The notes beneath the pieces were generated by a model. It had not been told where the DNA came from, made no database searches, and saw only the letters and a program-made list of their open reading frames with translations. The position numbers and the translations under genes are program-made. Below are positions 1 through 64,000 of a DNA stretch of 64,000 nucleotides, piece after piece. This DNA comes from an uncultured Actinomycetes bacterium (GTDB taxonomy: Bacteria > Actinomycetota > Thermoleophilia > Solirubrobacterales > 70-9): NCBI GenBank assembly GCA_963783345.1, contig CAWANE010000020.1, positions 36,236-100,235 on the forward strand, given 5' to 3'. The first letter of the stretch is position 1, and each line of letters opens with the position of its first letter.

Positions 1-2
1 CA

Positions 3-80
3 TTGGGCACGAGTGCCCAAACGGAGCGGCATCGGGATCAATCGGCGCGCATTTCGACTCGCTTTGGGCGCCCAGCAGAG
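3..80 (+). repeat. Left copy of a diverged ~95-nt repeat (partner at 23210-23304); possible island-flanking direct repeat
   Basis: Collinear shared blocks with 23210-23304: TTGGGCAC, GAGTGCCC, AAACG, ATCG-N3-TCAATCGGC, TTTCGACTC, GGCGCC, GCAGA. Both copies contain a GGGCAC/GTGCCC hairpin. The copy abuts the window edge, so its true start is unseen. Confidence 0.4.
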
Positions 81-241
81 CTAAGTTCGGCCGGCAAACA
101 GAAAGCGCCCCGGCGGCGCTGAAGACGCCCCGGGGCCGGCACCGAAGTACAGGCCTTCGATGCAAGAGAAACCGTACTCGCCGATCTCCCGATCGGTGGC
201 ATCACGGCTGCGCCTCGGTGCCTCACGAGAGGAGGCACCAG

Positions 242-643
242 ATGTCGATCAAGATCACTGCCGCGCAGCGCGAGGCGCTCTACGTCCAGGTCCTCGACCA
301 CCTGAGCGGGATCGGCGACCTCTGGCTGGCGATCGACGCCGGCGACTACGAGAAGGCAGACAGCCTCGGCCACGCCTTCACCGACGACCTGCGCCTGCTG
401 CTCGACGACCTCGGCTGGCCGGGCAGAGCTGACCTGCCGGCTGGCGGCAGCGTCGAGCTGACGATGGCACCCGAGGACCTGCGCCGCGTCATCGGACGAC
501 TGCGCGACGAAGCCACCGAGCTCTACGCCGACACGCTGCCCCGCTCGGGCGACGACAAGGAGGTGCTGCGCCGAACCGAGCTTGCGGTCGAGGCATGCGG
601 CCGCGTGCTCTGCGCGATCGGCCAAGAGGGGAGCGGGGAGTGA
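242..643 (+). CDS. Hypothetical protein; first gene of a 5-gene translationally coupled operon
   Basis: Frame of ORF 218..643. ATG at 242 is preceded by GAGGAGG 7 nt upstream. Codons are GC3-rich. The TGA stop overlaps the GTG of the next gene (GTGA). Confidence 0.7.
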   Translation: MSIKITAAQREALYVQVLDHLSGIGDLWLAIDAGDYEKADSLGHAFTDDLRLLLDDLGWPGRADLPAGGSVELTMAPEDLRRVIGRLRDEATELYADTLPRSGDDKEVLRRTELAVEACGRVLCAIGQEGSGE

Positions 644-951
644 GCGGCGCCCAGAACGACAACCCCCGTGCCGACCTCAACCGGCGCTTCGGCGAGAACC
701 TGATCGTGCTGCGCAGCCGAGTCGGCCTCTCCCAGGAGGGGACCGCCCAGCGTGCCGGCCTGCATAAGACCCAGCTCAGCCTTCTGGAGCGCGGGCTTCG
801 CTCTCCCCGCCTCGACACGATCGTGAAGCTCGGCGGCGCGGTCGAAGCCGAGCCGTGCGCGCTGCTCGCCGGCATGTCCTGGCGGTTGCGGGTCACCCTG
901 GAGCAGCCGGGCGCCTACGCGCAGGAGATAGAAAGGTCGGTGAGCGACTGA
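640..951 (+). CDS. XRE-family helix-turn-helix protein, paralogue 1 of 4
   Basis: Frame of ORF 595..951 with GTG at 640 overlapping the upstream stop. HTH core is RSRVGLSQEGTAQRAGLHKTQLSLLERGLRSPRLDTIVKL, shared with the next three genes. Confidence 0.75.
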   Translation: MSGAQNDNPRADLNRRFGENLIVLRSRVGLSQEGTAQRAGLHKTQLSLLERGLRSPRLDTIVKLGGAVEAEPCALLAGMSWRLRVTLEQPGAYAQEIERSVSD

Positions 952-1250
952 TGGAGTCCGAGCTCGCAGAGCGCTTCGGCCGCACCCTCTGGCGCTGTCG
1001 CCGCCAGAGCGGCATGAGCCAGGCAGAGCTTGCCCGCCTCATCGACCTGCACCCGGTGGAGATCAGCCTGCTCGAGCGCGGGCAGCGCCTACCGCGGCTC
1101 GACACGATTCTGAAGGTGGCGGCCGGACTGGAGGCGACGCCATGCGTGCTGCTCACCGGCCTTCACTGGCAACCGGGCTACACCGTCGAGGGCGAGTTCT
1201 GGATCGACGATGGCTCCGAGCGACATCGAGCCGCTGGGAGCCGGCCGTGA
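951..1250 (+). CDS. XRE-family helix-turn-helix protein, paralogue 2 of 4
   Basis: ATG at 951 shares one base with the upstream stop (TGATG). Core motif is SGMSQAELARLIDLHPVEISLLERGQRLPRLDTILKVAAGLEATPCVLL. Confidence 0.8.
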   Translation: MESELAERFGRTLWRCRRQSGMSQAELARLIDLHPVEISLLERGQRLPRLDTILKVAAGLEATPCVLLTGLHWQPGYTVEGEFWIDDGSERHRAAGSRP

Positions 1251-1588
1251 GCGGCAGCCCCAGCCTCCGTCCGTCCTCCGATGAGCTCCGCGCCCGGCTC
1301 AGAGTGAACCTGCGGGAGCTGCGGAAACGGGCGGGGATCAGCCAACAGGAGCTCGCCTTCCGCGCCGACGTCCACCCGAGCATCGTCGCCGCGTTGGAGC
1401 TGGAGCAGAAGCTGCCTCGCATCGACACCTTCATCCGGTTGGCCGGCGCGCTCGAGGCGACGCCCAGCGAGCTGGCCGCCGGGATCCTCTGGGTTCCCGG
1501 CGACGTGGTGCTCAGCTCCGGCGGCTTCGATGTCGCCGACGATCCCGAGCACACCGCCGCTCTGGCGGCCCTCGGCCGAACGAGATGA
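1247..1588 (+). CDS. XRE-family helix-turn-helix protein, paralogue 3 of 4
   Basis: GTG at 1247 overlaps the upstream stop (GTGA). Core motif is AGISQQELAFRADVHPSIVAALELEQKLPRIDTFIRLAGALEATPSEL. Confidence 0.75.
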   Translation: MSGSPSLRPSSDELRARLRVNLRELRKRAGISQQELAFRADVHPSIVAALELEQKLPRIDTFIRLAGALEATPSELAAGILWVPGDVVLSSGGFDVADDPEHTAALAALGRTR

Positions 1589-1905
1589 GTCCTTCGATGG
1601 CCAGCAAGCTTCCGCATGAGGCCAAAACGCGGATCGCCGACAACCTCTTCCTCCAACGCAAGCGCGCCGGCTACTCCCAGGAAGCCCTCGGCAGGCGGGC
1701 GATGGTCTCCTCCGATCGGATCAGCGCGATGGAGAACGGCGAGGTCCTCGGCCTGCTCGACACCTACGTGCGGCTCGCGGGAGGGCTGGGGATCACGCTC
1801 GACGATCTCCTCGCCGGGGTGAGCTGGACTCCGGTGATCGTCGAGTTCGAGGAGGAGGGCGGCTACGAGGTGATGCTAGAGATGGAGGCGCCGGACCCAC
1901 CCTGA
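1585..1905 (+). CDS. XRE-family helix-turn-helix protein, paralogue 4 of 4 (most diverged)
   Basis: ATG at 1585 overlaps the upstream stop (ATGA). Core motif is AGYSQEALGRRAMVSSDRISAMENGEVLGLLDTYVRLAGGLGITLDDLL. Confidence 0.8.
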   Translation: MSPSMASKLPHEAKTRIADNLFLQRKRAGYSQEALGRRAMVSSDRISAMENGEVLGLLDTYVRLAGGLGITLDDLLAGVSWTPVIVEFEEEGGYEVMLEMEAPDPP

Positions 1906-1968
1906 CCTCGACGCCACGACCCTGTACCGGTGCCGCACCTCAATACTATGGTGCTACACTCGGCTACT

Positions 1969-2223
1969 ATGCCCACCACCAAGCCCCGCTACACCCTCAC
2001 CGACACCGGCAAGCTGAGCGAGCTGCTCGATGACGCCCAGCGGCGCTGGCCCGACGTCCACGACCGCAAGGAGCTGCTGCTGAAGCTGGCCGCGGCCGGG
2101 GGCGATGCGATCGAGCGCGAGGCCCTGGACCGGCGTCTCGCCGCAGAGGAGACCGCCGGAGCGCTCAGCGGCGTGTACGAGCCGGGCGAACTGGAGCGCC
2201 TGCGCGAAGACTGGCCAGCGTGA
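1969..2223 (+). CDS. vapB: Type II antitoxin, VapB-like (partner of the PIN toxin)
   Basis: Small ORF immediately upstream of a PIN gene, with its stop overlapping that gene's GTG (GTGA). ATG at 1969 is chosen and 1948 or 1930 are also possible. TACTATG occurs twice in the upstream region. Confidence 0.6.
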   Translation: MPTTKPRYTLTDTGKLSELLDDAQRRWPDVHDRKELLLKLAAAGGDAIEREALDRRLAAEETAGALSGVYEPGELERLREDWPA

Positions 2224-2603
2224 TCGTCCTCGACGCGAGCGTCCTGATCGCCCATCTCGACGGTCGCGACGCCCACCATGACCGTGCCCGCGCGCTGATC
2301 GAAGAGAGCGGTAGCGAGCCGCTCGGCGCGAGCCGGATCACGCTCGCCGAGACCCTGGTCGCCCCGGCGCGCGCAGGTCGCCTGGAAGACGCTCGGACGG
2401 CGCTGCAGCGCCTCGGGGTCGGCGAGCTGGATCTCGGAGAGGACGCCGCGACCCGTCTCGCGCAGCTGCGCGCCGACACCGCTCGCAAGCTCCCAGACTG
2501 CTGCGTCCTGCTGGCCGCCGAAGAGCACGGCGGCACGGTCGCCAGCTTCGACTCAGACCTGATCGACACCGCCCGCGAGCTCGGCCTCAAGACGCTCGAC
2601 TGA
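2220..2603 (+). CDS. vapC: PIN-domain ribonuclease toxin VapC
   Basis: 127 aa. The acidic PIN residues sit in their usual contexts: IVLDASVL, TLAETL, LPDCCVLLAA, SFDSDL. Confidence 0.85.
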   Translation: MIVLDASVLIAHLDGRDAHHDRARALIEESGSEPLGASRITLAETLVAPARAGRLEDARTALQRLGVGELDLGEDAATRLAQLRADTARKLPDCCVLLAAEEHGGTVASFDSDLIDTARELGLKTLD

Positions 2604-2672
2604 TTCAGGCCGCCGCTGGGGCATCATGGATCCCCGCGACTTCTTCCTCGTGCCCCGCGCGTAAACGCCTGG

Positions 2673-2888
2673 TCAAGCGCGGCGGCGAACCGCGCGATGA
2701 AGCCTTCCGGCGAGCCACAGGCACGCACCGGCGATGAGCAGGATGGCGGCGCTGGCGTTGCCCGTGATGGCGAGGTCCGCCGCGCCCATGAAGACGAGGA
2801 ACGCGCCACCGACCCGCAGCACGAGCCCGCCGAAGAACCAGAAGCCCAGGAGGGCGAGGATGAAGATGCCGATCGCCGACGCGGTCAC
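2673..2888 (-). CDS. Small membrane protein (2-3 TM helices) translationally coupled to the integrase
   Basis: 71-aa hydrophobic ORF (IGIFILALLGFWFFGGLVL..., AAILLIAGACLWLAG). Its GTG overlaps the integrase stop (GTGA). Confidence 0.55.
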   Translation of the reverse strand: MTASAIGIFILALLGFWFFGGLVLRVGGAFLVFMGAADLAITGNASAAILLIAGACLWLAGRLHRAVRRRA

Positions 2889-4180
2889 TGACGGGCCTCC
2901 TTCTCCTCGGCTAGGTCCAACCCTCTTTCCTCGAAGCTCTCGCCGTTGACCAGCGCCTTGAGGCGGTCTCGCTCGGCCTCGCCCCGGCGCATGATGTGGG
3001 TGTAGACGCGCAGGGTGAACTTCGGATCGGCGTGGCCAAGCTGCGCCATGACCGAAGCGGGGTCCTCGCCGGTCGCGACGAGGATTGAGGCGAAGGTGTG
3101 GCGTAGTTTGTGCGGGGTGAGGCCGCGCGGCAGCGGCATCGCGCCTCGTTCCTCGAGCAGCTCGTTGGCCCGTTTCACCGCCGACGCGAGGATCCGGTTG
3201 CGGAGGTTGTCCTTGTCGCGGCGGCCACCGGCGCCGGTCGGGAAGACCGGGTCGTCGGGGCCGGTGCGAGCGGCGCCCGCCTTCTGCGTCGCCAGTTCAT
3301 CGCGGAGGATCGGCAGCAGGTGGATCTCGCGCAGGCCCGCCGAGGTCTTGGAGCGGCCGATGTGCAGCCGGCCGTTGGCGAGATCGACGTCGCGCCAGGT
3401 CAGGGCGCAGAGTTCGTTGGCGCGCAGGCCGGCGAAGAGCAGCGTCGCGATGATCGGGCGGCGGTCGGTGGTGTGGAAATGGCAGTCGCGGTCGAGCTGG
3501 CCCGCGGCCTCCAACAGCGTCCTGATCTGCTCGACCGAGTCGAGGTGGACCGGCGGGCGCCGCGTCGCCTTCAGCCGGCGGCGTTTGCCCATCGCCGGGT
3601 TGCGGTGGATCAGTTCGTACTCGACCGCGACCGAGAGCACCCACTGCAGGCCGTCGATCGTTTTGTTGATCGTCGAGGGTGCGAGTGGTCGCAGCACCTG
3701 GTCGTGCTCGCTGCGCATCGGGTTGCCGGCTTCGATCGCGCGGCGCCTTGCCCCTGAGAGCTCGACCATGTGGCGGCGGAAGGCGTCGACCGCCGGCACG
3801 TCGATCTCGTCCAGAGGCCAGTCGCCGAAGTAGGGGATCAGGTGGCTGAGCGACCACTCCATGTACTCGTGGGTGTGCACGCTGACCTCCCCCCGGCGCG
3901 CCTCGTGCAGGCGGAGCGCGAACTCGCCGAAGGTCGGCATCCCCTCGGGAGCGCGCTCGGCGGAGCTCTTGCGGCTCGGCTTCGGCGGGACCCAGAGCCC
4001 GCGCCGCACATCCGCCATCACGTTCGCCAGCTCCCGCTCGGCGCTCGCGCGGGTCCAGCCCTCGCTCTCAAGGCCGAGCGTCAGGTAGCGGCGCTCCCCG
4101 TAGGCGCGGAAGCGAAGCGCGTAGCCTCGCCCGCTCTTCCAGCGCCGCTCCACCACCTGCCCCTCCGATCTTCGAGCCAC
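2885..4180 (-). CDS. int: Tyrosine recombinase / phage-type integrase
   Basis: Catalytic contexts are LRANELCAL (Arg), HKLRHTFAS (H-x-x-R) and LGHADPKFTLRVYTH (Tyr). The start is placed at GTG 4180, 8 nt after GGGAGG. The ORF-track extension to 4396 is Arg/Pro-rich and overlaps the upstream gene. Confidence 0.9.
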   Translation of the reverse strand: MARRSEGQVVERRWKSGRGYALRFRAYGERRYLTLGLESEGWTRASAERELANVMADVRRGLWVPPKPSRKSSAERAPEGMPTFGEFALRLHEARRGEVSVHTHEYMEWSLSHLIPYFGDWPLDEIDVPAVDAFRRHMVELSGARRRAIEAGNPMRSEHDQVLRPLAPSTINKTIDGLQWVLSVAVEYELIHRNPAMGKRRRLKATRRPPVHLDSVEQIRTLLEAAGQLDRDCHFHTTDRRPIIATLLFAGLRANELCALTWRDVDLANGRLHIGRSKTSAGLREIHLLPILRDELATQKAGAARTGPDDPVFPTGAGGRRDKDNLRNRILASAVKRANELLEERGAMPLPRGLTPHKLRHTFASILVATGEDPASVMAQLGHADPKFTLRVYTHIMRRGEAERDRLKALVNGESFEERGLDLAEEKEARQ

Positions 4181-4280
4181 TGCGATCACCTCCCGACTCG
4201 GGGCGCCGGAGGGAGGCAGGCGCGATCGCCAAGCGACGGCAGCGACTCGCGCGCCTCTAGGCTGGAAATCGCGCCGAAGC

Positions 4281-4754
4281 TCACCGCGCCGGCGCCGGGC
4301 CGGGGGCGTTGGAGCGCCGCCCGGCCGCTCTTGCTTGCCCGACGACACTAGCTCTGCGTCGGCGCGAAAGCGAGTCGCGTCGGGCATCGCTGCCAATCGG
4401 CGCCAATCGGCGCCCAGAGGGAGGCTCGGCGATTCCGAGGGCGGCGATCCGGGCGCTCACCTCGCTCGGGCTGAAGCGCAGCCGCGGGCGCTCGCCGTCG
4501 CCAAGCCGAACGGCGCCGAGCTCCTCTGCGTGTGCGTAGACCCAGGAGCGATCGACGCCACACCGCTTCGCGACTTCCGCCGCGGTGATCAACTGGCCCA
4601 CGGGCGGGTCAGGAGCATCCAGCTCCAGCAACTCGACGATCCGCCGGGCCAGGGCGTCAATCGTCTCGTCGCTGAGGTGAACCACTTCGGCGTAGTGCGG
4701 GTGCTGGCGGCCTTCCCCCCGGCGCGACCGACAATCCCCGGTGCGATCGTTCAT
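4281..4754 (-). CDS. Excisionase-like / MerR-superfamily HTH DNA-binding protein
   Basis: The HTH ITAAEVAKRCGVDRSWVYAHAEELGAVRLG lies directly upstream of the integrase. ATG 4754 overlaps the stop of the upstream gene (ATGA). The C-terminal tail is low-complexity. Confidence 0.65.
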   Translation of the reverse strand: MNDRTGDCRSRRGEGRQHPHYAEVVHLSDETIDALARRIVELLELDAPDPPVGQLITAAEVAKRCGVDRSWVYAHAEELGAVRLGDGERPRLRFSPSEVSARIAALGIAEPPSGRRLAPIGSDARRDSLSRRRRASVVGQARAAGRRSNAPGPAPAR

Positions 4755-5698
4755 CGCTCGCGCCTCCCCTCGTCGCCGGGTCCGCAACCGAGCCAGTCGA
4801 CCGGGAGATCGGGCTCGCGGACGTCGCGGAAGACCGCCGCAAAGGGGCCCTCGGCCTGCAGGTCCTCGAGCAGGCAGACCGAGATCCTCACCCCGCGGGC
4901 TGCGGCGAAGGTGGGGTTCCCGCAGAGCAGGGCGCTGGCGCTGGCGCGCCGCCGCTCGAGCGCGGCGCGCGAGCCTCCGGCGAGGACGCAGTGGACTCGC
5001 GGGAAGCGCGGGTAGTGCTGCTTCCAGATCGGCTCCCTGTCGCCTCCCTTCAGGCGGTGGAGCTCCGCGTAGCGCGCGAGCTCGGCGGCGAGACGGTCGA
5101 CCGAGAGGGTCGCCCTGTCGAGCTCGAGGAAGCGCTGCTCCAGGGCGAGCCTCCCTTCCTCCTCGCGCAGGTAGGTCAGAACCGCGTCGGCGAAGAGGGT
5201 GCGGCGCCGGCGGCCGCGGCCACGCGAGAGGGGGTGAGCGACCTCGTGGCGCCAGGAGAGCGGCCCGAACTCATCACCCCGATCGCGCGCCGCGCGCAGG
5301 AAGGCGATGCCGGTGTCGTTGACGGCGAGGGTGTGGGCGCGGAGCTGCCCGGCGACCTCGGCTGCCAACAGCGGCCTCGGGGCCTCCTCCAAGGCATGGG
5401 CCTCCTGCGCCAGCCTCACCCCGCGCTCGGTCGCGAACCAGAGCCGCTGTCCGGAATGCGGCGGGCGGTTGAAGGCGACGAGCTCGGCCTCCCTCAGTCG
5501 ACCCAGCACCTGCTGCGCCCAGCGACTGCGGCTCTCGGGGAGGTGGATCTCCCTGACCTGCCCGGTGCTCAGCACGCGGTGCTGGATCAAGGAGGCGAGG
5601 ATCTCCACGGCCGTCTCGGGCAGGCCGCTGGCGGGCCGGACGCTCGTCTCAGCTGCCAACGCTCTCACCTCCAAGCCAGTAGGGACCCTCGTCCTCAT
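4751..5698 (-). CDS. Replication-relaxation family protein
   Basis: The N-terminal winged-helix pattern VEILASLIQHRVLSTGQVREIHLP...AQQVLGRLREAELVAF is typical of this actinobacterial plasmid/ICE family, assigned from memory. The start is uncertain (5698, or GTG 5668). Confidence 0.55.
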   Translation of the reverse strand: MRTRVPTGLEVRALAAETSVRPASGLPETAVEILASLIQHRVLSTGQVREIHLPESRSRWAQQVLGRLREAELVAFNRPPHSGQRLWFATERGVRLAQEAHALEEAPRPLLAAEVAGQLRAHTLAVNDTGIAFLRAARDRGDEFGPLSWRHEVAHPLSRGRGRRRRTLFADAVLTYLREEEGRLALEQRFLELDRATLSVDRLAAELARYAELHRLKGGDREPIWKQHYPRFPRVHCVLAGGSRAALERRRASASALLCGNPTFAAARGVRISVCLLEDLQAEGPFAAVFRDVREPDLPVDWLGCGPGDEGRRER

Positions 5699-8255
5699 CG
5701 GGGTCTTCGGGGGGCTCTTCGGCCGGTGGGGCGAGGTCCTTCAGGTGGGCGAGGATCCGGTCATCGAGCGTCTCCAAGTGCTCGGAGACCTGCGCGGGCT
5801 CAGCGCGCGCTGCCGCTTCTGCGACCGGCAAGCCGATGCCGATCTCCGCCTTGTCGTGCACGTCCTCGACTCGGATCCCCCGCAGCGAGAAGGGGCGGCT
5901 GAGCTCGCCTTGGTGGGTGACCTGGGTAACGAATTGAAAGCGCGGCAGCCTGACCATCACCTCGGGGCTCGGCTGGCCTCCCCACTCTTTGGTCAGGAGC
6001 GCCGCCGCATGGGAGTTGAGCGCGGTGGCGAGAAGGTGGGAGCGGTTGGTGGTCAGCGCGTTCAGGGTCTGGGCGGAGAGCCGCTCGGGGTTCTGGTTCA
6101 GGAGCACCGCCCGCAGCCCGAACTTGGCGCTCTGCTCAAGCAGCCCGGCGAGGCTGCCCGAGGCGCCGCCGTCATAGCTCTGGACCTCGTCGAGGAAGAC
6201 CCAGAAGGGCTTCCGTCTCCTGGCGGCGAGCTCGCCACGGCTGCGGGCGGCGTAGAGGAGGTCGAAGACCATCAGGTTGGCGACGAGCCGCTGCTCGTTA
6301 TTGCTGGCGCCCGGGCAGGCGAGGACGATCAGGCCCTCGTCCATCGCCTCGCGGATGCGGAAGCTGCCCGGGCTCTGGCCGAGCAGCGTCCTCATCGAGC
6401 CCGAGAGCTGCAGGCGGTCGACGAGGTTGGTGACCGGGGTGATCGCCTCGGGGCTGAGCAGCGGGAAGCGGCTGCGCCAAAAGCGCCGCGAGGCAGCTGG
6501 CAGGAAGGGCATCGTCGCCTCGCGCCAGGTCTCGTCGGAGAGCAGGGTCGGCAGCTGGAAGATCGTCGGTGCCAGCTCCGCCGGCAGCACCTTGGCGATT
6601 GCGACCAGGGCCGCGGCGGAATGGCTGGTGAGATTGATCGCCCGCGTCGAGCGCTCGCCCCATTCGAGCACCGAGGCGAAGGCGTCGACCACCGCGGCGA
6701 CCTGCCCCTCCCCGCCGCCCTCGCCGCCGAGCTCGAAGAGGTTCCAGCCGGGCAGCGCCTCGGCGTGGCCGGGACCGAGGTCGATCTCCACCACCCGGCT
6801 GCGCAGCTTCGGGTCGCTCAGGTAGGGACGGATCCGCGCCAGCGCGTCGCCGTGGGGATCGAGGAAGAAGCCGCCGTGGCCGGAGCGAACCAGGTGGACG
6901 AACTGGGCGATCGCGAGCTCGGTCTTGCCGTAGCGCGAGCGACCGGCGATGTAGGAGAAGAAGGTGTCCTCGGCGCGGACGCCGAGGACACGCTCAGAGC
7001 CGCCCGTGCCGACCTTGCCGAGCGGGATCACGTTCGCCTTCTCGGGAGCGAAGGTCGGCAGGTCCGGCGCCGCCGCCAGCAAAGTCCCGGCCCGGGCGAT
7101 GTTGTCGCCTCTGCAGTGCATGCTCGGCGGCTTCAGGAAGCCGGCCATCTCGCTCGCCGTGAGCACCGCCTTCTTCGGCGGCGCGAAGCGGCCGGTGTCC
7201 ATGCGGCGGTCAAAGCGAGCCCGCCGGATCGGCAGGTCGGAGCCGAGGAAGGCGAAGCCGAGCGAGAGGCCGCGGGCGCGGAGGTAGTTCTGACCGGCGA
7301 AGGGCTCGAAGGCACCTAGCAGGAGCCCCATCGTCGACTTGGCGCGGGCCCGATCGGCGGCGCGACAGCGCAGCAGGATCTGGGCCTCGAACAGGGTGCC
7401 GGCGTCGCGCAGTTTCTCCTCCAGCGCTTCGTTCACCATCCGGCGCTCGAGCAGCTTGTCGGGGCCGGGTCGGCCCGCACTGCGCTCGTTGCCTTCCAGG
7501 CGCTCCAGCAGACCCGGGCGCTCGCCGTACTTGCGGGCGGCCCGCCGGCGCAAGGAGCGGCGCAGGCGTTCGCGCCGAAAGCCCGATGCCGGCAGGAGGT
7601 CGATGCAGACGCTCACCTCCTCACCCTTGCGCGGCCGCGCGACCTCCATCGCCGAGGCGAAGCCCTGCAGGGGATCGGGGTCCAGCTTGAGCCGCGCCAG
7701 GGGCTCGAGGCTCGAGCGCGCGAGCACCAGCTCCGTGCGCACGGTGGCCAGGTCCTCAGGGGCCTTGCGATCGCCGAGCACGTCCTTGGGCTCGCGCAGC
7801 TCGAAGCCCTCGTAGGCGCCGAGCGCTCCGCGCAGGGCGTTGCCCGATCGCTCCGGCACGCTCAACAGGTAGACCAGCCGACCCTCGGCGTCGTTGGTGA
7901 GCCGTACCCGCACCGCCTGGGCGCGGCGGTCGAACCAGCCGCGCAGGCGACGTTCGGTGGCGGCGAGCTCGGCGGCGAACCGCAGGACCGCGTCGGTCTT
8001 CGGGTCGAAGTCGTCAGCGGGGACGAGCGCCACCTCGCGGCGGCTGCGCAGCGTGCGGTTGGTGAAGAGAAGCCGCTGCATAGCCAGCGCGGAGGCGATA
8101 GCGAGGGCGCCGAGCGCGAGGGGCGCGAGCGAGCCAGCGGCAGAGGAGAGCAGCGAGCCCGCAGAGAGCTGCGAGGCCCAGCGCCAGGCGGCGACGCTGA
8201 GGATCACGATCACGAGGGCCAGCATCGGCCGCGGGTCTTTGGGATCGCGCGGCAT
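5649..8255 (-). CDS. Type IV coupling protein-like (TraD/TraG/VirD4-type) DNA-transfer ATPase
   Basis: N-terminal TM helices, Walker A GRSRYGKT and Walker B FWVFLDEVQ. ATG 8255 is chosen because the upstream 62 codons of the ORF are Arg/Ser/Pro-rich. Confidence 0.8.
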   Translation of the reverse strand: MPRDPKDPRPMLALVIVILSVAAWRWASQLSAGSLLSSAAGSLAPLALGALAIASALAMQRLLFTNRTLRSRREVALVPADDFDPKTDAVLRFAAELAATERRLRGWFDRRAQAVRVRLTNDAEGRLVYLLSVPERSGNALRGALGAYEGFELREPKDVLGDRKAPEDLATVRTELVLARSSLEPLARLKLDPDPLQGFASAMEVARPRKGEEVSVCIDLLPASGFRRERLRRSLRRRAARKYGERPGLLERLEGNERSAGRPGPDKLLERRMVNEALEEKLRDAGTLFEAQILLRCRAADRARAKSTMGLLLGAFEPFAGQNYLRARGLSLGFAFLGSDLPIRRARFDRRMDTGRFAPPKKAVLTASEMAGFLKPPSMHCRGDNIARAGTLLAAAPDLPTFAPEKANVIPLGKVGTGGSERVLGVRAEDTFFSYIAGRSRYGKTELAIAQFVHLVRSGHGGFFLDPHGDALARIRPYLSDPKLRSRVVEIDLGPGHAEALPGWNLFELGGEGGGEGQVAAVVDAFASVLEWGERSTRAINLTSHSAAALVAIAKVLPAELAPTIFQLPTLLSDETWREATMPFLPAASRRFWRSRFPLLSPEAITPVTNLVDRLQLSGSMRTLLGQSPGSFRIREAMDEGLIVLACPGASNNEQRLVANLMVFDLLYAARSRGELAARRRKPFWVFLDEVQSYDGGASGSLAGLLEQSAKFGLRAVLLNQNPERLSAQTLNALTTNRSHLLATALNSHAAALLTKEWGGQPSPEVMVRLPRFQFVTQVTHQGELSRPFSLRGIRVEDVHDKAEIGIGLPVAEAAARAEPAQVSEHLETLDDRILAHLKDLAPPAEEPPEDPDEDEGPYWLGGESVGS

Positions 8256-8500
8256 CAGTGAGCGACCTCGACGTGGTGCAGAGAAGTCGGCAAAACCGCG
8301 GCTGCGCAAAGCCGCTGACGGTGCCGAGCTTGTGGGATTGAAGCCCGACCGCGAGCGGTCGGGTAAGCGGTTTGTTGTGCGTTGGGATCTGCGTGGGAAT
8401 GGACGATCTGAGTTAGGTTCAAATGGAGCCTCCTGTAGCAATGGAAGATGTTCATTGCTTCCGGACTAGCTCCGTGCAGCGGAGAAGTCAAGTCGGGAGA

Positions 8501-8537
8501 AATCCGATTCCCAATCCCCGGCAATCCCCACTAATCC
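8501..8537 (+). repeat. Four phased AATCC(C/G) repeats (iteron-like) in the 563-bp intergenic region
   Basis: AATCC occurs at 8501, 8513, 8523 and 8533, a spacing of 12/10/10 nt or about one helical turn. CAATCCCC occurs twice. Confidence 0.45.
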
Positions 8538-8634
8538 GCGGGTAATACACGTGGGGGGGTAGCGCGAATTTCTGCGTTTTCTGGGCGGATTCGACGGCGC
8601 CCCAAGAGCTCGTCCAAGCCCGCCGACAACCGGA

Positions 8635-8669
8635 TCACGCGAGCGCCGACTCCGTGGGCACTCGCGTGA
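8635..8669. promoter_or_regulatory. 9-bp perfect inverted repeat, candidate oriT or operator
   Basis: TCACGCGAG (8635-8643) and CTCGCGTGA (8661-8669) are separated by 17 nt. An 8-bp hairpin CCCGACCG/CGGTCGGG lies near 8345-8365 in the same spacer. Confidence 0.35.
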
Positions 8670-8818
8670 GATTCCTGTCGCCCGGTATCTAGCCAAGTCT
8701 CCGCTGGGGGAGGGGAGAATCCCGCCTCGCCGCGACTCAAAGAGATGTGCACCGACAGGAGAGGCTCCCTGGGATCGAGACCGACCAACGATCCGCCGGC
8801 ACCCATAAAGTCGTTGGG

Positions 8819-10465
8819 ATGACCGCGACGCTGACCGAGCGCGAAGCCAAGAAGGCGCTCGGCGCCTTCTACACCCCGCCCGAGATGGCGGCCGCGCTCG
8901 TCGACTGGGCGGTGCGCTCGTCGACTGATCGGGTCTTCGATCCCAGCTTCGGCGGCTCCGTCTTCCTCGAAGCAGCACTGCGGCGGCTCGAGCAGCTGGG
9001 GGCAAGTCCCGCGGCTACCCAGGCACAGGTCTTCGGCGCCGACGTCGATGAGGGCGCGTTCCTCCGGACAGCCCCAGGGACCGGGGAGGCCACGCTCTAT
9101 CGCGGCGACTTCTTCGAGATGCGACCCGGCGAGGAGGTTCCGCGGGTCGAGGCGGTTGTCGGCAACCCCCCCTACATTCGCTATCAAGACTTCAATGGCA
9201 CCGCCGAGGCCGCTCATCGAATCGCCGCCGAGGCCGGCGTTCCGCTTACTCGCCTCGCTTCCTCGTGGGCGCCATTCTTGATCCACGCGACCAGCTTCGT
9301 CAGCGACGGTGGTCGGATGGCGCAGGTTCTGCCGGCGGAGCTGATCCATGCCCAGTACGCGGCCGGGATAACCCGCTTCCTCGCGGCGAACTTCAAGCGC
9401 GTCGCGATTGCCCTCTTTGACCAACGAGTCTTCCCCGGTGCCCTCGAGGAGGTCGTCCTCCTCTTCGCCGAGGAGCGGACCGGGGACGCACAGGGGTCCG
9501 TCGACCTCGTCTCGTTCGACTCCCTCGCTGAGCTTGACGCCTCGCAGCTCTTCCCTGCCACCGCTTCCGCTGATTCGCAGACCCCCGGGAAGCTTTTGGG
9601 CAGGCTCCTGCCCGCCGCCACCCGAGCCCTCCTCGCCGAGCTCTCCGAAAGATCCGAGACCTCGGAACTCAGTGACGTCGCAGCGGTCGACATCGGTGCG
9701 GTCACCGGAGCCAACGACTTCTTCCTGCTCACCCGGACCGAGGCGAAGGGCATGCCCCAGCGAACCGTCCGACCAGCCGTCAGCAAGGCAGCGCAGATCC
9801 CGGGGGCACGGATCTCCGCTGACGATCATCGCCAGCTTCTGGACGAGGGCCGAAAGGGCCTCCTGTTCGCACTCGAAGCGGGCGTTGAGCCAAGGAGTTC
9901 AGCGGTGCAACGCCGCATTGCTCTGGGCGAGGAGACGGGGATCCCCGACGGCTACAAATGTCGCGTTCGGGACCCCTGGTGGTCGGTACCGATCCCAAGG
10001 CGCGGCGTCGCCGATCTCCTCCTGACCTACTTCGCAAGCGAGCACCCGCGCCTTGTTCTCAACGAGGCCGACGTCCTTCAGACGAACACGATCCACGGCG
10101 TCTACCTCAAGGCACCCCTCGACGCCGCCGCTCTCACCGTCGCCTTCTACAACAGCCTCACGCTCCTTAGCGCGGAGCTCGTCGGGCGCAGCTACGGCGG
10201 CGGCGTCTTGAAGCTCGAGCCAACCGAGGCCGGGTCGTTGATCCTGCCACCTGTGCCCGAGACCCTGGGGGGATTGCTGGACGATGTCGATGCGCTGATC
10301 CGCCGCCGCGATCTCGAGGCCGCCCTCGAACTCGTCGACCCGATCGTCCTGGGCGAGGGTTTGGGGCTCTCGGACGAGGAGATCCGCGCGCTTCGCGCGG
10401 GCGGTGCGCAGCTCCGCGCCAGGCGCCGGTCGCGCGGCGCCCGGCCGGCGCCTGTCCAGAACTAG
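8819..10465 (+). CDS. N6-adenine DNA methyltransferase (gamma class, Eco57I/TaqI-like)
   Basis: FYTPPE, motif I VFDPSFGGSVFL and motif IV VVGNPPYIRY. ATG 8819 is chosen. Confidence 0.85.
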   Translation: MTATLTEREAKKALGAFYTPPEMAAALVDWAVRSSTDRVFDPSFGGSVFLEAALRRLEQLGASPAATQAQVFGADVDEGAFLRTAPGTGEATLYRGDFFEMRPGEEVPRVEAVVGNPPYIRYQDFNGTAEAAHRIAAEAGVPLTRLASSWAPFLIHATSFVSDGGRMAQVLPAELIHAQYAAGITRFLAANFKRVAIALFDQRVFPGALEEVVLLFAEERTGDAQGSVDLVSFDSLAELDASQLFPATASADSQTPGKLLGRLLPAATRALLAELSERSETSELSDVAAVDIGAVTGANDFFLLTRTEAKGMPQRTVRPAVSKAAQIPGARISADDHRQLLDEGRKGLLFALEAGVEPRSSAVQRRIALGEETGIPDGYKCRVRDPWWSVPIPRRGVADLLLTYFASEHPRLVLNEADVLQTNTIHGVYLKAPLDAAALTVAFYNSLTLLSAELVGRSYGGGVLKLEPTEAGSLILPPVPETLGGLLDDVDALIRRRDLEAALELVDPIVLGEGLGLSDEEIRALRAGGAQLRARRRSRGARPAPVQN

Positions 10466-11247
10466 GGCAGGTTCCGCAGCGCAGTGCAGACCTGAGAGAG
10501 GACCCTGTCGAGCTCGATGTTCGCTGCCCTTACGTCCTTGGCAACGTAGGCGTCCTTGCGCTCGTTCCAGCCGTAGCAGTACACGCCGCAGGCGTCGAAC
10601 CAGACGCTCGCCACGTGGCCATAGTCGATCGTGCGCCTCAGGTCGACTTCGTCGATCGTGCGCACCGCGAGGAACATGTAGCAGAGGGGCGGAGCTCGCC
10701 TGATCCACGTGCCGAGGTCGGAGGTCGGACCCCCTCCTTCGCCAGCCAGTCGCGCCTGCTCTGCCTTGATGTCGATGTTCTTGAAGCTCGCCTCCTTGAT
10801 CCGCTTCTCAAGGTCGGCGGAGCCGGGTCGTCCTTCAGGGTTCTTCTGCCTCTCGTTGCCCGGGTGCTTGGGGAGTCCGGTCGCCTTCGTCTCAATCACG
10901 AGATCGACGGCGCCGCTTGCCGGGTAGGCGACGTCGAGCTTGTGCTTCTTGAAGCTGAGCCCGGGAACTCCCGGCCTGCTGTGCAGCTCCTTGCCCGAGC
11001 AGTTCGCGAGCAGCAACGCCAGCATGTCGTTGAAGAAATCGCCCTTGCCGTTTCGCATGTCGCCGGCGTCAGCGATGCCATCGGCTACGAGTTCATCGAA
11101 TTCCCGCATTGCCCTCAGGTAGATCTCCTCGACCTGCAGGAAGGTCCGTGCGCCCATCTCACGCATCTCGACCAGGGCAGCCTGTAGAGGCGCCCGTCCG
11201 GGCTTGCCGATCTTCTCGGCACTCAGCGTCTGCGTCTTCCGGGCCAC
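10462..11247 (-). CDS. Putative type II restriction endonuclease (PD-ExK) partner of the methyltransferase
   Basis: Convergent with the methyltransferase, with the two stop codons interlocked in CTAG (10462-10465). Candidate catalytic motif is KLDVAYP...VDLVIETK. The start is uncertain. Confidence 0.55.
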   Translation of the reverse strand: MARKTQTLSAEKIGKPGRAPLQAALVEMREMGARTFLQVEEIYLRAMREFDELVADGIADAGDMRNGKGDFFNDMLALLLANCSGKELHSRPGVPGLSFKKHKLDVAYPASGAVDLVIETKATGLPKHPGNERQKNPEGRPGSADLEKRIKEASFKNIDIKAEQARLAGEGGGPTSDLGTWIRRAPPLCYMFLAVRTIDEVDLRRTIDYGHVASVWFDACGVYCYGWNERKDAYVAKDVRAANIELDRVLSQVCTALRNLP

Positions 11248-11378
11248 TCCAGCCCTGGACCCTAACGTCCCCCGAATGACTTCAGGTCGATCACTGGCGG
11301 CGACTGAACGCGGTCCTGCTGTAACCAGTCCAGTTTTCGCGCGCCCTCCGCGAGGCCACGGCGATACGCTAGGCGCAC

Positions 11379-11942
11379 ATGACGGCCAACAGATACTTGC
11401 GGGGTCTGGTCGCCGGGATCGTGTTGCTCGGCCTGTTGGGGGCGACTGCGGGCACGGGCGATGCCAGTTCGGAATTGCACATAGCGATCGCTGGCGTCAA
11501 GCCGAAGATGAGCCGGGGTCAGGTGCGGCACAAGCTTGGGAAGCCGACCAAGATCACGACCTGGTTCGAAGTGCACGGGCGTGCGCTGGAGCGCGAATGG
11601 CACTACGCGTCGCGGCTGATCGTGTACTTCGAAATCGGACGGGGAGGGCATGTGCGCCGGGTCGCCCACGTGCGCACCTATAGCCCCCGGGACCGTCTCC
11701 CAAACGGGATCCACGTCGGCGTTCGCGAAGCGGCCTTGCACCGCAAGCTCGGCGGTAGTCTCGTCTGCGCGAAGTACTCTGGGTGGCCGGAAACTCCCTT
11801 CCCCAGCGGCTACCTGTGCACGTGGTTCCCCGTGAAGGCAAACGCGCCGTGCGGAGACAATCTCAAGTTCTACATGCGGCACAAGCACGGACGAGTCGTG
11901 TACATGGACCTCGAGAGGGACACCTACGAGGCCTGTGGCTGA
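11379..11942 (+). CDS. Secreted hypothetical protein
   Basis: Signal-peptide-like N-terminus LRGLVAGIVLLGLLGATAGTGDA. Several Cys residues lie in the C-terminal part. Confidence 0.6.
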   Translation: MTANRYLRGLVAGIVLLGLLGATAGTGDASSELHIAIAGVKPKMSRGQVRHKLGKPTKITTWFEVHGRALEREWHYASRLIVYFEIGRGGHVRRVAHVRTYSPRDRLPNGIHVGVREAALHRKLGGSLVCAKYSGWPETPFPSGYLCTWFPVKANAPCGDNLKFYMRHKHGRVVYMDLERDTYEACG

Positions 11943-11966
11943 CGAGGCCCAGGTACACGTGCTCGC

Positions 11967-12779
11967 TCAGGATTCGCTGGCGTTCTCGAGAATCGGCTCA
12001 GTGTTGCGATAGATCAGCTCCCGGGCGTGGGCGGCAAGCTCCAGCACCGCGGTCGGGCCGCCACCGAAGCGGATCCGGTCACCGACCCGGAGGCGCCGTT
12101 GCCCCACGACCTCGTCGCCGTTCACAGAGGTGCCGTTGCCCGTCCCGAGATCGACGAGCCACGCCTCCATGCCGCGGCAGCGGAGGCGCGCGTGCTCACG
12201 CGAGACCTCGGGCGACTCCAGCCGGATGTCGGAGTCGATGCCCCGTCCGACGGTCATCTCCCCGTCGAGCGCGGTCCGCTCGCCGGCGACGTTGAGTTCG
12301 AGCAACGGCCCCTCAGTCCGCTCGGGGGTGCGCATCCTGGTTCGCTCCGAAACGGCTGCGACGACGCCTACCGTCCCGTGTGAGACCCGCGCGTCGGCCT
12401 TGACCCGAACCCGCGGCTCGCCCAGTATTCGGAAGGGCAGGTCGCCGTCGCGGTGGCCGTTCTTCACAGCGGCTTGGAGCAACGCCGCCACGCCAGCGCA
12501 GAATTCGTCGGTCAGGGCGCCGATCGCCCGGTAGTCCTGGGGGTGCAGGAGGACGAGGATGTCGTTGGGCAAGTGTCGGGCCGAGATCATCACCGACGCC
12601 CGGTCGCACACGAGGTTCGCCGCTGCGCGCTGGAGATCGGCCATCGTCTGCAGGCCGAGCGCAGCGCGCCAGCGCGCGACGGCGTTGCTCGTCGCGAGAC
12701 GGGATTCGGTGCCGAGGCGGCGCACCATCGCATAGACGGCAGCGCCAATGAGCAACAGTACAAGTAGGGAGGGGAGCAT
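11967..12779 (-). CDS. FHA-domain protein with N-terminal TM helix (FhaA-like layout)
   Basis: C-terminal FHA signature is TVGRGIDSDIRLESPEVSREHARL...WLVDLGTGNGTSVNG. N-terminus is LPSLLVLLLIGAAVYAMV. Confidence 0.8.
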   Translation of the reverse strand: MLPSLLVLLLIGAAVYAMVRRLGTESRLATSNAVARWRAALGLQTMADLQRAAANLVCDRASVMISARHLPNDILVLLHPQDYRAIGALTDEFCAGVAALLQAAVKNGHRDGDLPFRILGEPRVRVKADARVSHGTVGVVAAVSERTRMRTPERTEGPLLELNVAGERTALDGEMTVGRGIDSDIRLESPEVSREHARLRCRGMEAWLVDLGTGNGTSVNGDEVVGQRRLRVGDRIRFGGGPTAVLELAAHARELIYRNTEPILENASES

Positions 12780-12846
12780 CGATACGCCTCCTTGTCGAGT
12801 TTTCGCGTTCGCCGATGTTCCCCGTGCCCTCGCCGCATTTCATCCC

Positions 12847-12876
12847 CTCCTGAGGGGAAGTCCTTCCCCTCAGGAG
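12847..12876 (-). terminator. 13-bp perfect hairpin overlapping the stop of the FHA-HTH gene
   Basis: CTCCTGAGGGGAA-GTCC-TTCCCCTCAGGAG. Confidence 0.55.
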
Positions 12877-13454
12877 TCGCGCGTCGGCGTCGCCCGCCAC
12901 CGCGAGTTCGCAAGCGCCAATCGGCGCTGGCTCTGCGTGAGTTCAGGTGGGATCTCGAGCCGCTCGAGTAGCAGCGAGATATGGTCGCTGACCGTTTCCG
13001 GCTTGATGTGGAGCCTGTCCGCGATGTCCTGGTTCGAAGGCAGCACGCCGTCTCGGGCTTCGTGCAGGATCGTCAACACCTGATAGGGACGCGCGCCCAC
13101 GTAGACGGTCGGTCCCATCGGCGGCGTCTTCTGGCTGGGGGTCGCGCTGAACCGCAACCTGGTGGCGCCGAGGATCAGGACATCCCCGTGGTGCAGCTCC
13201 TTGGAGGTTCCTTCGAGACGGCGAGGCCGCCCCCCCTCCGGGCAAACCTTGGTGCCGTTGCTCGAGCTGTCGCTGAGGACCCAGCGGCCGCCCTGTGCGT
13301 CCAGCCTGGCGTGGGCTGCCGAGACGTGGACGTCGTCATCGATTATAAGGTCGTTCCCGACCCCACTGCCGATGGTGACTGGAGAGTGGTCAGGGTCGAG
13401 ACCAAAGGCCAGACGCTTCTGAGACACCCAGACGAGGCGAGCGTGGCCGACCAT
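12870..13454 (-). CDS. FHA domain fused to a C-terminal HTH (LuxR / sigma region-4-like)
   Basis: FHA: TIGSGVGNDLIIDDDVHVSAAHARL...WVLSDSSSNGTKV. HTH: LPSNQDIADRLHIKPETVSDHISLLLERL. Confidence 0.75.
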   Translation of the reverse strand: MVGHARLVWVSQKRLAFGLDPDHSPVTIGSGVGNDLIIDDDVHVSAAHARLDAQGGRWVLSDSSSNGTKVCPEGGRPRRLEGTSKELHHGDVLILGATRLRFSATPSQKTPPMGPTVYVGARPYQVLTILHEARDGVLPSNQDIADRLHIKPETVSDHISLLLERLEIPPELTQSQRRLALANSRWRATPTRDS

Positions 13455-13532
13455 CTCTCATATTCTCCGATCCATGCGCGCTCCGAATCGAACCGCCCTC
13501 GTAGCGTCGTGCCATCCGTCCGGGGAGGGGCC

Positions 13533-15191
13533 GTGCTAGAGGTAGGGCAGAAGATCGGTCAAGACGATAACGGATGCGAGAAGTACGAAGTTGACGAACT
13601 CTACGGCGAAGGTGGGCACGCCGTCGTCTTCCGCGGTCACCGCGTATCAACCGGCGACGAAGAGGTCGCGATCAAGTCGATCCGCCCGAAGTACAGCCAC
13701 GACGGCGCCTTCGTGAAGCGCTTCAGGCGCGAGCAGGAACAGATGAAGGAGCATCGCGACCACCCGAATCTGTCGCCCGCCGAGGACTGGGAACGCCTCT
13801 CGGATGGGACGCTCTGGCTGGCGATGAGGTGGATCGATGGCGACAGCCTCGAGGCGCTGGTCGAGAGCGAAGGGCCGCTGCGGCCGATCGAGGCCGCAGA
13901 GCTGATTGCCCAGGCCGCCAACGGTCTCGCGGCGGTTCACCACAAGCCTCCCTACGTGGTACATCGCGACCTACACCCCGGCAACCTTATGGTCGAGGAC
14001 GGCAGGGCGATCATCATCGACTTCGGCCTGGCCAAGCGCTACGACCACACGAGTGGTAGCCCCATCGGCCCCCAGCCAGGGCCCTACAACGCCCCCGAGC
14101 TCGTCCTCGGCAGGGAGCTGACGCCGAAGTCCGATGTCTACAGCCTTGGCTTGGATCTAGCCTTCGCCCTCACCGGCGTCCCGCCCAGCGACGGGCGACC
14201 GCAGTTCCCGCCCAACATCGCGGTGCCGCGATCTCTGCGACGCCTCATTCGGAATGCAACCTCCAGCGAGCCCGGGGACCGGCCCGACGCCGCGACCTTT
14301 GCCGAAGAGCTGCACGAGGCTGCGCAGGAGCTCCGGGCCGGCCGGAGGCGGCGAGCAGTCGCGGCTGGCTGGCTGGCGGCCGCCTGCCTGGTGGCTGCGG
14401 TCGCCACCTTCCTCGTCGCCCAGGACCTAAGTGGGTCAGCCGCGAATGTGCACGACGTTTCGGTCGCCGGCCTCCAGCTCACGGTTCCGGCGAGCTGGAA
14501 GCAGACGACCAGCTCTGCCCGCGCCCATGCACTTGGCCTCGACACCGCCTTGCGCGCCCCTGCTGCCACAGTGCTGGTCGGCACGGTCGCGCCCGCGGAG
14601 CTACCGCTGGCGCGGGGCGAGGGGGGCGCGGTTTCGGTCCGGCTCCCGGTCGGACCGGCTCTGCGCTCGGACCAAGACGTCCCGCTCGGCGCGGATCGCG
14701 GATACTTCCTCCGCGTTGGCGACCAAGTCGTAGCCGTCCTTTGCATCGCGAAGCCGAGCGTTGACGCTCTCGCGGCACGCCGAACCTGCGACCGACTGGG
14801 GTCCACGATCCGCACCGACCAGTCCGTCTCGGCGATCTCCAGCCCCAGCCAGGCGCTGCGCAGGCAGGTCAGCGCGGCGCTGGCGGGCTACGCAGCGGCC
14901 AGCCAGCGCGGGACGCGGCGGGTCAAGGCTGCACGCACCCAGGCGGCTGCCCGGCGGGCAGCCGCGGACGCGGCCGATGAAGCAACCGCCGCCGCGAACC
15001 GGGTTCGGGCCCCCTCCCTGCGCCGCCTCCGCATCGCCCTTCTCGATGCCGCCGCAGCCTGGCGCTCGGCGGCCCACGCGGCGGCCCACGGCCACCACCG
15101 CGCCTTCGTTCACGCCGGCGCTCGTGTCGCCGCAGCGGACCAAACCATCGCCCGTGCCCGGGCCGGCCTGCGCGCCCTCGGCTTTCGCTGA
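13533..15191 (+). CDS. Hanks-type Ser/Thr protein kinase with TM helix and extracytoplasmic domain
   Basis: GEGGHAVVF, VAIKSI, HRDLHPGNLMV, DFGLAK and NAPEL, then TM WLAAACLVAAVATFLVA. The first ~184 codons of ORF 12981..15191 are antisense to the FHA gene and were trimmed. GTG 13533 is chosen and the start is approximate. Confidence 0.8.
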   Translation: MLEVGQKIGQDDNGCEKYEVDELYGEGGHAVVFRGHRVSTGDEEVAIKSIRPKYSHDGAFVKRFRREQEQMKEHRDHPNLSPAEDWERLSDGTLWLAMRWIDGDSLEALVESEGPLRPIEAAELIAQAANGLAAVHHKPPYVVHRDLHPGNLMVEDGRAIIIDFGLAKRYDHTSGSPIGPQPGPYNAPELVLGRELTPKSDVYSLGLDLAFALTGVPPSDGRPQFPPNIAVPRSLRRLIRNATSSEPGDRPDAATFAEELHEAAQELRAGRRRRAVAAGWLAAACLVAAVATFLVAQDLSGSAANVHDVSVAGLQLTVPASWKQTTSSARAHALGLDTALRAPAATVLVGTVAPAELPLARGEGGAVSVRLPVGPALRSDQDVPLGADRGYFLRVGDQVVAVLCIAKPSVDALAARRTCDRLGSTIRTDQSVSAISSPSQALRRQVSAALAGYAAASQRGTRRVKAARTQAAARRAAADAADEATAAANRVRAPSLRRLRIALLDAAAAWRSAAHAAAHGHHRAFVHAGARVAAADQTIARARAGLRALGFR

Positions 15192-15218
15192 TCAATCCCC
15201 AGGCCTACACTGTTCAAC

Positions 15219-15608
15219 GTGGCCAAGCGCAGGGTTCCGCTTCTTCCAGCCGTAATGACGCTGCTCGTCGTCATCGCGGTCGTTTCGTTCGTCGGACTCC
15301 GACGGACCGACACCAACTCCTCCGCTCTTCCCCCGGACCAAGTCCGCGTGCTCGGCACCACCGAGGCTTGGCCGCATCTGCCCCGCTACGACCCGGGTTC
15401 TGGCTGGGGCGCCCTGCCGAGCCCTAAGCCGGCCGGCTCCGCCGAAGCGGAACCGACCACCAGAGGCGCTGAATCCCCACAGGTGGAAGAACCGGCCGGA
15501 TCGAGCTACACCCCGCCGTCGGAACCAGCGCCGTCCTCCAGCGGATCCGGCAGCTCCAGCAGCACCTCGTCGGGGTCGCGACCCTACGGTGTCACCTTCT
15601 CCCGATAG
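15219..15608 (+). CDS. Membrane-anchored Pro/Ser-rich protein
   Basis: TM LLPAVMTLLVVIAVVSFVGL followed by a low-complexity P/S/G tail. Lies immediately downstream of the kinase. Confidence 0.5.
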   Translation: MAKRRVPLLPAVMTLLVVIAVVSFVGLRRTDTNSSALPPDQVRVLGTTEAWPHLPRYDPGSGWGALPSPKPAGSAEAEPTTRGAESPQVEEPAGSSYTPPSEPAPSSSGSGSSSSTSSGSRPYGVTFSR

Positions 15609-15616
15609 GAGCATGG

Positions 15617-16360
15617 ATGAGCTTGTCAATGACGAGGTTCGTCGGGACCGCCCTCCTACTCGCCACGATCGTGCTCTGGCGTCCGCACATTGCGAATGCC
15701 GATGGATACAGCGACTACGTCGGCTGCTCGGCGGGCATCGACGCTCAGCCGGCCGAACTGTGCAATCTGAACAGGAGACCCAGTGCGTTCTTCGAATCGC
15801 CCGACGCCGATGTCGAATACGAAATCTGTGTCTACTACCCGGGCGATCTAAACAAGCACGAATGTCTCGACCACCAAGTCGCAGTCGCTGGCACCCTCTA
15901 CGAAAACCCGCTGCCGCGACTGATTTGGCCAGGGAACTACTACGTCACCTGGTCGGTCGCCGGAGTCGAAGTCGGCTCCTGGGAATTCGACGCCGAGGAG
16001 ATCGCAGTCCCGCCGGGCTCGCGAGTCGCCCTCCTCGCCTGCTCCCACTCGGCCCAATCCTCCCTGATCACCTTTGCGCCGCGGCCGCGGATATGCACCC
16101 AGTTCAAGCACTCGACGATCGATCGCGCCCATGAAATCTGGATGAGCAGGCTTCACTGGCGCCACTGGGGCTCCCGTCACGCGGTGGGAGTGGGCCGCTG
16201 GAAGAAGTGCGGAAAGCAGGGCTGCCGCTGGGGGCCAGTGAAGCTGGTCGCCTTGAATCCCCAGATGGCGTGCGGATACCGATCCTACACCCGCCTGAAG
16301 ATCTGGATTCGCGGTCGACGAGGGACCCGGCACTACTCGGTCGCGCCGGTGACCTGCTGA
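15617..16360 (+). CDS. Secreted Cys-rich hypothetical protein
   Basis: Signal peptide FVGTALLLATIVLWRPHIANA, with multiple Cys residues. Confidence 0.55.
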   Translation: MSLSMTRFVGTALLLATIVLWRPHIANADGYSDYVGCSAGIDAQPAELCNLNRRPSAFFESPDADVEYEICVYYPGDLNKHECLDHQVAVAGTLYENPLPRLIWPGNYYVTWSVAGVEVGSWEFDAEEIAVPPGSRVALLACSHSAQSSLITFAPRPRICTQFKHSTIDRAHEIWMSRLHWRHWGSRHAVGVGRWKKCGKQGCRWGPVKLVALNPQMACGYRSYTRLKIWIRGRRGTRHYSVAPVTC

Positions 16361-16535
16361 CAGAGCAGACTGGCGGCGCCAGCAGAACAGAGGGTTTCAA
16401 CCCCGAATCGGCGTTCAAGCGGGAGGCCCCGACCCGCATCCCGGAAGCGCGAGCGGGGCGGCGAGACAGAGATCGAGCTTTCTCACAGGGCGCCACCGCC
16501 CAACCGAAAGTGGGCCAACGGCTCGGGAGCAGCTT

Positions 16536-18095
16536 CTAGAGACCGATGGACATGCTCCTGATCTGGCCAGTGAGCTGCTCAAGGTACTCCTGGTGCGCGG
16601 CCAGAAAGTCGGCAATCGGGTGGGCGCCGGTCTCCTCAAGCCGAGGGCCGCGAACGAGCCGGTCGTCCTCGGCGCGGAGACTGCTCATCGCCGGCTCCTC
16701 CGCCCCCGTGATCTCCGTTGCCGAGCAACGCAGTCCATGCCAGACGAGGAGGTCGTCCTCGACCTGCCACACCTCGTTGACGTTCCTCATCAGAAAGTAG
16801 TTGAAAAGGTCGCCCTCGAAGAAGCGGTCGAGCATCTCCTGTGGATCTTCCCGCACGGTCTCCCCGTCCCAGGTGATAAAGCCCACGATGCCCTCGGCCT
16901 CCCCCGCGAGGTCCGGTTCGGGGATTACCTGGAGTGAGGGGAGGTAGGCGGTCGACTCCGTCGCATGGGCCTTGAAGAGCCCCATCACGAGGTCGACCGG
17001 GTTGAACAGCGAGATAGCGACTGCCGGGGCCTGCTTCTCCTCGAGCTCGTCGAGGTAAAGGCCAACAATTCTCGCCCAGCTCGAGTTTCCGAGTAGGCAG
17101 CGGCCGAGGTCCTCCCGCACCCGTCTCCAGACCGGCGCGACGCGGGGGGAGGCGACCTGCTGGAAGATGGAGGAAAATCCGCCAACGTCACTCCTAATCA
17201 TCGCTAGAAGGTCATCGTCAGTTCGAAGCGCCGAAGAGAGGTGCTCGCCATAGCGGCGGATTTGCGTCGGCGGCCAATCGCTCTCCGTGGAACGAAACTT
17301 GTCGGGGCCAGTCGTCTCTGCGGTCATCCCGGCTGGGTGGGAGATATGGGAGGCCACCTCGCCGATCAAGGTTTCCTCCAGATAGACCGGGTTTTCCTCG
17401 ATGTCAAATTCCTCCGGCTCTAGCCCAAGGCTCTCGATCACCTCGAGGCGGCGGCTGGGCTCGACCATCGCCACGATGAAGCAATCGGCGAACGGGTAGA
17501 TCACGCGCTCACTTGCCCCGACGTAGTCCTGCTCGATCAACAGGTAGTCGGTGATGCCTACCTCCTCCGCAGCACGCACCCTCTCGTCGCGATGAGCCTC
17601 CCTTTCCTCCGCGGTCGTGTACAGGTAGACGAGGCCGTTTGGGCATAGCTCCAGCGAGCCGGCATCCTCGATCGCACTGACCGGCTCGAGCCCCGTGAGG
17701 ACCCCCTCATCATCCACCTCGATCTCGTAGCCGTCAACGTGGTAGGGAGCGCTCGCCGTGAACTCCGAGAAGGGGACCAGCAGCTCGTGCCAGTCGGTTG
17801 ACAAGACGACGCAGCGCACGGCGTCCTCGGCGACTCCATGGTTACTGCGAAGCAGCGCCGTGTACTTGAAGATCTCGTGGATCGCCTGGCGCGCGGTGGC
17901 GTCGCTGCGCTTGATCTCGATCACGACAAGGAGGCCGAATCGGTCCCTTGCGAGGATGTCGATGAACCCCTTGCCGCCGATCGGGTTCGGGAGTTTGTAC
18001 TCGGTCTCGATCAGCTCGAGACCGTCTTCTAACTTGCCGAGGTCCTCGGCCAGGGCGTCCCTAATCAGATTCTCCGGCGGCCGGGGCTGCGTGAT
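16536..18095 (-). CDS. NucS/DUF4263(Shedu)-type PD-(D/E)xK nuclease domain fused to a ~450-aa unrecognised C-terminal region; start codon unresolved
   Basis: The ORF track starts at GTG 17924 (VIEIKR). The same frame stays open for 60 more codons to a TAA at 18105-18107. Those codons encode ...ENLIRDALAEDLGKLEDGLELIETEYKLPNPIGGKGFIDILARDRFGLLVVIEIKRSDATARQAIHEIFKY, which is the D...E-x-K...Y core. No ATG/GTG/TTG lies in that extension, so 18095 (ATC) is only a nominal start. Confidence 0.6.
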   Translation of the reverse strand: MTQPRPPENLIRDALAEDLGKLEDGLELIETEYKLPNPIGGKGFIDILARDRFGLLVVIEIKRSDATARQAIHEIFKYTALLRSNHGVAEDAVRCVVLSTDWHELLVPFSEFTASAPYHVDGYEIEVDDEGVLTGLEPVSAIEDAGSLELCPNGLVYLYTTAEEREAHRDERVRAAEEVGITDYLLIEQDYVGASERVIYPFADCFIVAMVEPSRRLEVIESLGLEPEEFDIEENPVYLEETLIGEVASHISHPAGMTAETTGPDKFRSTESDWPPTQIRRYGEHLSSALRTDDDLLAMIRSDVGGFSSIFQQVASPRVAPVWRRVREDLGRCLLGNSSWARIVGLYLDELEEKQAPAVAISLFNPVDLVMGLFKAHATESTAYLPSLQVIPEPDLAGEAEGIVGFITWDGETVREDPQEMLDRFFEGDLFNYFLMRNVNEVWQVEDDLLVWHGLRCSATEITGAEEPAMSSLRAEDDRLVRGPRLEETGAHPIADFLAAHQEYLEQLTGQIRSMSIGL

Positions 18096-18348
18096 GCGGT
18101 CAGCTTAGTTACCCGGCGAAGCTCAGTGTGCTTCCTGTGCCCCTCCTTCTCTCGCCTGCGCGAGGCGGAAAACGTCCGCCAGGTGACGAGGAGAGTGCCC
18201 GCGTCTGCGCAAGCGCCGGAAGGCATGGGCGTCGTGAGCGGGCGGGGCGGGCAGCGCAACCAGCACCAAGAGGTAGCTTGGCCTTCAGCCGCTAGCTCTC
18301 CAGCCGATCAAGGACGCTGTCCTTTGGCGCTGCCACCGCAACTCCAAA

Positions 18349-18999
18349 CTACGCGGCGGCAGCCTCCGACGCCAACTTGTCGACCGCCGGTAGCGCGCGG
18401 AGCATCGCCAGCACGGCCCAGACAATCACTTCTGCGACCGGCCTGTCAACCGAGCGAGCAACATCTTCAAGGGACAAGCGATGGGAGAAGATATGGGTCA
18501 GAACGACCTTCTCCACGTGTGGCAGGTTGGGAAGAATCTCGATCAGGTACACAGCGGCTGGGCCAAGCGAATCCAGCCGCGTGTTGCCGTATTCGTAGAG
18601 CCTCGTCAACTGATCGCAAAGCTCATCAACGGTCACTTCCGCAAAGTCGGCCAACTCGTCCCGGCCAGCGTCATGCCCGAGGTGCTCCGTCGCAGAGTCG
18701 AGCATCTCGGCCCACCTCCCGAACTGGACGGCTGCGTCATACCTTGGCCTGGCCTCATTGAGAAGCCGGTAAAGAGTGGGGCGGCTGTAGCCCGTTAGGC
18801 GCGAGATCTCCGCGATTGAGAGCCCGGTGTCAGCGGCACCCGGCAGCAATTCGATGATTCGCTTCGTCGCCATGTCTGCGGACTGAAGATGCTGCTGCCG
18901 GTCATTCGACGCCGCGTTTAGCTCATGACGGTAGAGGGCGAGCTGGGCGTCGCGGCCCTGACGGCCCCGCCGGTCGCGTTCGTCAAAGAGAGTGCTCAT
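18349..18999 (-). CDS. HTH DNA-binding protein (resolvase-type HTH), co-directional with the nuclease gene
   Basis: LSIAEISRLTGYSRPTLYRLL, plus a second HTH-like segment LSLEDVARSVDRPVAEVIVW. Confidence 0.65.
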   Translation of the reverse strand: MSTLFDERDRRGRQGRDAQLALYRHELNAASNDRQQHLQSADMATKRIIELLPGAADTGLSIAEISRLTGYSRPTLYRLLNEARPRYDAAVQFGRWAEMLDSATEHLGHDAGRDELADFAEVTVDELCDQLTRLYEYGNTRLDSLGPAAVYLIEILPNLPHVEKVVLTHIFSHRLSLEDVARSVDRPVAEVIVWAVLAMLRALPAVDKLASEAAAA

Positions 19000-19132
19000 A
19001 GAACGAGATTATCATTACTTTACATTTTATGTCCACCAAGGCACCGAGGGCGCGCCCGAGATTGACGGGAGGCTGATGGGCAACTAGCTTGCCCTGCCGG
19101 AAGGCGTTTCTCTGGGTGAGGGAGCGAATCGG
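19000..19132. promoter_or_regulatory. AT-rich divergent promoter region between the HTH gene and the helicase gene
   Basis: AGAACGAGATTATCATTACTTTACATTTTATGTCC is conspicuously AT-rich against the G+C-rich background. Confidence 0.45.
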
Positions 19133-21034
19133 ATGGCTGATTTCCGTCCGTCGAGCGAGCAGACTGCGATTCTTGGGCACGATTCGAGTACGCATGCATG
19201 CGTACTTGCTGGACCTGGAACCGGAAAGAGCGCGACGTTGGTGGCGTGGCTGGACGGACTGCTCGGGCGGGATGATCCTCCCAAGGTCAGACTCCTAACC
19301 TTTACGCGCGCGGCCACCGCGGAGCTTGCGGGAAAGGTACTCGACCACGACACCCTCGCCGCAGAGAAGCCGAGCACCGTTCACTCGTTTGCGATTTCGG
19401 TCCTCATGCAGAATGAAGGAGCCGGAGACTTCCCAGAGCCGCTCCGCATGGCCGACGATTGGGAGAGGGATCAAATCGTTGAACAATCGCTCGCCCGCCG
19501 CGCCAAAGTCAACAAGAGGAGAATCCGACACCTCATTGCGGAGATGGCGGCAGCATGGGAGTCGCTGAACGAGGAGGAGGACCCGAAGGTCGATCCGAAG
19601 GAGCGCGCGCGGTTCCTGGGCGTTTGGAACGAGCATCGGACGATCTTCGGGTACACGCTGCTCGCCGAGCTGCCCTACGCACTCCTCACGGCGCTTGAAA
19701 ACCATCCGGATCTTCGCGGCCTCGACTTCGATCTGCTGATCGTTGACGAGTACCAGGACCTCAACGCCTGCGACCTCGCGCTGCTAAAGCAGATTGCCGA
19801 TCGCGGATGCACGGTGGTCGGAGCCGGCGACGACGACCAGTCGATCTACTCGTTCCGGAAAGCCGATCCCGCCGGAATTCGCCGGTTCGAGGATGACTAT
19901 CCGGAGGCCATCACCTATCCGCTTTCTGTGTCCCGACGGTGCGGACGGAGCATTCTCGATTGGGCCTCGTACGTCATCGAGGGGGATATCGATCGACCGG
20001 ATAAGCGTCGGCTTAGCTGCCCGGAGGGAGCCGGCGATGGCGAGGTTTCCCTACTGGCCTTCGCCGGCCAGAAATCGGAAGCGACGGGCATCGCTCAACT
20101 GACCAAGCAACTCATCGACCGGGACGGGCTGGAAGCCAAAGACATTCTGATCCTCCTACGCGGCGACTACAACAGCCAGTTCAGCGGAGCGATCAAGGCG
20201 GCCCTGGAGAAGGAGGGGATTCCCTACTCCGATCCCGAGGCTCTCAAACAGCTGCTCGCAAGCCAGGCCAACCGCTGGGTGCTGGAGATCATGCGCCTGG
20301 TTGCCAATCCGAGTGACTCGATTGCGTGGGCCTCCCTGTTGCATCTCACCAGTGGCATCAGCGACTCCTTCATAGATGGGATCTACGACGAGGCTAAGAA
20401 GAAGGGGGTCTCCTTCAGTGCCGCGCTAATGCGAATGCGAGACACGGCTTTCCCTGAGCTTCCCGCCCCGTCGGCGAGCAAGGCTGAGACGTTGATCGCT
20501 GCTATAGAGGAGTGGTTAAGCTCGATCGACGCGCCTGACGAGACTCCGGATGGCGGGTGGGGGCAGTGGATCATCGAATCGGTCGGCAACTCGATCGTGC
20601 CGATTCCAAGTGATGAGCTGATTGAACTGCTGGGCGAGCTGGATGGTCTCATGGAGCGATCGCAAGACCTCGGCAGATACCTTGGCCAGATCACTCCCCT
20701 CGGCAAGGACATTGCCACCGCTAAAGCTGAGGGTGTGCGGGTGATGTCGATGGCCAGTTCGAAGGGCCTCACGGTCGGGGCGACCATCGTCGCTGCCGCC
20801 GAGAACGACATCATCCCGCGGCCCGAAGCCCCAAACGACGAGGAGCGGCGACTCCTCTACGTAGCGATGACCCGAGCTACGGACCACCTCTTTGTCACCT
20901 GGTCGCGAATGCGCCGAGGACCTACCGCCCGCGCGGGCCGTGGCCGAGCCAACGCGAAACGCCGTCACTCGCAATTCCTTGATGGGGGGCCGGTGCGATC
21001 CCGGGACGGTAACGCCTACCTTGCCGGACGGTAG
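19133..21034 (+). CDS. UvrD/Rep/PcrA-type SF1 DNA helicase
   Basis: Walker A AGPGTGKSAT, motif II LIVDEYQDLN, GDDDQSIYSFR, and C-terminal YVAMTRATDHLFV. Confidence 0.9.
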   Translation: MADFRPSSEQTAILGHDSSTHACVLAGPGTGKSATLVAWLDGLLGRDDPPKVRLLTFTRAATAELAGKVLDHDTLAAEKPSTVHSFAISVLMQNEGAGDFPEPLRMADDWERDQIVEQSLARRAKVNKRRIRHLIAEMAAAWESLNEEEDPKVDPKERARFLGVWNEHRTIFGYTLLAELPYALLTALENHPDLRGLDFDLLIVDEYQDLNACDLALLKQIADRGCTVVGAGDDDQSIYSFRKADPAGIRRFEDDYPEAITYPLSVSRRCGRSILDWASYVIEGDIDRPDKRRLSCPEGAGDGEVSLLAFAGQKSEATGIAQLTKQLIDRDGLEAKDILILLRGDYNSQFSGAIKAALEKEGIPYSDPEALKQLLASQANRWVLEIMRLVANPSDSIAWASLLHLTSGISDSFIDGIYDEAKKKGVSFSAALMRMRDTAFPELPAPSASKAETLIAAIEEWLSSIDAPDETPDGGWGQWIIESVGNSIVPIPSDELIELLGELDGLMERSQDLGRYLGQITPLGKDIATAKAEGVRVMSMASSKGLTVGATIVAAAENDIIPRPEAPNDEERRLLYVAMTRATDHLFVTWSRMRRGPTARAGRGRANAKRRHSQFLDGGPVRSRDGNAYLAGR

Positions 21035-21128
21035 CTGATCCACACCGCGACCAAGGTCTTCGACACAAGGCCGTCAACCTAGGTCTGCGTATCCGGCCAA
21101 GCCGGAGGTGAGTCTCGAGGCTCGACGC

Positions 21129-22025
21129 CTAATCCTCCGAGGAGCCGTCGACATATCCGCGGCGGCGGCATTGCCGCAGCAGGTCGTCGACGTATCCATG
21201 GGCATCGGCCGCACCCGCGTCTAGGTCCCCACCCGGCTCGCCGTCGAACTCAGCGGCCCGGAGGGGGCCGTGGCTGTCGGACGAAGCGAAATCCGAACCG
21301 AGTCTGCCCAGGGCCTCAGCGACGATCCCCAGGTCGGTCTCTGCATGGCGGCCGAGCCGCTCGACTATGTCGGCGATACCACTCGGCCACCGTCGCAGGA
21401 CGTAGATGAGGTCGAAGGCGTCCTTCGGCTCGCCGCGATCGTGGAACGCGAGCGCCTTCAAGACGACAAAGGTGGCGGGTCCACAGACGGGGATCACCCT
21501 CTTCACTCGCTCGCCTTTCAAGGTGTGCCCGTCGAGGAGAACGTCCTCGCGCTCGTTCTGGGCGAGCTGCAGGCCCGGCGTGATGATGGCGCTCAGATCT
21601 CCCTCCAAGGGCTGCATGCGTCGGTCGTTATCGATCCCGGGGAGCGGCGGTAGGAGGAAGTCGATGGTGACCTTCAACGAGCCCAGTTTCCAGCGCTGTG
21701 GGGTCGGGTTGCCTTTGCTGTTTTTGTCCGGTCCGAAACCCTCCTGGCGCAGTCGCTCGCCGAGCTCGGCGTACTGCTCGTCGTCGAGCAAGGCGATCGC
21801 GAGGGCGACATCCAGGTCGTTGGTCCCCGGATGGCCCGCTTCGGTCTCAGGGTCGGGGCCGATGTCGTGGTCGATGAGGAGGCTCGGCACAAGTCCGCCG
21901 ACGATGCAGATCCGATCCATCAGCGCGCCCAGCGTGATCGCCACCGTCAGGAGCGCAGCTTCGACCTGTTCGGTCTCCTCCCGGCTGTAGCCGCTGCGGT
22001 GCCTGGGCTTCCGAGTCTCAGCCAT
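21129..22025 (-). CDS. abiEii: Nucleotidyltransferase, AbiEii/AbiGii-type toxin
   Basis: NTase motif GHPGTNDLDVALA. About 298 aa, and overlaps the upstream AbiEi-like gene by 8 nt. Confidence 0.7.
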   Translation of the reverse strand: MAETRKPRHRSGYSREETEQVEAALLTVAITLGALMDRICIVGGLVPSLLIDHDIGPDPETEAGHPGTNDLDVALAIALLDDEQYAELGERLRQEGFGPDKNSKGNPTPQRWKLGSLKVTIDFLLPPLPGIDNDRRMQPLEGDLSAIITPGLQLAQNEREDVLLDGHTLKGERVKRVIPVCGPATFVVLKALAFHDRGEPKDAFDLIYVLRRWPSGIADIVERLGRHAETDLGIVAEALGRLGSDFASSDSHGPLRAAEFDGEPGGDLDAGAADAHGYVDDLLRQCRRRGYVDGSSED

Positions 22026-23067
22026 GCCAGGCCATCTGTTCGGCGCGCAGTTGGTCGGCTGCCTCTCTCGAACGTTCGGGCAGGTTCAGCAAGTCGAGGT
22101 AGACCTGGACAGGGGCGACACATGGGAGGCCGTCATACTCCTCCCCGCCGGCGAGGACACCGTCGTCGTCGGGCCCCAGGAGCTGGACGTTCGCCCCTTT
22201 GTCGCCGATTCGGATCTCGGTCTTTTCAGCGGCGGCACGGGGGTCGCCCTCCACGTAGACGCTGGTTAGGCGGAAGCGGGCGAAGTGCGACATCGCCCAG
22301 GCGGCCGGCAGCCCCGTGAACGCATGGGTGATATCCGCGTCGGCGAGGCGATCGTCGAGCTCGCGGGCGATCTCGATCCCGCCGCCGCTCAGATGCCCGA
22401 GGACGGCCTGGTGCCGGTCGAAGCGGTAGTCCTCCGCCCAGGCGTCGAGCAGCAGATCAGGGTTCCGCGGCCGCAACTCCCGATTGCGACGCTCGAGCAG
22501 AGCCTCGTCGCCAAGCCTCCGGACGATCCGTGAGACGTTCCCGTCGTCTAAGCCCGTGGTCTCGGCCAGGTCCTTCTGGCGCCACCACCGGTTTGGGTCG
22601 AGAAGGAGGGTCCTCGTGATGCGGGCGCTCTTCGGGGCAAAAGGAGAGGACGGCCTGCCAGCCGCGCGAAGCCGGTCGGGCTGTCCCTTGACCCAGACAT
22701 GGAGGCCCTCATCGCGGATGTGGGCGTTGCCAGACAGGTCCAACCAGTTCAGTCGCAGTTGGTCCGCCGTTTCCGCCCCCGCCTTCGACATGAAGGGGAC
22801 GACGAGGATCGGAATGAAGTCTTCGTCGACCAGCTGGCCAAGCTGCGCTGCCGCGCGCTCGACCTGACCGGGGCGACTTGAGCTCTTGACCTCGATGGCC
22901 CACCGCCTGCCTCGGGTGTCGTCAGCCAGCAAATCGATCCCGCGGTCGTGCGGCCCGGCGTCGGGGAAGACATCGAGACCTTCCTCGTCTAGAAGCTCTG
23001 CGAGCAGGGATGGCAAAAGCCGGAGGGCTTCGCGCTCGATCGTTCTTGCATCGTTCTGCACCTGCAT
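22018..23067 (-). CDS. abiEi: AbiEi-like antitoxin/regulator with an extra N-terminal PD-(D/E)xK-like domain
   Basis: N-terminus RGIDLLADDTRGRRWAIEVKSS...AAAQLGQL, central wHTH KDLAETTGLDDGNVSRIVRRLGDEALL, and a C-terminal region of the length expected for AbiEi. Confidence 0.6.
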   Translation of the reverse strand: MQVQNDARTIEREALRLLPSLLAELLDEEGLDVFPDAGPHDRGIDLLADDTRGRRWAIEVKSSSRPGQVERAAAQLGQLVDEDFIPILVVPFMSKAGAETADQLRLNWLDLSGNAHIRDEGLHVWVKGQPDRLRAAGRPSSPFAPKSARITRTLLLDPNRWWRQKDLAETTGLDDGNVSRIVRRLGDEALLERRNRELRPRNPDLLLDAWAEDYRFDRHQAVLGHLSGGGIEIARELDDRLADADITHAFTGLPAAWAMSHFARFRLTSVYVEGDPRAAAEKTEIRIGDKGANVQLLGPDDDGVLAGGEEYDGLPCVAPVQVYLDLLNLPERSREAADQLRAEQMAWHG

Positions 23068-23150
23068 AAATATGCACTCCTGCTGTGCGCGGCAGGAGAC
23101 CTATTTTACACAGCCAGCGTCGTTTCCTGCAAATATTACCTCTCCTGCCG
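23068..23150 (-). promoter_or_regulatory. Putative abiE promoter/operator with repeated CTCCTGC boxes
   Basis: CTCCTGC at 23077-23083 and its inverse GCAGGAG at 23092-23098. A direct CTCCTGC copy lies at 23142-23148 and TTCCTGC at 23124-23130. TGCAT-AAAT-ATGCA spans the start codon. Confidence 0.4.
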
Positions 23151-23177
23151 TGCCCGGCAACTCGCGTCATTTACGCA

Positions 23178-23402
23178 GGAAGCGGACGAGGACGCTGGAC
23201 CGGAGAGCTTTGGGCACTCGAGGCCAGGAGTGCCCGAAACGCCCTAAATCGCCGTCAATCGGCTCCTATCCGCACTGCTTTCGACTCTCTGGCGCCTTGC
23301 AGAACTCCCTGCACATCGGAATGTTTTTCGCCAGGAATGCCGTCCAGGCGCGCGACATCGCACCCAGGAGGTCGGCGGTTCGAATCCGCCTAGTCCGCCT
23401 CC
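23178..23402 (+). ncRNA. tRNA-like element: canonical T-arm plus a long closing stem; not a canonical tRNA or tmRNA
   Basis: GGCGG-TTCGAAT-CCGCC (23374-23390) is preceded by AGGTC. The 3' TAGTCCGCCTCC (23391-23402) can pair 10/12 with GGAAGCGGACGA (23178-23189). I could not fold a D-arm or an anticodon arm. Confidence 0.3.
23210..23304 (+). repeat. Right copy of the diverged ~95-nt repeat (partner at 3-80)
   Basis: Same collinear blocks as listed for 3-80, lying inside the putative tRNA-like element. Confidence 0.4.
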
Positions 23403-23646
23403 GGATACTGCGTCGCCATGCGGCAAACTGGTATCTGAACCGAACTGCAGCACGCCGCGGGGAGCTGCCCGTTGCGTGGACCGCGGCGTTCGCCGGCACC
23501 TTGAGACGGTGCTGTGCACCCACGGCCTCTCGGTGGACCCGGACCTATCTCATGGCGTTCGGAACGTCCCTGGCCTACCAGTTAGATCAGGGGACCGATT
23601 TCAGTGGCCGGGCCACTGACGCTAACTAATCTGAGACGGTGTGCAG

Positions 23647-24372
23647 ATGCCGGCTGGCGCTTTGTCACGCAAGGAGCATGCGCTGGAGATGTTCGCGCAG
23701 CTGCCACGCAGCTACGACGAGGTGGCCGCGGCGTTCAGCTTCTTCCAGGATCCGCGCTGGCGCCGGGAGGCGGTCGAGGCGGTCGCGGCGGCGCCCGAGG
23801 ACCGCGTGCTCGACGTCGCCTGCGGCACCGGCCTGGTCAGCGCCGCCCTGGTGAAGCGCTGGGGCTGCCGGGTCGTCGGCCTCGACCAGAGCGTGGCGAT
23901 GCTGCGCCGCGCGCAGGCGCGGGCCGCCGCCGACCCGGCGTTGGCGCGGCGGGCGGAGTTCGTCGAGGGCGAAGCCGAGAGCCTGCCCTTCGCCGACCGC
24001 GAGTTCGACCACCTCACCTTCACCTACCTGCTGCGCTATGTCGAGGATCCGGCGGCGACCCTGCGCGAGCTGGCCCGGGTCGTCAAGCCCGGCGGCCGCG
24101 TTTCCAGCCTCGAGTTCTGCGTACCCGGAGGAGCCTGGCTGTGGCCCTGGCGCCTCTACACTCGCGTCGGCCTGCCGGCGCTGGGGCGGCTCGTCTCCCG
24201 CGGCTGGTTCGAGGCGGGCCGATTCCTCGGCCCGAGCATCGATGGTCTCTACCGCGCCTACCCGCTGCAGCGGCAGGTTGAGCTCTGGGAAGCAGCCGGG
24301 ATCGAGCGGGTCGTGGTGCGGCGGATGAGCCTCGGCGGCGGCGTCGTCATCTGGGGCACGGTTGCGAGCTGA
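23647..24372 (+). CDS. Class I SAM-dependent methyltransferase (UbiE/MenG-like)
   Basis: SAM motif VLDVACGTGLVS, and the length and layout of UbiE-type enzymes. Confidence 0.8.
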   Translation: MPAGALSRKEHALEMFAQLPRSYDEVAAAFSFFQDPRWRREAVEAVAAAPEDRVLDVACGTGLVSAALVKRWGCRVVGLDQSVAMLRRAQARAAADPALARRAEFVEGEAESLPFADREFDHLTFTYLLRYVEDPAATLRELARVVKPGGRVSSLEFCVPGGAWLWPWRLYTRVGLPALGRLVSRGWFEAGRFLGPSIDGLYRAYPLQRQVELWEAAGIERVVVRRMSLGGGVVIWGTVAS

Positions 24373-24400
24373 GCGCCCACCCCGCCCCGCCTTCTACGCC

Positions 24401-25111
24401 ATGGAGCCGGGCGGCTGGCGGGACCTGGTCACCGTTCTGCACCCTCCGTACACGCTCTGGCACGTCAGCAACGTCGCAATCGGGGCGGCGATGGCGCCCC
24501 ATATATATGCGGGCCGGCTGCTGGCCGCGATCGCCGCCTTCTTCCTCGCGGTCGGGGTCGGGGCGCACGCGATGGACGAGCTGCACGGCCGGCCGCTCGG
24601 TACCCGGCTCTCGCGCCGGGCCCTGATCCTCCTCTCCGTCGGCGGTCTCGGCGGCGGTCTCGCGATCGGTATCGCTGGCGCGATCGTCGTCTCCCCCACC
24701 CTGATCCCGCTGATCCTCGCCGGCGCCTTCATCGCCCCGGCCTACAACCTCGAGTGGTTCGGCGGCCGCTTCCACACCGACCTCTGGCTGGCCGTCTCCT
24801 GGGCCGGCTTCTCCTGCTTCACCGGCTGGTGGGTCAACGCCCTCGGCGTCCACTCGGCCAGGGAAGCGGTCGCCGTCGCCACCGCGGTGCTCGCCTGCGC
24901 CTTTCTCGTCACCGCCCAGCGCCGCCTCTCGACCCCGGTCCGCGAGCTCCGCCGCCGCACCGTCGCGCTCGAGGGCGAGCAGCGCCTCGCCGACGGCAGC
25001 GTGCGGGAGCTCAGCGCCGCGGGCCTTTCGGCGCCGCTCGACGGAGCCCTGAAGGCGCTCTCGATCGCGGTGCCGCTGCTGGCCGTTGCGCTGGTGGTCA
25101 TTCGGGCGTAG
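24401..25111 (+). CDS. Polytopic membrane protein of unknown function
   Basis: Multiple hydrophobic helices. ATG 24401 is chosen. Tightly follows the methyltransferase gene. Confidence 0.6.
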   Translation: MEPGGWRDLVTVLHPPYTLWHVSNVAIGAAMAPHIYAGRLLAAIAAFFLAVGVGAHAMDELHGRPLGTRLSRRALILLSVGGLGGGLAIGIAGAIVVSPTLIPLILAGAFIAPAYNLEWFGGRFHTDLWLAVSWAGFSCFTGWWVNALGVHSAREAVAVATAVLACAFLVTAQRRLSTPVRELRRRTVALEGEQRLADGSVRELSAAGLSAPLDGALKALSIAVPLLAVALVVIRA

Positions 25112-25324
25112 GGACGCCGATGCCGGTCGAGGATCCATCCTGGAGCGACCACCGTCTCGTGCGGCGCAGGCCGTCGGCGCCGACCGCCACCGCGGCGACC
25201 GCGTCGGGCGGCGGCGGGCTCCCCCGGCTTCTCGCGGACATGAGCCCCGTCGACCTCAGCTCCGGTTTGCCGCATGCAACTCCCGGCCTCGGGGACCGAG
25301 TGTGGAGGCCGCGCTGGATCTCGT

Positions 25325-26320
25325 CTACCGACCTGTGAGCCTCAGCGACAATTGGGAAGCCGGTTGGCTAGATGACGAGCCCACTCCCCGGAGCCTCCGC
25401 ACGACACGGTAGACCTGGCCGATGATCAGCTTGGGCTGGCTGAACATGACGTAGTGCGAGCTGCGCTTGGCGACCACGTGGACGGCGTTTGGGGTCAGCC
25501 GCGCGAGCCTGGCTTGCGCCAGTTGCCAGGCCCGCTCGACGACCGCCGTGGTGAGGCCGGCCGGGAGGCCTTCCGGCAGCGGCAGGGGCAGGGCGCGCGA
25601 GATCACGCTGAGGGGGATGTCGGGGAGGGGGCGGCGGCGGTCCGCGCGGCGCATCTCGGCGAAGCTCGGGCGGAAGAGGATCTGCTCGAGGTCCGGATAG
25701 TCGACGCCTTCGAGCGGGCCGTTGTTGAGCTTGTCGTAGGCGGCGATCTGCGCGCGGCTCAGTCGGCCCTGGAGGAACTCGGAGAGGGCGTCGACCAGGA
25801 CCATCCCGATCACTTCGCGCCGATGGGTGGCGGCGTAGAGGCGGACGATCAAGCCCCCGGTCGAGTGGCCGACGAGGACGTAGGGGCCGGGGATGCGCGC
25901 GGCCTTCAGCGCCGCGTGGAGGTCGGAGACCGCGGCGGCCGCGGTGCGCGGCATCGGCACCGGCGAGCTGCGGCTGAACTCGGTCGGCCCGAGGGTGGTC
26001 CCGGGACGATCGATCGCGCAGACGCGGGTGAGCCTCGCGACCCCAGGAAGCACCGTCGGCCCGGGCGGCGTTTCGTCCGTCCGCTCGCTCCAGAAGTCGG
26101 AGCGGCTGCGCAGCCCCGCTTCGAGGATCACGGTCGGGCCGCCGCGGCCGTGGCACTCCATGTAGATCGTCCGGCCGTGGCCGATGCCGACGGACCCGGC
26201 GAAGTCACCTTTCCTCAGCGGCGAGTCCGGGGTCGCGGCCGCGGCCGAGGCGGCGGGGCCGGCGCCGATGAGCCCGCAGAGGACGCCGATCGTGGCGAGC
26301 CTCCTGCCGAGAGCGATCAT
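25325..26320 (-). CDS. Secreted alpha/beta hydrolase
   Basis: Signal peptide IGVLCGLIGAGPAASAAAA and nucleophile elbow VGHSTGG. Confidence 0.8.
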   Translation of the reverse strand: MIALGRRLATIGVLCGLIGAGPAASAAAATPDSPLRKGDFAGSVGIGHGRTIYMECHGRGGPTVILEAGLRSRSDFWSERTDETPPGPTVLPGVARLTRVCAIDRPGTTLGPTEFSRSSPVPMPRTAAAAVSDLHAALKAARIPGPYVLVGHSTGGLIVRLYAATHRREVIGMVLVDALSEFLQGRLSRAQIAAYDKLNNGPLEGVDYPDLEQILFRPSFAEMRRADRRRPLPDIPLSVISRALPLPLPEGLPAGLTTAVVERAWQLAQARLARLTPNAVHVVAKRSSHYVMFSQPKLIIGQVYRVVRRLRGVGSSSSQPASQLSLRLTGR

Positions 26321-26497
26321 TGCATCCCTTGGTGGCGGGGGTGGACGAGTGCAGGAGCGATCTTCCAGGAGCCTGGCTCGCGGCGCAAGCGCGCCGAGCG
26401 CGCCGGTGCTCGTCGCGGTCGGCGGGACCGGCGCCGGGTTGCCCGGCGCGCCCGCCTCTTGACGCCTCGCCGGGCCTCCGGCCGCAACCGGTTGCGA

Positions 26498-27349
26498 CTA
26501 CGGCATCTCGCCGACCAGGCCCGGATCCAGCTCCCAGTCGGAGGGATCGGCCTGCGACTGGTCGGCAACCGGCCTCGCCCCGCTGCGCGGCGGCGCCGGC
26601 TGGTAGCGCTGCGGTTTGTAGAGCCAGGAGACCACGTTGATCCAGATGTCCACGAGCGAGTTACGGACGCCGATGAAGGCGACGAGGTTGACCGGCAGCA
26701 GCAGCAGGTTGAACCCGTAGATGCGGGCCGCGTCGAGGCGCTTGTAGCCGCAGTAGCGCAGGTCGACCGCCATCGCCAGGAAGTACGGCACCGCGACGGC
26801 GAAGGTCAGCGGCGACAGCAGGCGACCGTCGAACGGGATCACCATCAGGCAGAGGACGAACAGCGAGCTCCAGAACCCCGAGGCCATGTAGTTGAGGCGC
26901 AGCAGCAGCTCGCCGATGGTGGTGCGTTCGTCGCGCTCGCGGCGGCGGCGCACGCAGCGCCACAGCTTGGGCACGATCAGCAGCCCGCCGTTGGCCCAGC
27001 GGTGGCGCTGGATGCACAGCGAGCCGAAGTCGGGCGGGGTCGCGCGGTAGGCGAGGCGCTCGGGGTAGTTGTGCAGGGACCAGCCGTGGGCGGCGAGGTC
27101 GATCGCCGACTCGGTGTCCTCGATCACGGTCCGGTCGGAGATGTAGCGGTGGATCTGGAACGCGCCCTTGTACTCGGTCTCGACGATGTCGTCGAGCGCG
27201 CGCTTGCGCAGGACGGCGCTGGCCCCCACCCAGAACGAGGCGGCGTGGTAGGTCATCCCCTGGTGGATGATGTGCTGCAGGTCGGTGGTCGCGCCGGCGA
27301 TCCGCTCGAGGCGGGTGGCGTCGCCGAGGTCGGTCGGGTTGGCGGACAC
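26498..27349 (-). pseudogene. 5'-truncated family-2 (cellulose-synthase-like) glycosyltransferase remnant
   Basis: Retains IEDTES (TED motif), QRHRWANG (Q-x-x-RW) and the C-terminal TM helices. It lacks the whole N-terminal nucleotide-binding half with DxD. The frame closes at a TGA at 27386-27388. Confidence 0.6.
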
Positions 27350-27461
27350 AACAGTGATGAGGCACTTGTCGCTGAGGTCTGTCTGTCAAAGGTCGGCAAT
27401 GGCACGGCGGCTGGCGTTCCACCCCGGAAGGAGGCACCAGCAGAAGGCCGAATAGCGTCTG

Positions 27462-30218
27462 GTGCACCTGACGAGATGCCGACGTGATCCCCGCGCAGGT
27501 GCCTTCGCCCTCGCTCTCCTCGTTTGTTTGACGGCTGCCGTCGCAATCGCCCCGCCGGGGGTGGCCATGGCTGCGACCGGCGCCACGGGAAGGCCCGGCC
27601 GGAACCTGGGCGGTAGAGCGATCGTCCCCGTCGTCGCCGAGGCAGGGGGTGTCTCCCTGCACGAAAGGCAGAGGGGCGCCCGTGTCCGGATCTTCGCGCC
27701 CGCCGGCCGACACGGCGGTCGGCACCTGGTGGGCAGGGGCCGCACCGGTTCGGCAGGGGTTGCGCTCGTCGTGCTCCGACGCCGCAGGGTGCCGAAGCGC
27801 ATCCTGGTGGTCGTCGGCAGGGGACGCCTTCTCGGTGGGCGCTTCGGTGGGCACATGAAGGCGCGCGTCGTCTCGTCACGTGCCCACACGGTCTTCGTCT
27901 CCCCGGTCTCCTCCCTGGTAGTGCAATACATGGCCGACCACCCGAACCGTTCCGTCCGCGCGGCGCGGCGCGCGGTGCGCCGATCCCTGGGGATCCCCGG
28001 CTTCTTCGACTTCTCGGGAGATCTGGCCGATCGACGGCTGTTCGACGGGCGCTCGTTCGTCCGGCGCGCCAGGAGCCATGGAGGCTTCGACCGGTTCGTC
28101 CGCCGCCGCGCGCGGCATCTGGGAAGGAAGCGCGCTGGCGCCTCCGCCCTGATCGGCGAGGGCTGCTGGCAGGAAGCAGCCCAGACAACCGCCGGCTTCG
28201 CCGAGCTGATGGGGTTCTCGGGCGTGCCGTCGCCTCCGGCTCTTCCGTCGTGCCTCGGAGGTGGGGCGGGCGCCGGCGCGTCGATCGCCGACCACGACGT
28301 CGCCCACGCCTCGGGCGTACCCGGACTGGAAGCGTTCGGAGTCCTCACGTCGGTCGTGAGCCTGATCTACGGGGTCACCTCCGGTCATGGCACCGCCGCC
28401 CAGCTCGCCGAAATCAAGACGCAGCTGAACGAAGTCCAGGCGGAACTCCAGGACATCCAGGCGGAGCTCGGCGGTCTGCAGACCGCCGTGGCCGAAGTCA
28501 AGGCGAGCGGGATCAGCGAGACCGAGAGCAACCTGATCGCCGACGCGGTACCGACGGTCAACGAGATCAAGGAGTCCGGCGACGACGCGATGGCTCTGGT
28601 TGGCGCCATTTCCCAGGTGCTCTGCAAGCCCGGCAAGGGGTGCAGCGAGCCCGAAGGATCGACGAACCTCGGGCAGGCGCTGAAGAAGGCCTGCAAGAAG
28701 AACAAGAGCCAGGAATGCAAGACCTACGAGCGTCAGCTCGAAGTGACGGTCAGGGACCTGAAGGGCTCGAAGCCGCGAGCGGCGGTCGAAGATCTCGGCT
28801 CCTGGGCGGACGGCTCGGCGGTCAGCGGTGTCAACGACCCCGCAATCGTCCAGTACTCCCTCCAGCAGGGCGCCGCCGGCGAACAGTTCTTCAAGACCTC
28901 CAACGCCGCAGATGCGCGCCTCCAGTGGGCCTACTACACGCTCTACTCAGCCTACGCGCAGACCACCCTCGCGACCGTGTTGAGCCTGGGCATCGGTCAG
29001 CAGAACCCCGACTCGCTCGCCTCCAAGCCGGCGAAGATCACGCCGGAAATCGTCCGCGAAGAAGTTGACCGGCTCAACAGGCCGATCGGCCTGCAGATGA
29101 CGGTCTTCCCGAACATGCCGGACACTGCGGTGATCGACACCAACGCCGGCGCCACCGATGGCGATCCCCCCTACATGTTCCCGCAGCAGGTGGGTGCCCT
29201 GGCCAGCGCCAGGGCCTACGGACTCGGAGCCGAATACGCGATCAACCAGTCGGGCGTCGCCGCCGGCGCGATCCATTCTCCGAAGGAAAGCCAGGTCTAT
29301 GTCACCACCCTGCAGACCGGGGCCGAACCGCCCGTGGTGATGACACCGGCCGCCGCGAGCGGGGAAACCTGGGAACTTCTGCCCGAAGGGGGTGGGCGCT
29401 CGCGCCCCCCGGCGATGAGCACCGCGACCTTCTCGGACTGGGAGCTGGCGGGCGCCACCAAGCCGGCCGCTCTGCCGGAGTGGAATGAAGCGACCCTTAA
29501 GGTCGAACCTCAGGAAGCGCCTCTGACCGGACCGCTACCCGACCTGTATGGCAACGCCAAGCCTGCCCCCGGCGACACCCGTGGACAGTGGATGACCTCC
29601 GAGTCGGGGATCGAATCCAGGCTGCTCACGCCCGAGGGGACGGGATACGGCTCAGAGGAGAGCGGCATCCTTCCCTACTACGGCAAGTCCGGCACCGACG
29701 CGAAGGAACCCGGCCTCGATTTCGTCTCCTGCGCCCCCGAAGGAGACGAAGAATGCCTGTTGCCGACCTGGCAGTCGATCGCCGTCGACCCTTATGACCA
29801 GGTCACCTCGGGCCAGACCTACAACTCGGGGTCCAGCCAGATCAACACCGGCCTCTTCGACCTCAACAGTGGTGTGGCGATCGCCAACCAGCAGGGACAC
29901 CGGAAGAATGAATCCCGCGGCTACTACGAAGAACTCCCCTCGAATCCGACGGCCTTCCTCAACCAATATCCGAACTGGTCCGAACCGGTCGAACTCCGAG
30001 GAGTTCTCTTCTTCGGCTTCCTGAACGCGATGGACAGTGGCGAAACGAATGGTCGACTGGTCGCCCCCTCGGTGAGCACGAAGGGACGACCCGTGCTCTT
30101 CGACCGCGAGCAGACGGCGAACGACTGCTTTTACTGGACGCCGTCGGGGAATGGCTCCGCGGCCTACGGCAGCGGCTGCCTGCGACGGCGGGAACACAGC
30201 GAAGAAATCCTGCCCTAG
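27462..30218 (+). CDS. Large secreted protein (918 aa) of unknown function with a coiled-coil segment
   Basis: Signal peptide AFALALLVCLTAAVAIAPPGVAMA. Heptad-like segment AQLAEIKTQLNEVQAELQDIQAELGGLQTAVAEVK. Lys/Cys cluster KKACKKNKSQECK. The start (GTG 27462) is uncertain. Confidence 0.65.
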   Translation: MHLTRCRRDPRAGAFALALLVCLTAAVAIAPPGVAMAATGATGRPGRNLGGRAIVPVVAEAGGVSLHERQRGARVRIFAPAGRHGGRHLVGRGRTGSAGVALVVLRRRRVPKRILVVVGRGRLLGGRFGGHMKARVVSSRAHTVFVSPVSSLVVQYMADHPNRSVRAARRAVRRSLGIPGFFDFSGDLADRRLFDGRSFVRRARSHGGFDRFVRRRARHLGRKRAGASALIGEGCWQEAAQTTAGFAELMGFSGVPSPPALPSCLGGGAGAGASIADHDVAHASGVPGLEAFGVLTSVVSLIYGVTSGHGTAAQLAEIKTQLNEVQAELQDIQAELGGLQTAVAEVKASGISETESNLIADAVPTVNEIKESGDDAMALVGAISQVLCKPGKGCSEPEGSTNLGQALKKACKKNKSQECKTYERQLEVTVRDLKGSKPRAAVEDLGSWADGSAVSGVNDPAIVQYSLQQGAAGEQFFKTSNAADARLQWAYYTLYSAYAQTTLATVLSLGIGQQNPDSLASKPAKITPEIVREEVDRLNRPIGLQMTVFPNMPDTAVIDTNAGATDGDPPYMFPQQVGALASARAYGLGAEYAINQSGVAAGAIHSPKESQVYVTTLQTGAEPPVVMTPAAASGETWELLPEGGGRSRPPAMSTATFSDWELAGATKPAALPEWNEATLKVEPQEAPLTGPLPDLYGNAKPAPGDTRGQWMTSESGIESRLLTPEGTGYGSEESGILPYYGKSGTDAKEPGLDFVSCAPEGDEECLLPTWQSIAVDPYDQVTSGQTYNSGSSQINTGLFDLNSGVAIANQQGHRKNESRGYYEELPSNPTAFLNQYPNWSEPVELRGVLFFGFLNAMDSGETNGRLVAPSVSTKGRPVLFDREQTANDCFYWTPSGNGSAAYGSGCLRRREHSEEILP

Positions 30219-30261
30219 TCCCGTCCCCAATATCTCCGGCGCCGGCGGCAGGCACGGGACT
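30217..30261. terminator. Hairpin between convergent genes
   Basis: AGTCCCGT (30217-30224) pairs with ACGGGACT (30254-30261). The loop contains the CCGGCGCCGG palindrome. Confidence 0.35.
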
Positions 30262-30973
30262 ACACGGACCCGATGATCCGCTCGCGCTGGGCGCGGTACT
30301 CCTCAGGGCTGACCAGGCCGCGGCGGCGCAGGTCCTCGAGCTGCTCCAGCCGCTGCGCGGGGTCGGCCTCGGAGCCCTCGATCGGCGAGTCCCAGTCGAT
30401 CGCGATCTGCTCCTCCTCTCCGGGCACGACCTTGGCCCGAAAGCCGTCGCCGAGGCGGATATCGGCGAGCGCGGTGTGGGGGACGGTCGCCTTCTTCTTC
30501 ACACGGTAGGAGGGCAGGCCCTCCGGCTCGACCAGGAGGTCGAACTCGATCCGCGGCTGCTCGTTGATGTAGGTGCCGGTCTGGCGCTTGCCCTCGATCG
30601 TCACCGTGGCGGCGCAGACCGGTTCGCCCCGCTGCTCGGCCACCTCGACTCCGCCGCTGCTGCGGAGCAGGCCGCCGAGCGCCGCCAGGGCGAGCTCGAC
30701 GGCGCCGACCCCGATCGGCAGCCAGCGCCAGGCGCGGTGGTCTTCGAAGCCGATTTCGAGCAGCCCGATCGCCAGCGAGGCGGCGCCGACCGCGAGGAAG
30801 AACGCCGTGGTCACCCCGAGCCCGGGTTTCTCCCCGGGCGCCAGGTCGCGGGTCACCGTCGCCCAGACCAGCAGTCCCAGGACGACCCAGACCCCGCCGG
30901 TGAGCAGCAGGCCGGGCACGCCGAGAACCACGCCCGCCGCCGCGACGAGCGCACCGAGGGTTGCCAGTTTCAT
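30260..30973 (-). CDS. Membrane protein with C-terminal SHOCT domain
   Basis: Four N-terminal TM helices. C-terminus is LEQLEDLRRRGLVSPEEYRAQRERIIG. Confidence 0.7.
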   Translation of the reverse strand: MKLATLGALVAAAGVVLGVPGLLLTGGVWVVLGLLVWATVTRDLAPGEKPGLGVTTAFFLAVGAASLAIGLLEIGFEDHRAWRWLPIGVGAVELALAALGGLLRSSGGVEVAEQRGEPVCAATVTIEGKRQTGTYINEQPRIEFDLLVEPEGLPSYRVKKKATVPHTALADIRLGDGFRAKVVPGEEEQIAIDWDSPIEGSEADPAQRLEQLEDLRRRGLVSPEEYRAQRERIIGSV

Positions 30974-31088
30974 CCGGCTCCCATTCTTTCGCAGACCCGG
31001 CTTCTACTCGGTGGCGGTGAGCTCGTTGTTCGCAATCCCGTAGAGCCAGATGACGGCGGGGCCCTTCTCCGCCCGAAAGCGCTCCGGG

Positions 31089-31463
31089 TCAGCCCGCCGA
31101 CTCGGCCGCCTCGATCGCCGTCGCCAGCCGCTCCAGGCTCGCCGCGTCGAGCGCCGCTTCGACCGCCGGGAGGAGCTCTCGCTCCTCGAAGCGAACGTGG
31201 TCGTGGAGGAGGTCCCCGAGCTGCCGGATCTGCTCGGCCGTCAGCTCGCCGTCCCCCAGCCGCAGCGCTTCGCGGCGGATCGCCAGGTGCTCCTCGAGCA
31301 TCCGCGAGACGCCGGCCCGGTCGACCTCGGCGTGCACCGCCCAGCCGGGAAGCAGGGTCTCCTCCTCGACCCGGAAGTGGCGCCGGCCATCCTCGCGCCA
31401 GAAGTCGAGGAAGCCCCGAGCCGCCTCCGCGGCGTCGTCGGCCTCCCGCAGCTTCTTCGCCAC
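31089..31463 (-). CDS. Hemerythrin-like domain protein (true start probably upstream, possibly CTG 31502)
   Basis: H/E-rich helices (HFRVEEE, EEHLAIR, LHDHVRFEEREL). The frame is open upstream through CPLSREH, which would hold the first ligand helix, with no canonical start there. Confidence 0.6.
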   Translation of the reverse strand: MAKKLREADDAAEAARGFLDFWREDGRRHFRVEEETLLPGWAVHAEVDRAGVSRMLEEHLAIRREALRLGDGELTAEQIRQLGDLLHDHVRFEERELLPAVEAALDAASLERLATAIEAAESAG

Positions 31464-31696
31464 CAGGAGGGCGGCCAGGTGCTCGCGGGACAGGGGGCAC
31501 AGCGCCTCGGCTCCCCTGGTCTATCGCGAGGACGTTCGGCCCCATCGCGCTCAGCGGCTCGCCGCCGCGGGCAGCTCCGCCGAGCGCCCCTCTCGCCACT
31601 CGCCGACGTAGTCGGCGCAGCGGGTGAAGGCGACGCCGCCGTGGCCGGCAAATCGCTTCCTGCGGATCAGGGCCCACATAGGCTTGGAGCTGGTCG

Positions 31697-32122
31697 ATGA
31701 GTCCCATGAACGACGAACTCGCAGCGCTTGTCGGCGGACGGATCCGCCGGCTTCGACTCGATTCCGGGCTCGGGCTGAGGGAGGCGGCCGGGCAGATCGG
31801 GATCGCTCCCTCGGCCCTCTCGGCGCTGGAGAACCACCGCGGGGGAATGTCGATCAGCCGCCTCCAGCTGGTGGCCGGCCACTTCGGCCTCAGCCTGACC
31901 GACCTGCTGCAGGCCGAGGAAGGCGAGGAGGCCGACGGCGCCGGCCGCAAGCCGGAAGTGTTCCGGCGGGCGATGGTCAGCACCGACGCCGTCGACGACG
32001 AGACCTACCGCCTCGAGCAGGGCGACGCGATCCGCTTCCGGACCGAGCGCGGCTACGCCTACCGCAACCCGTCCGATCAGTCGATGGCGCTGGCCCTCGT
32101 GGCGCTCTGCCGACCCTGGTGA
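31697..32122 (+). CDS. XRE-HTH plus cupin-domain transcriptional regulator
   Basis: GLGLREAAGQIGIAPSALSALENH, with a C-terminal cupin-like segment LEQGDAIRFRTERGYAYRN. Confidence 0.75.
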   Translation: MSPMNDELAALVGGRIRRLRLDSGLGLREAAGQIGIAPSALSALENHRGGMSISRLQLVAGHFGLSLTDLLQAEEGEEADGAGRKPEVFRRAMVSTDAVDDETYRLEQGDAIRFRTERGYAYRNPSDQSMALALVALCRPW

Positions 32123-32153
32123 GCAGCGCCCGGCGCTGCCCCCGGGCCGGCGC

Positions 32154-33320
32154 TCATGCTCCCCTCCGCGGGTCCATCGCCCGGGAGATGACCACCCGCT
32201 GGATCTCGTTGGTGCCCTCGTAGATCTGGGTGATCTTGGCGTCGCGCATCATCCGCTCCAGCGGGTACTCCTTGACGTAGCCGTAGCCGCCGAGGATCTG
32301 CACCGCGTCCACCGTCACCTTCATCGCGTTGTCGGAGGCGAACAGCTTCGCCATCGAGGAGTACTTGCCCAGCTCCGGGTCGTTGCGGTCGGCCAGCGCG
32401 CAGGCCTTGTAGAGCAGCTCGCGGGCGGCGGCCGTGCCGGTCTCCATGTCGGCGAGCTTGAACTGGGTGTTCTGGAAGTCGAGGATCGGCTGCTTGAAGG
32501 CGACCCTCTCGGCGGCGTAGTCGCGGGCGTAGTCGATCGCCCCCTGGGCGATCCCGACCGCCTGGGCGGCGGCGCCGAGCCGGGTCCGCTCGAGCGTGCC
32601 GAGGGCGACGCGCAGGCCGCGGCCGACCTCGCCGATCACGTTCTCCTGCGGCACCCGGACGCCGTCGAAGGTGGGCGAGCCGGTCGGCGAGCCGTGGATG
32701 CCGAGCTTGCGCTCGAGCTTGCCGACCGAAAAGCCGGGGCGGTCGGCCTCGACCACAAAGGCCGTGATCCGCCGCGCCTCGCGGTCGGTGACCGCGAAGA
32801 CGACGTAGAAGTCGGCGATCGAGGCGTTGGTGATCCAGTTCTTGGCCCCGTCGATCACCCACTCGTCGCCGTCGAGGACGGCGCTGGTCCGCATCGAGGC
32901 GGGGTCCGAGCCGGCTTCGGGCTCCGAGAGGGCGAAGGCCGGCGACCACTCGCCGCTCGCGCACCTGGGCAGGAGGCGCTGTTTCAGCTCGTCGGAGCCG
33001 AACAGGGTGATCGGCAGCGTCCCCAGCTCCTGCACCATCAGCATCAGGGCCGAGGAGGCGCAGGCCTTGGCGATCTCCTCGACCGCCATCTGCTGCATCA
33101 GGGTCCCGGTGCCGGTGCCGCCGAACTGCTCGGCGAAGGGCAGGGCGAGGATGTCGTGGGAGGCGAACAGCTCGCGGATGTCGCGCGGGTACTCGCCGGT
33201 CTCGTCGATCTCCGCCGCCCGCGGGGCGACCCGCTCGCGGACGATCTGGCGGATCGTGTCGCGGAAGTCGAGCAGGTCCTGCGGGATCGCGTACACGTCG
33301 GAAGCGGTCATCTCGGTCAC
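32154..33320 (-). CDS. Acyl-CoA dehydrogenase
   Basis: Full-length ACAD with C-terminal ITQIYEGTNEIQRVVISR. The start (GTG 33320) overlaps the hbd stop, and ATG 33311 is an alternative. Confidence 0.9.
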   Translation of the reverse strand: MTEMTASDVYAIPQDLLDFRDTIRQIVRERVAPRAAEIDETGEYPRDIRELFASHDILALPFAEQFGGTGTGTLMQQMAVEEIAKACASSALMLMVQELGTLPITLFGSDELKQRLLPRCASGEWSPAFALSEPEAGSDPASMRTSAVLDGDEWVIDGAKNWITNASIADFYVVFAVTDREARRITAFVVEADRPGFSVGKLERKLGIHGSPTGSPTFDGVRVPQENVIGEVGRGLRVALGTLERTRLGAAAQAVGIAQGAIDYARDYAAERVAFKQPILDFQNTQFKLADMETGTAAARELLYKACALADRNDPELGKYSSMAKLFASDNAMKVTVDAVQILGGYGYVKEYPLERMMRDAKITQIYEGTNEIQRVVISRAMDPRRGA

Positions 33321-34192
33321 GAGGCCACCGCCTCGCGGCCCCGAGCGTACTCGTAGAAACCGCGACCGGACTTGCGGCCGATCCGCCCCGAGGCGACCAT
33401 CCGCTTCAGCAGCGGCGGCGGCGCGTACTCGGTCCGCTTGAACTCCTCGTAGAGCGAGTCGCCGATCGCGTAGAGGACGTCGAGGCCGATGAAGTCGCTG
33501 AGCGTCAGCGGCCCCATCGGGTGGCCGCAGCCGAGCTGCATCCCCTCGTCGATCGCCTCACGGGTGGCGAAGCCCTCTTCGAACATCCGCACCCCGGCCA
33601 TCAGGTAGGGGACGAGCAGCATGTTGACGATGAAGCCGGAGCGGTCCTTGGTCTCGATCGGGCGCTTGCCGAGCCGCTCGGCGAACTCGCGCGCCGTGGC
33701 GATCGCCTCCTCGCCGGTGTCGAGGGCGACGACGAGCTCGACCAGCCGCATCACCGGCACCGGGCTGAAGAAGTGCAGCCCGAGCACGCGCTCGGGCCGG
33801 TGGATGCCGGCCGCCAACTGGGCGATCGGGATCGAGGAGGTGTTGGAGGCGATCAGCGTCCGCTCGGAGACGTAGCCGGCGACCTGGGCGAGGATGTTGG
33901 CCTTCAGCTCGGCGTTCTCCGGCACCGCCTCGATCACCAGGTCGGCTGCCGAGATCGCCTCGAGATCGGCGGTGAGGGTGAGCCGGCCGAGGATCGCGTC
34001 GCGCTCGGTCTCGTCGATCTTGCCGCCCGCGACCGCGCGCTGCAGCGACTTCTCGATCCGGACGCGGGCCGCCTCGACGGCGGCGTCGTCGACGTCGCGG
34101 ACGGTGACGGGAAGGCCGGCGCGGGCGACCGACTCGGCGATCCCGGAGCCCATCAGGCCGCCCCCGAGGACGGCGACTGTCTCTACGCTCAC
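33317..34192 (-). CDS. hbd: 3-hydroxyacyl/3-hydroxybutyryl-CoA dehydrogenase
   Basis: NAD fold VAVLGGGLMGSGIA and typical length. Confidence 0.9.
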   Translation of the reverse strand: MSVETVAVLGGGLMGSGIAESVARAGLPVTVRDVDDAAVEAARVRIEKSLQRAVAGGKIDETERDAILGRLTLTADLEAISAADLVIEAVPENAELKANILAQVAGYVSERTLIASNTSSIPIAQLAAGIHRPERVLGLHFFSPVPVMRLVELVVALDTGEEAIATAREFAERLGKRPIETKDRSGFIVNMLLVPYLMAGVRMFEEGFATREAIDEGMQLGCGHPMGPLTLSDFIGLDVLYAIGDSLYEEFKRTEYAPPPLLKRMVASGRIGRKSGRGFYEYARGREAVAS

Positions 34193-34254
34193 TTGAACCT
34201 CCTAGGGCTGCTCGGAGGCGCCGGGGTCAGCGGCGTCCGGGCAATACGTGGCTT

Positions 34255-34272
34255 ACAGATAGTTGGAATGCC
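34255..34272 (-). promoter_or_regulatory. Conserved 18-nt box upstream of hbd-acd (copy 1)
   Basis: ACAGATAGTTGGAATGCC matches ACAGATAGTAGGAATACC at 37816-37833 in 16 of 18 positions. Confidence 0.45.
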
Positions 34273-34332
34273 GCCTATGCTACTCCGCGCGCGGGTCGGG
34301 CGCCAAAGTCCCCCCTGAAGGGACTATCGCGC

Positions 34333-34354
34333 CCCGGCCGTGTACTCGGCCGGG
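34333..34354 (-). terminator. Hairpin about 55 nt downstream of icmF
   Basis: CCCGGCCG-TGTACT-CGGCCGGG. Confidence 0.45.
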
Positions 34355-34407
34355 TAGTCGAGCTCGGCGAGGGCGGTCTCCTTCGGGACCCCGCCCACGG
34401 GGCGAAG

Positions 34408-37400
34408 CTACATGTTGCGCCGGTACTCGCCGCCGACCTCGTAGAGCGCCGCCGAGATCTGGCCCAGCGAGGCGACTTTGACCGCCTCGACCAGCGCCTC
34501 GAAGACGTTCTCACGCTCGCGCGCCACGTCGCGCAGGTGCGCCAGGGCGGCATCGCGGCGCTCGGCGCCGAGCGCCTGGAAGGCCCGCACCGCGGCGATC
34601 TGGTCGTCCTTCTCCTCCTCGGTCGAGCGCATCAGCTCGCGGCCCTCGGTCCGCTCGCCCTCGCCCTCTGGGGGCAGGAAGGTGTTGACGCCGATCAGCG
34701 GCAGCGTGCCGTCGTGCTTGAGCCGCTCGTAGTGGAGGCTCTCTTCCTGGATCTTGGTGCGCTGGTACATCGTGTCCATCGCGCCGAGCACGCCGCCGCG
34801 CTCGGAGATCCGCTCGAACTCCTCGTAGACCGCCGCCTCGACCAGGTCGGTCAGCGCCTCGATCGCGAAGGAGCCCTGCCACGGGTTCTCGGTGAAGTTG
34901 AGGCCGAGCTCGCGGTTGATGATCAGCTGGATCGCGACCGCGCGGCGCACCGACTCCTCGGTCGGGGTCGTGATCGCCTCGTCGTAGGCGTTGGTGTGGA
35001 GGCTGTTGCAGTTGTCGAAGATCGCGTACAGCGCCTGCAGGGTGGTGCGGATGTCGTTGAAGCTGATCTCCTGCGCGTGCAGGCTGCGACCGGACGTCTG
35101 GACGTGGTACTTGAGCATCTGGCTGCGCTCGCCGGCGCCGTAGCGCTCACGCATCGCCCGCGCCCAGATCCGCCGCGCCACCCGGCCGATCACCGCGTAC
35201 TCGGGGTCCATCCCGTTGGAGAAGAAGAAGCTGAGGTTGGGGGCGAAGGAGTCGATCTCCATGCCGCGGGCGAGGTAGTACTCGACGATCGTGAACCCGT
35301 TGGCGAGGGTGAAGGCGAGCTGGGAGATCGGGTTCGCCCCCGCCTCGGCGATGTGGTACCCGCTGATCGAGACGCTGTAGAAGTTGCGCACCTCGTTGGC
35401 GACGAAGTACTCCTGGACGTCGCCCATCATCTTCAGCGCGAACTCGGTCGAGAAGATGCAGGTGTTCTGCGCCTGGTCCTCCTTGAGGATGTCGGCCTGG
35501 ACGGTGCCGCGAACCGTGCGCAGGGTCTCCGCCTTGATCCGCTCGTAGGTCTCGGCGTCGACGACGTCGGCGCCGCTGGCCCCGAGCAGGCCGAGGCCGA
35601 GGCCGTCGCTGCCGGCCGGCAGCTCGCCCTTGTAGCGAGGCCGCGGGCGGTCGCCGAAGTGGGCGTCGAGCTTGCGCTCGGCCTCCTCCCAGCGGCCGCT
35701 CTCGCGCAGGTGCTTCTCGACCTGCTGGTCGATCGCGGCGTTGAGGAAGAAGGCGAGGACGATCGGCGCCGGCCCGTTGATCGTCATCGAGACCGAGGTG
35801 CTCGGCGCGCAGAGGTCGAAGCCCGAATAGAGCTTCTTGGCGTCGTCGAGGGTGGCGATCGAGACCCCCGAGTTGCCGACCTTGCCGTAGATGTCGGGGC
35901 GCTCGGCGGGGTCCTCGCCGTAGAGGGTGACCGAGTCGAAGGCGGTCGAGAGGCGCGCCGCCGGCTGGCCCTCCGAGAGGTAGTGGAAGCGGCGGTTGGT
36001 GCGCTCGGGAGGGCCCTCGCCGGCGAACATCCGGGTCGGGTCCTCGTCCTCGCGCCGGTAGGGGAAGACGCCGGCGGTGTAGGGGTAGGAGCCGGGGAGG
36101 TTCTCCTTCATCAGGAAGCGCAGCCGGTCGCCCCAGCCGTCGAAGCGGGGCGGCGCGATCTTCGGGATCTGCTGGCCGCTGAGCGACTCGCGGTAGTTGG
36201 CGCCGGCGATCTCGCGGCCGCGGACCGTGTAGCTGTAGGTCTCCGCGGTGATCGACTCGATCCGCTCGTCCCAGCTCCGCAGTAGAGCCAGAGCCTCGGG
36301 GCCGAGCGCCGCGAGCGTCTCCTCGTAGGCGCTGCGCAGCTCGGGGTTGTCGCCGAGCGCCTTCAGCGCCTCCTCGAGGTGCTGGGCGCGCGACGCGAGC
36401 TCGGCGAGGCGGTCGACGTCGGCGTTCAGCGCCCGCCCCTGCTCGGCGATCTCGGCGAGGTAGCGGGTCCGGGCGCCGGGGATCAGCGTGTTGCCGAGCG
36501 GCTGGTGGGTCTCCAGCTCGAGGCCGGGGTCCCAGCGCTCGCCGGTCTCCCCCGCGCGCTCGGCCAGGCGCCGGCAGAGGTTGACGAACATCCAGCTCAG
36601 CCCCGGGTCGTCGAACTGGCTGGCGATCGTCGGGTAGACGGGGATCTCATCGTCGGCCGCCTCGAAGGCGACGTGGTTGCGGCGCCACTGTTTGCGCACG
36701 TCGCGCAGCGCGTCCTCGGCGCCGCGCTTGTCGAACTTGTTGATCGCGACCAGCTCGGCGAGGTCGAGCATGTCGATCTTCTCCAGTTGGCTGGCGGCGC
36801 CGAACTCGCTGGTCATCACGTAGACCGGGACGTCGACGAGGTCGACGATCTCGGAGTCGCTCTGGCCGATCCCGGCGGTCTCGACGATCACCAGGTCGTA
36901 GCCGGCGGCGCGCAGGAAGGCGACCGCGTCGGCGAGCCCGGCGCTGGTCGCGAGGTTCTGGCGCCGGGTCGCCATCGAGCGCATGAAGATCTGCTCGTGG
37001 CGCAGGCTGTTGATCCGGATCCGGTCGCCGAGCAGGGCGCCGCCGGTGCGGCGCCGGGTCGGGTCGACCGCGAGGACCGCGATCCGCAGGCCCGGCAGGT
37101 GCTGGACGAAGCGCGAGAGCAGCTCGTCGGTGACCGTGCTCTTGCCCGCGCCGCCGGTGCCGGTGACGCCGACCACCGGGACCCCGGCCCCGGCGGAGCC
37201 CCACTCCTCGCGCAGCCGCTCCAGCTTCTCGTCGCCGACGATCCCGTCCTCCAGCGCCGAGAGCATCTGCGCAACCGAGAGCTCCTCGGCAGCTCCCGGG
37301 GCCTCCGGGACCAGCGAGGGGACGCGCCTCTCCCTGGCCCGCTCGACCAGGTCGTCGATCATCCCGGTGAGGCCGAGCGACATCCCGTCGGCCGGGTGGT

Positions 37401-37788
37401 AGATGCGCTCGACCCCGAACCGCTGCAGCTCCTCGATCTCCGCCGGGGTGATCGTGCCGCCGCCGCCGCCGAAGACGCGGATGTGGCCGGCGCCGTAGGA
37501 GGCGAGCATCTCGACCGCGTACTTGAAGTACTCGGTGTGGCCGCCCTGGTAGGAGCTGATCGCGATCGCGTCGGCGTCCTCCTGGACCGCCGCCCGGACC
37601 ACGTCGCGGACGCTGCGGTTGTGACCGAGGTGGACGACCTCGGCACCGCTGTCCTGGATCAGGCGGCGCATCACGTTGATCGCCGCGTCGTGGCCGTCGA
37701 AGAGCGATGCCGCCGTGACGAAGCGCAGCGGCAACTCGTCGGGGACCGTCGCCGCCGAGCGGCCGGCTCTATCGGCGACCGTGCTCAC
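34408..37788 (-). CDS. icmF: Fused isobutyryl-CoA mutase (B12-binding domain + MeaB-like GTPase + mutase catalytic domain)
   Basis: [11 protein letters not shown] (B12 domain), P-loop [12 protein letters not shown], and a large C-terminal acyl-CoA mutase domain. GTG 37788 follows GGAGG by 7 nt. Confidence 0.9.
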
Positions 37789-37815
37789 GGCAGCCTCCGG
37801 TGAATTACTCCCAAC

Positions 37816-37833
37816 ACAGATAGTAGGAATACC
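37816..37833 (-). promoter_or_regulatory. Conserved 18-nt box upstream of icmF (copy 2)
   Basis: ACAGATAGTAGGAATACC lies in the unusually AT-rich spacer between the marR-like gene and icmF. Confidence 0.45.
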
Positions 37834-37868
37834 ACGTATTTCATCCGGGATCAAGCTCCTGGCCGGGA

Positions 37869-38375
37869 TCAGGAGAAGTCGCCGGCGCCGGTGCGGAGCC
37901 TGCGCAGGGTGAGGAAGAGCTGCTGGAGGTCCTCCGCGGAGAGCGGGACGGTGGCGAAGTCGGCCCCGTTGAGGACCTCGGTGGCGGCCTCGGCGACCCG
38001 CCGCCCCTCCGGCAGGATCTCGGCGAGGACGGTCCGCCGGTCGCTCTCGTGGGGGGCCCGGCGGACAAGGCCGAGCTTCTCGAGGCCGTCGATCGTGTTG
38101 GTGATGCTGGTGCGGTGCACCTGCAGGCGCTCGCCGATCTTGCCCAGCGGCAGCGATCCGCGCCGCGAGAAGTAGAGCAGCATCAGCGCCTCGTAGCGGG
38201 GGAAGGTGAGGCCGAACGGCTCCAGCAGCTCGTTCAGGCGGGACATCAGGATCTGGTGCACGCGCATGATCGAGGTCACCGCGACCATCTCGGTCGCGGC
38301 CTGCTCGGGCCAGCGCGCCTCCCAGTGGCGGCGCGCCTCCTCGATCGGGTCGAAGGGAAGCCGGTCGTTGGACAC
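37869..38375 (-). CDS. MarR-family transcriptional regulator
   Basis: w[35 protein letters not shown]. Confidence 0.85.
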
Positions 38376-38614
38376 TGGTCGCGTATTACTACACGCCGGA
38401 AGGACGAGAGCCGCGGTGGTCGACCGCTCGTCGACCTCGTCGAGGCCGAGCGACGTCTCAATGTCAAGGGGCGAGTCGCGACCGCGCGCACCGAAGCGCT
38501 TCTCGGCCCCTACAGGGCGAAGTTCGCGCCACCGGTTCCACGGAAAGGGCCACGGAGCGACTCGAATCGGCCGCGGGCCTTGCCTGGACAGGCGTCCGGC
38601 CCTAGGCTTGCGCC

Positions 38615-38722
38615 GTGGAAGTCGCCTCCAACGTCCCGCTGATCGTCTTCTGGTTCCTCTTCCTGGCGCTGCTGATCTGGATCGGCATGCGGGTGCTGTC
38701 GCACTGGAACGAGGAGGAGTGA
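38615..38722 (+). CDS. Candidate 35-aa single-TM micropeptide (below the ORF-track cutoff)
   Basis: VEVASNVPLIVFWFLFLALLIWIGMRVLSHWNEEE. Nearly all codons end in G/C, as in real genes here. It has a GTG start and no obvious SD. Confidence 0.3.
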   Translation: MEVASNVPLIVFWFLFLALLIWIGMRVLSHWNEEE

Positions 38723-38762
38723 CGGCGGCGAGGGCGAGCGGCGTCCGAGCCTCGCTCTCACG

Positions 38763-39467
38763 TCAGCCTCTGGACTCGGCGATCAGCTCGGCGAGGGGGC
38801 GCTGCTGGGAGCCGCCGGCGTCGAAGTTGCCCTCCGCCAGCCAGGCCTCGAAGCCGGCGCGGATCCGCGGCCACTCCTCGTCGGTGATCGCGAACCAGGC
38901 GGTGTCGCGGTTGCGGCCCTTGACCACCATGTGCTGGCGGAAGACGCCCTCGAAGGTGAAGCCGTAGCGCGCGGCGGCGCGGCGCGAGGGAGCGTTGAGC
39001 GCGTCGCACTTCCACTCCAGCCGCCGGTACCCGAGGTCGTCGAAGGCGTGGCGGGCCATCAGGTAGATCGCCTCGGTGGCGGCGACGGTGCGCTGCAGCT
39101 CCGGCGAGAGCAGGATCGCGCCGATCTCGATCACCCCGGACCGAGGTTCGATCCGCATGTAGGCCGCCCGCCCCAGCGGGCGCCGGTCGGCGAGGCGCAC
39201 GAAGGTGAAGAGCAGCGGATCCTCGAGGCCCGCAACCCACTCCATCATCGTTCGCAACTGCTCGGCGCTCTCGTAGGGCCCGTCGTGCAGGTAGGTCCAC
39301 AGCCCCTCCTCCGCGGCCGGGGGATGGGTGGCGGCATGGAACGGCTCGGCGTCGCCAGCGGGGTCGAGCGGCCGCACGAGGACGTGGGAGCCCCTCATCT
39401 CCTCGCGCTCCGGCCGGGCGACCGGGCTCCAATCGATGTGGGGCCCCAGCGGCAGGTCGTCTGGCAC
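38763..39467 (-). CDS. GNAT-family N-acetyltransferase (RimJ/RimL-like)
   Basis: Acetyl-CoA-binding region RTVAATEAIYLMARHAFDDLGYRRLEWKCDALNAPSRRAAARYGFTFEG. Confidence 0.85.
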   Translation of the reverse strand: MPDDLPLGPHIDWSPVARPEREEMRGSHVLVRPLDPAGDAEPFHAATHPPAAEEGLWTYLHDGPYESAEQLRTMMEWVAGLEDPLLFTFVRLADRRPLGRAAYMRIEPRSGVIEIGAILLSPELQRTVAATEAIYLMARHAFDDLGYRRLEWKCDALNAPSRRAAARYGFTFEGVFRQHMVVKGRNRDTAWFAITDEEWPRIRAGFEAWLAEGNFDAGGSQQRPLAELIAESRG

Positions 39468-39610
39468 AGCCGGGACTAAAGCACCTCCGGGACCGGCTAT
39501 CCCGCTTCGCCGCCGAGTAGCCGTCGAACTCCGGGGCCAGCAGGTAGAGCAGGCGCGGCTTCTCGTGGCTCTGCAGCTCTCGCTCGACCGCCGATATCCT
39601 GCCGGACGCA

Positions 39611-40903
39611 GTGGAGTGGACCCTGGCGATCGTGGCCGCAGCGCTGCTCGGAGTCGCGGCTGTCTCGCGGCTGCTCTCAGGGACGCCGGTCACCGCGGCG
39701 ATGCTGCTGGTCGGGTGCGGGCTGCTGGTCGGCCCGCAGGTCCTCGACGGCGTCGACGTGCCCGCCCAGAGCGCGGCCGTGCGCACCCTGGCCGAGGCGG
39801 CGCTGACGCTGGTCCTCTTCTGCGACGCCTCGCGGGTGGACCTGCGCCAGCTGCGGCGCGGCGTCGGCGTGCCGCTGCGCCTGCTCGGGCTGGGGCTGCC
39901 GCTGACGATCGGCCTCGGCGCCCTCGCCGCGGCGGCGGTCTTCGACCGCTTCAGCCTCGGCGAGGCGCTGATCCTCGGCGTGATCCTGGCGCCGACCGAC
40001 GCCGCCCTCGGCCAGGCGGTCGTCTCCGACGGGCGGGTCCCGGCGCCGATCCGCCAGGGGCTCAACGTCGAGAGCGGCCTCAACGACGGGATCAGCGTGC
40101 CGCTGCTGTTCGCCGCCGTCGCCGCCGCCGACGTCGAGTCCCACATCGCGGCGGGGCGGGGCGCCGCCGAACTGCTGCTCGAGGAGGTCGGCTACGGGGT
40201 GCTCGGCGGCCTCCTCGCCGGGGCGCTGATCGCCGCGATCGTGATCCAGGCCGGCCGCCGCGACCTGATCGCCGGGCCGTGGCGGCAGGTGGTCCCCGGT
40301 GCCGGCGCCGCGCTCGCCTACGGCTTCGCCTCGGCCCTCGGCGGCTCCGGGTTCATCGCCGCCTTCGTCGCCGGCATCGCCTTCCGCGCCCTGCTGCGGC
40401 GCGACCCGGCCGAGATGAACCGGCTCAGCGAGGAGGTGGGAGACGTGCTGAACGGGGTCACCTTCCTGCTCTTCGGCGCGGTCCTGCTGGAGCCGGCGCT
40501 GAGCCATCTGAGCTGGCAGCCGGCCCTCTACGCGGTCCTCAGCCTGACCGTGGTGCGGATGGCGCCGGTGCTGGTGTCGATGGTCGGCTCGCGGGCGCGG
40601 CCGCCGACGCTGGCCTTCCTCGGCTGGTTCGGCCCGCGCGGCCTGGCCTCGATCGTCTTCGCGCTGATCGTGGTGCAGGAGTCCGAACTGCCGCAGCAGG
40701 AGCCGATCGCGCTCGCGGTCTACCTCACCGTCGGGCTTTCCGTCTTCGCCCACGGCATCAGCGCCGCCCCGCTGGCGCGGCGCTACGGGCGCTGGTACGA
40801 CTCCCACCCCCGCGGCGCGGCGCCGCCGATGGAGAGCGTCCCGACGAAGATCGGGCGCGAACGCAGCACCCGACTCGCCCCGTCCGGCGAAGCCGGCACC
40901 TGA
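39611..40903 (+). CDS. Cation:proton (Na+/H+) antiporter, CPA1-like
   Basis: About 12 TM helices, with LAPTDAALG and GLNDG motifs. Confidence 0.85.
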   Translation: MEWTLAIVAAALLGVAAVSRLLSGTPVTAAMLLVGCGLLVGPQVLDGVDVPAQSAAVRTLAEAALTLVLFCDASRVDLRQLRRGVGVPLRLLGLGLPLTIGLGALAAAAVFDRFSLGEALILGVILAPTDAALGQAVVSDGRVPAPIRQGLNVESGLNDGISVPLLFAAVAAADVESHIAAGRGAAELLLEEVGYGVLGGLLAGALIAAIVIQAGRRDLIAGPWRQVVPGAGAALAYGFASALGGSGFIAAFVAGIAFRALLRRDPAEMNRLSEEVGDVLNGVTFLLFGAVLLEPALSHLSWQPALYAVLSLTVVRMAPVLVSMVGSRARPPTLAFLGWFGPRGLASIVFALIVVQESELPQQEPIALAVYLTVGLSVFAHGISAAPLARRYGRWYDSHPRGAAPPMESVPTKIGRERSTRLAPSGEAGT

Positions 40904-41090
40904 GGAAGGCGCTGCAGGGCAAGAACGCGGCGGCGCTTCAGCCGCCCCGCGCGACCGCTTCGGGGCGACTTGGTTGCGCTACGAGCAACTTTCGCGCCCC
41001 GGTCTCCGAGGAAAGCGATTGGCGGCCGCGGCTCGCGGCCGACCGCGGATCCGCGCGGGCGGCGCTACGGGTGCTGGACGGCGACCCGGC

Positions 41091-42155
41091 TCAGGGACTG
41101 CGCAGGAAGCGCCAGGGGCCGGGGTCGCCGGCGTGCTCGATCGCCGCGGGGTCGACGAGGACCGGGGTGCGACCCGCGGGCAGGGAGCGGAGCCGCCGCG
41201 GGGCGCCGCCGCGGGTGACGTACAGCGGGCCGCCGGGGCCGGCGCGGAGGATGGTGTGATCGCGCGGGAGGCGGCGGACGTGGCTCCACGGGCCGGGGCC
41301 GCCGGCATGGGCGAGGGCGGCGGCGTCGATGCGCACGGCCGGCCGGCGGCCGCCGAGGCGCGCCCAGCTGCCGATCGCAATCGGGGCGCCGCCGGCGAAG
41401 CGGTAGGGGTGGCCGGCTGCCGTGACCACGGTTCCGTTGACCGGGTAAGGGCGCAGGCGGTCGAACACGGCCCGACCGACCAGCAGCGCCGGACGGCGGC
41501 CGCCGAAGCTCGACCAGTGGCCGACCGCGACGGGGGCGCCGCCGACGAGCCGGTAGGCGCGCCGGGCACCGGGCAGCGCCAGGAAGTCGCCGGGACGCAG
41601 CCGCACCGGCAGGTCGCGGAAGTGGATGTAGGCGTCGGGGGCGGCGGTGCGGACGCGGCGGCGGTCGAAGCTGCCGTTGCCCTGCGCGTTGTACTCCTCC
41701 AGCTCGACCGAGCCGGCGTAGACGTCCTCCACCCAGGCGACGTGGCCGAAGCCGCCGAACAGCTCGCTGCCCCACCAGGCGACCGCGCCGGGGGCCGGGG
41801 TGCGGTCGACCCGGTAGCCGCGCGTCCGGGCCGCCGCAGCCCAGCTCGAGGCGTTGCCGAGGCCGCGGTAGTCGCCGAAGAGGTTCGCGCTGCTGAGCTT
41901 CCAGGCGGCGAAGTCGGTGCAGTTGCGGTACGCGTAGCCATAGGGCGAGTACGGGTTGCCGGCGGCGTCGGTCCAGGCGTAGCTCGCCGGGTCGGTGCCC
42001 GGCCCGTCGTAGCTCCAGTACGGGTAGCCGCCGTGGCCGGCACGCGCCGTGGCCGGGGTCGCCGCCACGGCGCAGGCGGCGATCGCGACCAGGCCGCAGC
42101 AGGCACGCAGGGCTCGACGCGGGGATCCCATGCGCCAAGTGTCGCGGAGCGTCAC
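41091..42155 (-). CDS. Secreted CHAP-domain peptidoglycan hydrolase with three C-terminal repeats
   Basis: Signal peptide. CHAP Cys context YRNCTDFAAWK and His context GHVAWVE. Three ~30-aa repeats (AYRLVGGAPVAVGHWSSFGGRRPA, PYRFAGGAPIAIGSWARLGGRRPA, and a third that is more diverged). GTG 42155 overlaps the upstream stop, and ATG 42131 is an alternative. Confidence 0.8.
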   Translation of the reverse strand: MTLRDTWRMGSPRRALRACCGLVAIAACAVAATPATARAGHGGYPYWSYDGPGTDPASYAWTDAAGNPYSPYGYAYRNCTDFAAWKLSSANLFGDYRGLGNASSWAAAARTRGYRVDRTPAPGAVAWWGSELFGGFGHVAWVEDVYAGSVELEEYNAQGNGSFDRRRVRTAAPDAYIHFRDLPVRLRPGDFLALPGARRAYRLVGGAPVAVGHWSSFGGRRPALLVGRAVFDRLRPYPVNGTVVTAAGHPYRFAGGAPIAIGSWARLGGRRPAVRIDAAALAHAGGPGPWSHVRRLPRDHTILRAGPGGPLYVTRGGAPRRLRSLPAGRTPVLVDPAAIEHAGDPGPWRFLRSP

Positions 42156-43597
42156 CGCCGGCGCAGGAACTCCCGCTCGGCGAGCAGGAACGCGGCCACG
42201 GCGACCACGGCGGCGCCGACCACGACCGCGACGCGCAGCGTGTCGTGGCCGCTCTTGTCGGTCTGCCCTCCGACGACGTAGCCGATCAAGGCGATCGCGA
42301 CGGTGACGAGGGTCAGCGTGCTGAGCACGGTGAGCACCCGCCTGCTGCGCTGCGAGGCGTCCGCCGCCGCCTGCTGGACCCGGGTTTCGGCGATCGTCTG
42401 CATTACCTCGAGCTTGCTCTCGACGCTCTCGATCAGCAGCCCGAACCGCGTCACGCCGGCGATCGCCTCCCAGAGGCCGACCTGGGCGGGGCCGAGCCCG
42501 TTGAGGGCGCTGTCGAGGCGCGCCTTCGCCTCGGCCACCCGCACGTAGCTGCGGTGCGCCTCGACGGCGCCCCGCTCCAACTCGCGAAACGAGGCCGAGC
42601 CGTCGTCGCGGTCATCGTCGAGCTGCCTCAGCAGCCCCCGGTCGATGTCCATGAAAAGGGCGTAGTAGGCCCAATTCAGGGTGATCAGCCCGATCGGGGT
42701 CGTGGCGCCGAAGAGGTCCTCTTCCTCCTGCTCCTCGGCGAGCACCATCACGCTCCTCTTCACGCCGGGAACGAACAGCCCGCCGTCGAACCCGACCGAC
42801 TGGCTGTGGACCGCCCTGTAGGGGCGGGCCCGCCTGCGAGCCCGGCGCGGCAGGGCGGCGGGGCCGGGGGACAGGACGAACACCGGGTGCAGCCATTTCA
42901 GCCGGCCGCGCTCCCTCGTGTCCCCCTCGCCGGCCGTCGGCGCGGTCAGGCTTTCGGGCAACGAGGGCCGCGGCAGCCTCCCTTTGCATTCCGCGACCGC
43001 TCGGCGGAAGCTCTTGACCGACTCCGTGGCGGCCGCCTCGTAGGTCGCCCCGATCGGCCACTCGACGTCCTTGCCGTCGGTCCTGGTCAGGTCGCTCCAT
43101 TCGCGCACGCGTCCCGCCGCCCGCGCTGCCGAGCATCCCCACGGCGCGCGGACGTCGTAGACGCCGACGATCACCCCGACGCCGAGGTCGAAGAGCTGGA
43201 CGAAGGCCCGCTTCAGCTCCCACTCCCACCCCTCGCGCTCGGGGCCGAGGGTCTCCACCCCGGTGGCGTCACCGTCCTCCAGGGCCTCCGCCCGCCGCCG
43301 CCAGGCCGCCTTCTCCCGGCAGGCGATGTCGTCGGTCAGCTCCGTCCCTTCGCGCTGGATCAGGACCAGCGGAACCAGGTTCGAGTAGCCGCCTCCCCCT
43401 TCGTCGTATGAGGGCTGTTCCAGCCAGCGGACCCCTTTCGGGTTCCATGTCGTCCCGTCTCCGTGTCCGTCGAGCTTCTCGCCGAGCTGGTGCTGGAATT
43501 CCGCGTACTCGGGCACCTGCACGTCGACCGGCGTTCCGGTCGAGAACGCACCCGTGAGCACCACTCGGAACCGGTGCTTGCCCCCGGCGCGCATCAA
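42152..43597 (-). CDS. Hypothetical protein with a large cytoplasmic region and two C-terminal TM helices
   Basis: 481 aa. C-terminus VLTVLSTLTLVTVAIALIGYVVG...LRVAVVVGAAVVAVAAFLLA. I recognised no catalytic motif. Confidence 0.6.
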   Translation of the reverse strand: MMRAGGKHRFRVVLTGAFSTGTPVDVQVPEYAEFQHQLGEKLDGHGDGTTWNPKGVRWLEQPSYDEGGGGYSNLVPLVLIQREGTELTDDIACREKAAWRRRAEALEDGDATGVETLGPEREGWEWELKRAFVQLFDLGVGVIVGVYDVRAPWGCSAARAAGRVREWSDLTRTDGKDVEWPIGATYEAAATESVKSFRRAVAECKGRLPRPSLPESLTAPTAGEGDTRERGRLKWLHPVFVLSPGPAALPRRARRRARPYRAVHSQSVGFDGGLFVPGVKRSVMVLAEEQEEEDLFGATTPIGLITLNWAYYALFMDIDRGLLRQLDDDRDDGSASFRELERGAVEAHRSYVRVAEAKARLDSALNGLGPAQVGLWEAIAGVTRFGLLIESVESKLEVMQTIAETRVQQAAADASQRSRRVLTVLSTLTLVTVAIALIGYVVGGQTDKSGHDTLRVAVVVGAAVVAVAAFLLAEREFLRRR

Positions 43598-43820
43598 CCC
43601 GACCCACCCTGCACACCTGCACCGAACCTCACCGTCGAGCTCGCACCCATCTGCTCTGCCCCCCCGAACACTCTGTCGCCGGTCGCGAGCGTCGCGTTCG
43701 ACACCCTTGGCGCTTTCGCCAAAGAGTTACCACACCAAGCCGAGGTGGCAGTGGAGAGGGTCGCGCTGACCAGTCCGGTGCGCCGCGCCCTGACCGGCGC
43801 ACGCACGCCGCGGCCCTCGC

Positions 43821-45557
43821 TCAGCCGTTCAGCCCCGGCACCGGGTGGCCGTTCTTTTCCACCGCGCATTTGAACGGCGCGGGGTCGAACGGGTCGGTGA
43901 GCGCGCGCCCTTCCGCCACGCCGGTGGCGGGCTTGCCCTTCGCGGCCGGGGTTCCGCGCCCGCACTGGATCCACTTGTCGCGGACGCCGTCGCGAGCGTC
44001 GATCACGTCTTCGCCACCGTTGCCGTAGAAGCTGTCTTCGCCAGGCTGGCCCAGCATTGCGTTGGGCCGGCCGTTGCCGATCAGGACGTCGTTGTCGAAG
44101 GAGCCCTCCATGTCCTCGTCCGACGGCGCGAGGCGAACGTGGTGGCAGCCCTTCACGCCGGTCACCCAGGCGCTGTGCTTGGGGAAGGAGATGATCAGCA
44201 GGCCGGGATGCGCCTGGGTCTCGGCGAAGGAGGCGTCGTCGCGGCCCGGGCCTCCGACCAGCGCCCCGCCGGCGCAGCCGCCGCCGGCGGCCAGCAGGTC
44301 GCCGCCTTCGCCGCCGTAGAGGTAGGTCGGCCCGGGCAGGCCGCCGACCAGGCCGTCGGCGCCGGCGCCGCCGTAGAGCTTGTCGGCGCCGTGGCCGGCC
44401 TCGAAGAGGTCGGGCTCGGGGCCGCCGTGGATGACATCGTTGCCGTTGCCGCCGGCGACCCGGACGAAGCCGACCGCCAGTAGCGAGCCTTCGACCCGGA
44501 AGCTGTCGTTGCCGGGGCCGAGGTCGGCCATCAGCCAGCGCGCCGGTCCCTGCGTCGAGCAGTTGACCTGGTCGGGAAGGTGCGGCGGGTGCACACAGCC
44601 GGGCCCGGCCGCGAGTCGTTCTTTCGCGGTCACCCCGAAGGATTCGCCGGCTTCGTCGTAGGCGACGACGAAATGGTCGTCGCCGCCGCCGGCGACTACC
44701 TGCAGGCCGGCGCCACCACCGGTTGCGGTGGTGTCGAGCGTGACGTAGGCCGACCCCCGCGGCGGCGCTTCCCTGCCGCAGGAGATCGTGGGCCCGTTGG
44801 CCCCGTGGCAGGTGTCGCTGCCCTGGCCGCCGTCGAGGGTGTTGCTCCCACCGCCTCCGAACAGGTGATCGTCACCGGGCCCTCCGTGGATCACGTTGTC
44901 CTGCTTGTTGCCGATCAGGGTGTCGCGGAAGGCCGACCCTTCGAGCGCCTCGAAGCCGAAGAGCTTGTCGTGGCCGTCACCGTACGCCTTGTGGGCGGCC
45001 AGCGAGGCCCAGACCCCGGCCCCCTTGGCGGAGGCGACGTCGGTGGCGAAGGAGGCGACGTCGCCCTTGCCGGCGCCGCCCGACATCCGGTCCCAGCCGT
45101 AGTCGCCATGGACGTAGTCGTCGTTGCCGGGGCCACCGTTGGCGATGTCGATGCCGAGGCCACCGGAGACCTCGTCGCCGTTGCCGGCGCCGCCGAGCAC
45201 CTTGTCGTCGCCGAGGTCGCCGTAGACGCGGTCGGTGCCGTTGCCGCCGTCGACGACGTCGTTGCCGCGGCCGCCGTGGATCACGTCGTTGCCGGCGCCG
45301 CCGCAGATCAGGTCGTTGCCGAGCTCGCCGTAGATCGTGTCGTTGCCGGGCCCTCCCCAGATCACGTCGCGCCCCGGCGTGCCGTGGATCACGTCGTCGC
45401 CACTGGTCCCGACGATCGTCGCCCGCCGCCCATGGCAGCGGTGGACTTCTTCTTCCGGTTCGGCTTCCGCCGCCCCCGCGGTCGCGATCACGACCAGCCC
45501 GGCGGCGATCACCGCCAGCGACAGCACCAGACGGAGACGTGGACGAAGCGTTTTCAA
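43821..45557 (-). CDS. Secreted calcium-binding protein with RTX (hemolysin-type) nonapeptide repeats
   Basis: Signal peptide, then many GGxGxDxxx repeats (GGAGNDVIHGGRGNDVVDGGNGTDRVYG...). Confidence 0.85.
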   Translation of the reverse strand: MKTLRPRLRLVLSLAVIAAGLVVIATAGAAEAEPEEEVHRCHGRRATIVGTSGDDVIHGTPGRDVIWGGPGNDTIYGELGNDLICGGAGNDVIHGGRGNDVVDGGNGTDRVYGDLGDDKVLGGAGNGDEVSGGLGIDIANGGPGNDDYVHGDYGWDRMSGGAGKGDVASFATDVASAKGAGVWASLAAHKAYGDGHDKLFGFEALEGSAFRDTLIGNKQDNVIHGGPGDDHLFGGGGSNTLDGGQGSDTCHGANGPTISCGREAPPRGSAYVTLDTTATGGGAGLQVVAGGGDDHFVVAYDEAGESFGVTAKERLAAGPGCVHPPHLPDQVNCSTQGPARWLMADLGPGNDSFRVEGSLLAVGFVRVAGGNGNDVIHGGPEPDLFEAGHGADKLYGGAGADGLVGGLPGPTYLYGGEGGDLLAAGGGCAGGALVGGPGRDDASFAETQAHPGLLIISFPKHSAWVTGVKGCHHVRLAPSDEDMEGSFDNDVLIGNGRPNAMLGQPGEDSFYGNGGEDVIDARDGVRDKWIQCGRGTPAAKGKPATGVAEGRALTDPFDPAPFKCAVEKNGHPVPGLNG

Positions 45558-45646
45558 AGCAACCCCTTAACCCTGGCGATCGTCAGAAGTTCCTACCAGG
45601 GCAACCAGCATATGGCGTCGGCCAGCCGTTGCCTGGCAAGGACGCA

Positions 45647-45679
45647 GGGAGCACGAATAGCAGCGCTATTCGTGCTCCC
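45647..45679 (-). terminator. 13-bp perfect hairpin downstream of the aldehyde dehydrogenase gene
   Basis: GGGAGCACGAATA-GCAGCGC-TATTCGTGCTCCC. Confidence 0.6.
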
Positions 45680-45700
45680 GAGGACACCGCCAGGCAGCGG

Positions 45701-47068
45701 CTAGGCGCTGCGGATCAGCTTTTTGTTGACGAACTCGTCGGCGCCGTAAGTGCCCAGCTCGCGGCCGAAGCCGGAGCGCTTGAAGCCGCCGAACGGCAGC
45801 TCGGGACTGTCGGCGAGGACGAGGTTGACGTAGACCATGCCGGCTTCGATCTTGTCGGCGACCCGTTCGCCCTGCTCCCTGTCCGTGGTCCACACGTAGG
45901 AGCCGAGCCCGAACGGAGTCTGGTTGGCGAGCTCGACCGCCTCGTCCTCGGATCCGACCCGGTAGACCTGGGCGACGGGGCCGAAGAACTCTTCCTGGGA
46001 GGCGTCGGTCCCGGGCTCGATCCCGGCGAGCAGCGTCGGCTCGAAGAAGTTGCCGTCGCGCTTGCCGCCGACACGAACCTCGGCACCGCCCTCGACCGCC
46101 CGCTTGAGCTGGTCCTCGAGCCGGTCGGCCGCCCGCTCCGAGGAGACCGGGCCGACCGCGGTCCCGTCGGCGGTCGGGTCGCCGGTCTTGGCCTCCGTCA
46201 GCGCCGCCGTGACCTTCTCGACGAACTCGTCGTAGAGGTCGTCGACGACGATGAAGCGCTTGGGCGCGTTGCAGGACTGACCGGCGTTGTCGAGCCGCGC
46301 CTCGACCGCGCCCTGGACCGTGGCGTCGAGGTCGTCGGTGCTGAGCACGATGAAGGGGTCCGAGCCGCCGAGCTCGAGCACGACCTTCTTCAGGTTGCGC
46401 CCGGCGATCTCGGCGACGGCGGCGCCGGCGCGCTCGGAGCCGGTGACCGAGACGCCGTGCACGCGCGGGTCGGCGAGCACCCACTCGATCTGCTCGTTGG
46501 TCGCGTAGATGTTCTCGTAGGCGCCCGCGGGGAAACCGGCGTCGCTGAAGATCTGCTGCATCGCCTCAGCCGATTCCGGGCACTGCGGCGCGTGCTTGAG
46601 CAGGATCGGGTTGCCGATCACCAGGTTCGGCCCGGCGAAGCGGGCGACCTGGTAGTAGGGGAAGTTCCAGGGCATGATCCCGAGCAGTACGCCGAAGGCG
46701 CTGCGGCGCACCATCGCCGTCCCGTCGCCGCCGAGCAGCTTGATCGGCTCGTCGGCCATCAGCTCCTCGGCGTTGTCGGCGTAGAACTCGTAGATCGCGG
46801 CGGCGAACTCGACCTCGCCTACCGCCTGATCCGTGGGCTTGCCCATCTCGCGGACGATGATCTCGGCCAGCTGCTGGCTGCGCTCGTTGTGGAGCTCGGC
46901 GACCCTGCGCACGAGCGCGGCGCGCTCCGCCACGGTCGAGGAGCCCGACCAGGTCCGGTAGGTCTGGTCACAGCGGCCGATCGCCGCCCGCAGGTCGGCG
47001 TCGCCGATCTCCGGGTACTCCTTGACCTTCTCGCCGGTGGCTGGGTTGACTACCGCGTAAGTGCTCAT
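45701..47068 (-). CDS. NAD(P)-dependent aldehyde dehydrogenase, succinate-semialdehyde dehydrogenase-like
   Basis: 455-aa ALDH with ELGGSDP and the catalytic Cys context NAGQSCNAPKR. Confidence 0.85.
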   Translation of the reverse strand: MSTYAVVNPATGEKVKEYPEIGDADLRAAIGRCDQTYRTWSGSSTVAERAALVRRVAELHNERSQQLAEIIVREMGKPTDQAVGEVEFAAAIYEFYADNAEELMADEPIKLLGGDGTAMVRRSAFGVLLGIMPWNFPYYQVARFAGPNLVIGNPILLKHAPQCPESAEAMQQIFSDAGFPAGAYENIYATNEQIEWVLADPRVHGVSVTGSERAGAAVAEIAGRNLKKVVLELGGSDPFIVLSTDDLDATVQGAVEARLDNAGQSCNAPKRFIVVDDLYDEFVEKVTAALTEAKTGDPTADGTAVGPVSSERAADRLEDQLKRAVEGGAEVRVGGKRDGNFFEPTLLAGIEPGTDASQEEFFGPVAQVYRVGSEDEAVELANQTPFGLGSYVWTTDREQGERVADKIEAGMVYVNLVLADSPELPFGGFKRSGFGRELGTYGADEFVNKKLIRSA

Positions 47069-47097
47069 TCAGACCTTCCTCTGCTTCCTCTGGATGC

Positions 47098-48231
47098 TCA
47101 TTTCAAGGTTGGTGCGAGGTCGAGGGCCTCCTCGACCGGCACGTAGTCCATGCCGACTCCCTCCGCGACCGCGGGGTGGGTGACCTTCCCCGCCGCCACG
47201 TTGACCCCCGGGCGCAGGCCCGGGTCCCGCCGGATCGCGTCGACGACCCCGTGGTCGGCGAGCGCGATCGCGTAGGGCAGCGTCGCGTTGGTGAGTGCCT
47301 GAGTCGAGGTGATCGGCACCGCACCCGGCATGTTCGCGACGCAGTAGTGGGTGACCCCGTCGACGTCGAAGGTCGGCTCCCGGTGTGTGGTCGGGCGCGA
47401 GGTCTCGAAGCAGCCGCCCTGGTCGATCGCGACGTCGACCAGGACCGCGCCCGGCTTCATCAGCGCCAGCTGCTCGCGGCGCACGACGAAGGGCGCGCGG
47501 GCGCCGTGGACGAGGACGGCGCCGATCACCAGGTCGGCCCGCGGCAGCATCTCCTCGACCGCCAGGGTGGTCGAGTAGACGGTCGAGCAGCGGCCGCCGA
47601 AGGCGACCTCGAGCTCGCGCAGGCGGTCGATCGAGCGGTCGAAGACGAAGACGTCGGCCTCCATCCCGATCGCGATGAAGGCGGCGTTCATGCCGACCAC
47701 GCCGCCGCCGATCACCATCACGTTCGCGGCGGCGACGCCGGGGACGCCGCCGAGCAGGATGCCGCGGCCGCCGTGCGGCTTCTCCAGCGCGTGGGCGCCG
47801 GCCTGGGTGGCGATCTTGCCGGCGATCTCGCTCATCGGCGCCAGCAGCGGCAGCCGCCCGTGGGCGTCCTCGACCGTCTCGTATGCGACGCAGGTGGCGC
47901 CGGACCCGCAGAGGGCGCGGGTCTGCTCGGGGTCGGGAGCGAGGTGCAGGTAGGTGAAGAGCAGCTGGCCGGGGCGCAGCATCTCGATCTCCGCCGGCTG
48001 CAGCTCCTTGACGTGGATGATCATCTCCGCCTCGGCGAAGATCGCGGCGGCGTCGGGCACGATCTTCGCCCCCTGCGCCGCGTAGTCCCCGTCGGGGATC
48101 GCGCTGCCCTCTCCGGCACCGGACTGGACCAGCACCTCGTGGCCGTGCTCGCTCATTTCGCGCACGCCGGCCGGGGTTATCGCCACCCGGTACTCGTCGG
48201 ACTTGATCTCCGTCGGGACTCCAACTCTCAT
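47098..48231 (-). CDS. ald: Alanine dehydrogenase
   Basis: [23 protein letters not shown]..., NAD fold [14 protein letters not shown]. Confidence 0.9.
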
Positions 48232-49784
48232 GCAACCAACTCCCTAGCTCGCAGTGCCAACCAAAACTCGATCCGGTCGTGCGCGCGCGAGAGGTCGCGG
48301 CCGGTCAGCTCTTCGACCTTGCGCATCCGGTAGCGCAGCGTGTGCCGGTGGCAGTAGACCTGGCGGGCGGCTTTCTCCCACTGGCCGTTCTGCTCGATGA
48401 AGGCCTCCAGCGAGCGCAGCAGCTCGCCGCCGTACTCCTCGTCGCCCTTCTCGATCGGGCCGAGGACGCTGTCGCAGTAGAGGTTGAGCGCGTCGTCGTC
48501 CTGGATCGACAGCAGCAGCGTGAACGCGCCCAGGTCCCGCCAGGAGGCGACCTCCGGAGCGGCGCCGTTGTCGAAGGCGGTGGCCTCGAGGGCGCAGCGC
48601 GCTTCGTGGAAGGAGTGGCGCAGTGCCTCCGGCGGCGCCGGCCGGCTGGCGGCGACGCGGACCCCGCCCCGTTCCGGGGCGAGCGCGCGGCGCGCCTCGG
48701 CGGCGACGTCGATCGGGTCGCGGTCGGCGGCGTCGATCACCGCGCAGAGCAGCTCGCGGCCGCCGGTGGCGTGGGGCGCCACCACGGCCGGGCAGGCGTC
48801 GGCGGCGAGCGCCCGTTCGAGGGCGCTCGAGGCGGCGGCCGGGTGCTCGAGCGAGAAGACGAGGACGGCGGCCTCTTCGCCGATCCCGAACGGCTCCAGC
48901 CGGCGGTGCAGCTCGCTCGGCTCCATGCGGCCGCCCAGCGCCCCGGCGAGCACGTCGCCGGCCAGGCGCCGCTCGGTCTCGCGGGCGACGCGGCGGCGCA
49001 TCAGCTCGAGGGCAACGACGGCGACGGCCTGCTGCAGGATCAGCCGCTCGAAATCGCCGAGGCCGCCGGAGTCGCGCACGATCACCACCCAGGCCTGGGG
49101 CGGGCCGCCGCCGGGGGAGACCACCGGGTGGGCGAGCGCCCGGCCCGCGACCGAGGGGTGGGAGGGGATGAAGGGGTGCCCGTCGGCGGCGTGGGCCAGC
49201 GCCTCCTTGCGGATGCCGCCGATCGCGTCAGCCGAGAGCTGGCGGCGGAAGCCGCGGCCGGCGAGCCGCTCGCCGCGGCCGTCGAGGATCGCCACGGTGC
49301 CACCGACCGCGGAGGCGATCGTCGCCGCGATTTCCTCCAGCCCGCGCTCCTCCAGGACCAGCCGCTCGAGCCGGCGCTGGACCGCGATCCCCCGCTGCAG
49401 CACCTCGTACTGCTCGTTGACGAGCCGGGCGAAGGCTTTCTCGGTGATCGCGATGAACGGGGTCGAGTACGGCACCTCGAAGAGTGGGAACTCCCGCTTC
49501 TCCGCCTCGTCGACCAGCGCCTTCGGCAGGCGGCGATGGGTGAAGCCGGTGCCGAAGCCGAGGCCGGCGAGGTTGCGGTCGGCGAGGATCTTGACGAAGG
49601 CCCGCTGCTTGGCCGCGGTGTCCAACGGGATCCCCGTGGTCAGCATCAGCTCACCACCCGAGAGCCAGGGCGTCGGGTCCTGCAGCTCGGAGATGTGGAC
49701 CCAGCGGACCGGCGCGGCCGAGGCCTTGGAGCCGGCCGCGAGTTCTAGGTCGAGCTCATCGAGCAGGCTCTGGACGGTGAGCAC
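48228..49784 (-). CDS. PucR-family transcriptional regulator
   Basis: Typical PucR length with C-terminal [27 protein letters not shown]. The stop overlaps the ald start (ATGA). Confidence 0.85.
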
Positions 49785-49793
49785 GGCACTCTC

Positions 49794-51173
49794 CTAGCCG
49801 ACGGTCCGGTCCCAGGCCTCGGCGAGCACGGTCGAGAGGACGTCGTGGATCTCTTCGAACTGCTCGGTGTCGGCGATCAGCGGCGGCGCCAGCTGCACCA
49901 CCGGGTCGCCGCGATCGTCGGCGCGGCAGATCAGGCCCCGCTTGTAGAGCTCGCCGGAGAGGAAGCCGCGCAGCAGCTGCTCGGCCTCCTCGTGGCTGAA
50001 GCTTTCCTTGCTGTCCCTGTCTTTGACCAGCTCGATCGCGTGGAAGTAGCCGGCGCCGCGCACGTCGCCGACGATCGGCAGCTCCTTGAGGCTCTCCAGC
50101 ATCTGCCGGAACTCGCTCTCCTTGGCGCGCACGTGGCCGCAGAGGTCCTCGTTCTCGAAGACGTCGAGGTTGGCCATCGCGACCGCGGCGGCGATCGGGT
50201 GCCCGGCGAAGGTGAAGCCGTGGGCGAAGGAGTTGTTGCCCTCCAGGAACGGCTCGGCGACCCGGTCGGAGGCGATCACGCCTCCCATCGGAGCGTAGGC
50301 GGAGGTGATCCCCTTGGCGACCGTGATCATGTCGGGCTGGTAGCCGAACCGTTCGCAGCCGAAGTAGTGGCCGAGGCGGCCCCAGGCGCAGATCACCTCG
50401 TCGGAGATCATCAGCACGTCGTGGCGGTCGCAGATCTCGCGCACCCGCTGGAAGTAGCCGTCGGGCGGGACGAAGCAGCCGCCGGCGTTCTGGACCGGCT
50501 CGAGGATCACCGCGGCGACGGTCTCCGGGCCCTCGAATTCGATCCGCTCCTCGATCGCGTTCGCCGCCCAGAGCGGGTGACGGTCCTCGGGCCAGCGGTA
50601 GACGTTGGTGTTGGGGACGTGGCAGCCGCCCGGCGTCAGCGGCTCGAACTGGCTGCGCAGGGAGGTGATGCCGGTCGCCGAGAGCGCCCCGAGCGAGGTG
50701 CCGTGGTAGGCGACCTCGCGGGCGATCACCTTGTGCTTCTGGCCTTTGCCGTGGAGCCGGTGGTAGTTGCGCGACAGCTTCAGCGCCGACTCGACCGACT
50801 CCGAGCCGCCGGAGGTGAAGAAGACGCGGTTCAGTTCGCCGGGGGCGAGCGCCGCGATCCGGGCGGCGAGCTCGATCGCCCGCGGGTGGGCGTAGCTCCA
50901 CAGGGTGAAGAAGTCGAGCTCTTCGATCTGCTTCGCGGCGGCCTCGCCCAGCTCGGTGCGGCCGTGGCCGGCGTTGACGCAGAAGAGGCCGGAGAGCCCG
51001 TCGAGGTAGCGGTTGCCGTGCTCGTCGTAGACGTAGCAGCCGTCGGCCCGGGTGATGATCGGGATCTCGTGGTCGGGCCCGTAGCTGCCCATCCGGGAGA
51101 AGTGCATCCACAGATGGCGCTGGGCGATCTTCTGAAGCTCGGTTCCTGCTGGGGCCTGTGAAGCCGTGGCCAT
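49794..51173 (-). CDS. Class III (omega) aminotransferase
   Basis: PLP-enzyme motifs (ISDEVICAWGRLG, and TVAKGITSAY with the Lys). ATG 51173 is preceded by GAGGAG. Confidence 0.9.
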   Translation of the reverse strand: MATASQAPAGTELQKIAQRHLWMHFSRMGSYGPDHEIPIITRADGCYVYDEHGNRYLDGLSGLFCVNAGHGRTELGEAAAKQIEELDFFTLWSYAHPRAIELAARIAALAPGELNRVFFTSGGSESVESALKLSRNYHRLHGKGQKHKVIAREVAYHGTSLGALSATGITSLRSQFEPLTPGGCHVPNTNVYRWPEDRHPLWAANAIEERIEFEGPETVAAVILEPVQNAGGCFVPPDGYFQRVREICDRHDVLMISDEVICAWGRLGHYFGCERFGYQPDMITVAKGITSAYAPMGGVIASDRVAEPFLEGNNSFAHGFTFAGHPIAAAVAMANLDVFENEDLCGHVRAKESEFRQMLESLKELPIVGDVRGAGYFHAIELVKDRDSKESFSHEEAEQLLRGFLSGELYKRGLICRADDRGDPVVQLAPPLIADTEQFEEIHDVLSTVLAEAWDRTVG

Positions 51174-51212
51174 TCGACTCTCCTCTCGGGCTACGACGAT
51201 ATGGACAAAGCT

Positions 51213-51227
51213 AGTGCCAGTCTGGCA
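51213..51227. promoter_or_regulatory. Perfect 7-1-7 palindrome about 40 nt upstream of the aminotransferase start
   Basis: GTGCCAG-T-CTGGCAC. Confidence 0.4.
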
Positions 51228-51267
51228 CAGGCGCAAGTGGTCAAAGGGTCAAGCACGGGCCTGGGCG

Positions 51268-51284
51268 TTGTACATTACGTACAA
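51268..51284. promoter_or_regulatory. 6-5-6 palindrome in the divergent promoter region
   Basis: TTGTAC-ATTAC-GTACAA. Confidence 0.35.
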
Positions 51285-51430
51285 GCCTTAGCTGTGCTTT
51301 TGGGACATTCGCCACTTGCACGGTGATCCAATGGGGCTTACCGTCGCGAAGTGGCGCGTCTTCCCGGAGCGTTCCGGGTCGAAAGAGGAATTCACAAGCT
51401 GGTGGTCCCGGCGGAGAGATAGGAGTGGGA

Positions 51431-52591
51431 ATGGAGAACCAGACGTCCAGCGTCGAGCTGCGTGGCGTGACCAAGCGCTTCGACGAGTTCGTCGCCGTCG
51501 ACGACCTCAGCCTCGACCTGGGGCAGGGCGAGTTCTTCACCCTGCTCGGCCCCAGCGGCTGCGGCAAGACGACGACGCTGCGGATGATCGCCGGCTTCGA
51601 GCGGCCGAGCGAGGGCGAAATCCGGATCGGGGGCGACGACGTCGCGGCGCTGCCGCCGCACAAGCGCCCGACCAACACCGTCTTTCAGAGCTACGCGCTC
51701 TTCCCCCACCTCAGCGTCGAGGCCAACGTCGCCTTCGGGCTGAAGCGCAAGGGGGTCGGCAAGGACGAGATCGCCGAGCGGGTGGCCGCCGAGCTGCAGC
51801 GGGTCGGCCTCGCCGCCGACGCCAACCGCCGCCCCTCGCAGCTCTCGGGCGGGATGCAGCAGCGGGTGGCGCTGGCGCGGGCGCTGGTCAACCTGCCCAA
51901 GGTGCTGCTGCTCGACGAGCCGCTCGGCGCCCTCGACCTGAAGCTGCGCAAGGGGCTGCAGGTGGAGTTGAAGCGGATCCAGCGCGAGGTCGGGATCACC
52001 TTCGTCTACGTCACCCACGACCAGGAGGAGGCGCTGACGATGAGCGACCGGATCGCGGTGATGAACCGCGGCCGGGTCGAGCAGGTGGCGGCGCCGGAGG
52101 AGGTCTACGAGCGGCCCACCACGACCTTCGTGGCCGGCTTCATCGGCGTCTCCAACCTGATGCCGGCGACGGTCTCGGGACCCGGCCAGGTGAGGCTGGA
52201 GCAGGGGCCGGAGGTCGGTGGCGACACCGGCACGATGTCCCCCGGCGAGGCCTGCTTCGCGGTCGTGCGGCCGGAGAAGCTGCGGGTCGAGCTGGCCGGC
52301 GACACGGCCGCGTCCGGCAACGGCCTGCCGCGGATCGAGGGCGTCGTCGAGAGCTCCCTCTACCTGGGGACGGCGACGCAGATCGTCGTCGGCCTCGGCG
52401 AGGACGTGCGGATGACGGTCCTGGTCCCCAACGCGGACGAGGACGAGCGCCAGCGCCTGCCGGGCGGCGGCGCCCGGGTGGTCCTGAGCTGGGAGCCCGA
52501 GCACATGCACATGGTGCGCGAGTCCCCGCCGGACGGAGCTGTGGCAGGAGCTGCGGAAACTGCAAACGAGCAAGAGAGGGTGAGTCGATGA
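51431..52591 (+). CDS. potA: Spermidine/putrescine-type ABC transporter ATPase
   Basis: Walker A GPSGCGKTT, signature LSGGMQQR, Walker B LLLDEP. ATG 51431 is chosen. Confidence 0.9.
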   Translation: MENQTSSVELRGVTKRFDEFVAVDDLSLDLGQGEFFTLLGPSGCGKTTTLRMIAGFERPSEGEIRIGGDDVAALPPHKRPTNTVFQSYALFPHLSVEANVAFGLKRKGVGKDEIAERVAAELQRVGLAADANRRPSQLSGGMQQRVALARALVNLPKVLLLDEPLGALDLKLRKGLQVELKRIQREVGITFVYVTHDQEEALTMSDRIAVMNRGRVEQVAAPEEVYERPTTTFVAGFIGVSNLMPATVSGPGQVRLEQGPEVGGDTGTMSPGEACFAVVRPEKLRVELAGDTAASGNGLPRIEGVVESSLYLGTATQIVVGLGEDVRMTVLVPNADEDERQRLPGGGARVVLSWEPEHMHMVRESPPDGAVAGAAETANEQERVSR

Positions 52592-53751
52592 GCAAGAGAA
52601 TCACTGGCAGGGGGGTGCCGGCCCTGGCGGCCCTGATCGCCGTGCTGGTTCTGGCATTGGGCCTGGCCGCGTGCGGCGGAGGCGGTGTCGAAGGCGGCAG
52701 CGGCAGCAGCAGCGGCGGCGAATCGAAGACCGTGGAACTCGAAGGCAAGGCGAGCGGCAACCTGACGATCTCCAACTGGCCGCTCTACATCGACAAGCAG
52801 ACCGTCCCCGACTTCGAAAAGGAAACCGGGATCAAGGTCAAGTACATCGAAGACGTCAACTCCAACGAAGAGTTCTTCGCGAAGATGCAGCCGCTCCTCT
52901 CGAAGGGCGAATCGGGGGGCCGCAGCCTGTTCGTCGTCACCGACTGGATGGTGAACAAAATGCACGAACTCGGCTACCTCCAGAACTTCGACAAGTCGGC
53001 GCTGCCGGAATTCGAAAAGAACCTCGTCTCGAACCTGCAGCATCCCGAATACGACCCGAACCGGGAATTCAGCGCCCCCTGGCAGAGCGGGATGACCGGG
53101 CTGATCGTCAACAAGGAACTGGCACCGGAAGTCCACACGATCTGCGACCTCTTCAACCCCAAGTACAAGGGCAAGGTCGAGATGCTGAACGAACTCAGGG
53201 ACACGGTGCCGCTGGTCATGAAGTGCGAAGGCAAGGACCCCGACAAGGCGAGCGAAGCCGACTGGCTGAAGGCGATCGAAAAAATCGGCAAGGCGGCCGA
53301 ATCGGGGCAGATCCGCCGCTTCACCGGCAACGACTACGGCGCTGACCTGACCAACGGCAACGCCGCCGCGGTGATCGGCTGGTCGGGTGACGCGGTCCAG
53401 CTGCAGGCCGACAACCCGAACCTCGAATGGCGGATGCCGGAAGAAGGCTGCATCCTCTGGTCGGACAACATGGTGATCCCGGTCGGGGCGCCGAACCCGA
53501 CCGCCGCCGAGGCCTGGATCAACTACGTGTACGAACCGGTCCACGAGGCGCAGATCGAGGCCTACGTGAACTACGTCAGCCCGGTCGAAGGCGTGAAACA
53601 GGTTCTGCTCAAGGAAGAACCGGAAATCGCCAAGAACCAGCTGATCTTCCCGAGCAAGTCATTCACGAAGAACTGCTCGATCCAGCCCTCGCTCGGCGGT
53701 GAAGAGGAACAGAACATCAACCGCGCCTTCAACGCGGTTCTCAACGGGTAG
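52588..53751 (+). CDS. potD: Polyamine ABC transporter substrate-binding lipoprotein
   Basis: Lipobox LGLAAC. PotD/PotF-like body. The ATG overlaps the potA stop (ATGA). Confidence 0.85.
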   Translation: MSKRITGRGVPALAALIAVLVLALGLAACGGGGVEGGSGSSSGGESKTVELEGKASGNLTISNWPLYIDKQTVPDFEKETGIKVKYIEDVNSNEEFFAKMQPLLSKGESGGRSLFVVTDWMVNKMHELGYLQNFDKSALPEFEKNLVSNLQHPEYDPNREFSAPWQSGMTGLIVNKELAPEVHTICDLFNPKYKGKVEMLNELRDTVPLVMKCEGKDPDKASEADWLKAIEKIGKAAESGQIRRFTGNDYGADLTNGNAAAVIGWSGDAVQLQADNPNLEWRMPEEGCILWSDNMVIPVGAPNPTAAEAWINYVYEPVHEAQIEAYVNYVSPVEGVKQVLLKEEPEIAKNQLIFPSKSFTKNCSIQPSLGGEEEQNINRAFNAVLNG

Positions 53752-53755
53752 CACG

Positions 53756-54604
53756 ATGAGGCGCCGGGCCGTCCCATATTTCCTGCTGGGGCCGGGGGCG
53801 GTCTGGCTCGTCCTCTTCTTCGTCGTCCCCCTGTACTACATGGGGAAACTGTCGCTGAACGCGGGCACGTTCGGGAGCTTCCACTTCAACTGGCACTGGA
53901 AGAACTACTCGGACGCGCTCTCGCTCTACGACACCCAGTTCGTGCGGTCCTTCGTCTACTCGGGGATCGCAACGGCGATCGCGTTGCTGCTCGCCTACCC
54001 GCTGGCCTACACGATCGCCTTCAAGGCGGGCAGGTGGCGCAACGCGATGCTGTTCGCGGTGGTGGCGCCGTTCTTCACCACCTACCTGATCCGAACCCTG
54101 GCCTGGGAGACGATCCTCGCCGACGACAGCCCGGTCGTGAGCGTGCTGAAGGCGGTGGGGCTCGCCCCCAGCGGCCACGTCCTCGCGACCGGGCCGGCGG
54201 TGATCGCCGGCCTCACCTACAACTACCTGCCGTTCATGGTGCTGCCCTTGTACGCCAGCCTGGAGCGGCTCGACGTGCGCCTGATCGAGGCCGCCAAGGA
54301 CCTCTACTCAAGCGCCAGTCAGGCGTTCATGCGGGTGACGCTGCCGCTCTCGGCGCCGGGAATCGTCGCCGGCACCCTGCTCACCTTCATCCCCGCCACC
54401 GGCGACTACATCAACGCCCAGTTCCTCGGCAGCTCGAGCAACCAGATGATCGGCAACGTGATCCAATCGCTCTACCTCAAACAATCGGACTACCCGGCGG
54501 CGGCGGCGCTCTCCTTCGTGCTGATGGCCCTGATCATGGCCATCGTCATCACCTACATCCGCTTCGCCGGCTCCGAGGCGCTGATGGGGGAGGAGGCGGC
54601 ATGA
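53756..54604 (+). CDS. potB: Polyamine ABC transporter permease
   Basis: Six TM helices and EAA-loop IEAAKDLYSS. Confidence 0.85.
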   Translation: MRRRAVPYFLLGPGAVWLVLFFVVPLYYMGKLSLNAGTFGSFHFNWHWKNYSDALSLYDTQFVRSFVYSGIATAIALLLAYPLAYTIAFKAGRWRNAMLFAVVAPFFTTYLIRTLAWETILADDSPVVSVLKAVGLAPSGHVLATGPAVIAGLTYNYLPFMVLPLYASLERLDVRLIEAAKDLYSSASQAFMRVTLPLSAPGIVAGTLLTFIPATGDYINAQFLGSSSNQMIGNVIQSLYLKQSDYPAAAALSFVLMALIMAIVITYIRFAGSEALMGEEAA

Positions 54605-55461
54605 GCGGCGCCTGGAAATGGCTGCGCGAGCACGCCGTCAACCTCGTCGGCGCGCTGGTCGTCGTCTACATGCTGCTGCCGATCGCGGTCATCTTCGTCT
54701 TCTCGTTCAACAACCCGAGCGGCCGCTACAACTTCAGCTGGGTCGGCTTCACCCTCGCCCACTGGGAAAACGCGTTCGGCATCCCCGAACTCAACGACGC
54801 CCTGCTCACCTCGCTGAAGCTGGCGCTGCTGGCGACGCTGATCTCGACCTTGATCGGAACGATGATGGCGCTGGCCCTGGTTCGCCACCAGTTCTTCGGC
54901 CGCCGCGCCGCCAACTTCCTGATCGCGATCCCGATGGCGACCCCCGAGGTCGTGATGGGCTCGGCGCTGCTCTCCTTCTTCCTCATCCTCGGCACCCCCC
55001 GGCTCGGCTTCCAGACGCTGCTGATCGCCCACGTGATGTTCTGCATCAGCTTCGTCGTCGTCGTCGTCCGCTCGCGCCTGATCGGCTTCGACCGCAATCT
55101 GGAGGAGGCCGCCAAAGACCTCGGGGCCAGCCCCTTCGCCACCTTCCGGCTGGTCACGCTGCCGCTGATCATGCCCGGCATCTTCGGCGGCGCGATGCTC
55201 GCCTTCGCCCTCTCGATCGACGACTTCGTAATCTCCAACTTCAACTCGGGGACGACCGTTACCTTCCCCCTGTACATCTTCGGCGCCGCCCAGCGCGGCA
55301 TCCCGGTCGAGGTCAACGTGATCGCGATGATCCTCTTCGGCGTCACGGTGACGGCGATGGGCTTCACCACCTGGCAGCAGCGCCGAGCCGAAAAGATGGC
55401 CGCCGTGCGTCCCGACCAGGAGGCGGCCCCCACCCCCGTACCGACTGGAGCCCCCGCATGA
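54601..55461 (+). CDS. potC: Polyamine ABC transporter permease
   Basis: EAA-loop EEAAKDLGASPFATFRLVTLPL. The ATG overlaps the potB stop. Confidence 0.85.
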   Translation: MSGAWKWLREHAVNLVGALVVVYMLLPIAVIFVFSFNNPSGRYNFSWVGFTLAHWENAFGIPELNDALLTSLKLALLATLISTLIGTMMALALVRHQFFGRRAANFLIAIPMATPEVVMGSALLSFFLILGTPRLGFQTLLIAHVMFCISFVVVVVRSRLIGFDRNLEEAAKDLGASPFATFRLVTLPLIMPGIFGGAMLAFALSIDDFVISNFNSGTTVTFPLYIFGAAQRGIPVEVNVIAMILFGVTVTAMGFTTWQQRRAEKMAAVRPDQEAAPTPVPTGAPA

Positions 55462-56954
55462 CCGCCCCCCGAACGCAGACCACCGACCCCCAGACCGCCG
55501 CAGCCCGGGAGGGCGACGCGCCACGCTTGCGGAACTACGTCGGCGGCGAGTGGCTCGAGGTCGAGGGGGTCGAGGCGCTGGCCGACGTCAACCCCGCCAC
55601 CGGCGAGACGGTGGCGACCGTGCCGCTGTCGGGCGCCGACGCCGTCGATGTCGCGGTGCAGGCGGCGCGAGCGGCGCAGCCGGGCTGGCGCGCGGTGCCG
55701 CCGCAGCGGCGGGCGCGGGCGGTGCTGGCCCTGCGCGAGGAGCTGCTGCGCCGGCGCGAGAAGCTGACCGCGCTGGTCTGCGCCGACATGGGTAAGACCC
55801 TGCCCGACGCCAACGGCGAGGTCGGGCGCGGCATCGAGTCGGTCGAGTCGGCGGCGGCGATCCCGCACCTGCTCAAGGGCGAGAACCTGGAAGGCGTCGC
55901 CGCCGGGGTCGACGTGGAAATGGTCCGCCAGCCGGTCGGCGTGGTCGCCGCGATCACCCCCTTCAACTTCCCGGCGATGATCCCGCTCTGGTTCCTCCCC
56001 TACGCGATCGCCAGCGGCAACTCCTTCATCCTCAAGCCCTCCGAGGCGGACCCGCGCCCCTCGGCGACGATCATGGAGGCGGTCGACGCGGTCGCCGAGA
56101 TACCGCCCGGCGTCGTCAACCTGGTCCACGGCGCCCACGACGCCGTCAACGGCCTGCTCGACCACCCGGGGATCGACGCGATCTCCTTCGTCGGCAGAGC
56201 GGAGACCGCGCGGCTCGTCGCCGAGCGCGGCGCCGCCTCCGGCAAGCGCGTGCAGGCCCTCGGCGGGGCCAAGAACTCGCTGATCGTGATGCCCGACGCC
56301 GACCTCGGGCAGGCGATGCCGGCAATCATGGGCTCGGCCTTCGGCGCCGCCGGCCAGCGCTGCCTGGCCGGCTCGGTCTGCGTCATCGTCGGCGACGAGG
56401 CACGGCAGGCCGAGGTCCGCGCGGCGCTGGTCGCCGCCGCCTCGGAGCTGACCGTCGGCGCCGGCGACGACGCCGCCACCGACGTCTGCCCGATGGTCTC
56501 CGCGCCCGCCCGCGAGCGCGTCGTCGGGGCGCTGGAGGCGTCCGGCGCCGAGGTCCTGCTGGACGGCCGCGAGGCCGGCGGCGGCCCTGCCGGGACGATG
56601 CTCGGCCCGACCATCGCCGTCGCCGAGCGCGAGTCCGAGCTGGCCCGCGACGAGCTCTTCGGGCCGCTGCTGGCCGTGGTCGAGGTCGCCGACCTCGACG
56701 CCGCCCTGGAGTTCTCCAACGGCTCCCGCTACGGCAACGCCGGCTCGATCTTCACCCGCTCCGGCGAGGCCGCCCGCGCCTACCGCTACGGCATCGAGGC
56801 CGGCATGCTCGGCGTCAACGTCGGCGTCCCCGCCCCGGTCGCCTGGTTCCCCTTCTCCGGCTGGAAGGACTCGATCGACGGCGACCTCCACGCCAACGGC
56901 ACCGACGCGGTCGAGTTCTACACGCGCAAGAAGGTCGTCACCACGCGGTGGTGA
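55458..56954 (+). CDS. Aldehyde dehydrogenase of the methylmalonate-semialdehyde dehydrogenase (MmsA/IolA) type
   Basis: The catalytic Cys lies in the GQRCLAGS context. The C-terminal end VEFYTRKKVVTTRW is typical of this subfamily. The ATG overlaps the potC stop. Confidence 0.8.
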   Translation: MTAPRTQTTDPQTAAAREGDAPRLRNYVGGEWLEVEGVEALADVNPATGETVATVPLSGADAVDVAVQAARAAQPGWRAVPPQRRARAVLALREELLRRREKLTALVCADMGKTLPDANGEVGRGIESVESAAAIPHLLKGENLEGVAAGVDVEMVRQPVGVVAAITPFNFPAMIPLWFLPYAIASGNSFILKPSEADPRPSATIMEAVDAVAEIPPGVVNLVHGAHDAVNGLLDHPGIDAISFVGRAETARLVAERGAASGKRVQALGGAKNSLIVMPDADLGQAMPAIMGSAFGAAGQRCLAGSVCVIVGDEARQAEVRAALVAAASELTVGAGDDAATDVCPMVSAPARERVVGALEASGAEVLLDGREAGGGPAGTMLGPTIAVAERESELARDELFGPLLAVVEVADLDAALEFSNGSRYGNAGSIFTRSGEAARAYRYGIEAGMLGVNVGVPAPVAWFPFSGWKDSIDGDLHANGTDAVEFYTRKKVVTTRW

Positions 56955-56984
56955 GAGGGGACCGCACGCGAACTCCGCAGCTGC

Positions 56985-58382
56985 CTATCTCCCGATGTGG
57001 AAGCCGATCAGCTCGGGGACGCGGGCGACCGCGGCGCTGAGCTTGCTCGGGCTCCTCCCGGCCATCTCGGCGTCCTCCTTGACCTGGATGCCGAGGCGGA
57101 TCGCCTCTCCGCCGACCCAGTGGAAGGGCTCCGGCGGGACGCGCGGGGGCGAGGGGTCGACGAAGGCGAGGCGGGAGGCCTCGTCGCGGCGGTCGAGCGC
57201 CAGCGAGGCGAGGGTGCGGCCGACCATGTGCGAGGGGCCGACGCCGTTGCCGGTGTAGCCGGCGGCGGCGAAGGCGCGGCCGCCGCGCAGCGGCACGATC
57301 ATCGGCAGGTGCGTCGGGGAGGCGTCGATCGGGCCGCCCCAGGCGTGCTCGATGCGCTTGCCGGCGATCCCGGGGAAGGTTTCGTGGAGGTGCTGCGCGG
57401 TGGCCGCGATCACCTCGGCGTCGACCTCGGCGCGGCCGCCCAGGCGCGCCCCCATCGCGATCCTGCCGCCGCCCCAGCCGAAGAGGATGCGCCCGTCCGG
57501 GGTGGTGCGGAAGTAGTGGACGAGGGCGCGGCTGTCGGTGATGCACTCGCCGCCGGTCCAGCCGATCTCCTCCAGCAGCTCCGGCACCGGCTCGGTGATC
57601 ACGATGTGGGAGGAGGCGATCGTCAGCCGGTGCCGCAGCGGGCCGCCGCGGCTCTTCATCGCCCCGCCCATCGCCAGCACCGCGGTCCGCGCCCGCACCG
57701 TGCCGGCGTCGGTGCGGACCTCGACCCCGTCGGGGGCATCGCGCACGGAGCGCACCGGCGTCGACTCGAACAGCTCGACCCCGCGCGCCAGCAGGCGCTC
57801 GCGGATGCCGAGCGCCAGCCGCGCCGGCTGGACGCTGGCCGAGGTGGGGAAGTAGGCGCCGCCGCGGAAGCTCGGCGAGGCGCAGCGGGCGGCGACCTGC
57901 TCGGGGCCGAGCGCCTGCCCCGCCTCGGGGGCCCCGAGCTCGCGGCAGGCGTCGACCGCGCGCTCCCAGGAAGCGTCGTGCGGCGGCGCCGTGGAGACCT
58001 GGAGGTAGCCGCCCATCCGGAACCAGGCGTCGACTCCCTCCTGCTCGCAGAACTCGCCGATGCCGACCACGGCCCGCTCGGCCGCGCGGGCGACCTCCAG
58101 CGCTGCCTCGGCTCCCCAGCGGTCCCGCATCGTCGCCAGCGAGACCCACATGGTGCTGCAGAAACCGCCGTTGCGGCCACTCGGCCCGCGGCCGCAGGTG
58201 TCGGCCTCGAGCAGCACCACCCGAGCCTCGGGCTCGAGCTGCTTGACGTGCCAGGCGGCCCACAGCCCGGTGAAGCCGCCGCCGAGGACGACCACGTCGG
58301 CGTCGCGGTCGCCCCGCAGGGGCGGCGCAGGGTCGACCGGGCCCGCCTCCTGCAGCCAGTATCCGTGTGGGGTGTGCTCCAT
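56985..58382 (-). CDS. FAD-dependent amine/glutamyl-amine oxidoreductase (DAO family, PuuB-like)
   Basis: FAD fold DVVVLGGGFTGLWAA. The ORF-track extension to 59891 is antisense to the decarboxylase gene and was trimmed to ATG 58382. Confidence 0.8.
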   Translation of the reverse strand: MEHTPHGYWLQEAGPVDPAPPLRGDRDADVVVLGGGFTGLWAAWHVKQLEPEARVVLLEADTCGRGPSGRNGGFCSTMWVSLATMRDRWGAEAALEVARAAERAVVGIGEFCEQEGVDAWFRMGGYLQVSTAPPHDASWERAVDACRELGAPEAGQALGPEQVAARCASPSFRGGAYFPTSASVQPARLALGIRERLLARGVELFESTPVRSVRDAPDGVEVRTDAGTVRARTAVLAMGGAMKSRGGPLRHRLTIASSHIVITEPVPELLEEIGWTGGECITDSRALVHYFRTTPDGRILFGWGGGRIAMGARLGGRAEVDAEVIAATAQHLHETFPGIAGKRIEHAWGGPIDASPTHLPMIVPLRGGRAFAAAGYTGNGVGPSHMVGRTLASLALDRRDEASRLAFVDPSPPRVPPEPFHWVGGEAIRLGIQVKEDAEMAGRSPSKLSAAVARVPELIGFHIGR

Positions 58383-58481
58383 GCCCTTGATTGTCCAACA
58401 ACGGGCCGGCCGGAAATGTCCAAAAGATGAGCCGAACGTTGAGCCAATCGGCGGTTCCAAGGCCCGTAGACTCGCGTTCCC

Positions 58482-59951
58482 ATGCCCGATCCCGGCCAGG
58501 AGACCACCCCCTACGTCGATGCAGTGCTCGCCTACGCCGAGCGCAATCCCGGCCGCCTTCAGGTTCCCGGGCACAAGGGCGGCGCCGGCGCCGACCCGTC
58601 GATGCGCGAGCTGGTCGGCGACATCGGCCTGCGCAACGACGTCCCCTCGGTGACCGAAGGGGTCGACGTCGGCCCCGAACCGACCCCGTTCCAGCAGGCG
58701 CAGATCCTCGCCGCCGGGGCCTGGGGCGCGCGCCGCACCTGGTTCCTCGTCAACGGCGCCTCCCAGGGCAACCACAGCACCTGCCTGGCGCTGGCCCACA
58801 TGGGCAACCGCGTCGTCATCCAGCGCAACGTCCACACCTCGGTGATCGACGGCATGGTGCTGAGCGGGATGCGGCCGACCTTCGTCTCCCCGGAGCTGGA
58901 CCCCGAGCTGGGGATCGCCCACGGCCTGACCCCGGAGTCGCTGGCCGCAGCCCTCGACGAAACGCCCGACGCGGTCGCGGCGATGGTCGTCTCGCCGACC
59001 TACTTCGGCGCCTGCGCCGACGTCCCCGCCCTGGCCGAGGTCGCCCACTCGCGCGGGGTGCCGCTGGTCGTCGACGAGGCCTGGGGCGCGCACCTGCACT
59101 TCCACCCCTCGCTGCCGCCGGACGCGCTCTCCTGCGGCGCCGACCTGGTCACCTCCTCGACCCACAAGATCGTCGGCAGCCTGACCCAGGCGGCGATGCT
59201 CCACCTCGGGAACAGCGACCGCATCGACGCGGCCATCGTCGACCGCTGCGTCAGCCTGGTCGAAACGACCAGCCCCAGCGGCCTGCTCACCGGCTCGCTC
59301 GACGCCGCCCGGCGCCAGGCGGCGGTCCACGGCACGCATCTGCTCGAGGAGGCGCTCTCGGCGATCACCGTCACCCGCAAGCAGATCGAGATGATCCCCG
59401 GCCTCGAGGTCCTCGACCAGAGCATGGTCGGCCGCGCCGGGGTCGCCGGCTGGGACCCGATGCGGCTCTCGATCGACGTCCGCGGCACCGGCTCGACCGG
59501 GTACCGGCTCGCCAAGCTCGCCTTCGAGAGGTTCGGCATCGACCTCGAGCTGCACTCCGAGAACGTCGTCGTCGGGGTCTTCGGCGTCGGCGAGCCCGCC
59601 GCCGCGGCCGGCGAACGCCTGGTCGAAACGCTGCACCAGACGGTCGCCCTGCTCGACGACGAGCCGGGCGAGCCGCAGGAGAAGCTGGCGCCGCCGCCAC
59701 CCTGGGGCGAGCTGGTGATGACCCCGCGCGAAGCCTTCCTCGGACCGCAGGAGGTCGTCCCCTTCGACGCCGCCGCCGGCCGCATCGCCGCCGAGGGCCT
59801 CGCCGCCTACCCGCCGGGGATCCCCAACGTCCTCCCCGGCGAGCGCCTCACCGCCGAGACGCTCGACTACATCCGCGAAAGCGTCGCCCACGGCGGCTAC
59901 GTCCGCGGCAGCAGCGACCGCGAGCTGAAGACGTTGCGGGTGACGCGGTAA
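58482..59951 (+). CDS. PLP-dependent Orn/Lys/Arg decarboxylase (major-domain family)
   Basis: GASQGNH, DEAWGAH, and the PLP-Lys context TSSTHKIVGS. Confidence 0.85.
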   Translation: MPDPGQETTPYVDAVLAYAERNPGRLQVPGHKGGAGADPSMRELVGDIGLRNDVPSVTEGVDVGPEPTPFQQAQILAAGAWGARRTWFLVNGASQGNHSTCLALAHMGNRVVIQRNVHTSVIDGMVLSGMRPTFVSPELDPELGIAHGLTPESLAAALDETPDAVAAMVVSPTYFGACADVPALAEVAHSRGVPLVVDEAWGAHLHFHPSLPPDALSCGADLVTSSTHKIVGSLTQAAMLHLGNSDRIDAAIVDRCVSLVETTSPSGLLTGSLDAARRQAAVHGTHLLEEALSAITVTRKQIEMIPGLEVLDQSMVGRAGVAGWDPMRLSIDVRGTGSTGYRLAKLAFERFGIDLELHSENVVVGVFGVGEPAAAAGERLVETLHQTVALLDDEPGEPQEKLAPPPPWGELVMTPREAFLGPQEVVPFDAAAGRIAAEGLAAYPPGIPNVLPGERLTAETLDYIRESVAHGGYVRGSSDRELKTLRVTR

Positions 59952-59954
59952 GAG

Positions 59955-59982
59955 GTGGGGAGGGCGGTCGCCCTCCCCACCC
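59955..59982 (+). terminator. 12-bp G+C-rich hairpin immediately after the decarboxylase stop
   Basis: GGTGGGGAGGGC-GGTC-GCCCTCCCCACC. Confidence 0.65.
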
Positions 59983-60141
59983 GCACCGCACTCCCGCCCA
60001 GCTGAAAGGCAACGAGTGACGAATCCGCAGCCTCTCTCGCGACCGAGAGCTTGAAGCTGACGAAAGCGGGACTGGAGGACTCGCCGTCTGCTGGGGCTGA
60101 CTCCCCGGGGCGACGATGGCGATCATCTAGGCTGCGCCGCG

Positions 60142-61221
60142 ATGGCCTCCTTCGACGCGATCGCCGACCTGCCGCTCGAGATCGAGTCCTGCGAGTTCGA
60201 GGGCCTCGAATTCACGATCGGCGAGTTCGAACGGCTGACGACGATCGTCAAGCTGCGCGGCGGCGGCCACGAGGGGCTCGGCGAAGACGTCGTCTACGAC
60301 GCCATCGACCACATCGCCCAGCAGGGCCACGGGCCGCCGCAGGGGCTCGCCGGCAGCTTCACCTTCGCCGAGTTCTCCGCGCGCCTCGACGGGATCGACC
60401 TCTTCCCGGCCGGCCCGCCGGAGCGCAGCGACATCTCCCCCGACTACCGCCGCTGGGCCTTCGAGTCGGCGGCCCTGGACCTGGCGCTGCGCCAGGCCGG
60501 TACCAACCTCGCCGCGGCGCTCGGCCGCGAGCCGCAGCCGCTCAACTTCGTCAACTCGATGCGCCTCGCCGGCTTCGACAGCGAGAAGCGCTCCTCGATC
60601 GAGCCGCTGCTGGCCCGCCTCGCCGCCTACCCGACGCTGCGCTTCAAGCTCGACCCGACCAACGACTGGGACGACGAGCTGATCGCCGCCCTTGTCGCGA
60701 CCGGCGCCGTCGACTCGCTCGACCTCAAGGGCTTCTACAAAGGCACCCCGGTCGACGTCGAGACCGACCCCGAGCTCTACGCGAAGCTGATCGAGGCCTT
60801 CCCCGACGCCTGGCTCGAGGACCCCGACGTCACCGCCGAGACCAGGCCGCTGCTCGACCCGGTCTCCGAGCGGGTCACCTGGGACGCGCCGATCCACTCG
60901 ATCGCCGACATCGAGGCGATGCCCTGGTCGCCGCCGAAGACGGTCAACGTCAAGCCCTCCCGCTTCGGCCCGATCCGCGACCTCTTCGCCGCCTACGACT
61001 ACTGCGAGGAGCGCGGCATCGGCGCCTACGGCGGCGGCCAGACCGAGCTCGGCCAGGGCCGCGGCCAGATCCAGTACCTGGCCTCGATCTTCCACCCCGA
61101 CACCCCCAACGACGTCGCTCCCGGCGGCTACAACAACCCCGAGCTCGCCACCGAGCCGGGCCTCCCCGCGAGCCCGCTGCAGCCCGCGATCGAGCCGCTC
61201 GGCTTCCGCTGGCGCATCTGA
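60142..61221 (+). CDS. Hypothetical enzyme, possibly enolase-superfamily-like
   Basis: 359 aa with alternating acidic/Lys strand ends (LRFKLDP, DSLDLKG, WLEDPD, VNVKPS). The assignment is tentative. Confidence 0.45.
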   Translation: MASFDAIADLPLEIESCEFEGLEFTIGEFERLTTIVKLRGGGHEGLGEDVVYDAIDHIAQQGHGPPQGLAGSFTFAEFSARLDGIDLFPAGPPERSDISPDYRRWAFESAALDLALRQAGTNLAAALGREPQPLNFVNSMRLAGFDSEKRSSIEPLLARLAAYPTLRFKLDPTNDWDDELIAALVATGAVDSLDLKGFYKGTPVDVETDPELYAKLIEAFPDAWLEDPDVTAETRPLLDPVSERVTWDAPIHSIADIEAMPWSPPKTVNVKPSRFGPIRDLFAAYDYCEERGIGAYGGGQTELGQGRGQIQYLASIFHPDTPNDVAPGGYNNPELATEPGLPASPLQPAIEPLGFRWRI

Positions 61222-61306
61222 GTCCGCTTCGGCCGACCGAATTCGGCGTTTCGGCTACCTTGGGCCGCCCGCCCGCCGACCACGCTCCGCACAAGGAGGA
61301 CCAGAG

Positions 61307-61837
61307 ATGTCCGACAAGTCATTTGCCGACGCGCTCAACGAGCAGATCTCCAACGAGTTCGCCGCCTCGCAGCAGTACGTCGCCGCCGCCGTCTACTACG
61401 ACGCCGAGACCCTGCCCCGCCTCGCCGCCTTCTTCTACCGCCAGGCGCTGGAGGAGCGCGAGCACGCGATGATGATGATCCGGTACCTGCTCGACGTCGG
61501 CGAGGAGGTCCACATCCCCGACATCAAGTCCCAGCAGACCAGCTACGCGGACGGCAGCGCCCCGGTGAAGATGGCGCTCGAACAGGAGAAGCGGGTCAGC
61601 GACGAGATCTTCGCCCTGTTCGAGCTGGCCCGCGGGGTCAAGGACTTCCGGGCCGAGCAGTTCCTGCAGTGGTTCGTCAAGGAGCAGGTCGAGGAGGTCG
61701 CGCTGATGGGCGACCTGCTCAACGTGGTCGAGCGCTCGAAGGAGAACCTGCTGCTGGCGGAGGACTACATCGCCCGCGAGAAACTGGGCGAGGAGGGGGC
61801 TGACCCGACCGCGCCTCCTGTCGCCGGCGAGGGCTGA
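61307..61837 (+). CDS. ftn: Ferritin (non-haem, Ftn-type)
   Basis: LNEQISNEFAASQQY...EEREHAMMMIRYL. RBS AAGGAGG. Confidence 0.9.
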   Translation: MSDKSFADALNEQISNEFAASQQYVAAAVYYDAETLPRLAAFFYRQALEEREHAMMMIRYLLDVGEEVHIPDIKSQQTSYADGSAPVKMALEQEKRVSDEIFALFELARGVKDFRAEQFLQWFVKEQVEEVALMGDLLNVVERSKENLLLAEDYIAREKLGEEGADPTAPPVAGEG

Positions 61838-61852
61838 GACCCCGGCTCAGCC
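61832..61852. terminator. Bidirectional hairpin spanning the two convergent stop codons
   Basis: GGCTGAG-ACCCCGG-CTCAGCC. Confidence 0.45.
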
Positions 61853-62695
61853 GAGCCACCCGGCGCGTTTGCGCATCGTTTTGATCCGGCGGAACTCGGC
61901 GATGTCCTCACGCAGCGCGGCCGGGGCCGGCGCGGGCAGGAACCGCGCCGGCAGCGGCGACTCCGAGACGCCGTCCTCGCGCCTGCAGACGCGGTAGGCG
62001 CGGGCGCCGCGGCGGGCGGTGAGGGCGGAGGGAGTGCCTTCTCCCTCCCACAGCAGGCCGGCGTAGTCGTCGAGGCCGTAGCCGTCCGGCATCCCCTCGG
62101 CGACCGCCTCGAGGTAGGTGGCGCGGCGCTCGGGCTCGTTGTTGTAGTGGACGCAGAGGCTGCCCGAGAGCAGGCCCAGCCCGGCCGCCACCAGCGGCTT
62201 GCCCGACGATTTGGTGACGCCGGCCTCGAACCAGCACATCGCCCCGGCGCTCTGGCCGGCGAGGACGATCCCGCGGCGCCAGGCGAGGCTGAGGATCGAG
62301 GCGATGTCGTGCGCCTCCCAGACCGCGAGCAGGTTGACCATGCTGCCGCCGCCGACGTAGATCAGGTCCTGGGAGAGGAGGTGGTCGCGCAGCGCCATCG
62401 GCCGCCTCCCGAGCCGGAACAGCGAGAGGTCGGAGGGCTCGCAGCAGCGCTCGCCGAAGGAGGCGTAGAAGCGCCCGATCTGCTCGGAGGTGTCGCCGCT
62501 GGCGGTCGGCAGGATGCAGATCCGCGGCCGCTCGCCGCCGCGCTCGCCGGCCAGCCGCAGCAGCAGCTCGCAGACCGCGCGGTCCGGCGGGCGCGAGGTG
62601 AAGTCGTGGCCGCCGAGGGCGAGGATGCGGCGCACCGGCGTCGCCTGCCCGAGCGGCGCCTGGCCGCCGTCGCCGTTGACGCTGCCCATGCCCAT
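61847..62695 (-). CDS. Peptidase family S51 (dipeptidase E / cyanophycinase-like), paralogue 2
   Basis: ICILPTASGD, LIYVGGGSMVNLL, nucleophile GQSAGAMCW. ATG 62695 overlaps the upstream stop (ATGA). Confidence 0.8.
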   Translation of the reverse strand: MGMGSVNGDGGQAPLGQATPVRRILALGGHDFTSRPPDRAVCELLLRLAGERGGERPRICILPTASGDTSEQIGRFYASFGERCCEPSDLSLFRLGRRPMALRDHLLSQDLIYVGGGSMVNLLAVWEAHDIASILSLAWRRGIVLAGQSAGAMCWFEAGVTKSSGKPLVAAGLGLLSGSLCVHYNNEPERRATYLEAVAEGMPDGYGLDDYAGLLWEGEGTPSALTARRGARAYRVCRREDGVSESPLPARFLPAPAPAALREDIAEFRRIKTMRKRAGWLG

Positions 62696-63462
62696 CAGGC
62701 GGGGACCGCGGTGGAGAGCGCCTCCGGCAGCGGTTTGGCTGGGTCTGCGCCGCGGTCGCCGAGGTAGGTGGTGGCGATCCGCATCTCCACCACCCGCTGG
62801 CCGGAGACGTCGAGCCGGTAGCCGCGGGCGTCGGGGCGCGAGGAGACGACCCGCGACAGCTCGGTGCCGTTGAAGTGCAGCGCGGCGCCGTCTTCGGCCG
62901 CGTAGCCGGGCCGCATCCCCTCGCGCAGGAAGCGGTGGTAGGAGTCGCGACGGGCCGAGCCCGGCTCGTAGTGGACGCAGTTGCTGAACGGCAGCAGGCC
63001 CAGGCCCTCCAGCCGCTGCGGCTCGCCGTGGAAGCCGGTGACCGCCTCGGCGAACCAGCACAGCGACCCGGCCGAGAGCCCGGCGAGGATCACCCCGGCC
63101 TCCCAGGCTTCGCGCAGGATCGCGTCGATGCCGTGGGCGCGCCAGACGCCGAGCAGGCTGATCACGCTGCCGCCGCCGACGTAGATCAGGTCCTGGGAGA
63201 GGAGGTGGCGCCGCAGGTCCTCGGGGCCCTGCTCGCGGCGGAAGAGGGAGATGTGGCTGGCCTCGCAGCGGTGGGCGGAGAAGGCGCGGTAGAAGCGGAC
63301 GATGTAGTGGTCGGCGTCGCCGCTGGCCGAGGGCAGGAAGCAGACCCGCGGTCGCTCGGCACCGGTGAGGTTGAGGACGTAGTCGTCGAGCAGCGGGTTC
63401 CCGGACTCCATCGAGAAGCCCCCGCCTCCGAAGGCGACTATCTGCCGCGGCGCGGTTTTCAT
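62695..63462 (-). CDS. Peptidase family S51, paralogue 1
   Basis: VCFLPSASGD, LIYVGGGSVISLL, nucleophile GLSAGSLCW. ATG 63462 is chosen. Confidence 0.8.
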   Translation of the reverse strand: MKTAPRQIVAFGGGGFSMESGNPLLDDYVLNLTGAERPRVCFLPSASGDADHYIVRFYRAFSAHRCEASHISLFRREQGPEDLRRHLLSQDLIYVGGGSVISLLGVWRAHGIDAILREAWEAGVILAGLSAGSLCWFAEAVTGFHGEPQRLEGLGLLPFSNCVHYEPGSARRDSYHRFLREGMRPGYAAEDGAALHFNGTELSRVVSSRPDARGYRLDVSGQRVVEMRIATTYLGDRGADPAKPLPEALSTAVPA

Positions 63463-63575
63463 TACCCAATCGTGCCCCCGCGACCGCCGGTCGTCCTTGT
63501 ACAGCGGTCCGAACTTCCCGCGGCCCGGCTCGCCCGTTGTACAGGGGCCTACAGAGCGGTTCCGAATGCGGCCAC

Positions 63576-64000
63576 CTACGGGACCACGTAGACCTGGCGG
63601 AGCTTGCTGCGGGCGCGGTGCAGCCGCACCTTCACGGTCCCTTCCGGAATCCCCAGCCGGCGGGCGATCGCGGCCTGGGTCAGATCCTCCTCGTAGCGCA
63701 TCTCGAGCAGGTGCCGGTCCCGCTCGCTGAGCTGCTCCAGCGCCGCGTGCAGGTCGGCCCGGTCGACCGCCGACACCACGTCCACGTCCTCCTCCCCCTC
63801 CTGCTGCTCGATTGTCGATGTCGGGTCGGGGCGGACGCGTGCGTGCTGGCGGAAGGCCTCGTTGCGGACAATCGTCGCCAGCCACTGGTTGCGGCGGTCG
63901 CTGTCGCGCAAAGTGGAGCGCCGACGCCAGGCGCGGAGCAGGGCATCCTGGGCTATGTCCTCGGCTTCGCTCGGATTGCTCGCGTAGCGATATGCCATTC
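63576..64000 (-). CDS. ECF-type sigma-70 factor, N-terminally truncated by the window edge
   Basis: Region 2 AEDIAQDALLRAW and region 4 LTQAAIARRLGIPEGTVKVRLHRARSKL. Confidence 0.8.
   Translation of the reverse strand, partial: MAYRYASNPSEAEDIAQDALLRAWRRRSTLRDSDRRNQWLATIVRNEAFRQHARVRPDPTSTIEQQEGEEDVDVVSAVDRADLHAALEQLSERDRHLLEMRYEEDLTQAAIARRLGIPEGTVKVRLHRARSKLRQVYVVP

Follow-up and report, generated by a model that had tools for sequence, protein, structure and literature searches.

The locus raises the question of whether three adjacent genes, which encode an HTH protein, a nuclease and an SF1 helicase, constitute a single defence system. The original prediction took them for one cassette, divergently transcribed across a strikingly AT-rich spacer, and held that a failure of the three genes to co-occur in other genomes would refute it. 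Analysis of the 64-kb window (the whole stretch of DNA studied here) and of the relatives of the three proteins led to a different view. The region is probably a mosaic of independent cargo modules, carried by an element that has inserted into an att site derived from a tRNA and not forming one system, in which the nuclease would be a stand-alone protein of the defence type. The features are collected in Table 1.

Table 1. Features of the locus and its surroundings in window coordinates, with the evidence or remarks that pertain to each.
Feature	Position	Strand	Evidence or remark
Tyrosine integrase	2885-4396	(-)	Element backbone together with Replic_Relax (2885..5698)
Replic_Relax protein	4751-5698	(-)	Backbone of cargo-carrying integrative element
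R-M pair	8747-11247		
Nuclease gene	16536..18095	(-)	Family = NucS-like nuclease + conserved C-terminal region; frame open from 18104
Conserved C-terminal region, aa 118-519	16539..17744	(-)	AF2; profile search with the C-terminal region
PD-(D/E)xK (NucS_C-type) domain, aa 1-117	17745..18095	(-)	Pfam, Foldseek, invariant columns
HTH protein, 216 aa	18349..18999	(-)	HTH at aa 55-82 (18754-18837) + C-terminal region of ~130 aa without assignment
Promoter-like site TGGACA-16-GATAAT	19008..19035	(-)	Ends 8 nt upstream of the HTH ATG
Junction of two independently recurring blocks	19055..19060	.	HTH + nuclease 16479-19055 / helicase 19060-21041; blastn
SF1A UvrD/PcrA-like helicase, 633 aa	19133..21034	(+)	Walker A, DEYQD and other motifs
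AbiEii-like (21129-22025) + AbiEi-like (22018-23067) genes	21129..23067	(-)	Overlapping; weak profile matches
tRNA 3' fragment, T-arm GGTTCGAATCC	23357..23393	(+)	GC3 shift

The N-terminal domain of the nuclease is a member of the PD-(D/E)xK superfamily, of the NucS_C type. It matched Pfam NucS_C over residues 8-99 (E 3.5e-8; 33.9 bits versus a cut-off of 24), its AF2 secondary structure fits the alpha-beta-beta-beta-alpha-beta core, and Foldseek aligned it with EndoMS/NucS (5gke; probability 1.0, rmsd 3.3 A over 122 columns) as well as with the nuclease domains of Card1 and AdnA. The catalytic residues D46 (17958-17960), E60 (17916-17918) and K62 (17910-17912), which are accompanied by the STDWHEL strand, are invariant in 23 diverse members of the family. 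The AF2 model of the whole protein is confident (pLDDT 86.5), and known folds match the N-terminal domain only. The remaining ~400 residues gave no significant match to Pfam (even at E<=1), to PDB sequences or by Foldseek, in agreement with the original description of a NucS-type domain fused to a large stretch devoid of recognisable motifs; they are predicted to form several alpha/beta (ferredoxin-like) sub-domains (pLDDT 85-86).

A profile search with the C-terminal region retrieved 770 representatives (clusters at 50% identity, the family thus numbering about 770), in all of which the region spans residues ~115-515 and is joined to the nuclease domain. Judging from these sequences, the family has a fixed architecture, i.e., an N-terminal NucS-type domain followed by the ~400-aa region. 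Its members are distributed among the Actinomycetota, Pseudomonadota, Myxococcota, Cyanobacteria, Verrucomicrobiota, Planctomycetota, Bacteroidota and Clostridia. When one genome from each of 185,579 species was scanned, 143 stretches were confirmed, of which 80 distinct loci from at least 8 phyla were kept; their nucleases share 25-38% identity with that of the window. The family is rare and has spread across phyla through horizontal transfer. Phage and viral contigs yielded no full-length relative, a result that weighs neither for nor against a defence role.

We infer that the protein is most likely a single-protein, DNA-targeting defence nuclease with a layout like that of PDC-S11, Shedu and END-Mag. 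Working on its own, probably in oligomeric form, it would cleave invading DNA as an endonuclease. Sensing of the target, auto-inhibition or assembly would fall to the C-terminal region, by analogy with other one-protein nucleases that have a separate sensor and cutter (Shedu, END nucleases, type IV restriction enzymes and PDC-S11), although its role is guesswork because it contains no recognisable sensor fold. Neither the clustering of neighbours nor Pfam annotation of the flanking proteins revealed a methyltransferase family that recurs beside the nuclease family, so that discrimination between self and non-self would rest on a feature or state of the DNA rather than on host methylation. Type II restriction-modification was rejected on the same grounds; the Eco57I-like methyltransferase of the window lies 6 kb from the nuclease and has its own REase-like partner.

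The neighbours of the family include DISARM DrmA/B, pPIWI-RE, a pAgo-associated REase, OLD-type AAA_15/21 proteins, nSTAND1, Gabija and Abi_C, together with recombinases and IS elements. Against the defence reading, many neighbours are ordinary metabolic genes, and one Streptomyces subclade exhibits stable synteny, which would fit a chromosomal, non-defence role equally well. The proposal that the family represents an undescribed single-protein immune nuclease, whose C-terminal region is a new sensor or regulatory module built from ferredoxin-like units and lacking any relative of solved structure, is advanced tentatively, as a possibility to be taken seriously. If true, the region would be a domain of a new sensing or regulatory kind, and one more single-gene system would be added to those known.

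The same synteny and metabolic neighbours could be enlisted for a family of DNA repair or recombination enzymes (NucS/EndoMS-like housekeeping proteins, perhaps clamp-associated) in place of immune effectors, as could the closeness of the catalytic domain to NucS and the x-S-x-G-L-COOH ends of about 30 of the 148 full-length members, which presumably recall the QLVLGL clamp-binding tail of Pol IV. Such a role is nevertheless unlikely, since the family lacks the N-terminal DNA-binding domain of NucS, scores far below the NucS equivalog cut-off (38 versus 216 bits), is scattered over many phyla despite its rarity in the species scan, and resides on integrative elements beside Gabija, DISARM, pPIWI and IS elements, with one close copy pseudogenised.

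The gene that lies co-directionally upstream of the nuclease does encode an HTH protein, but its designation as resolvase-type was not upheld: the Pfam matches were generic (IclR, HTH_23 and sigma-70 r4 type), and none was to a resolvase-type domain. The protein, whose family comprises only 6 clusters, is probably a local transcription regulator. Similarly, the spacer that separates it from the helicase gene (19000-19132) is indeed 133 bp long, but its GC content is 56% overall, and AT-richness is confined to its first 45 nt (36% GC), where it is accounted for by the promoter-like site of the HTH gene. The HTH mRNA is probably leaderless, and in the window lineage its product would probably repress or tune the operon from this AT-rich promoter.

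A two-gene addiction module, akin to toxin-antitoxin pairs, in which the HTH protein restrains a toxic nuclease and the island is thereby stabilised, would go beyond such regulation. The promoter-like site upstream of the HTH gene is compatible with it, as is the finding that a further Replic_Relax element has a homologue of the HTH gene ahead of cargo of another kind, a gene with an FRG domain. Moreover, the HTH and nuclease genes travel as one block in a near-identical contig (L129), in which the HTH gene is intact and the nuclease gene has decayed through a 380-bp frameshifting deletion. However, nearly all members of the nuclease family have no HTH partner, and the two genes are 253 bp apart in the window, which renders the module quite unlikely. 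The pair is co-inherited only in near-identical relatives, and its linkage in L129 could reflect plain shared ancestry.

The condition of the nuclease gene itself requires comment. Its minus-strand frame is open and codes for GKGFIDILARD...LLVVIEIKRSD..., as originally described, but the codon at 18095 is ATC. From the stop at 18105-18107 down to the GTG at 17924 (V58), which is downstream of the catalytic D46, the frame contains no ATG, GTG or TTG, and the start is therefore non-canonical or uncertain. The candidates are ATC 18095 (519 aa), CTG 18068, ATT 18065 and CTG 18053 (505 aa), and the position of the ancestral ATG is now occupied by CGG. Owing to the lack of a canonical start codon, the public annotation begins at GTG 17924 and yields a protein of 462 aa without the catalytic Asp, an annotation error that is flagged here.

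Given these features, the window copy may be poorly expressed or inactive. In the extreme, it would be a decaying, non-expressed gene that has lost its start codon, to which the truncated annotation and the frameshifting deletion in one relative would conform. The start-less state, however, is common to the window copy, to a close relative of 89% identity (L081) and to P0003 to P0005, which have diverged by 11-13% in protein sequence. Furthermore, comparison with L081 gives a dN/dS of 0.17 overall and, over codons 1-57, which precede the annotated GTG, of 0.08; these values point to purifying selection on the family and, despite the missing start, indicate that the region upstream of the GTG is still translated. 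Outright decay is thus improbable, and translation would plausibly begin at CTG 18053 (TTG in L081) or at ATC 18095.

The divergent SF1 UvrD-type helicase was found as predicted, with its characteristic motifs in place. Its family exceeds 3000 clusters at E<=1e-30, and the best 120 of these are mostly ~632-640 aa in length and at least 56% identical to it; by this measure it belongs to a large family of stand-alone helicases of that size, unlinked to the nuclease. The helicase matched the PADLOC GajB profile PDLC00117 over its full length (E 2.2e-40), but this match is not specific, because the NCBIfam models for PcrA, Rep and UvrD score equally (E 4e-44 to 4e-37).

The three genes did not co-occur in any of the 84 nuclease loci, 14 loci of close helicase relatives or 5 HTH loci, which is the outcome that the original prediction had named as its refutation. 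The HTH protein and the 633-aa helicase family were absent from all 84 nuclease-relative loci, which represent many phyla, and neither an HTH homologue nor a UvrD of the helicase family was detected at a distance of up to 10 kb from the nuclease relative in any of the 80 genome loci, only two of which showed a weak UvrD-like trace. The tblastn searches were sensitive enough to detect a distant UvrD helicase, as they picked up GajB in L081. The closer nuclease relatives, in three contexts with 60-89% identity (L081, 89%; L082/83, 76%; L084, 60%), have other neighbours and likewise lack both partners. Conversely, nuclease and HTH genes were missing from the 14 loci of close helicase relatives, the contexts of which were variable. 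When all ORFs within 6 kb were clustered, a single neighbour family occurred in more than 10 of the 80 loci, and this reflected the syntenic Streptomyces subclade; among 268 flanking proteins, no Pfam family had more than three members.

The sole recurrence was that of the HTH and nuclease genes without the helicase in L129, which shares positions 16479-19055 of the window at about 87-95% nucleotide identity (blastn). Another locus (L085) shares 19060-21041, and L081 shares only 16536-18135. Two blocks consequently recur separately, and their junction falls within the 133-bp spacer. One new nuclease-plus-helicase defence system, divergent from a shared spacer, is accordingly very improbable: adjacency of the three genes inside a defence-type island, the full-length GajB match and the Gabija pair that adjoins the nuclease relative in L081 are offset by the absence of co-occurrence, the helicase-free pair in L129, the block junction within the spacer, the equal scores against PcrA/UvrD and the mere 29% identity over 172 aa between the L081 Gabija helicase and that of the window.

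The mobile-island context was corroborated by the integrase, the Replic_Relax protein, the tRNA 3' fragment and the GC3 shift. The tRNA fragment probably marks the right-hand, att-type boundary of the integrated element, and the same 37 bp are collinear in L081. Defence-type genes do adjoin the three genes, but the claim that these lie between an R-M and an AbiE pair was only partly sustained: the R-M pair is separated from the nuclease by genes for an FHA protein and a Ser/Thr kinase and by two unknown ORFs, and the AbiE matches are weak (AbiEii, 22.0 bits versus a cut-off of 22.5; AbiEi_2, 23.5 bits versus 21). In the mosaic proposed here, the first module would consist of the HTH regulator and the stand-alone nuclease, the second would be an orphan helicase of the UvrD/PcrA type, unrelated to the first and preceded by an upstream region of its own, and the third a separate AbiE-like pair. 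The lesson is mainly negative, in that adjacency within a defence island does not count as evidence for a system; the supposedly shared spacer is here the place where two modules that are exchanged independently come together.

The distinction from Gabija, Hachiman and Shedu was borne out by profile searches (PADLOC, Pfam), by tblastn with GajA and by domain order. Hachiman is excluded, as there were no HamA (DUF1837) or HamB profile matches and the helicase is of the SF1 UvrD type, not SF2. The helicase aligns with a GajB profile over its full length, but its family occurs alone, and PcrA, Rep and UvrD resemble it just as closely. Moreover, no GajA-like gene was found in the window by tblastn with the actinobacterial GajA of L081 (E<=1), no AAA_15, AAA_21 or OLD-TOPRIM Pfam matches were found among the window neighbours, and the close helicase relatives also lack GajA.

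NucS/EndoMS proteins are about 220-250 aa long and have two domains, of which the N-terminal one binds DNA. The window nuclease shares the fold and motifs of its catalytic domain, but it lacks the N-terminal domain, carries the extra 400-aa region and is encoded by a rare accessory gene on mobile elements. Identity with NucS/EndoMS was rejected, the scores being far below the equivalog cut-offs (NF003270, 38 bits versus 216; NF002876, 25 versus 252) with the nuclease half alone aligning. Shedu (SduA, DUF4263) is a one-protein PD-(D/E)xK defence nuclease in which the catalytic domain is related to NucS and sensing is assigned to another domain. Its nuclease domain is C-terminal and follows a variable N-terminal domain, whereas the window family has the reverse order in a fixed architecture and gave no Shedu/DUF4263 match in PADLOC or Pfam. 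PDC-S11, a single-gene candidate for phage defence in PADLOC, likewise combines, in a single polypeptide, an N-terminal NucS-like PD-(D/E)xK domain and an uncharacterised C-terminal part. Its profiles were matched weakly, through the nuclease domain, by 21 of 23 family members (E 1e-5 to 3.5e-9), but in the window protein only profile positions of about 25-93 of 358 align (22 bits), not most of the ~350-380-position models, and the matches of the 21 relatives are limited in the same way. Membership was rejected on this basis; PDC-S11 proteins are about 350-380 aa long, in contrast to 505-535 aa for the window family, and the C-terminal regions share no detectable similarity.

END-Mag, in which an N-terminal NucS-like PD-DExK nuclease is fused to a non-catalytic C-terminal sensor, is an active defence enzyme that works on its own, and its restriction of phages whose DNA is hypermodified has been demonstrated (PMC12191111). 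In END nucleases, an inactivated helix-hairpin-helix domain of the EndoIII/Ogg1 type serves as the sensor. The window nuclease is not an END nuclease, since there was no HhH/EndoIII match in Pfam and no EndoIII/Ogg1 structure among the Foldseek matches, and its C-terminal region is predicted to be alpha/beta with ferredoxin-like units instead of an HhH sensor. The two nonetheless share an N-terminal NucS-like cutter with an extra region at the C-terminus. What has been isolated here is a rare protein family, absent from the PADLOC models, in which a confidently predicted yet unrecognised region of 400 residues is attached to such a cutter.

The original prediction grouped the nuclease, HTH and helicase genes into one new defence cassette around a shared divergent spacer, and this proposal failed co-occurrence tests across nuclease, helicase and HTH loci. 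A scan with an alignment of the nuclease family, covering one genome per species (185,579 species), yielded 143 confirmed stretches, from which 80 loci were kept, originating from Streptomyces, Nocardia, Nostoc, Myxococcota, Verrucomicrobiota, Planctomycetota, Flavobacterium, Clostridia and others. Within 10 kb on each side of these 80 loci, tblastn detected no relative of the window HTH and just two marginal UvrD-like traces; the search was sensitive enough to register a distant GajB in L081, a locus whose nuclease is 89% identical to that of the window. Likewise, neither the nuclease nor the HTH was found at 14 loci with close relatives of the helicase.

The single exception was L129, a contig in which what is left of the nuclease gene comes immediately after an HTH gene (93% identical). 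In nucleotide alignments, L129 and the window have 16479-19055 in common, and L085, a locus with a helicase relative, shares 19060-21041, i.e., the helicase and 73 bp upstream, while L081 aligns over 16536-18135 only. Since the L129 and L085 blocks recur separately, two independent blocks are joined at 19055/19060, inside the spacer. No repeats bounding 16479-19055 as a mobile mini-cassette were found. Judged from these alignments, the helicase lies outside the nuclease unit, and HTH and nuclease form a unit in near-identical relatives only. The nuclease, HTH and helicase are thus very probably not parts of one three-gene system. The cassette itself is not a real feature; with that claim refuted, the residual interest lies in a candidate nuclease family.

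The 633-aa helicase is, as predicted, an intact SF1A UvrD-type protein. Its family is far larger than that of the nuclease (>3000 clusters at E<=1e-30), and the best 120 of these clusters are mostly 632-640 aa in length and at least 56% identical. The neighbours at the 14 close loci vary, comprising TIR/PIN genes, a DUF4747 gene, unknown genes and housekeeping genes. A 77%-identical relative in L086 (1-2820 and 6001-8896) resides on an element with Replic_Relax and TraG/T4SS-coupling-like genes and is followed by the DUF4747 gene, a setting which hints that the helicase may serve replication or transfer of the element rather than defence. The helicase might work alone in defence; alternatively, because two Replic_Relax-type elements carry it, it might be an accessory to their rolling-circle replication or transfer. 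L087 encodes, convergently to a 60%-identical relative of the helicase, a protein of 399 aa (7926-9125) that bears a PD-(D/E)xK-like motif (DILLG...YQVKRVK, identified by eye only) and has no sequence kinship to the window nuclease.

The 216-aa HTH protein carries a generic helix-turn-helix at aa 55-82, with matches of the IclR, HTH_23 and sigma-70 region 4 types; its description as resolvase-type was not upheld, as no resolvase-specific match was obtained in Pfam. The spacer has the predicted length of 133 bp; at 56% G+C it is not AT-rich as a whole, the AT-rich part (36% G+C) being confined to the first 45 nt. This AT-rich part contains a promoter-like TGGACA-16-GATAAT, whose end lies 8 nt ahead of the HTH ATG, suggesting a leaderless mRNA. 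From this promoter, the HTH probably regulates the HTH and nuclease block in the window lineage. The HTH family comprises 6 clusters only, whose members precede or face other genes. In L126 (6001-7505 and 9118-12525), for example, the gene after the 83%-identical homologue is not the nuclease but one with an FRG domain, and the element on which they lie also carries Replic_Relax, a PIN gene and a serine recombinase. The HTH may therefore be a portable regulator that precedes varying cargo genes.

The mobile-island setting was borne out by the integrase, the Replic_Relax protein, the tRNA 3' fragment and the third-position G+C, which is 0.78-0.90 from base 1 to ~23,400 versus 0.92-0.98 in the genes beyond, in a window of ~70% G+C. 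ARAGORN and Rfam detected no whole tRNA in the window. A 100% identical copy of the tRNA fragment occurs at L081 6287-6323, collinear with the nuclease relative of that locus, and the genes beyond it share no homology between the window and L081. The fragment probably marks the att-type end of an integrative element, related elements carrying different cargo; on this reading, the three genes are mobile-island cargo.

Features of the island in the window
Feature	Position	Strand	Remarks
Tyrosine integrase	2885-4396	minus	
Replic_Relax protein	4751-5698	minus	
930-aa ORF	5649-8441		adjoins Replic_Relax
Eco57I-like methyltransferase and weak REase_II match	8747-11247		
FHA protein, Ser/Thr kinase, two unknown ORFs	between methyltransferase/REase_II and the three genes		FHA and kinase at 11967-15191
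Nuclease	16536-18095	minus	
x-S-x-G-L/I C-terminus, window copy	16539-16553		
HTH protein	18349-18999	minus	
Spacer	19000-19132		
Helicase	19133-21034	plus	
AbiEii/AbiEi-like pair	after nuclease/HTH/helicase genes		
tRNA 3' part, T-loop/T-arm	23357-23393		37 bp; GGTTCGAATCC

The 930-aa ORF has no Pfam match at E<=1e-3 and, judging by where it lies, may serve the element as a transfer or translocase protein. Also inside the island, the divergent FHA-domain protein (270 aa) and the 736-aa Ser/Thr kinase may represent a separate kinase-based defence module. The kinase strongly matches two PADLOC profiles, PD-T4-6 (E 2e-43) and mad6 (E 1e-39), and mad2 and mad1 are matched by the methyltransferase and the HTH, respectively. 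A MADS-like system was nevertheless rejected: the matches are to generic domains, the PD-T4-6 and MTase_II profiles score much better, and the HTH match to mad1 has an E of 3e-4 over 24 residues.

The PD-(D/E)xK core quoted in the original prediction is indeed encoded by the minus-strand nuclease frame. NucS_C of Pfam covers aa 8-99 (E 3.5e-8, over the gathering score), and no Pfam match was obtained past residue 99; the NCBIfam NucS equivalogs align with the nuclease half only, at scores far under their cut-offs. The C-terminal 400 residues (CTD) alone, used as a profile against 1.84 billion representative proteins, gave 770 matches, 393 of them with E<=1e-30. Every full-length match is a protein of 505-550 aa whose CTD begins near residue 114-130, so that a shuffled or modular CTD was rejected, the profile having retrieved one fixed architecture only. 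Invariant or nearly so are D46, E60 and K62, the STDWHEL strand and, in the CTD, a number of Trp, Gly and Arg positions. An x-S-x-G-L/I-COOH ending (SIGL, SQGL, STGL and others) is present in ~30 of 148 full-length members and is not universal.

The AlphaFold2 model is confident (pLDDT 86.5 for the full protein and 85.2 for the CTD alone). When the full model was compared with PDB and BFVD in Foldseek, the N-domain alone gave matches, namely to EndoMS/NucS (5gke), the nuclease domains of Card1 and AdnA, and viral PD-(D/E)xK proteins. The CTD-only model, run separately, retrieved generic ferredoxin-like proteins at a best E of 0.025; its sequence profile had no match in PDB, and the CTDs of 15 diverse members had none in Pfam even at E<=1. 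Megaplasmids of Rhizobium and Pseudoalteromonas carry a few members, annotated there as proteins with a NucS domain. Phage origin was dismissed, as no full-length nuclease relative was found in IMG/VR or GenBank phages and the helicase matches there were remote only.

The distribution of the family is sparse yet phylum-wide, with no conserved partner. When all ORFs within 6 kb were clustered, no neighbour family occurred in more than 10 of the 80 loci, and the one reaching 10 reflected a syntenic Streptomyces subclade; among 268 flanking proteins, no Pfam family had more than three members. Members of the nuclease family often, though not always, lie beside mobile and defence genes, among them DISARM, pPIWI-RE, pAgo-associated REase, OLD-type ATPases, nSTAND1, Gabija, Abi_C, recombinases and IS elements; the PADLOC/Pfam survey of neighbours counts per family and not per protein. 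In L081, an IS110 lies upstream of the nuclease. Directly downstream is a complete Gabija pair (9802-13246), made up of GajA (581 aa, with OLD-TOPRIM) and GajB (568 aa), beyond which are Abi_C, Peptidase_M78, DDE_3 and an integrase. The relatives in L082 and L083 (76%) are situated among ordinary genes, and that in L084 (60%) adjoins DUF6119 and an integrase.

The nuclease has a complete PD-(D/E)xK active site, a fixed two-part architecture and the mark of purifying selection, and we give a role as a defence nuclease an even chance. In such a role it would act stand-alone as a DNA endonuclease on foreign DNA, with the CTD sensing the target or restraining the cutter; because there is no cognate methylase, self and non-self would be told apart through a feature of the DNA and not through host methylation. 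The rival reading, a role in repair or recombination, draws on the NucS type of the catalytic domain, conserved synteny in a Streptomyces subclade, the large number of metabolic neighbours and the frequent x-S-x-G-L C-terminus, which is reminiscent of the clamp-binding tail of Pol IV (QLVLGL in E. coli), and is opposed by the rarity and mobility of the family and its missing NucS N-domain. Possibly, in the window lineage only, HTH and nuclease form an addiction module.

That the window copy is a dead gene is suggested by loss of its start codon. The codon at 18095 is ATC, and no in-frame ATG, GTG or TTG lies between the stop at 18105-18107 and the GTG at 17924 (V58), which falls downstream of the catalytic D46; the public protein P0001 begins at this GTG and comprises 462 aa, without Asp46. 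The start-less state is common to relatives 87-89% identical to the window nuclease. Distant relatives have an ATG about three codons ahead of a conserved E-x-x-I-R-D, and this ancestral position reads CGG in the window and TCG in L081. Against a dead gene stand the dN/dS values between window and L081, 0.17 over the whole gene and 0.08 over the 57 codons ahead of the annotated GTG, so that this stretch is still under protein-level selection; the value of 0.66 for the first 14 codons rests on just six changes. Translation may plausibly begin at CTG 18053 (TTG in L081), for a product of 505 aa; ATC 18095, CTG 18068 and ATT 18065 are further candidates. One close copy has decayed: at L129 8663-9941, an internal deletion of 380 bp shifts the frame of the nuclease remnant, and 137 bp are missing from the region between it and the intact HTH.

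The predicted distinctness from Gabija, Hachiman and Shedu stands, since the locus lacks a tested defining feature of each; a Gabija variant is ruled out because no GajA gene was found in the window. From NucS/EndoMS the nuclease differs in having no NucS N-terminal domain. The PADLOC candidate PDC-S11 was weakly matched by 21 of 23 members via the nuclease domain only; by their tested defining features, the window locus belongs neither to PDC-S11 nor to the END nucleases. The candidate family that is left has an uncharacterised, structurally unmatched 400-aa region, in a layout that resembles one-protein cutter-plus-sensor nucleases. END-Mag, a fusion of a NucS-like PD-DExK cutter with an inactivated EndoIII sensor that restricts phages with hypermodified DNA (PMC12191111), is a tested precedent for this layout, although the CTD fold of the window family differs from its EndoIII sensor.
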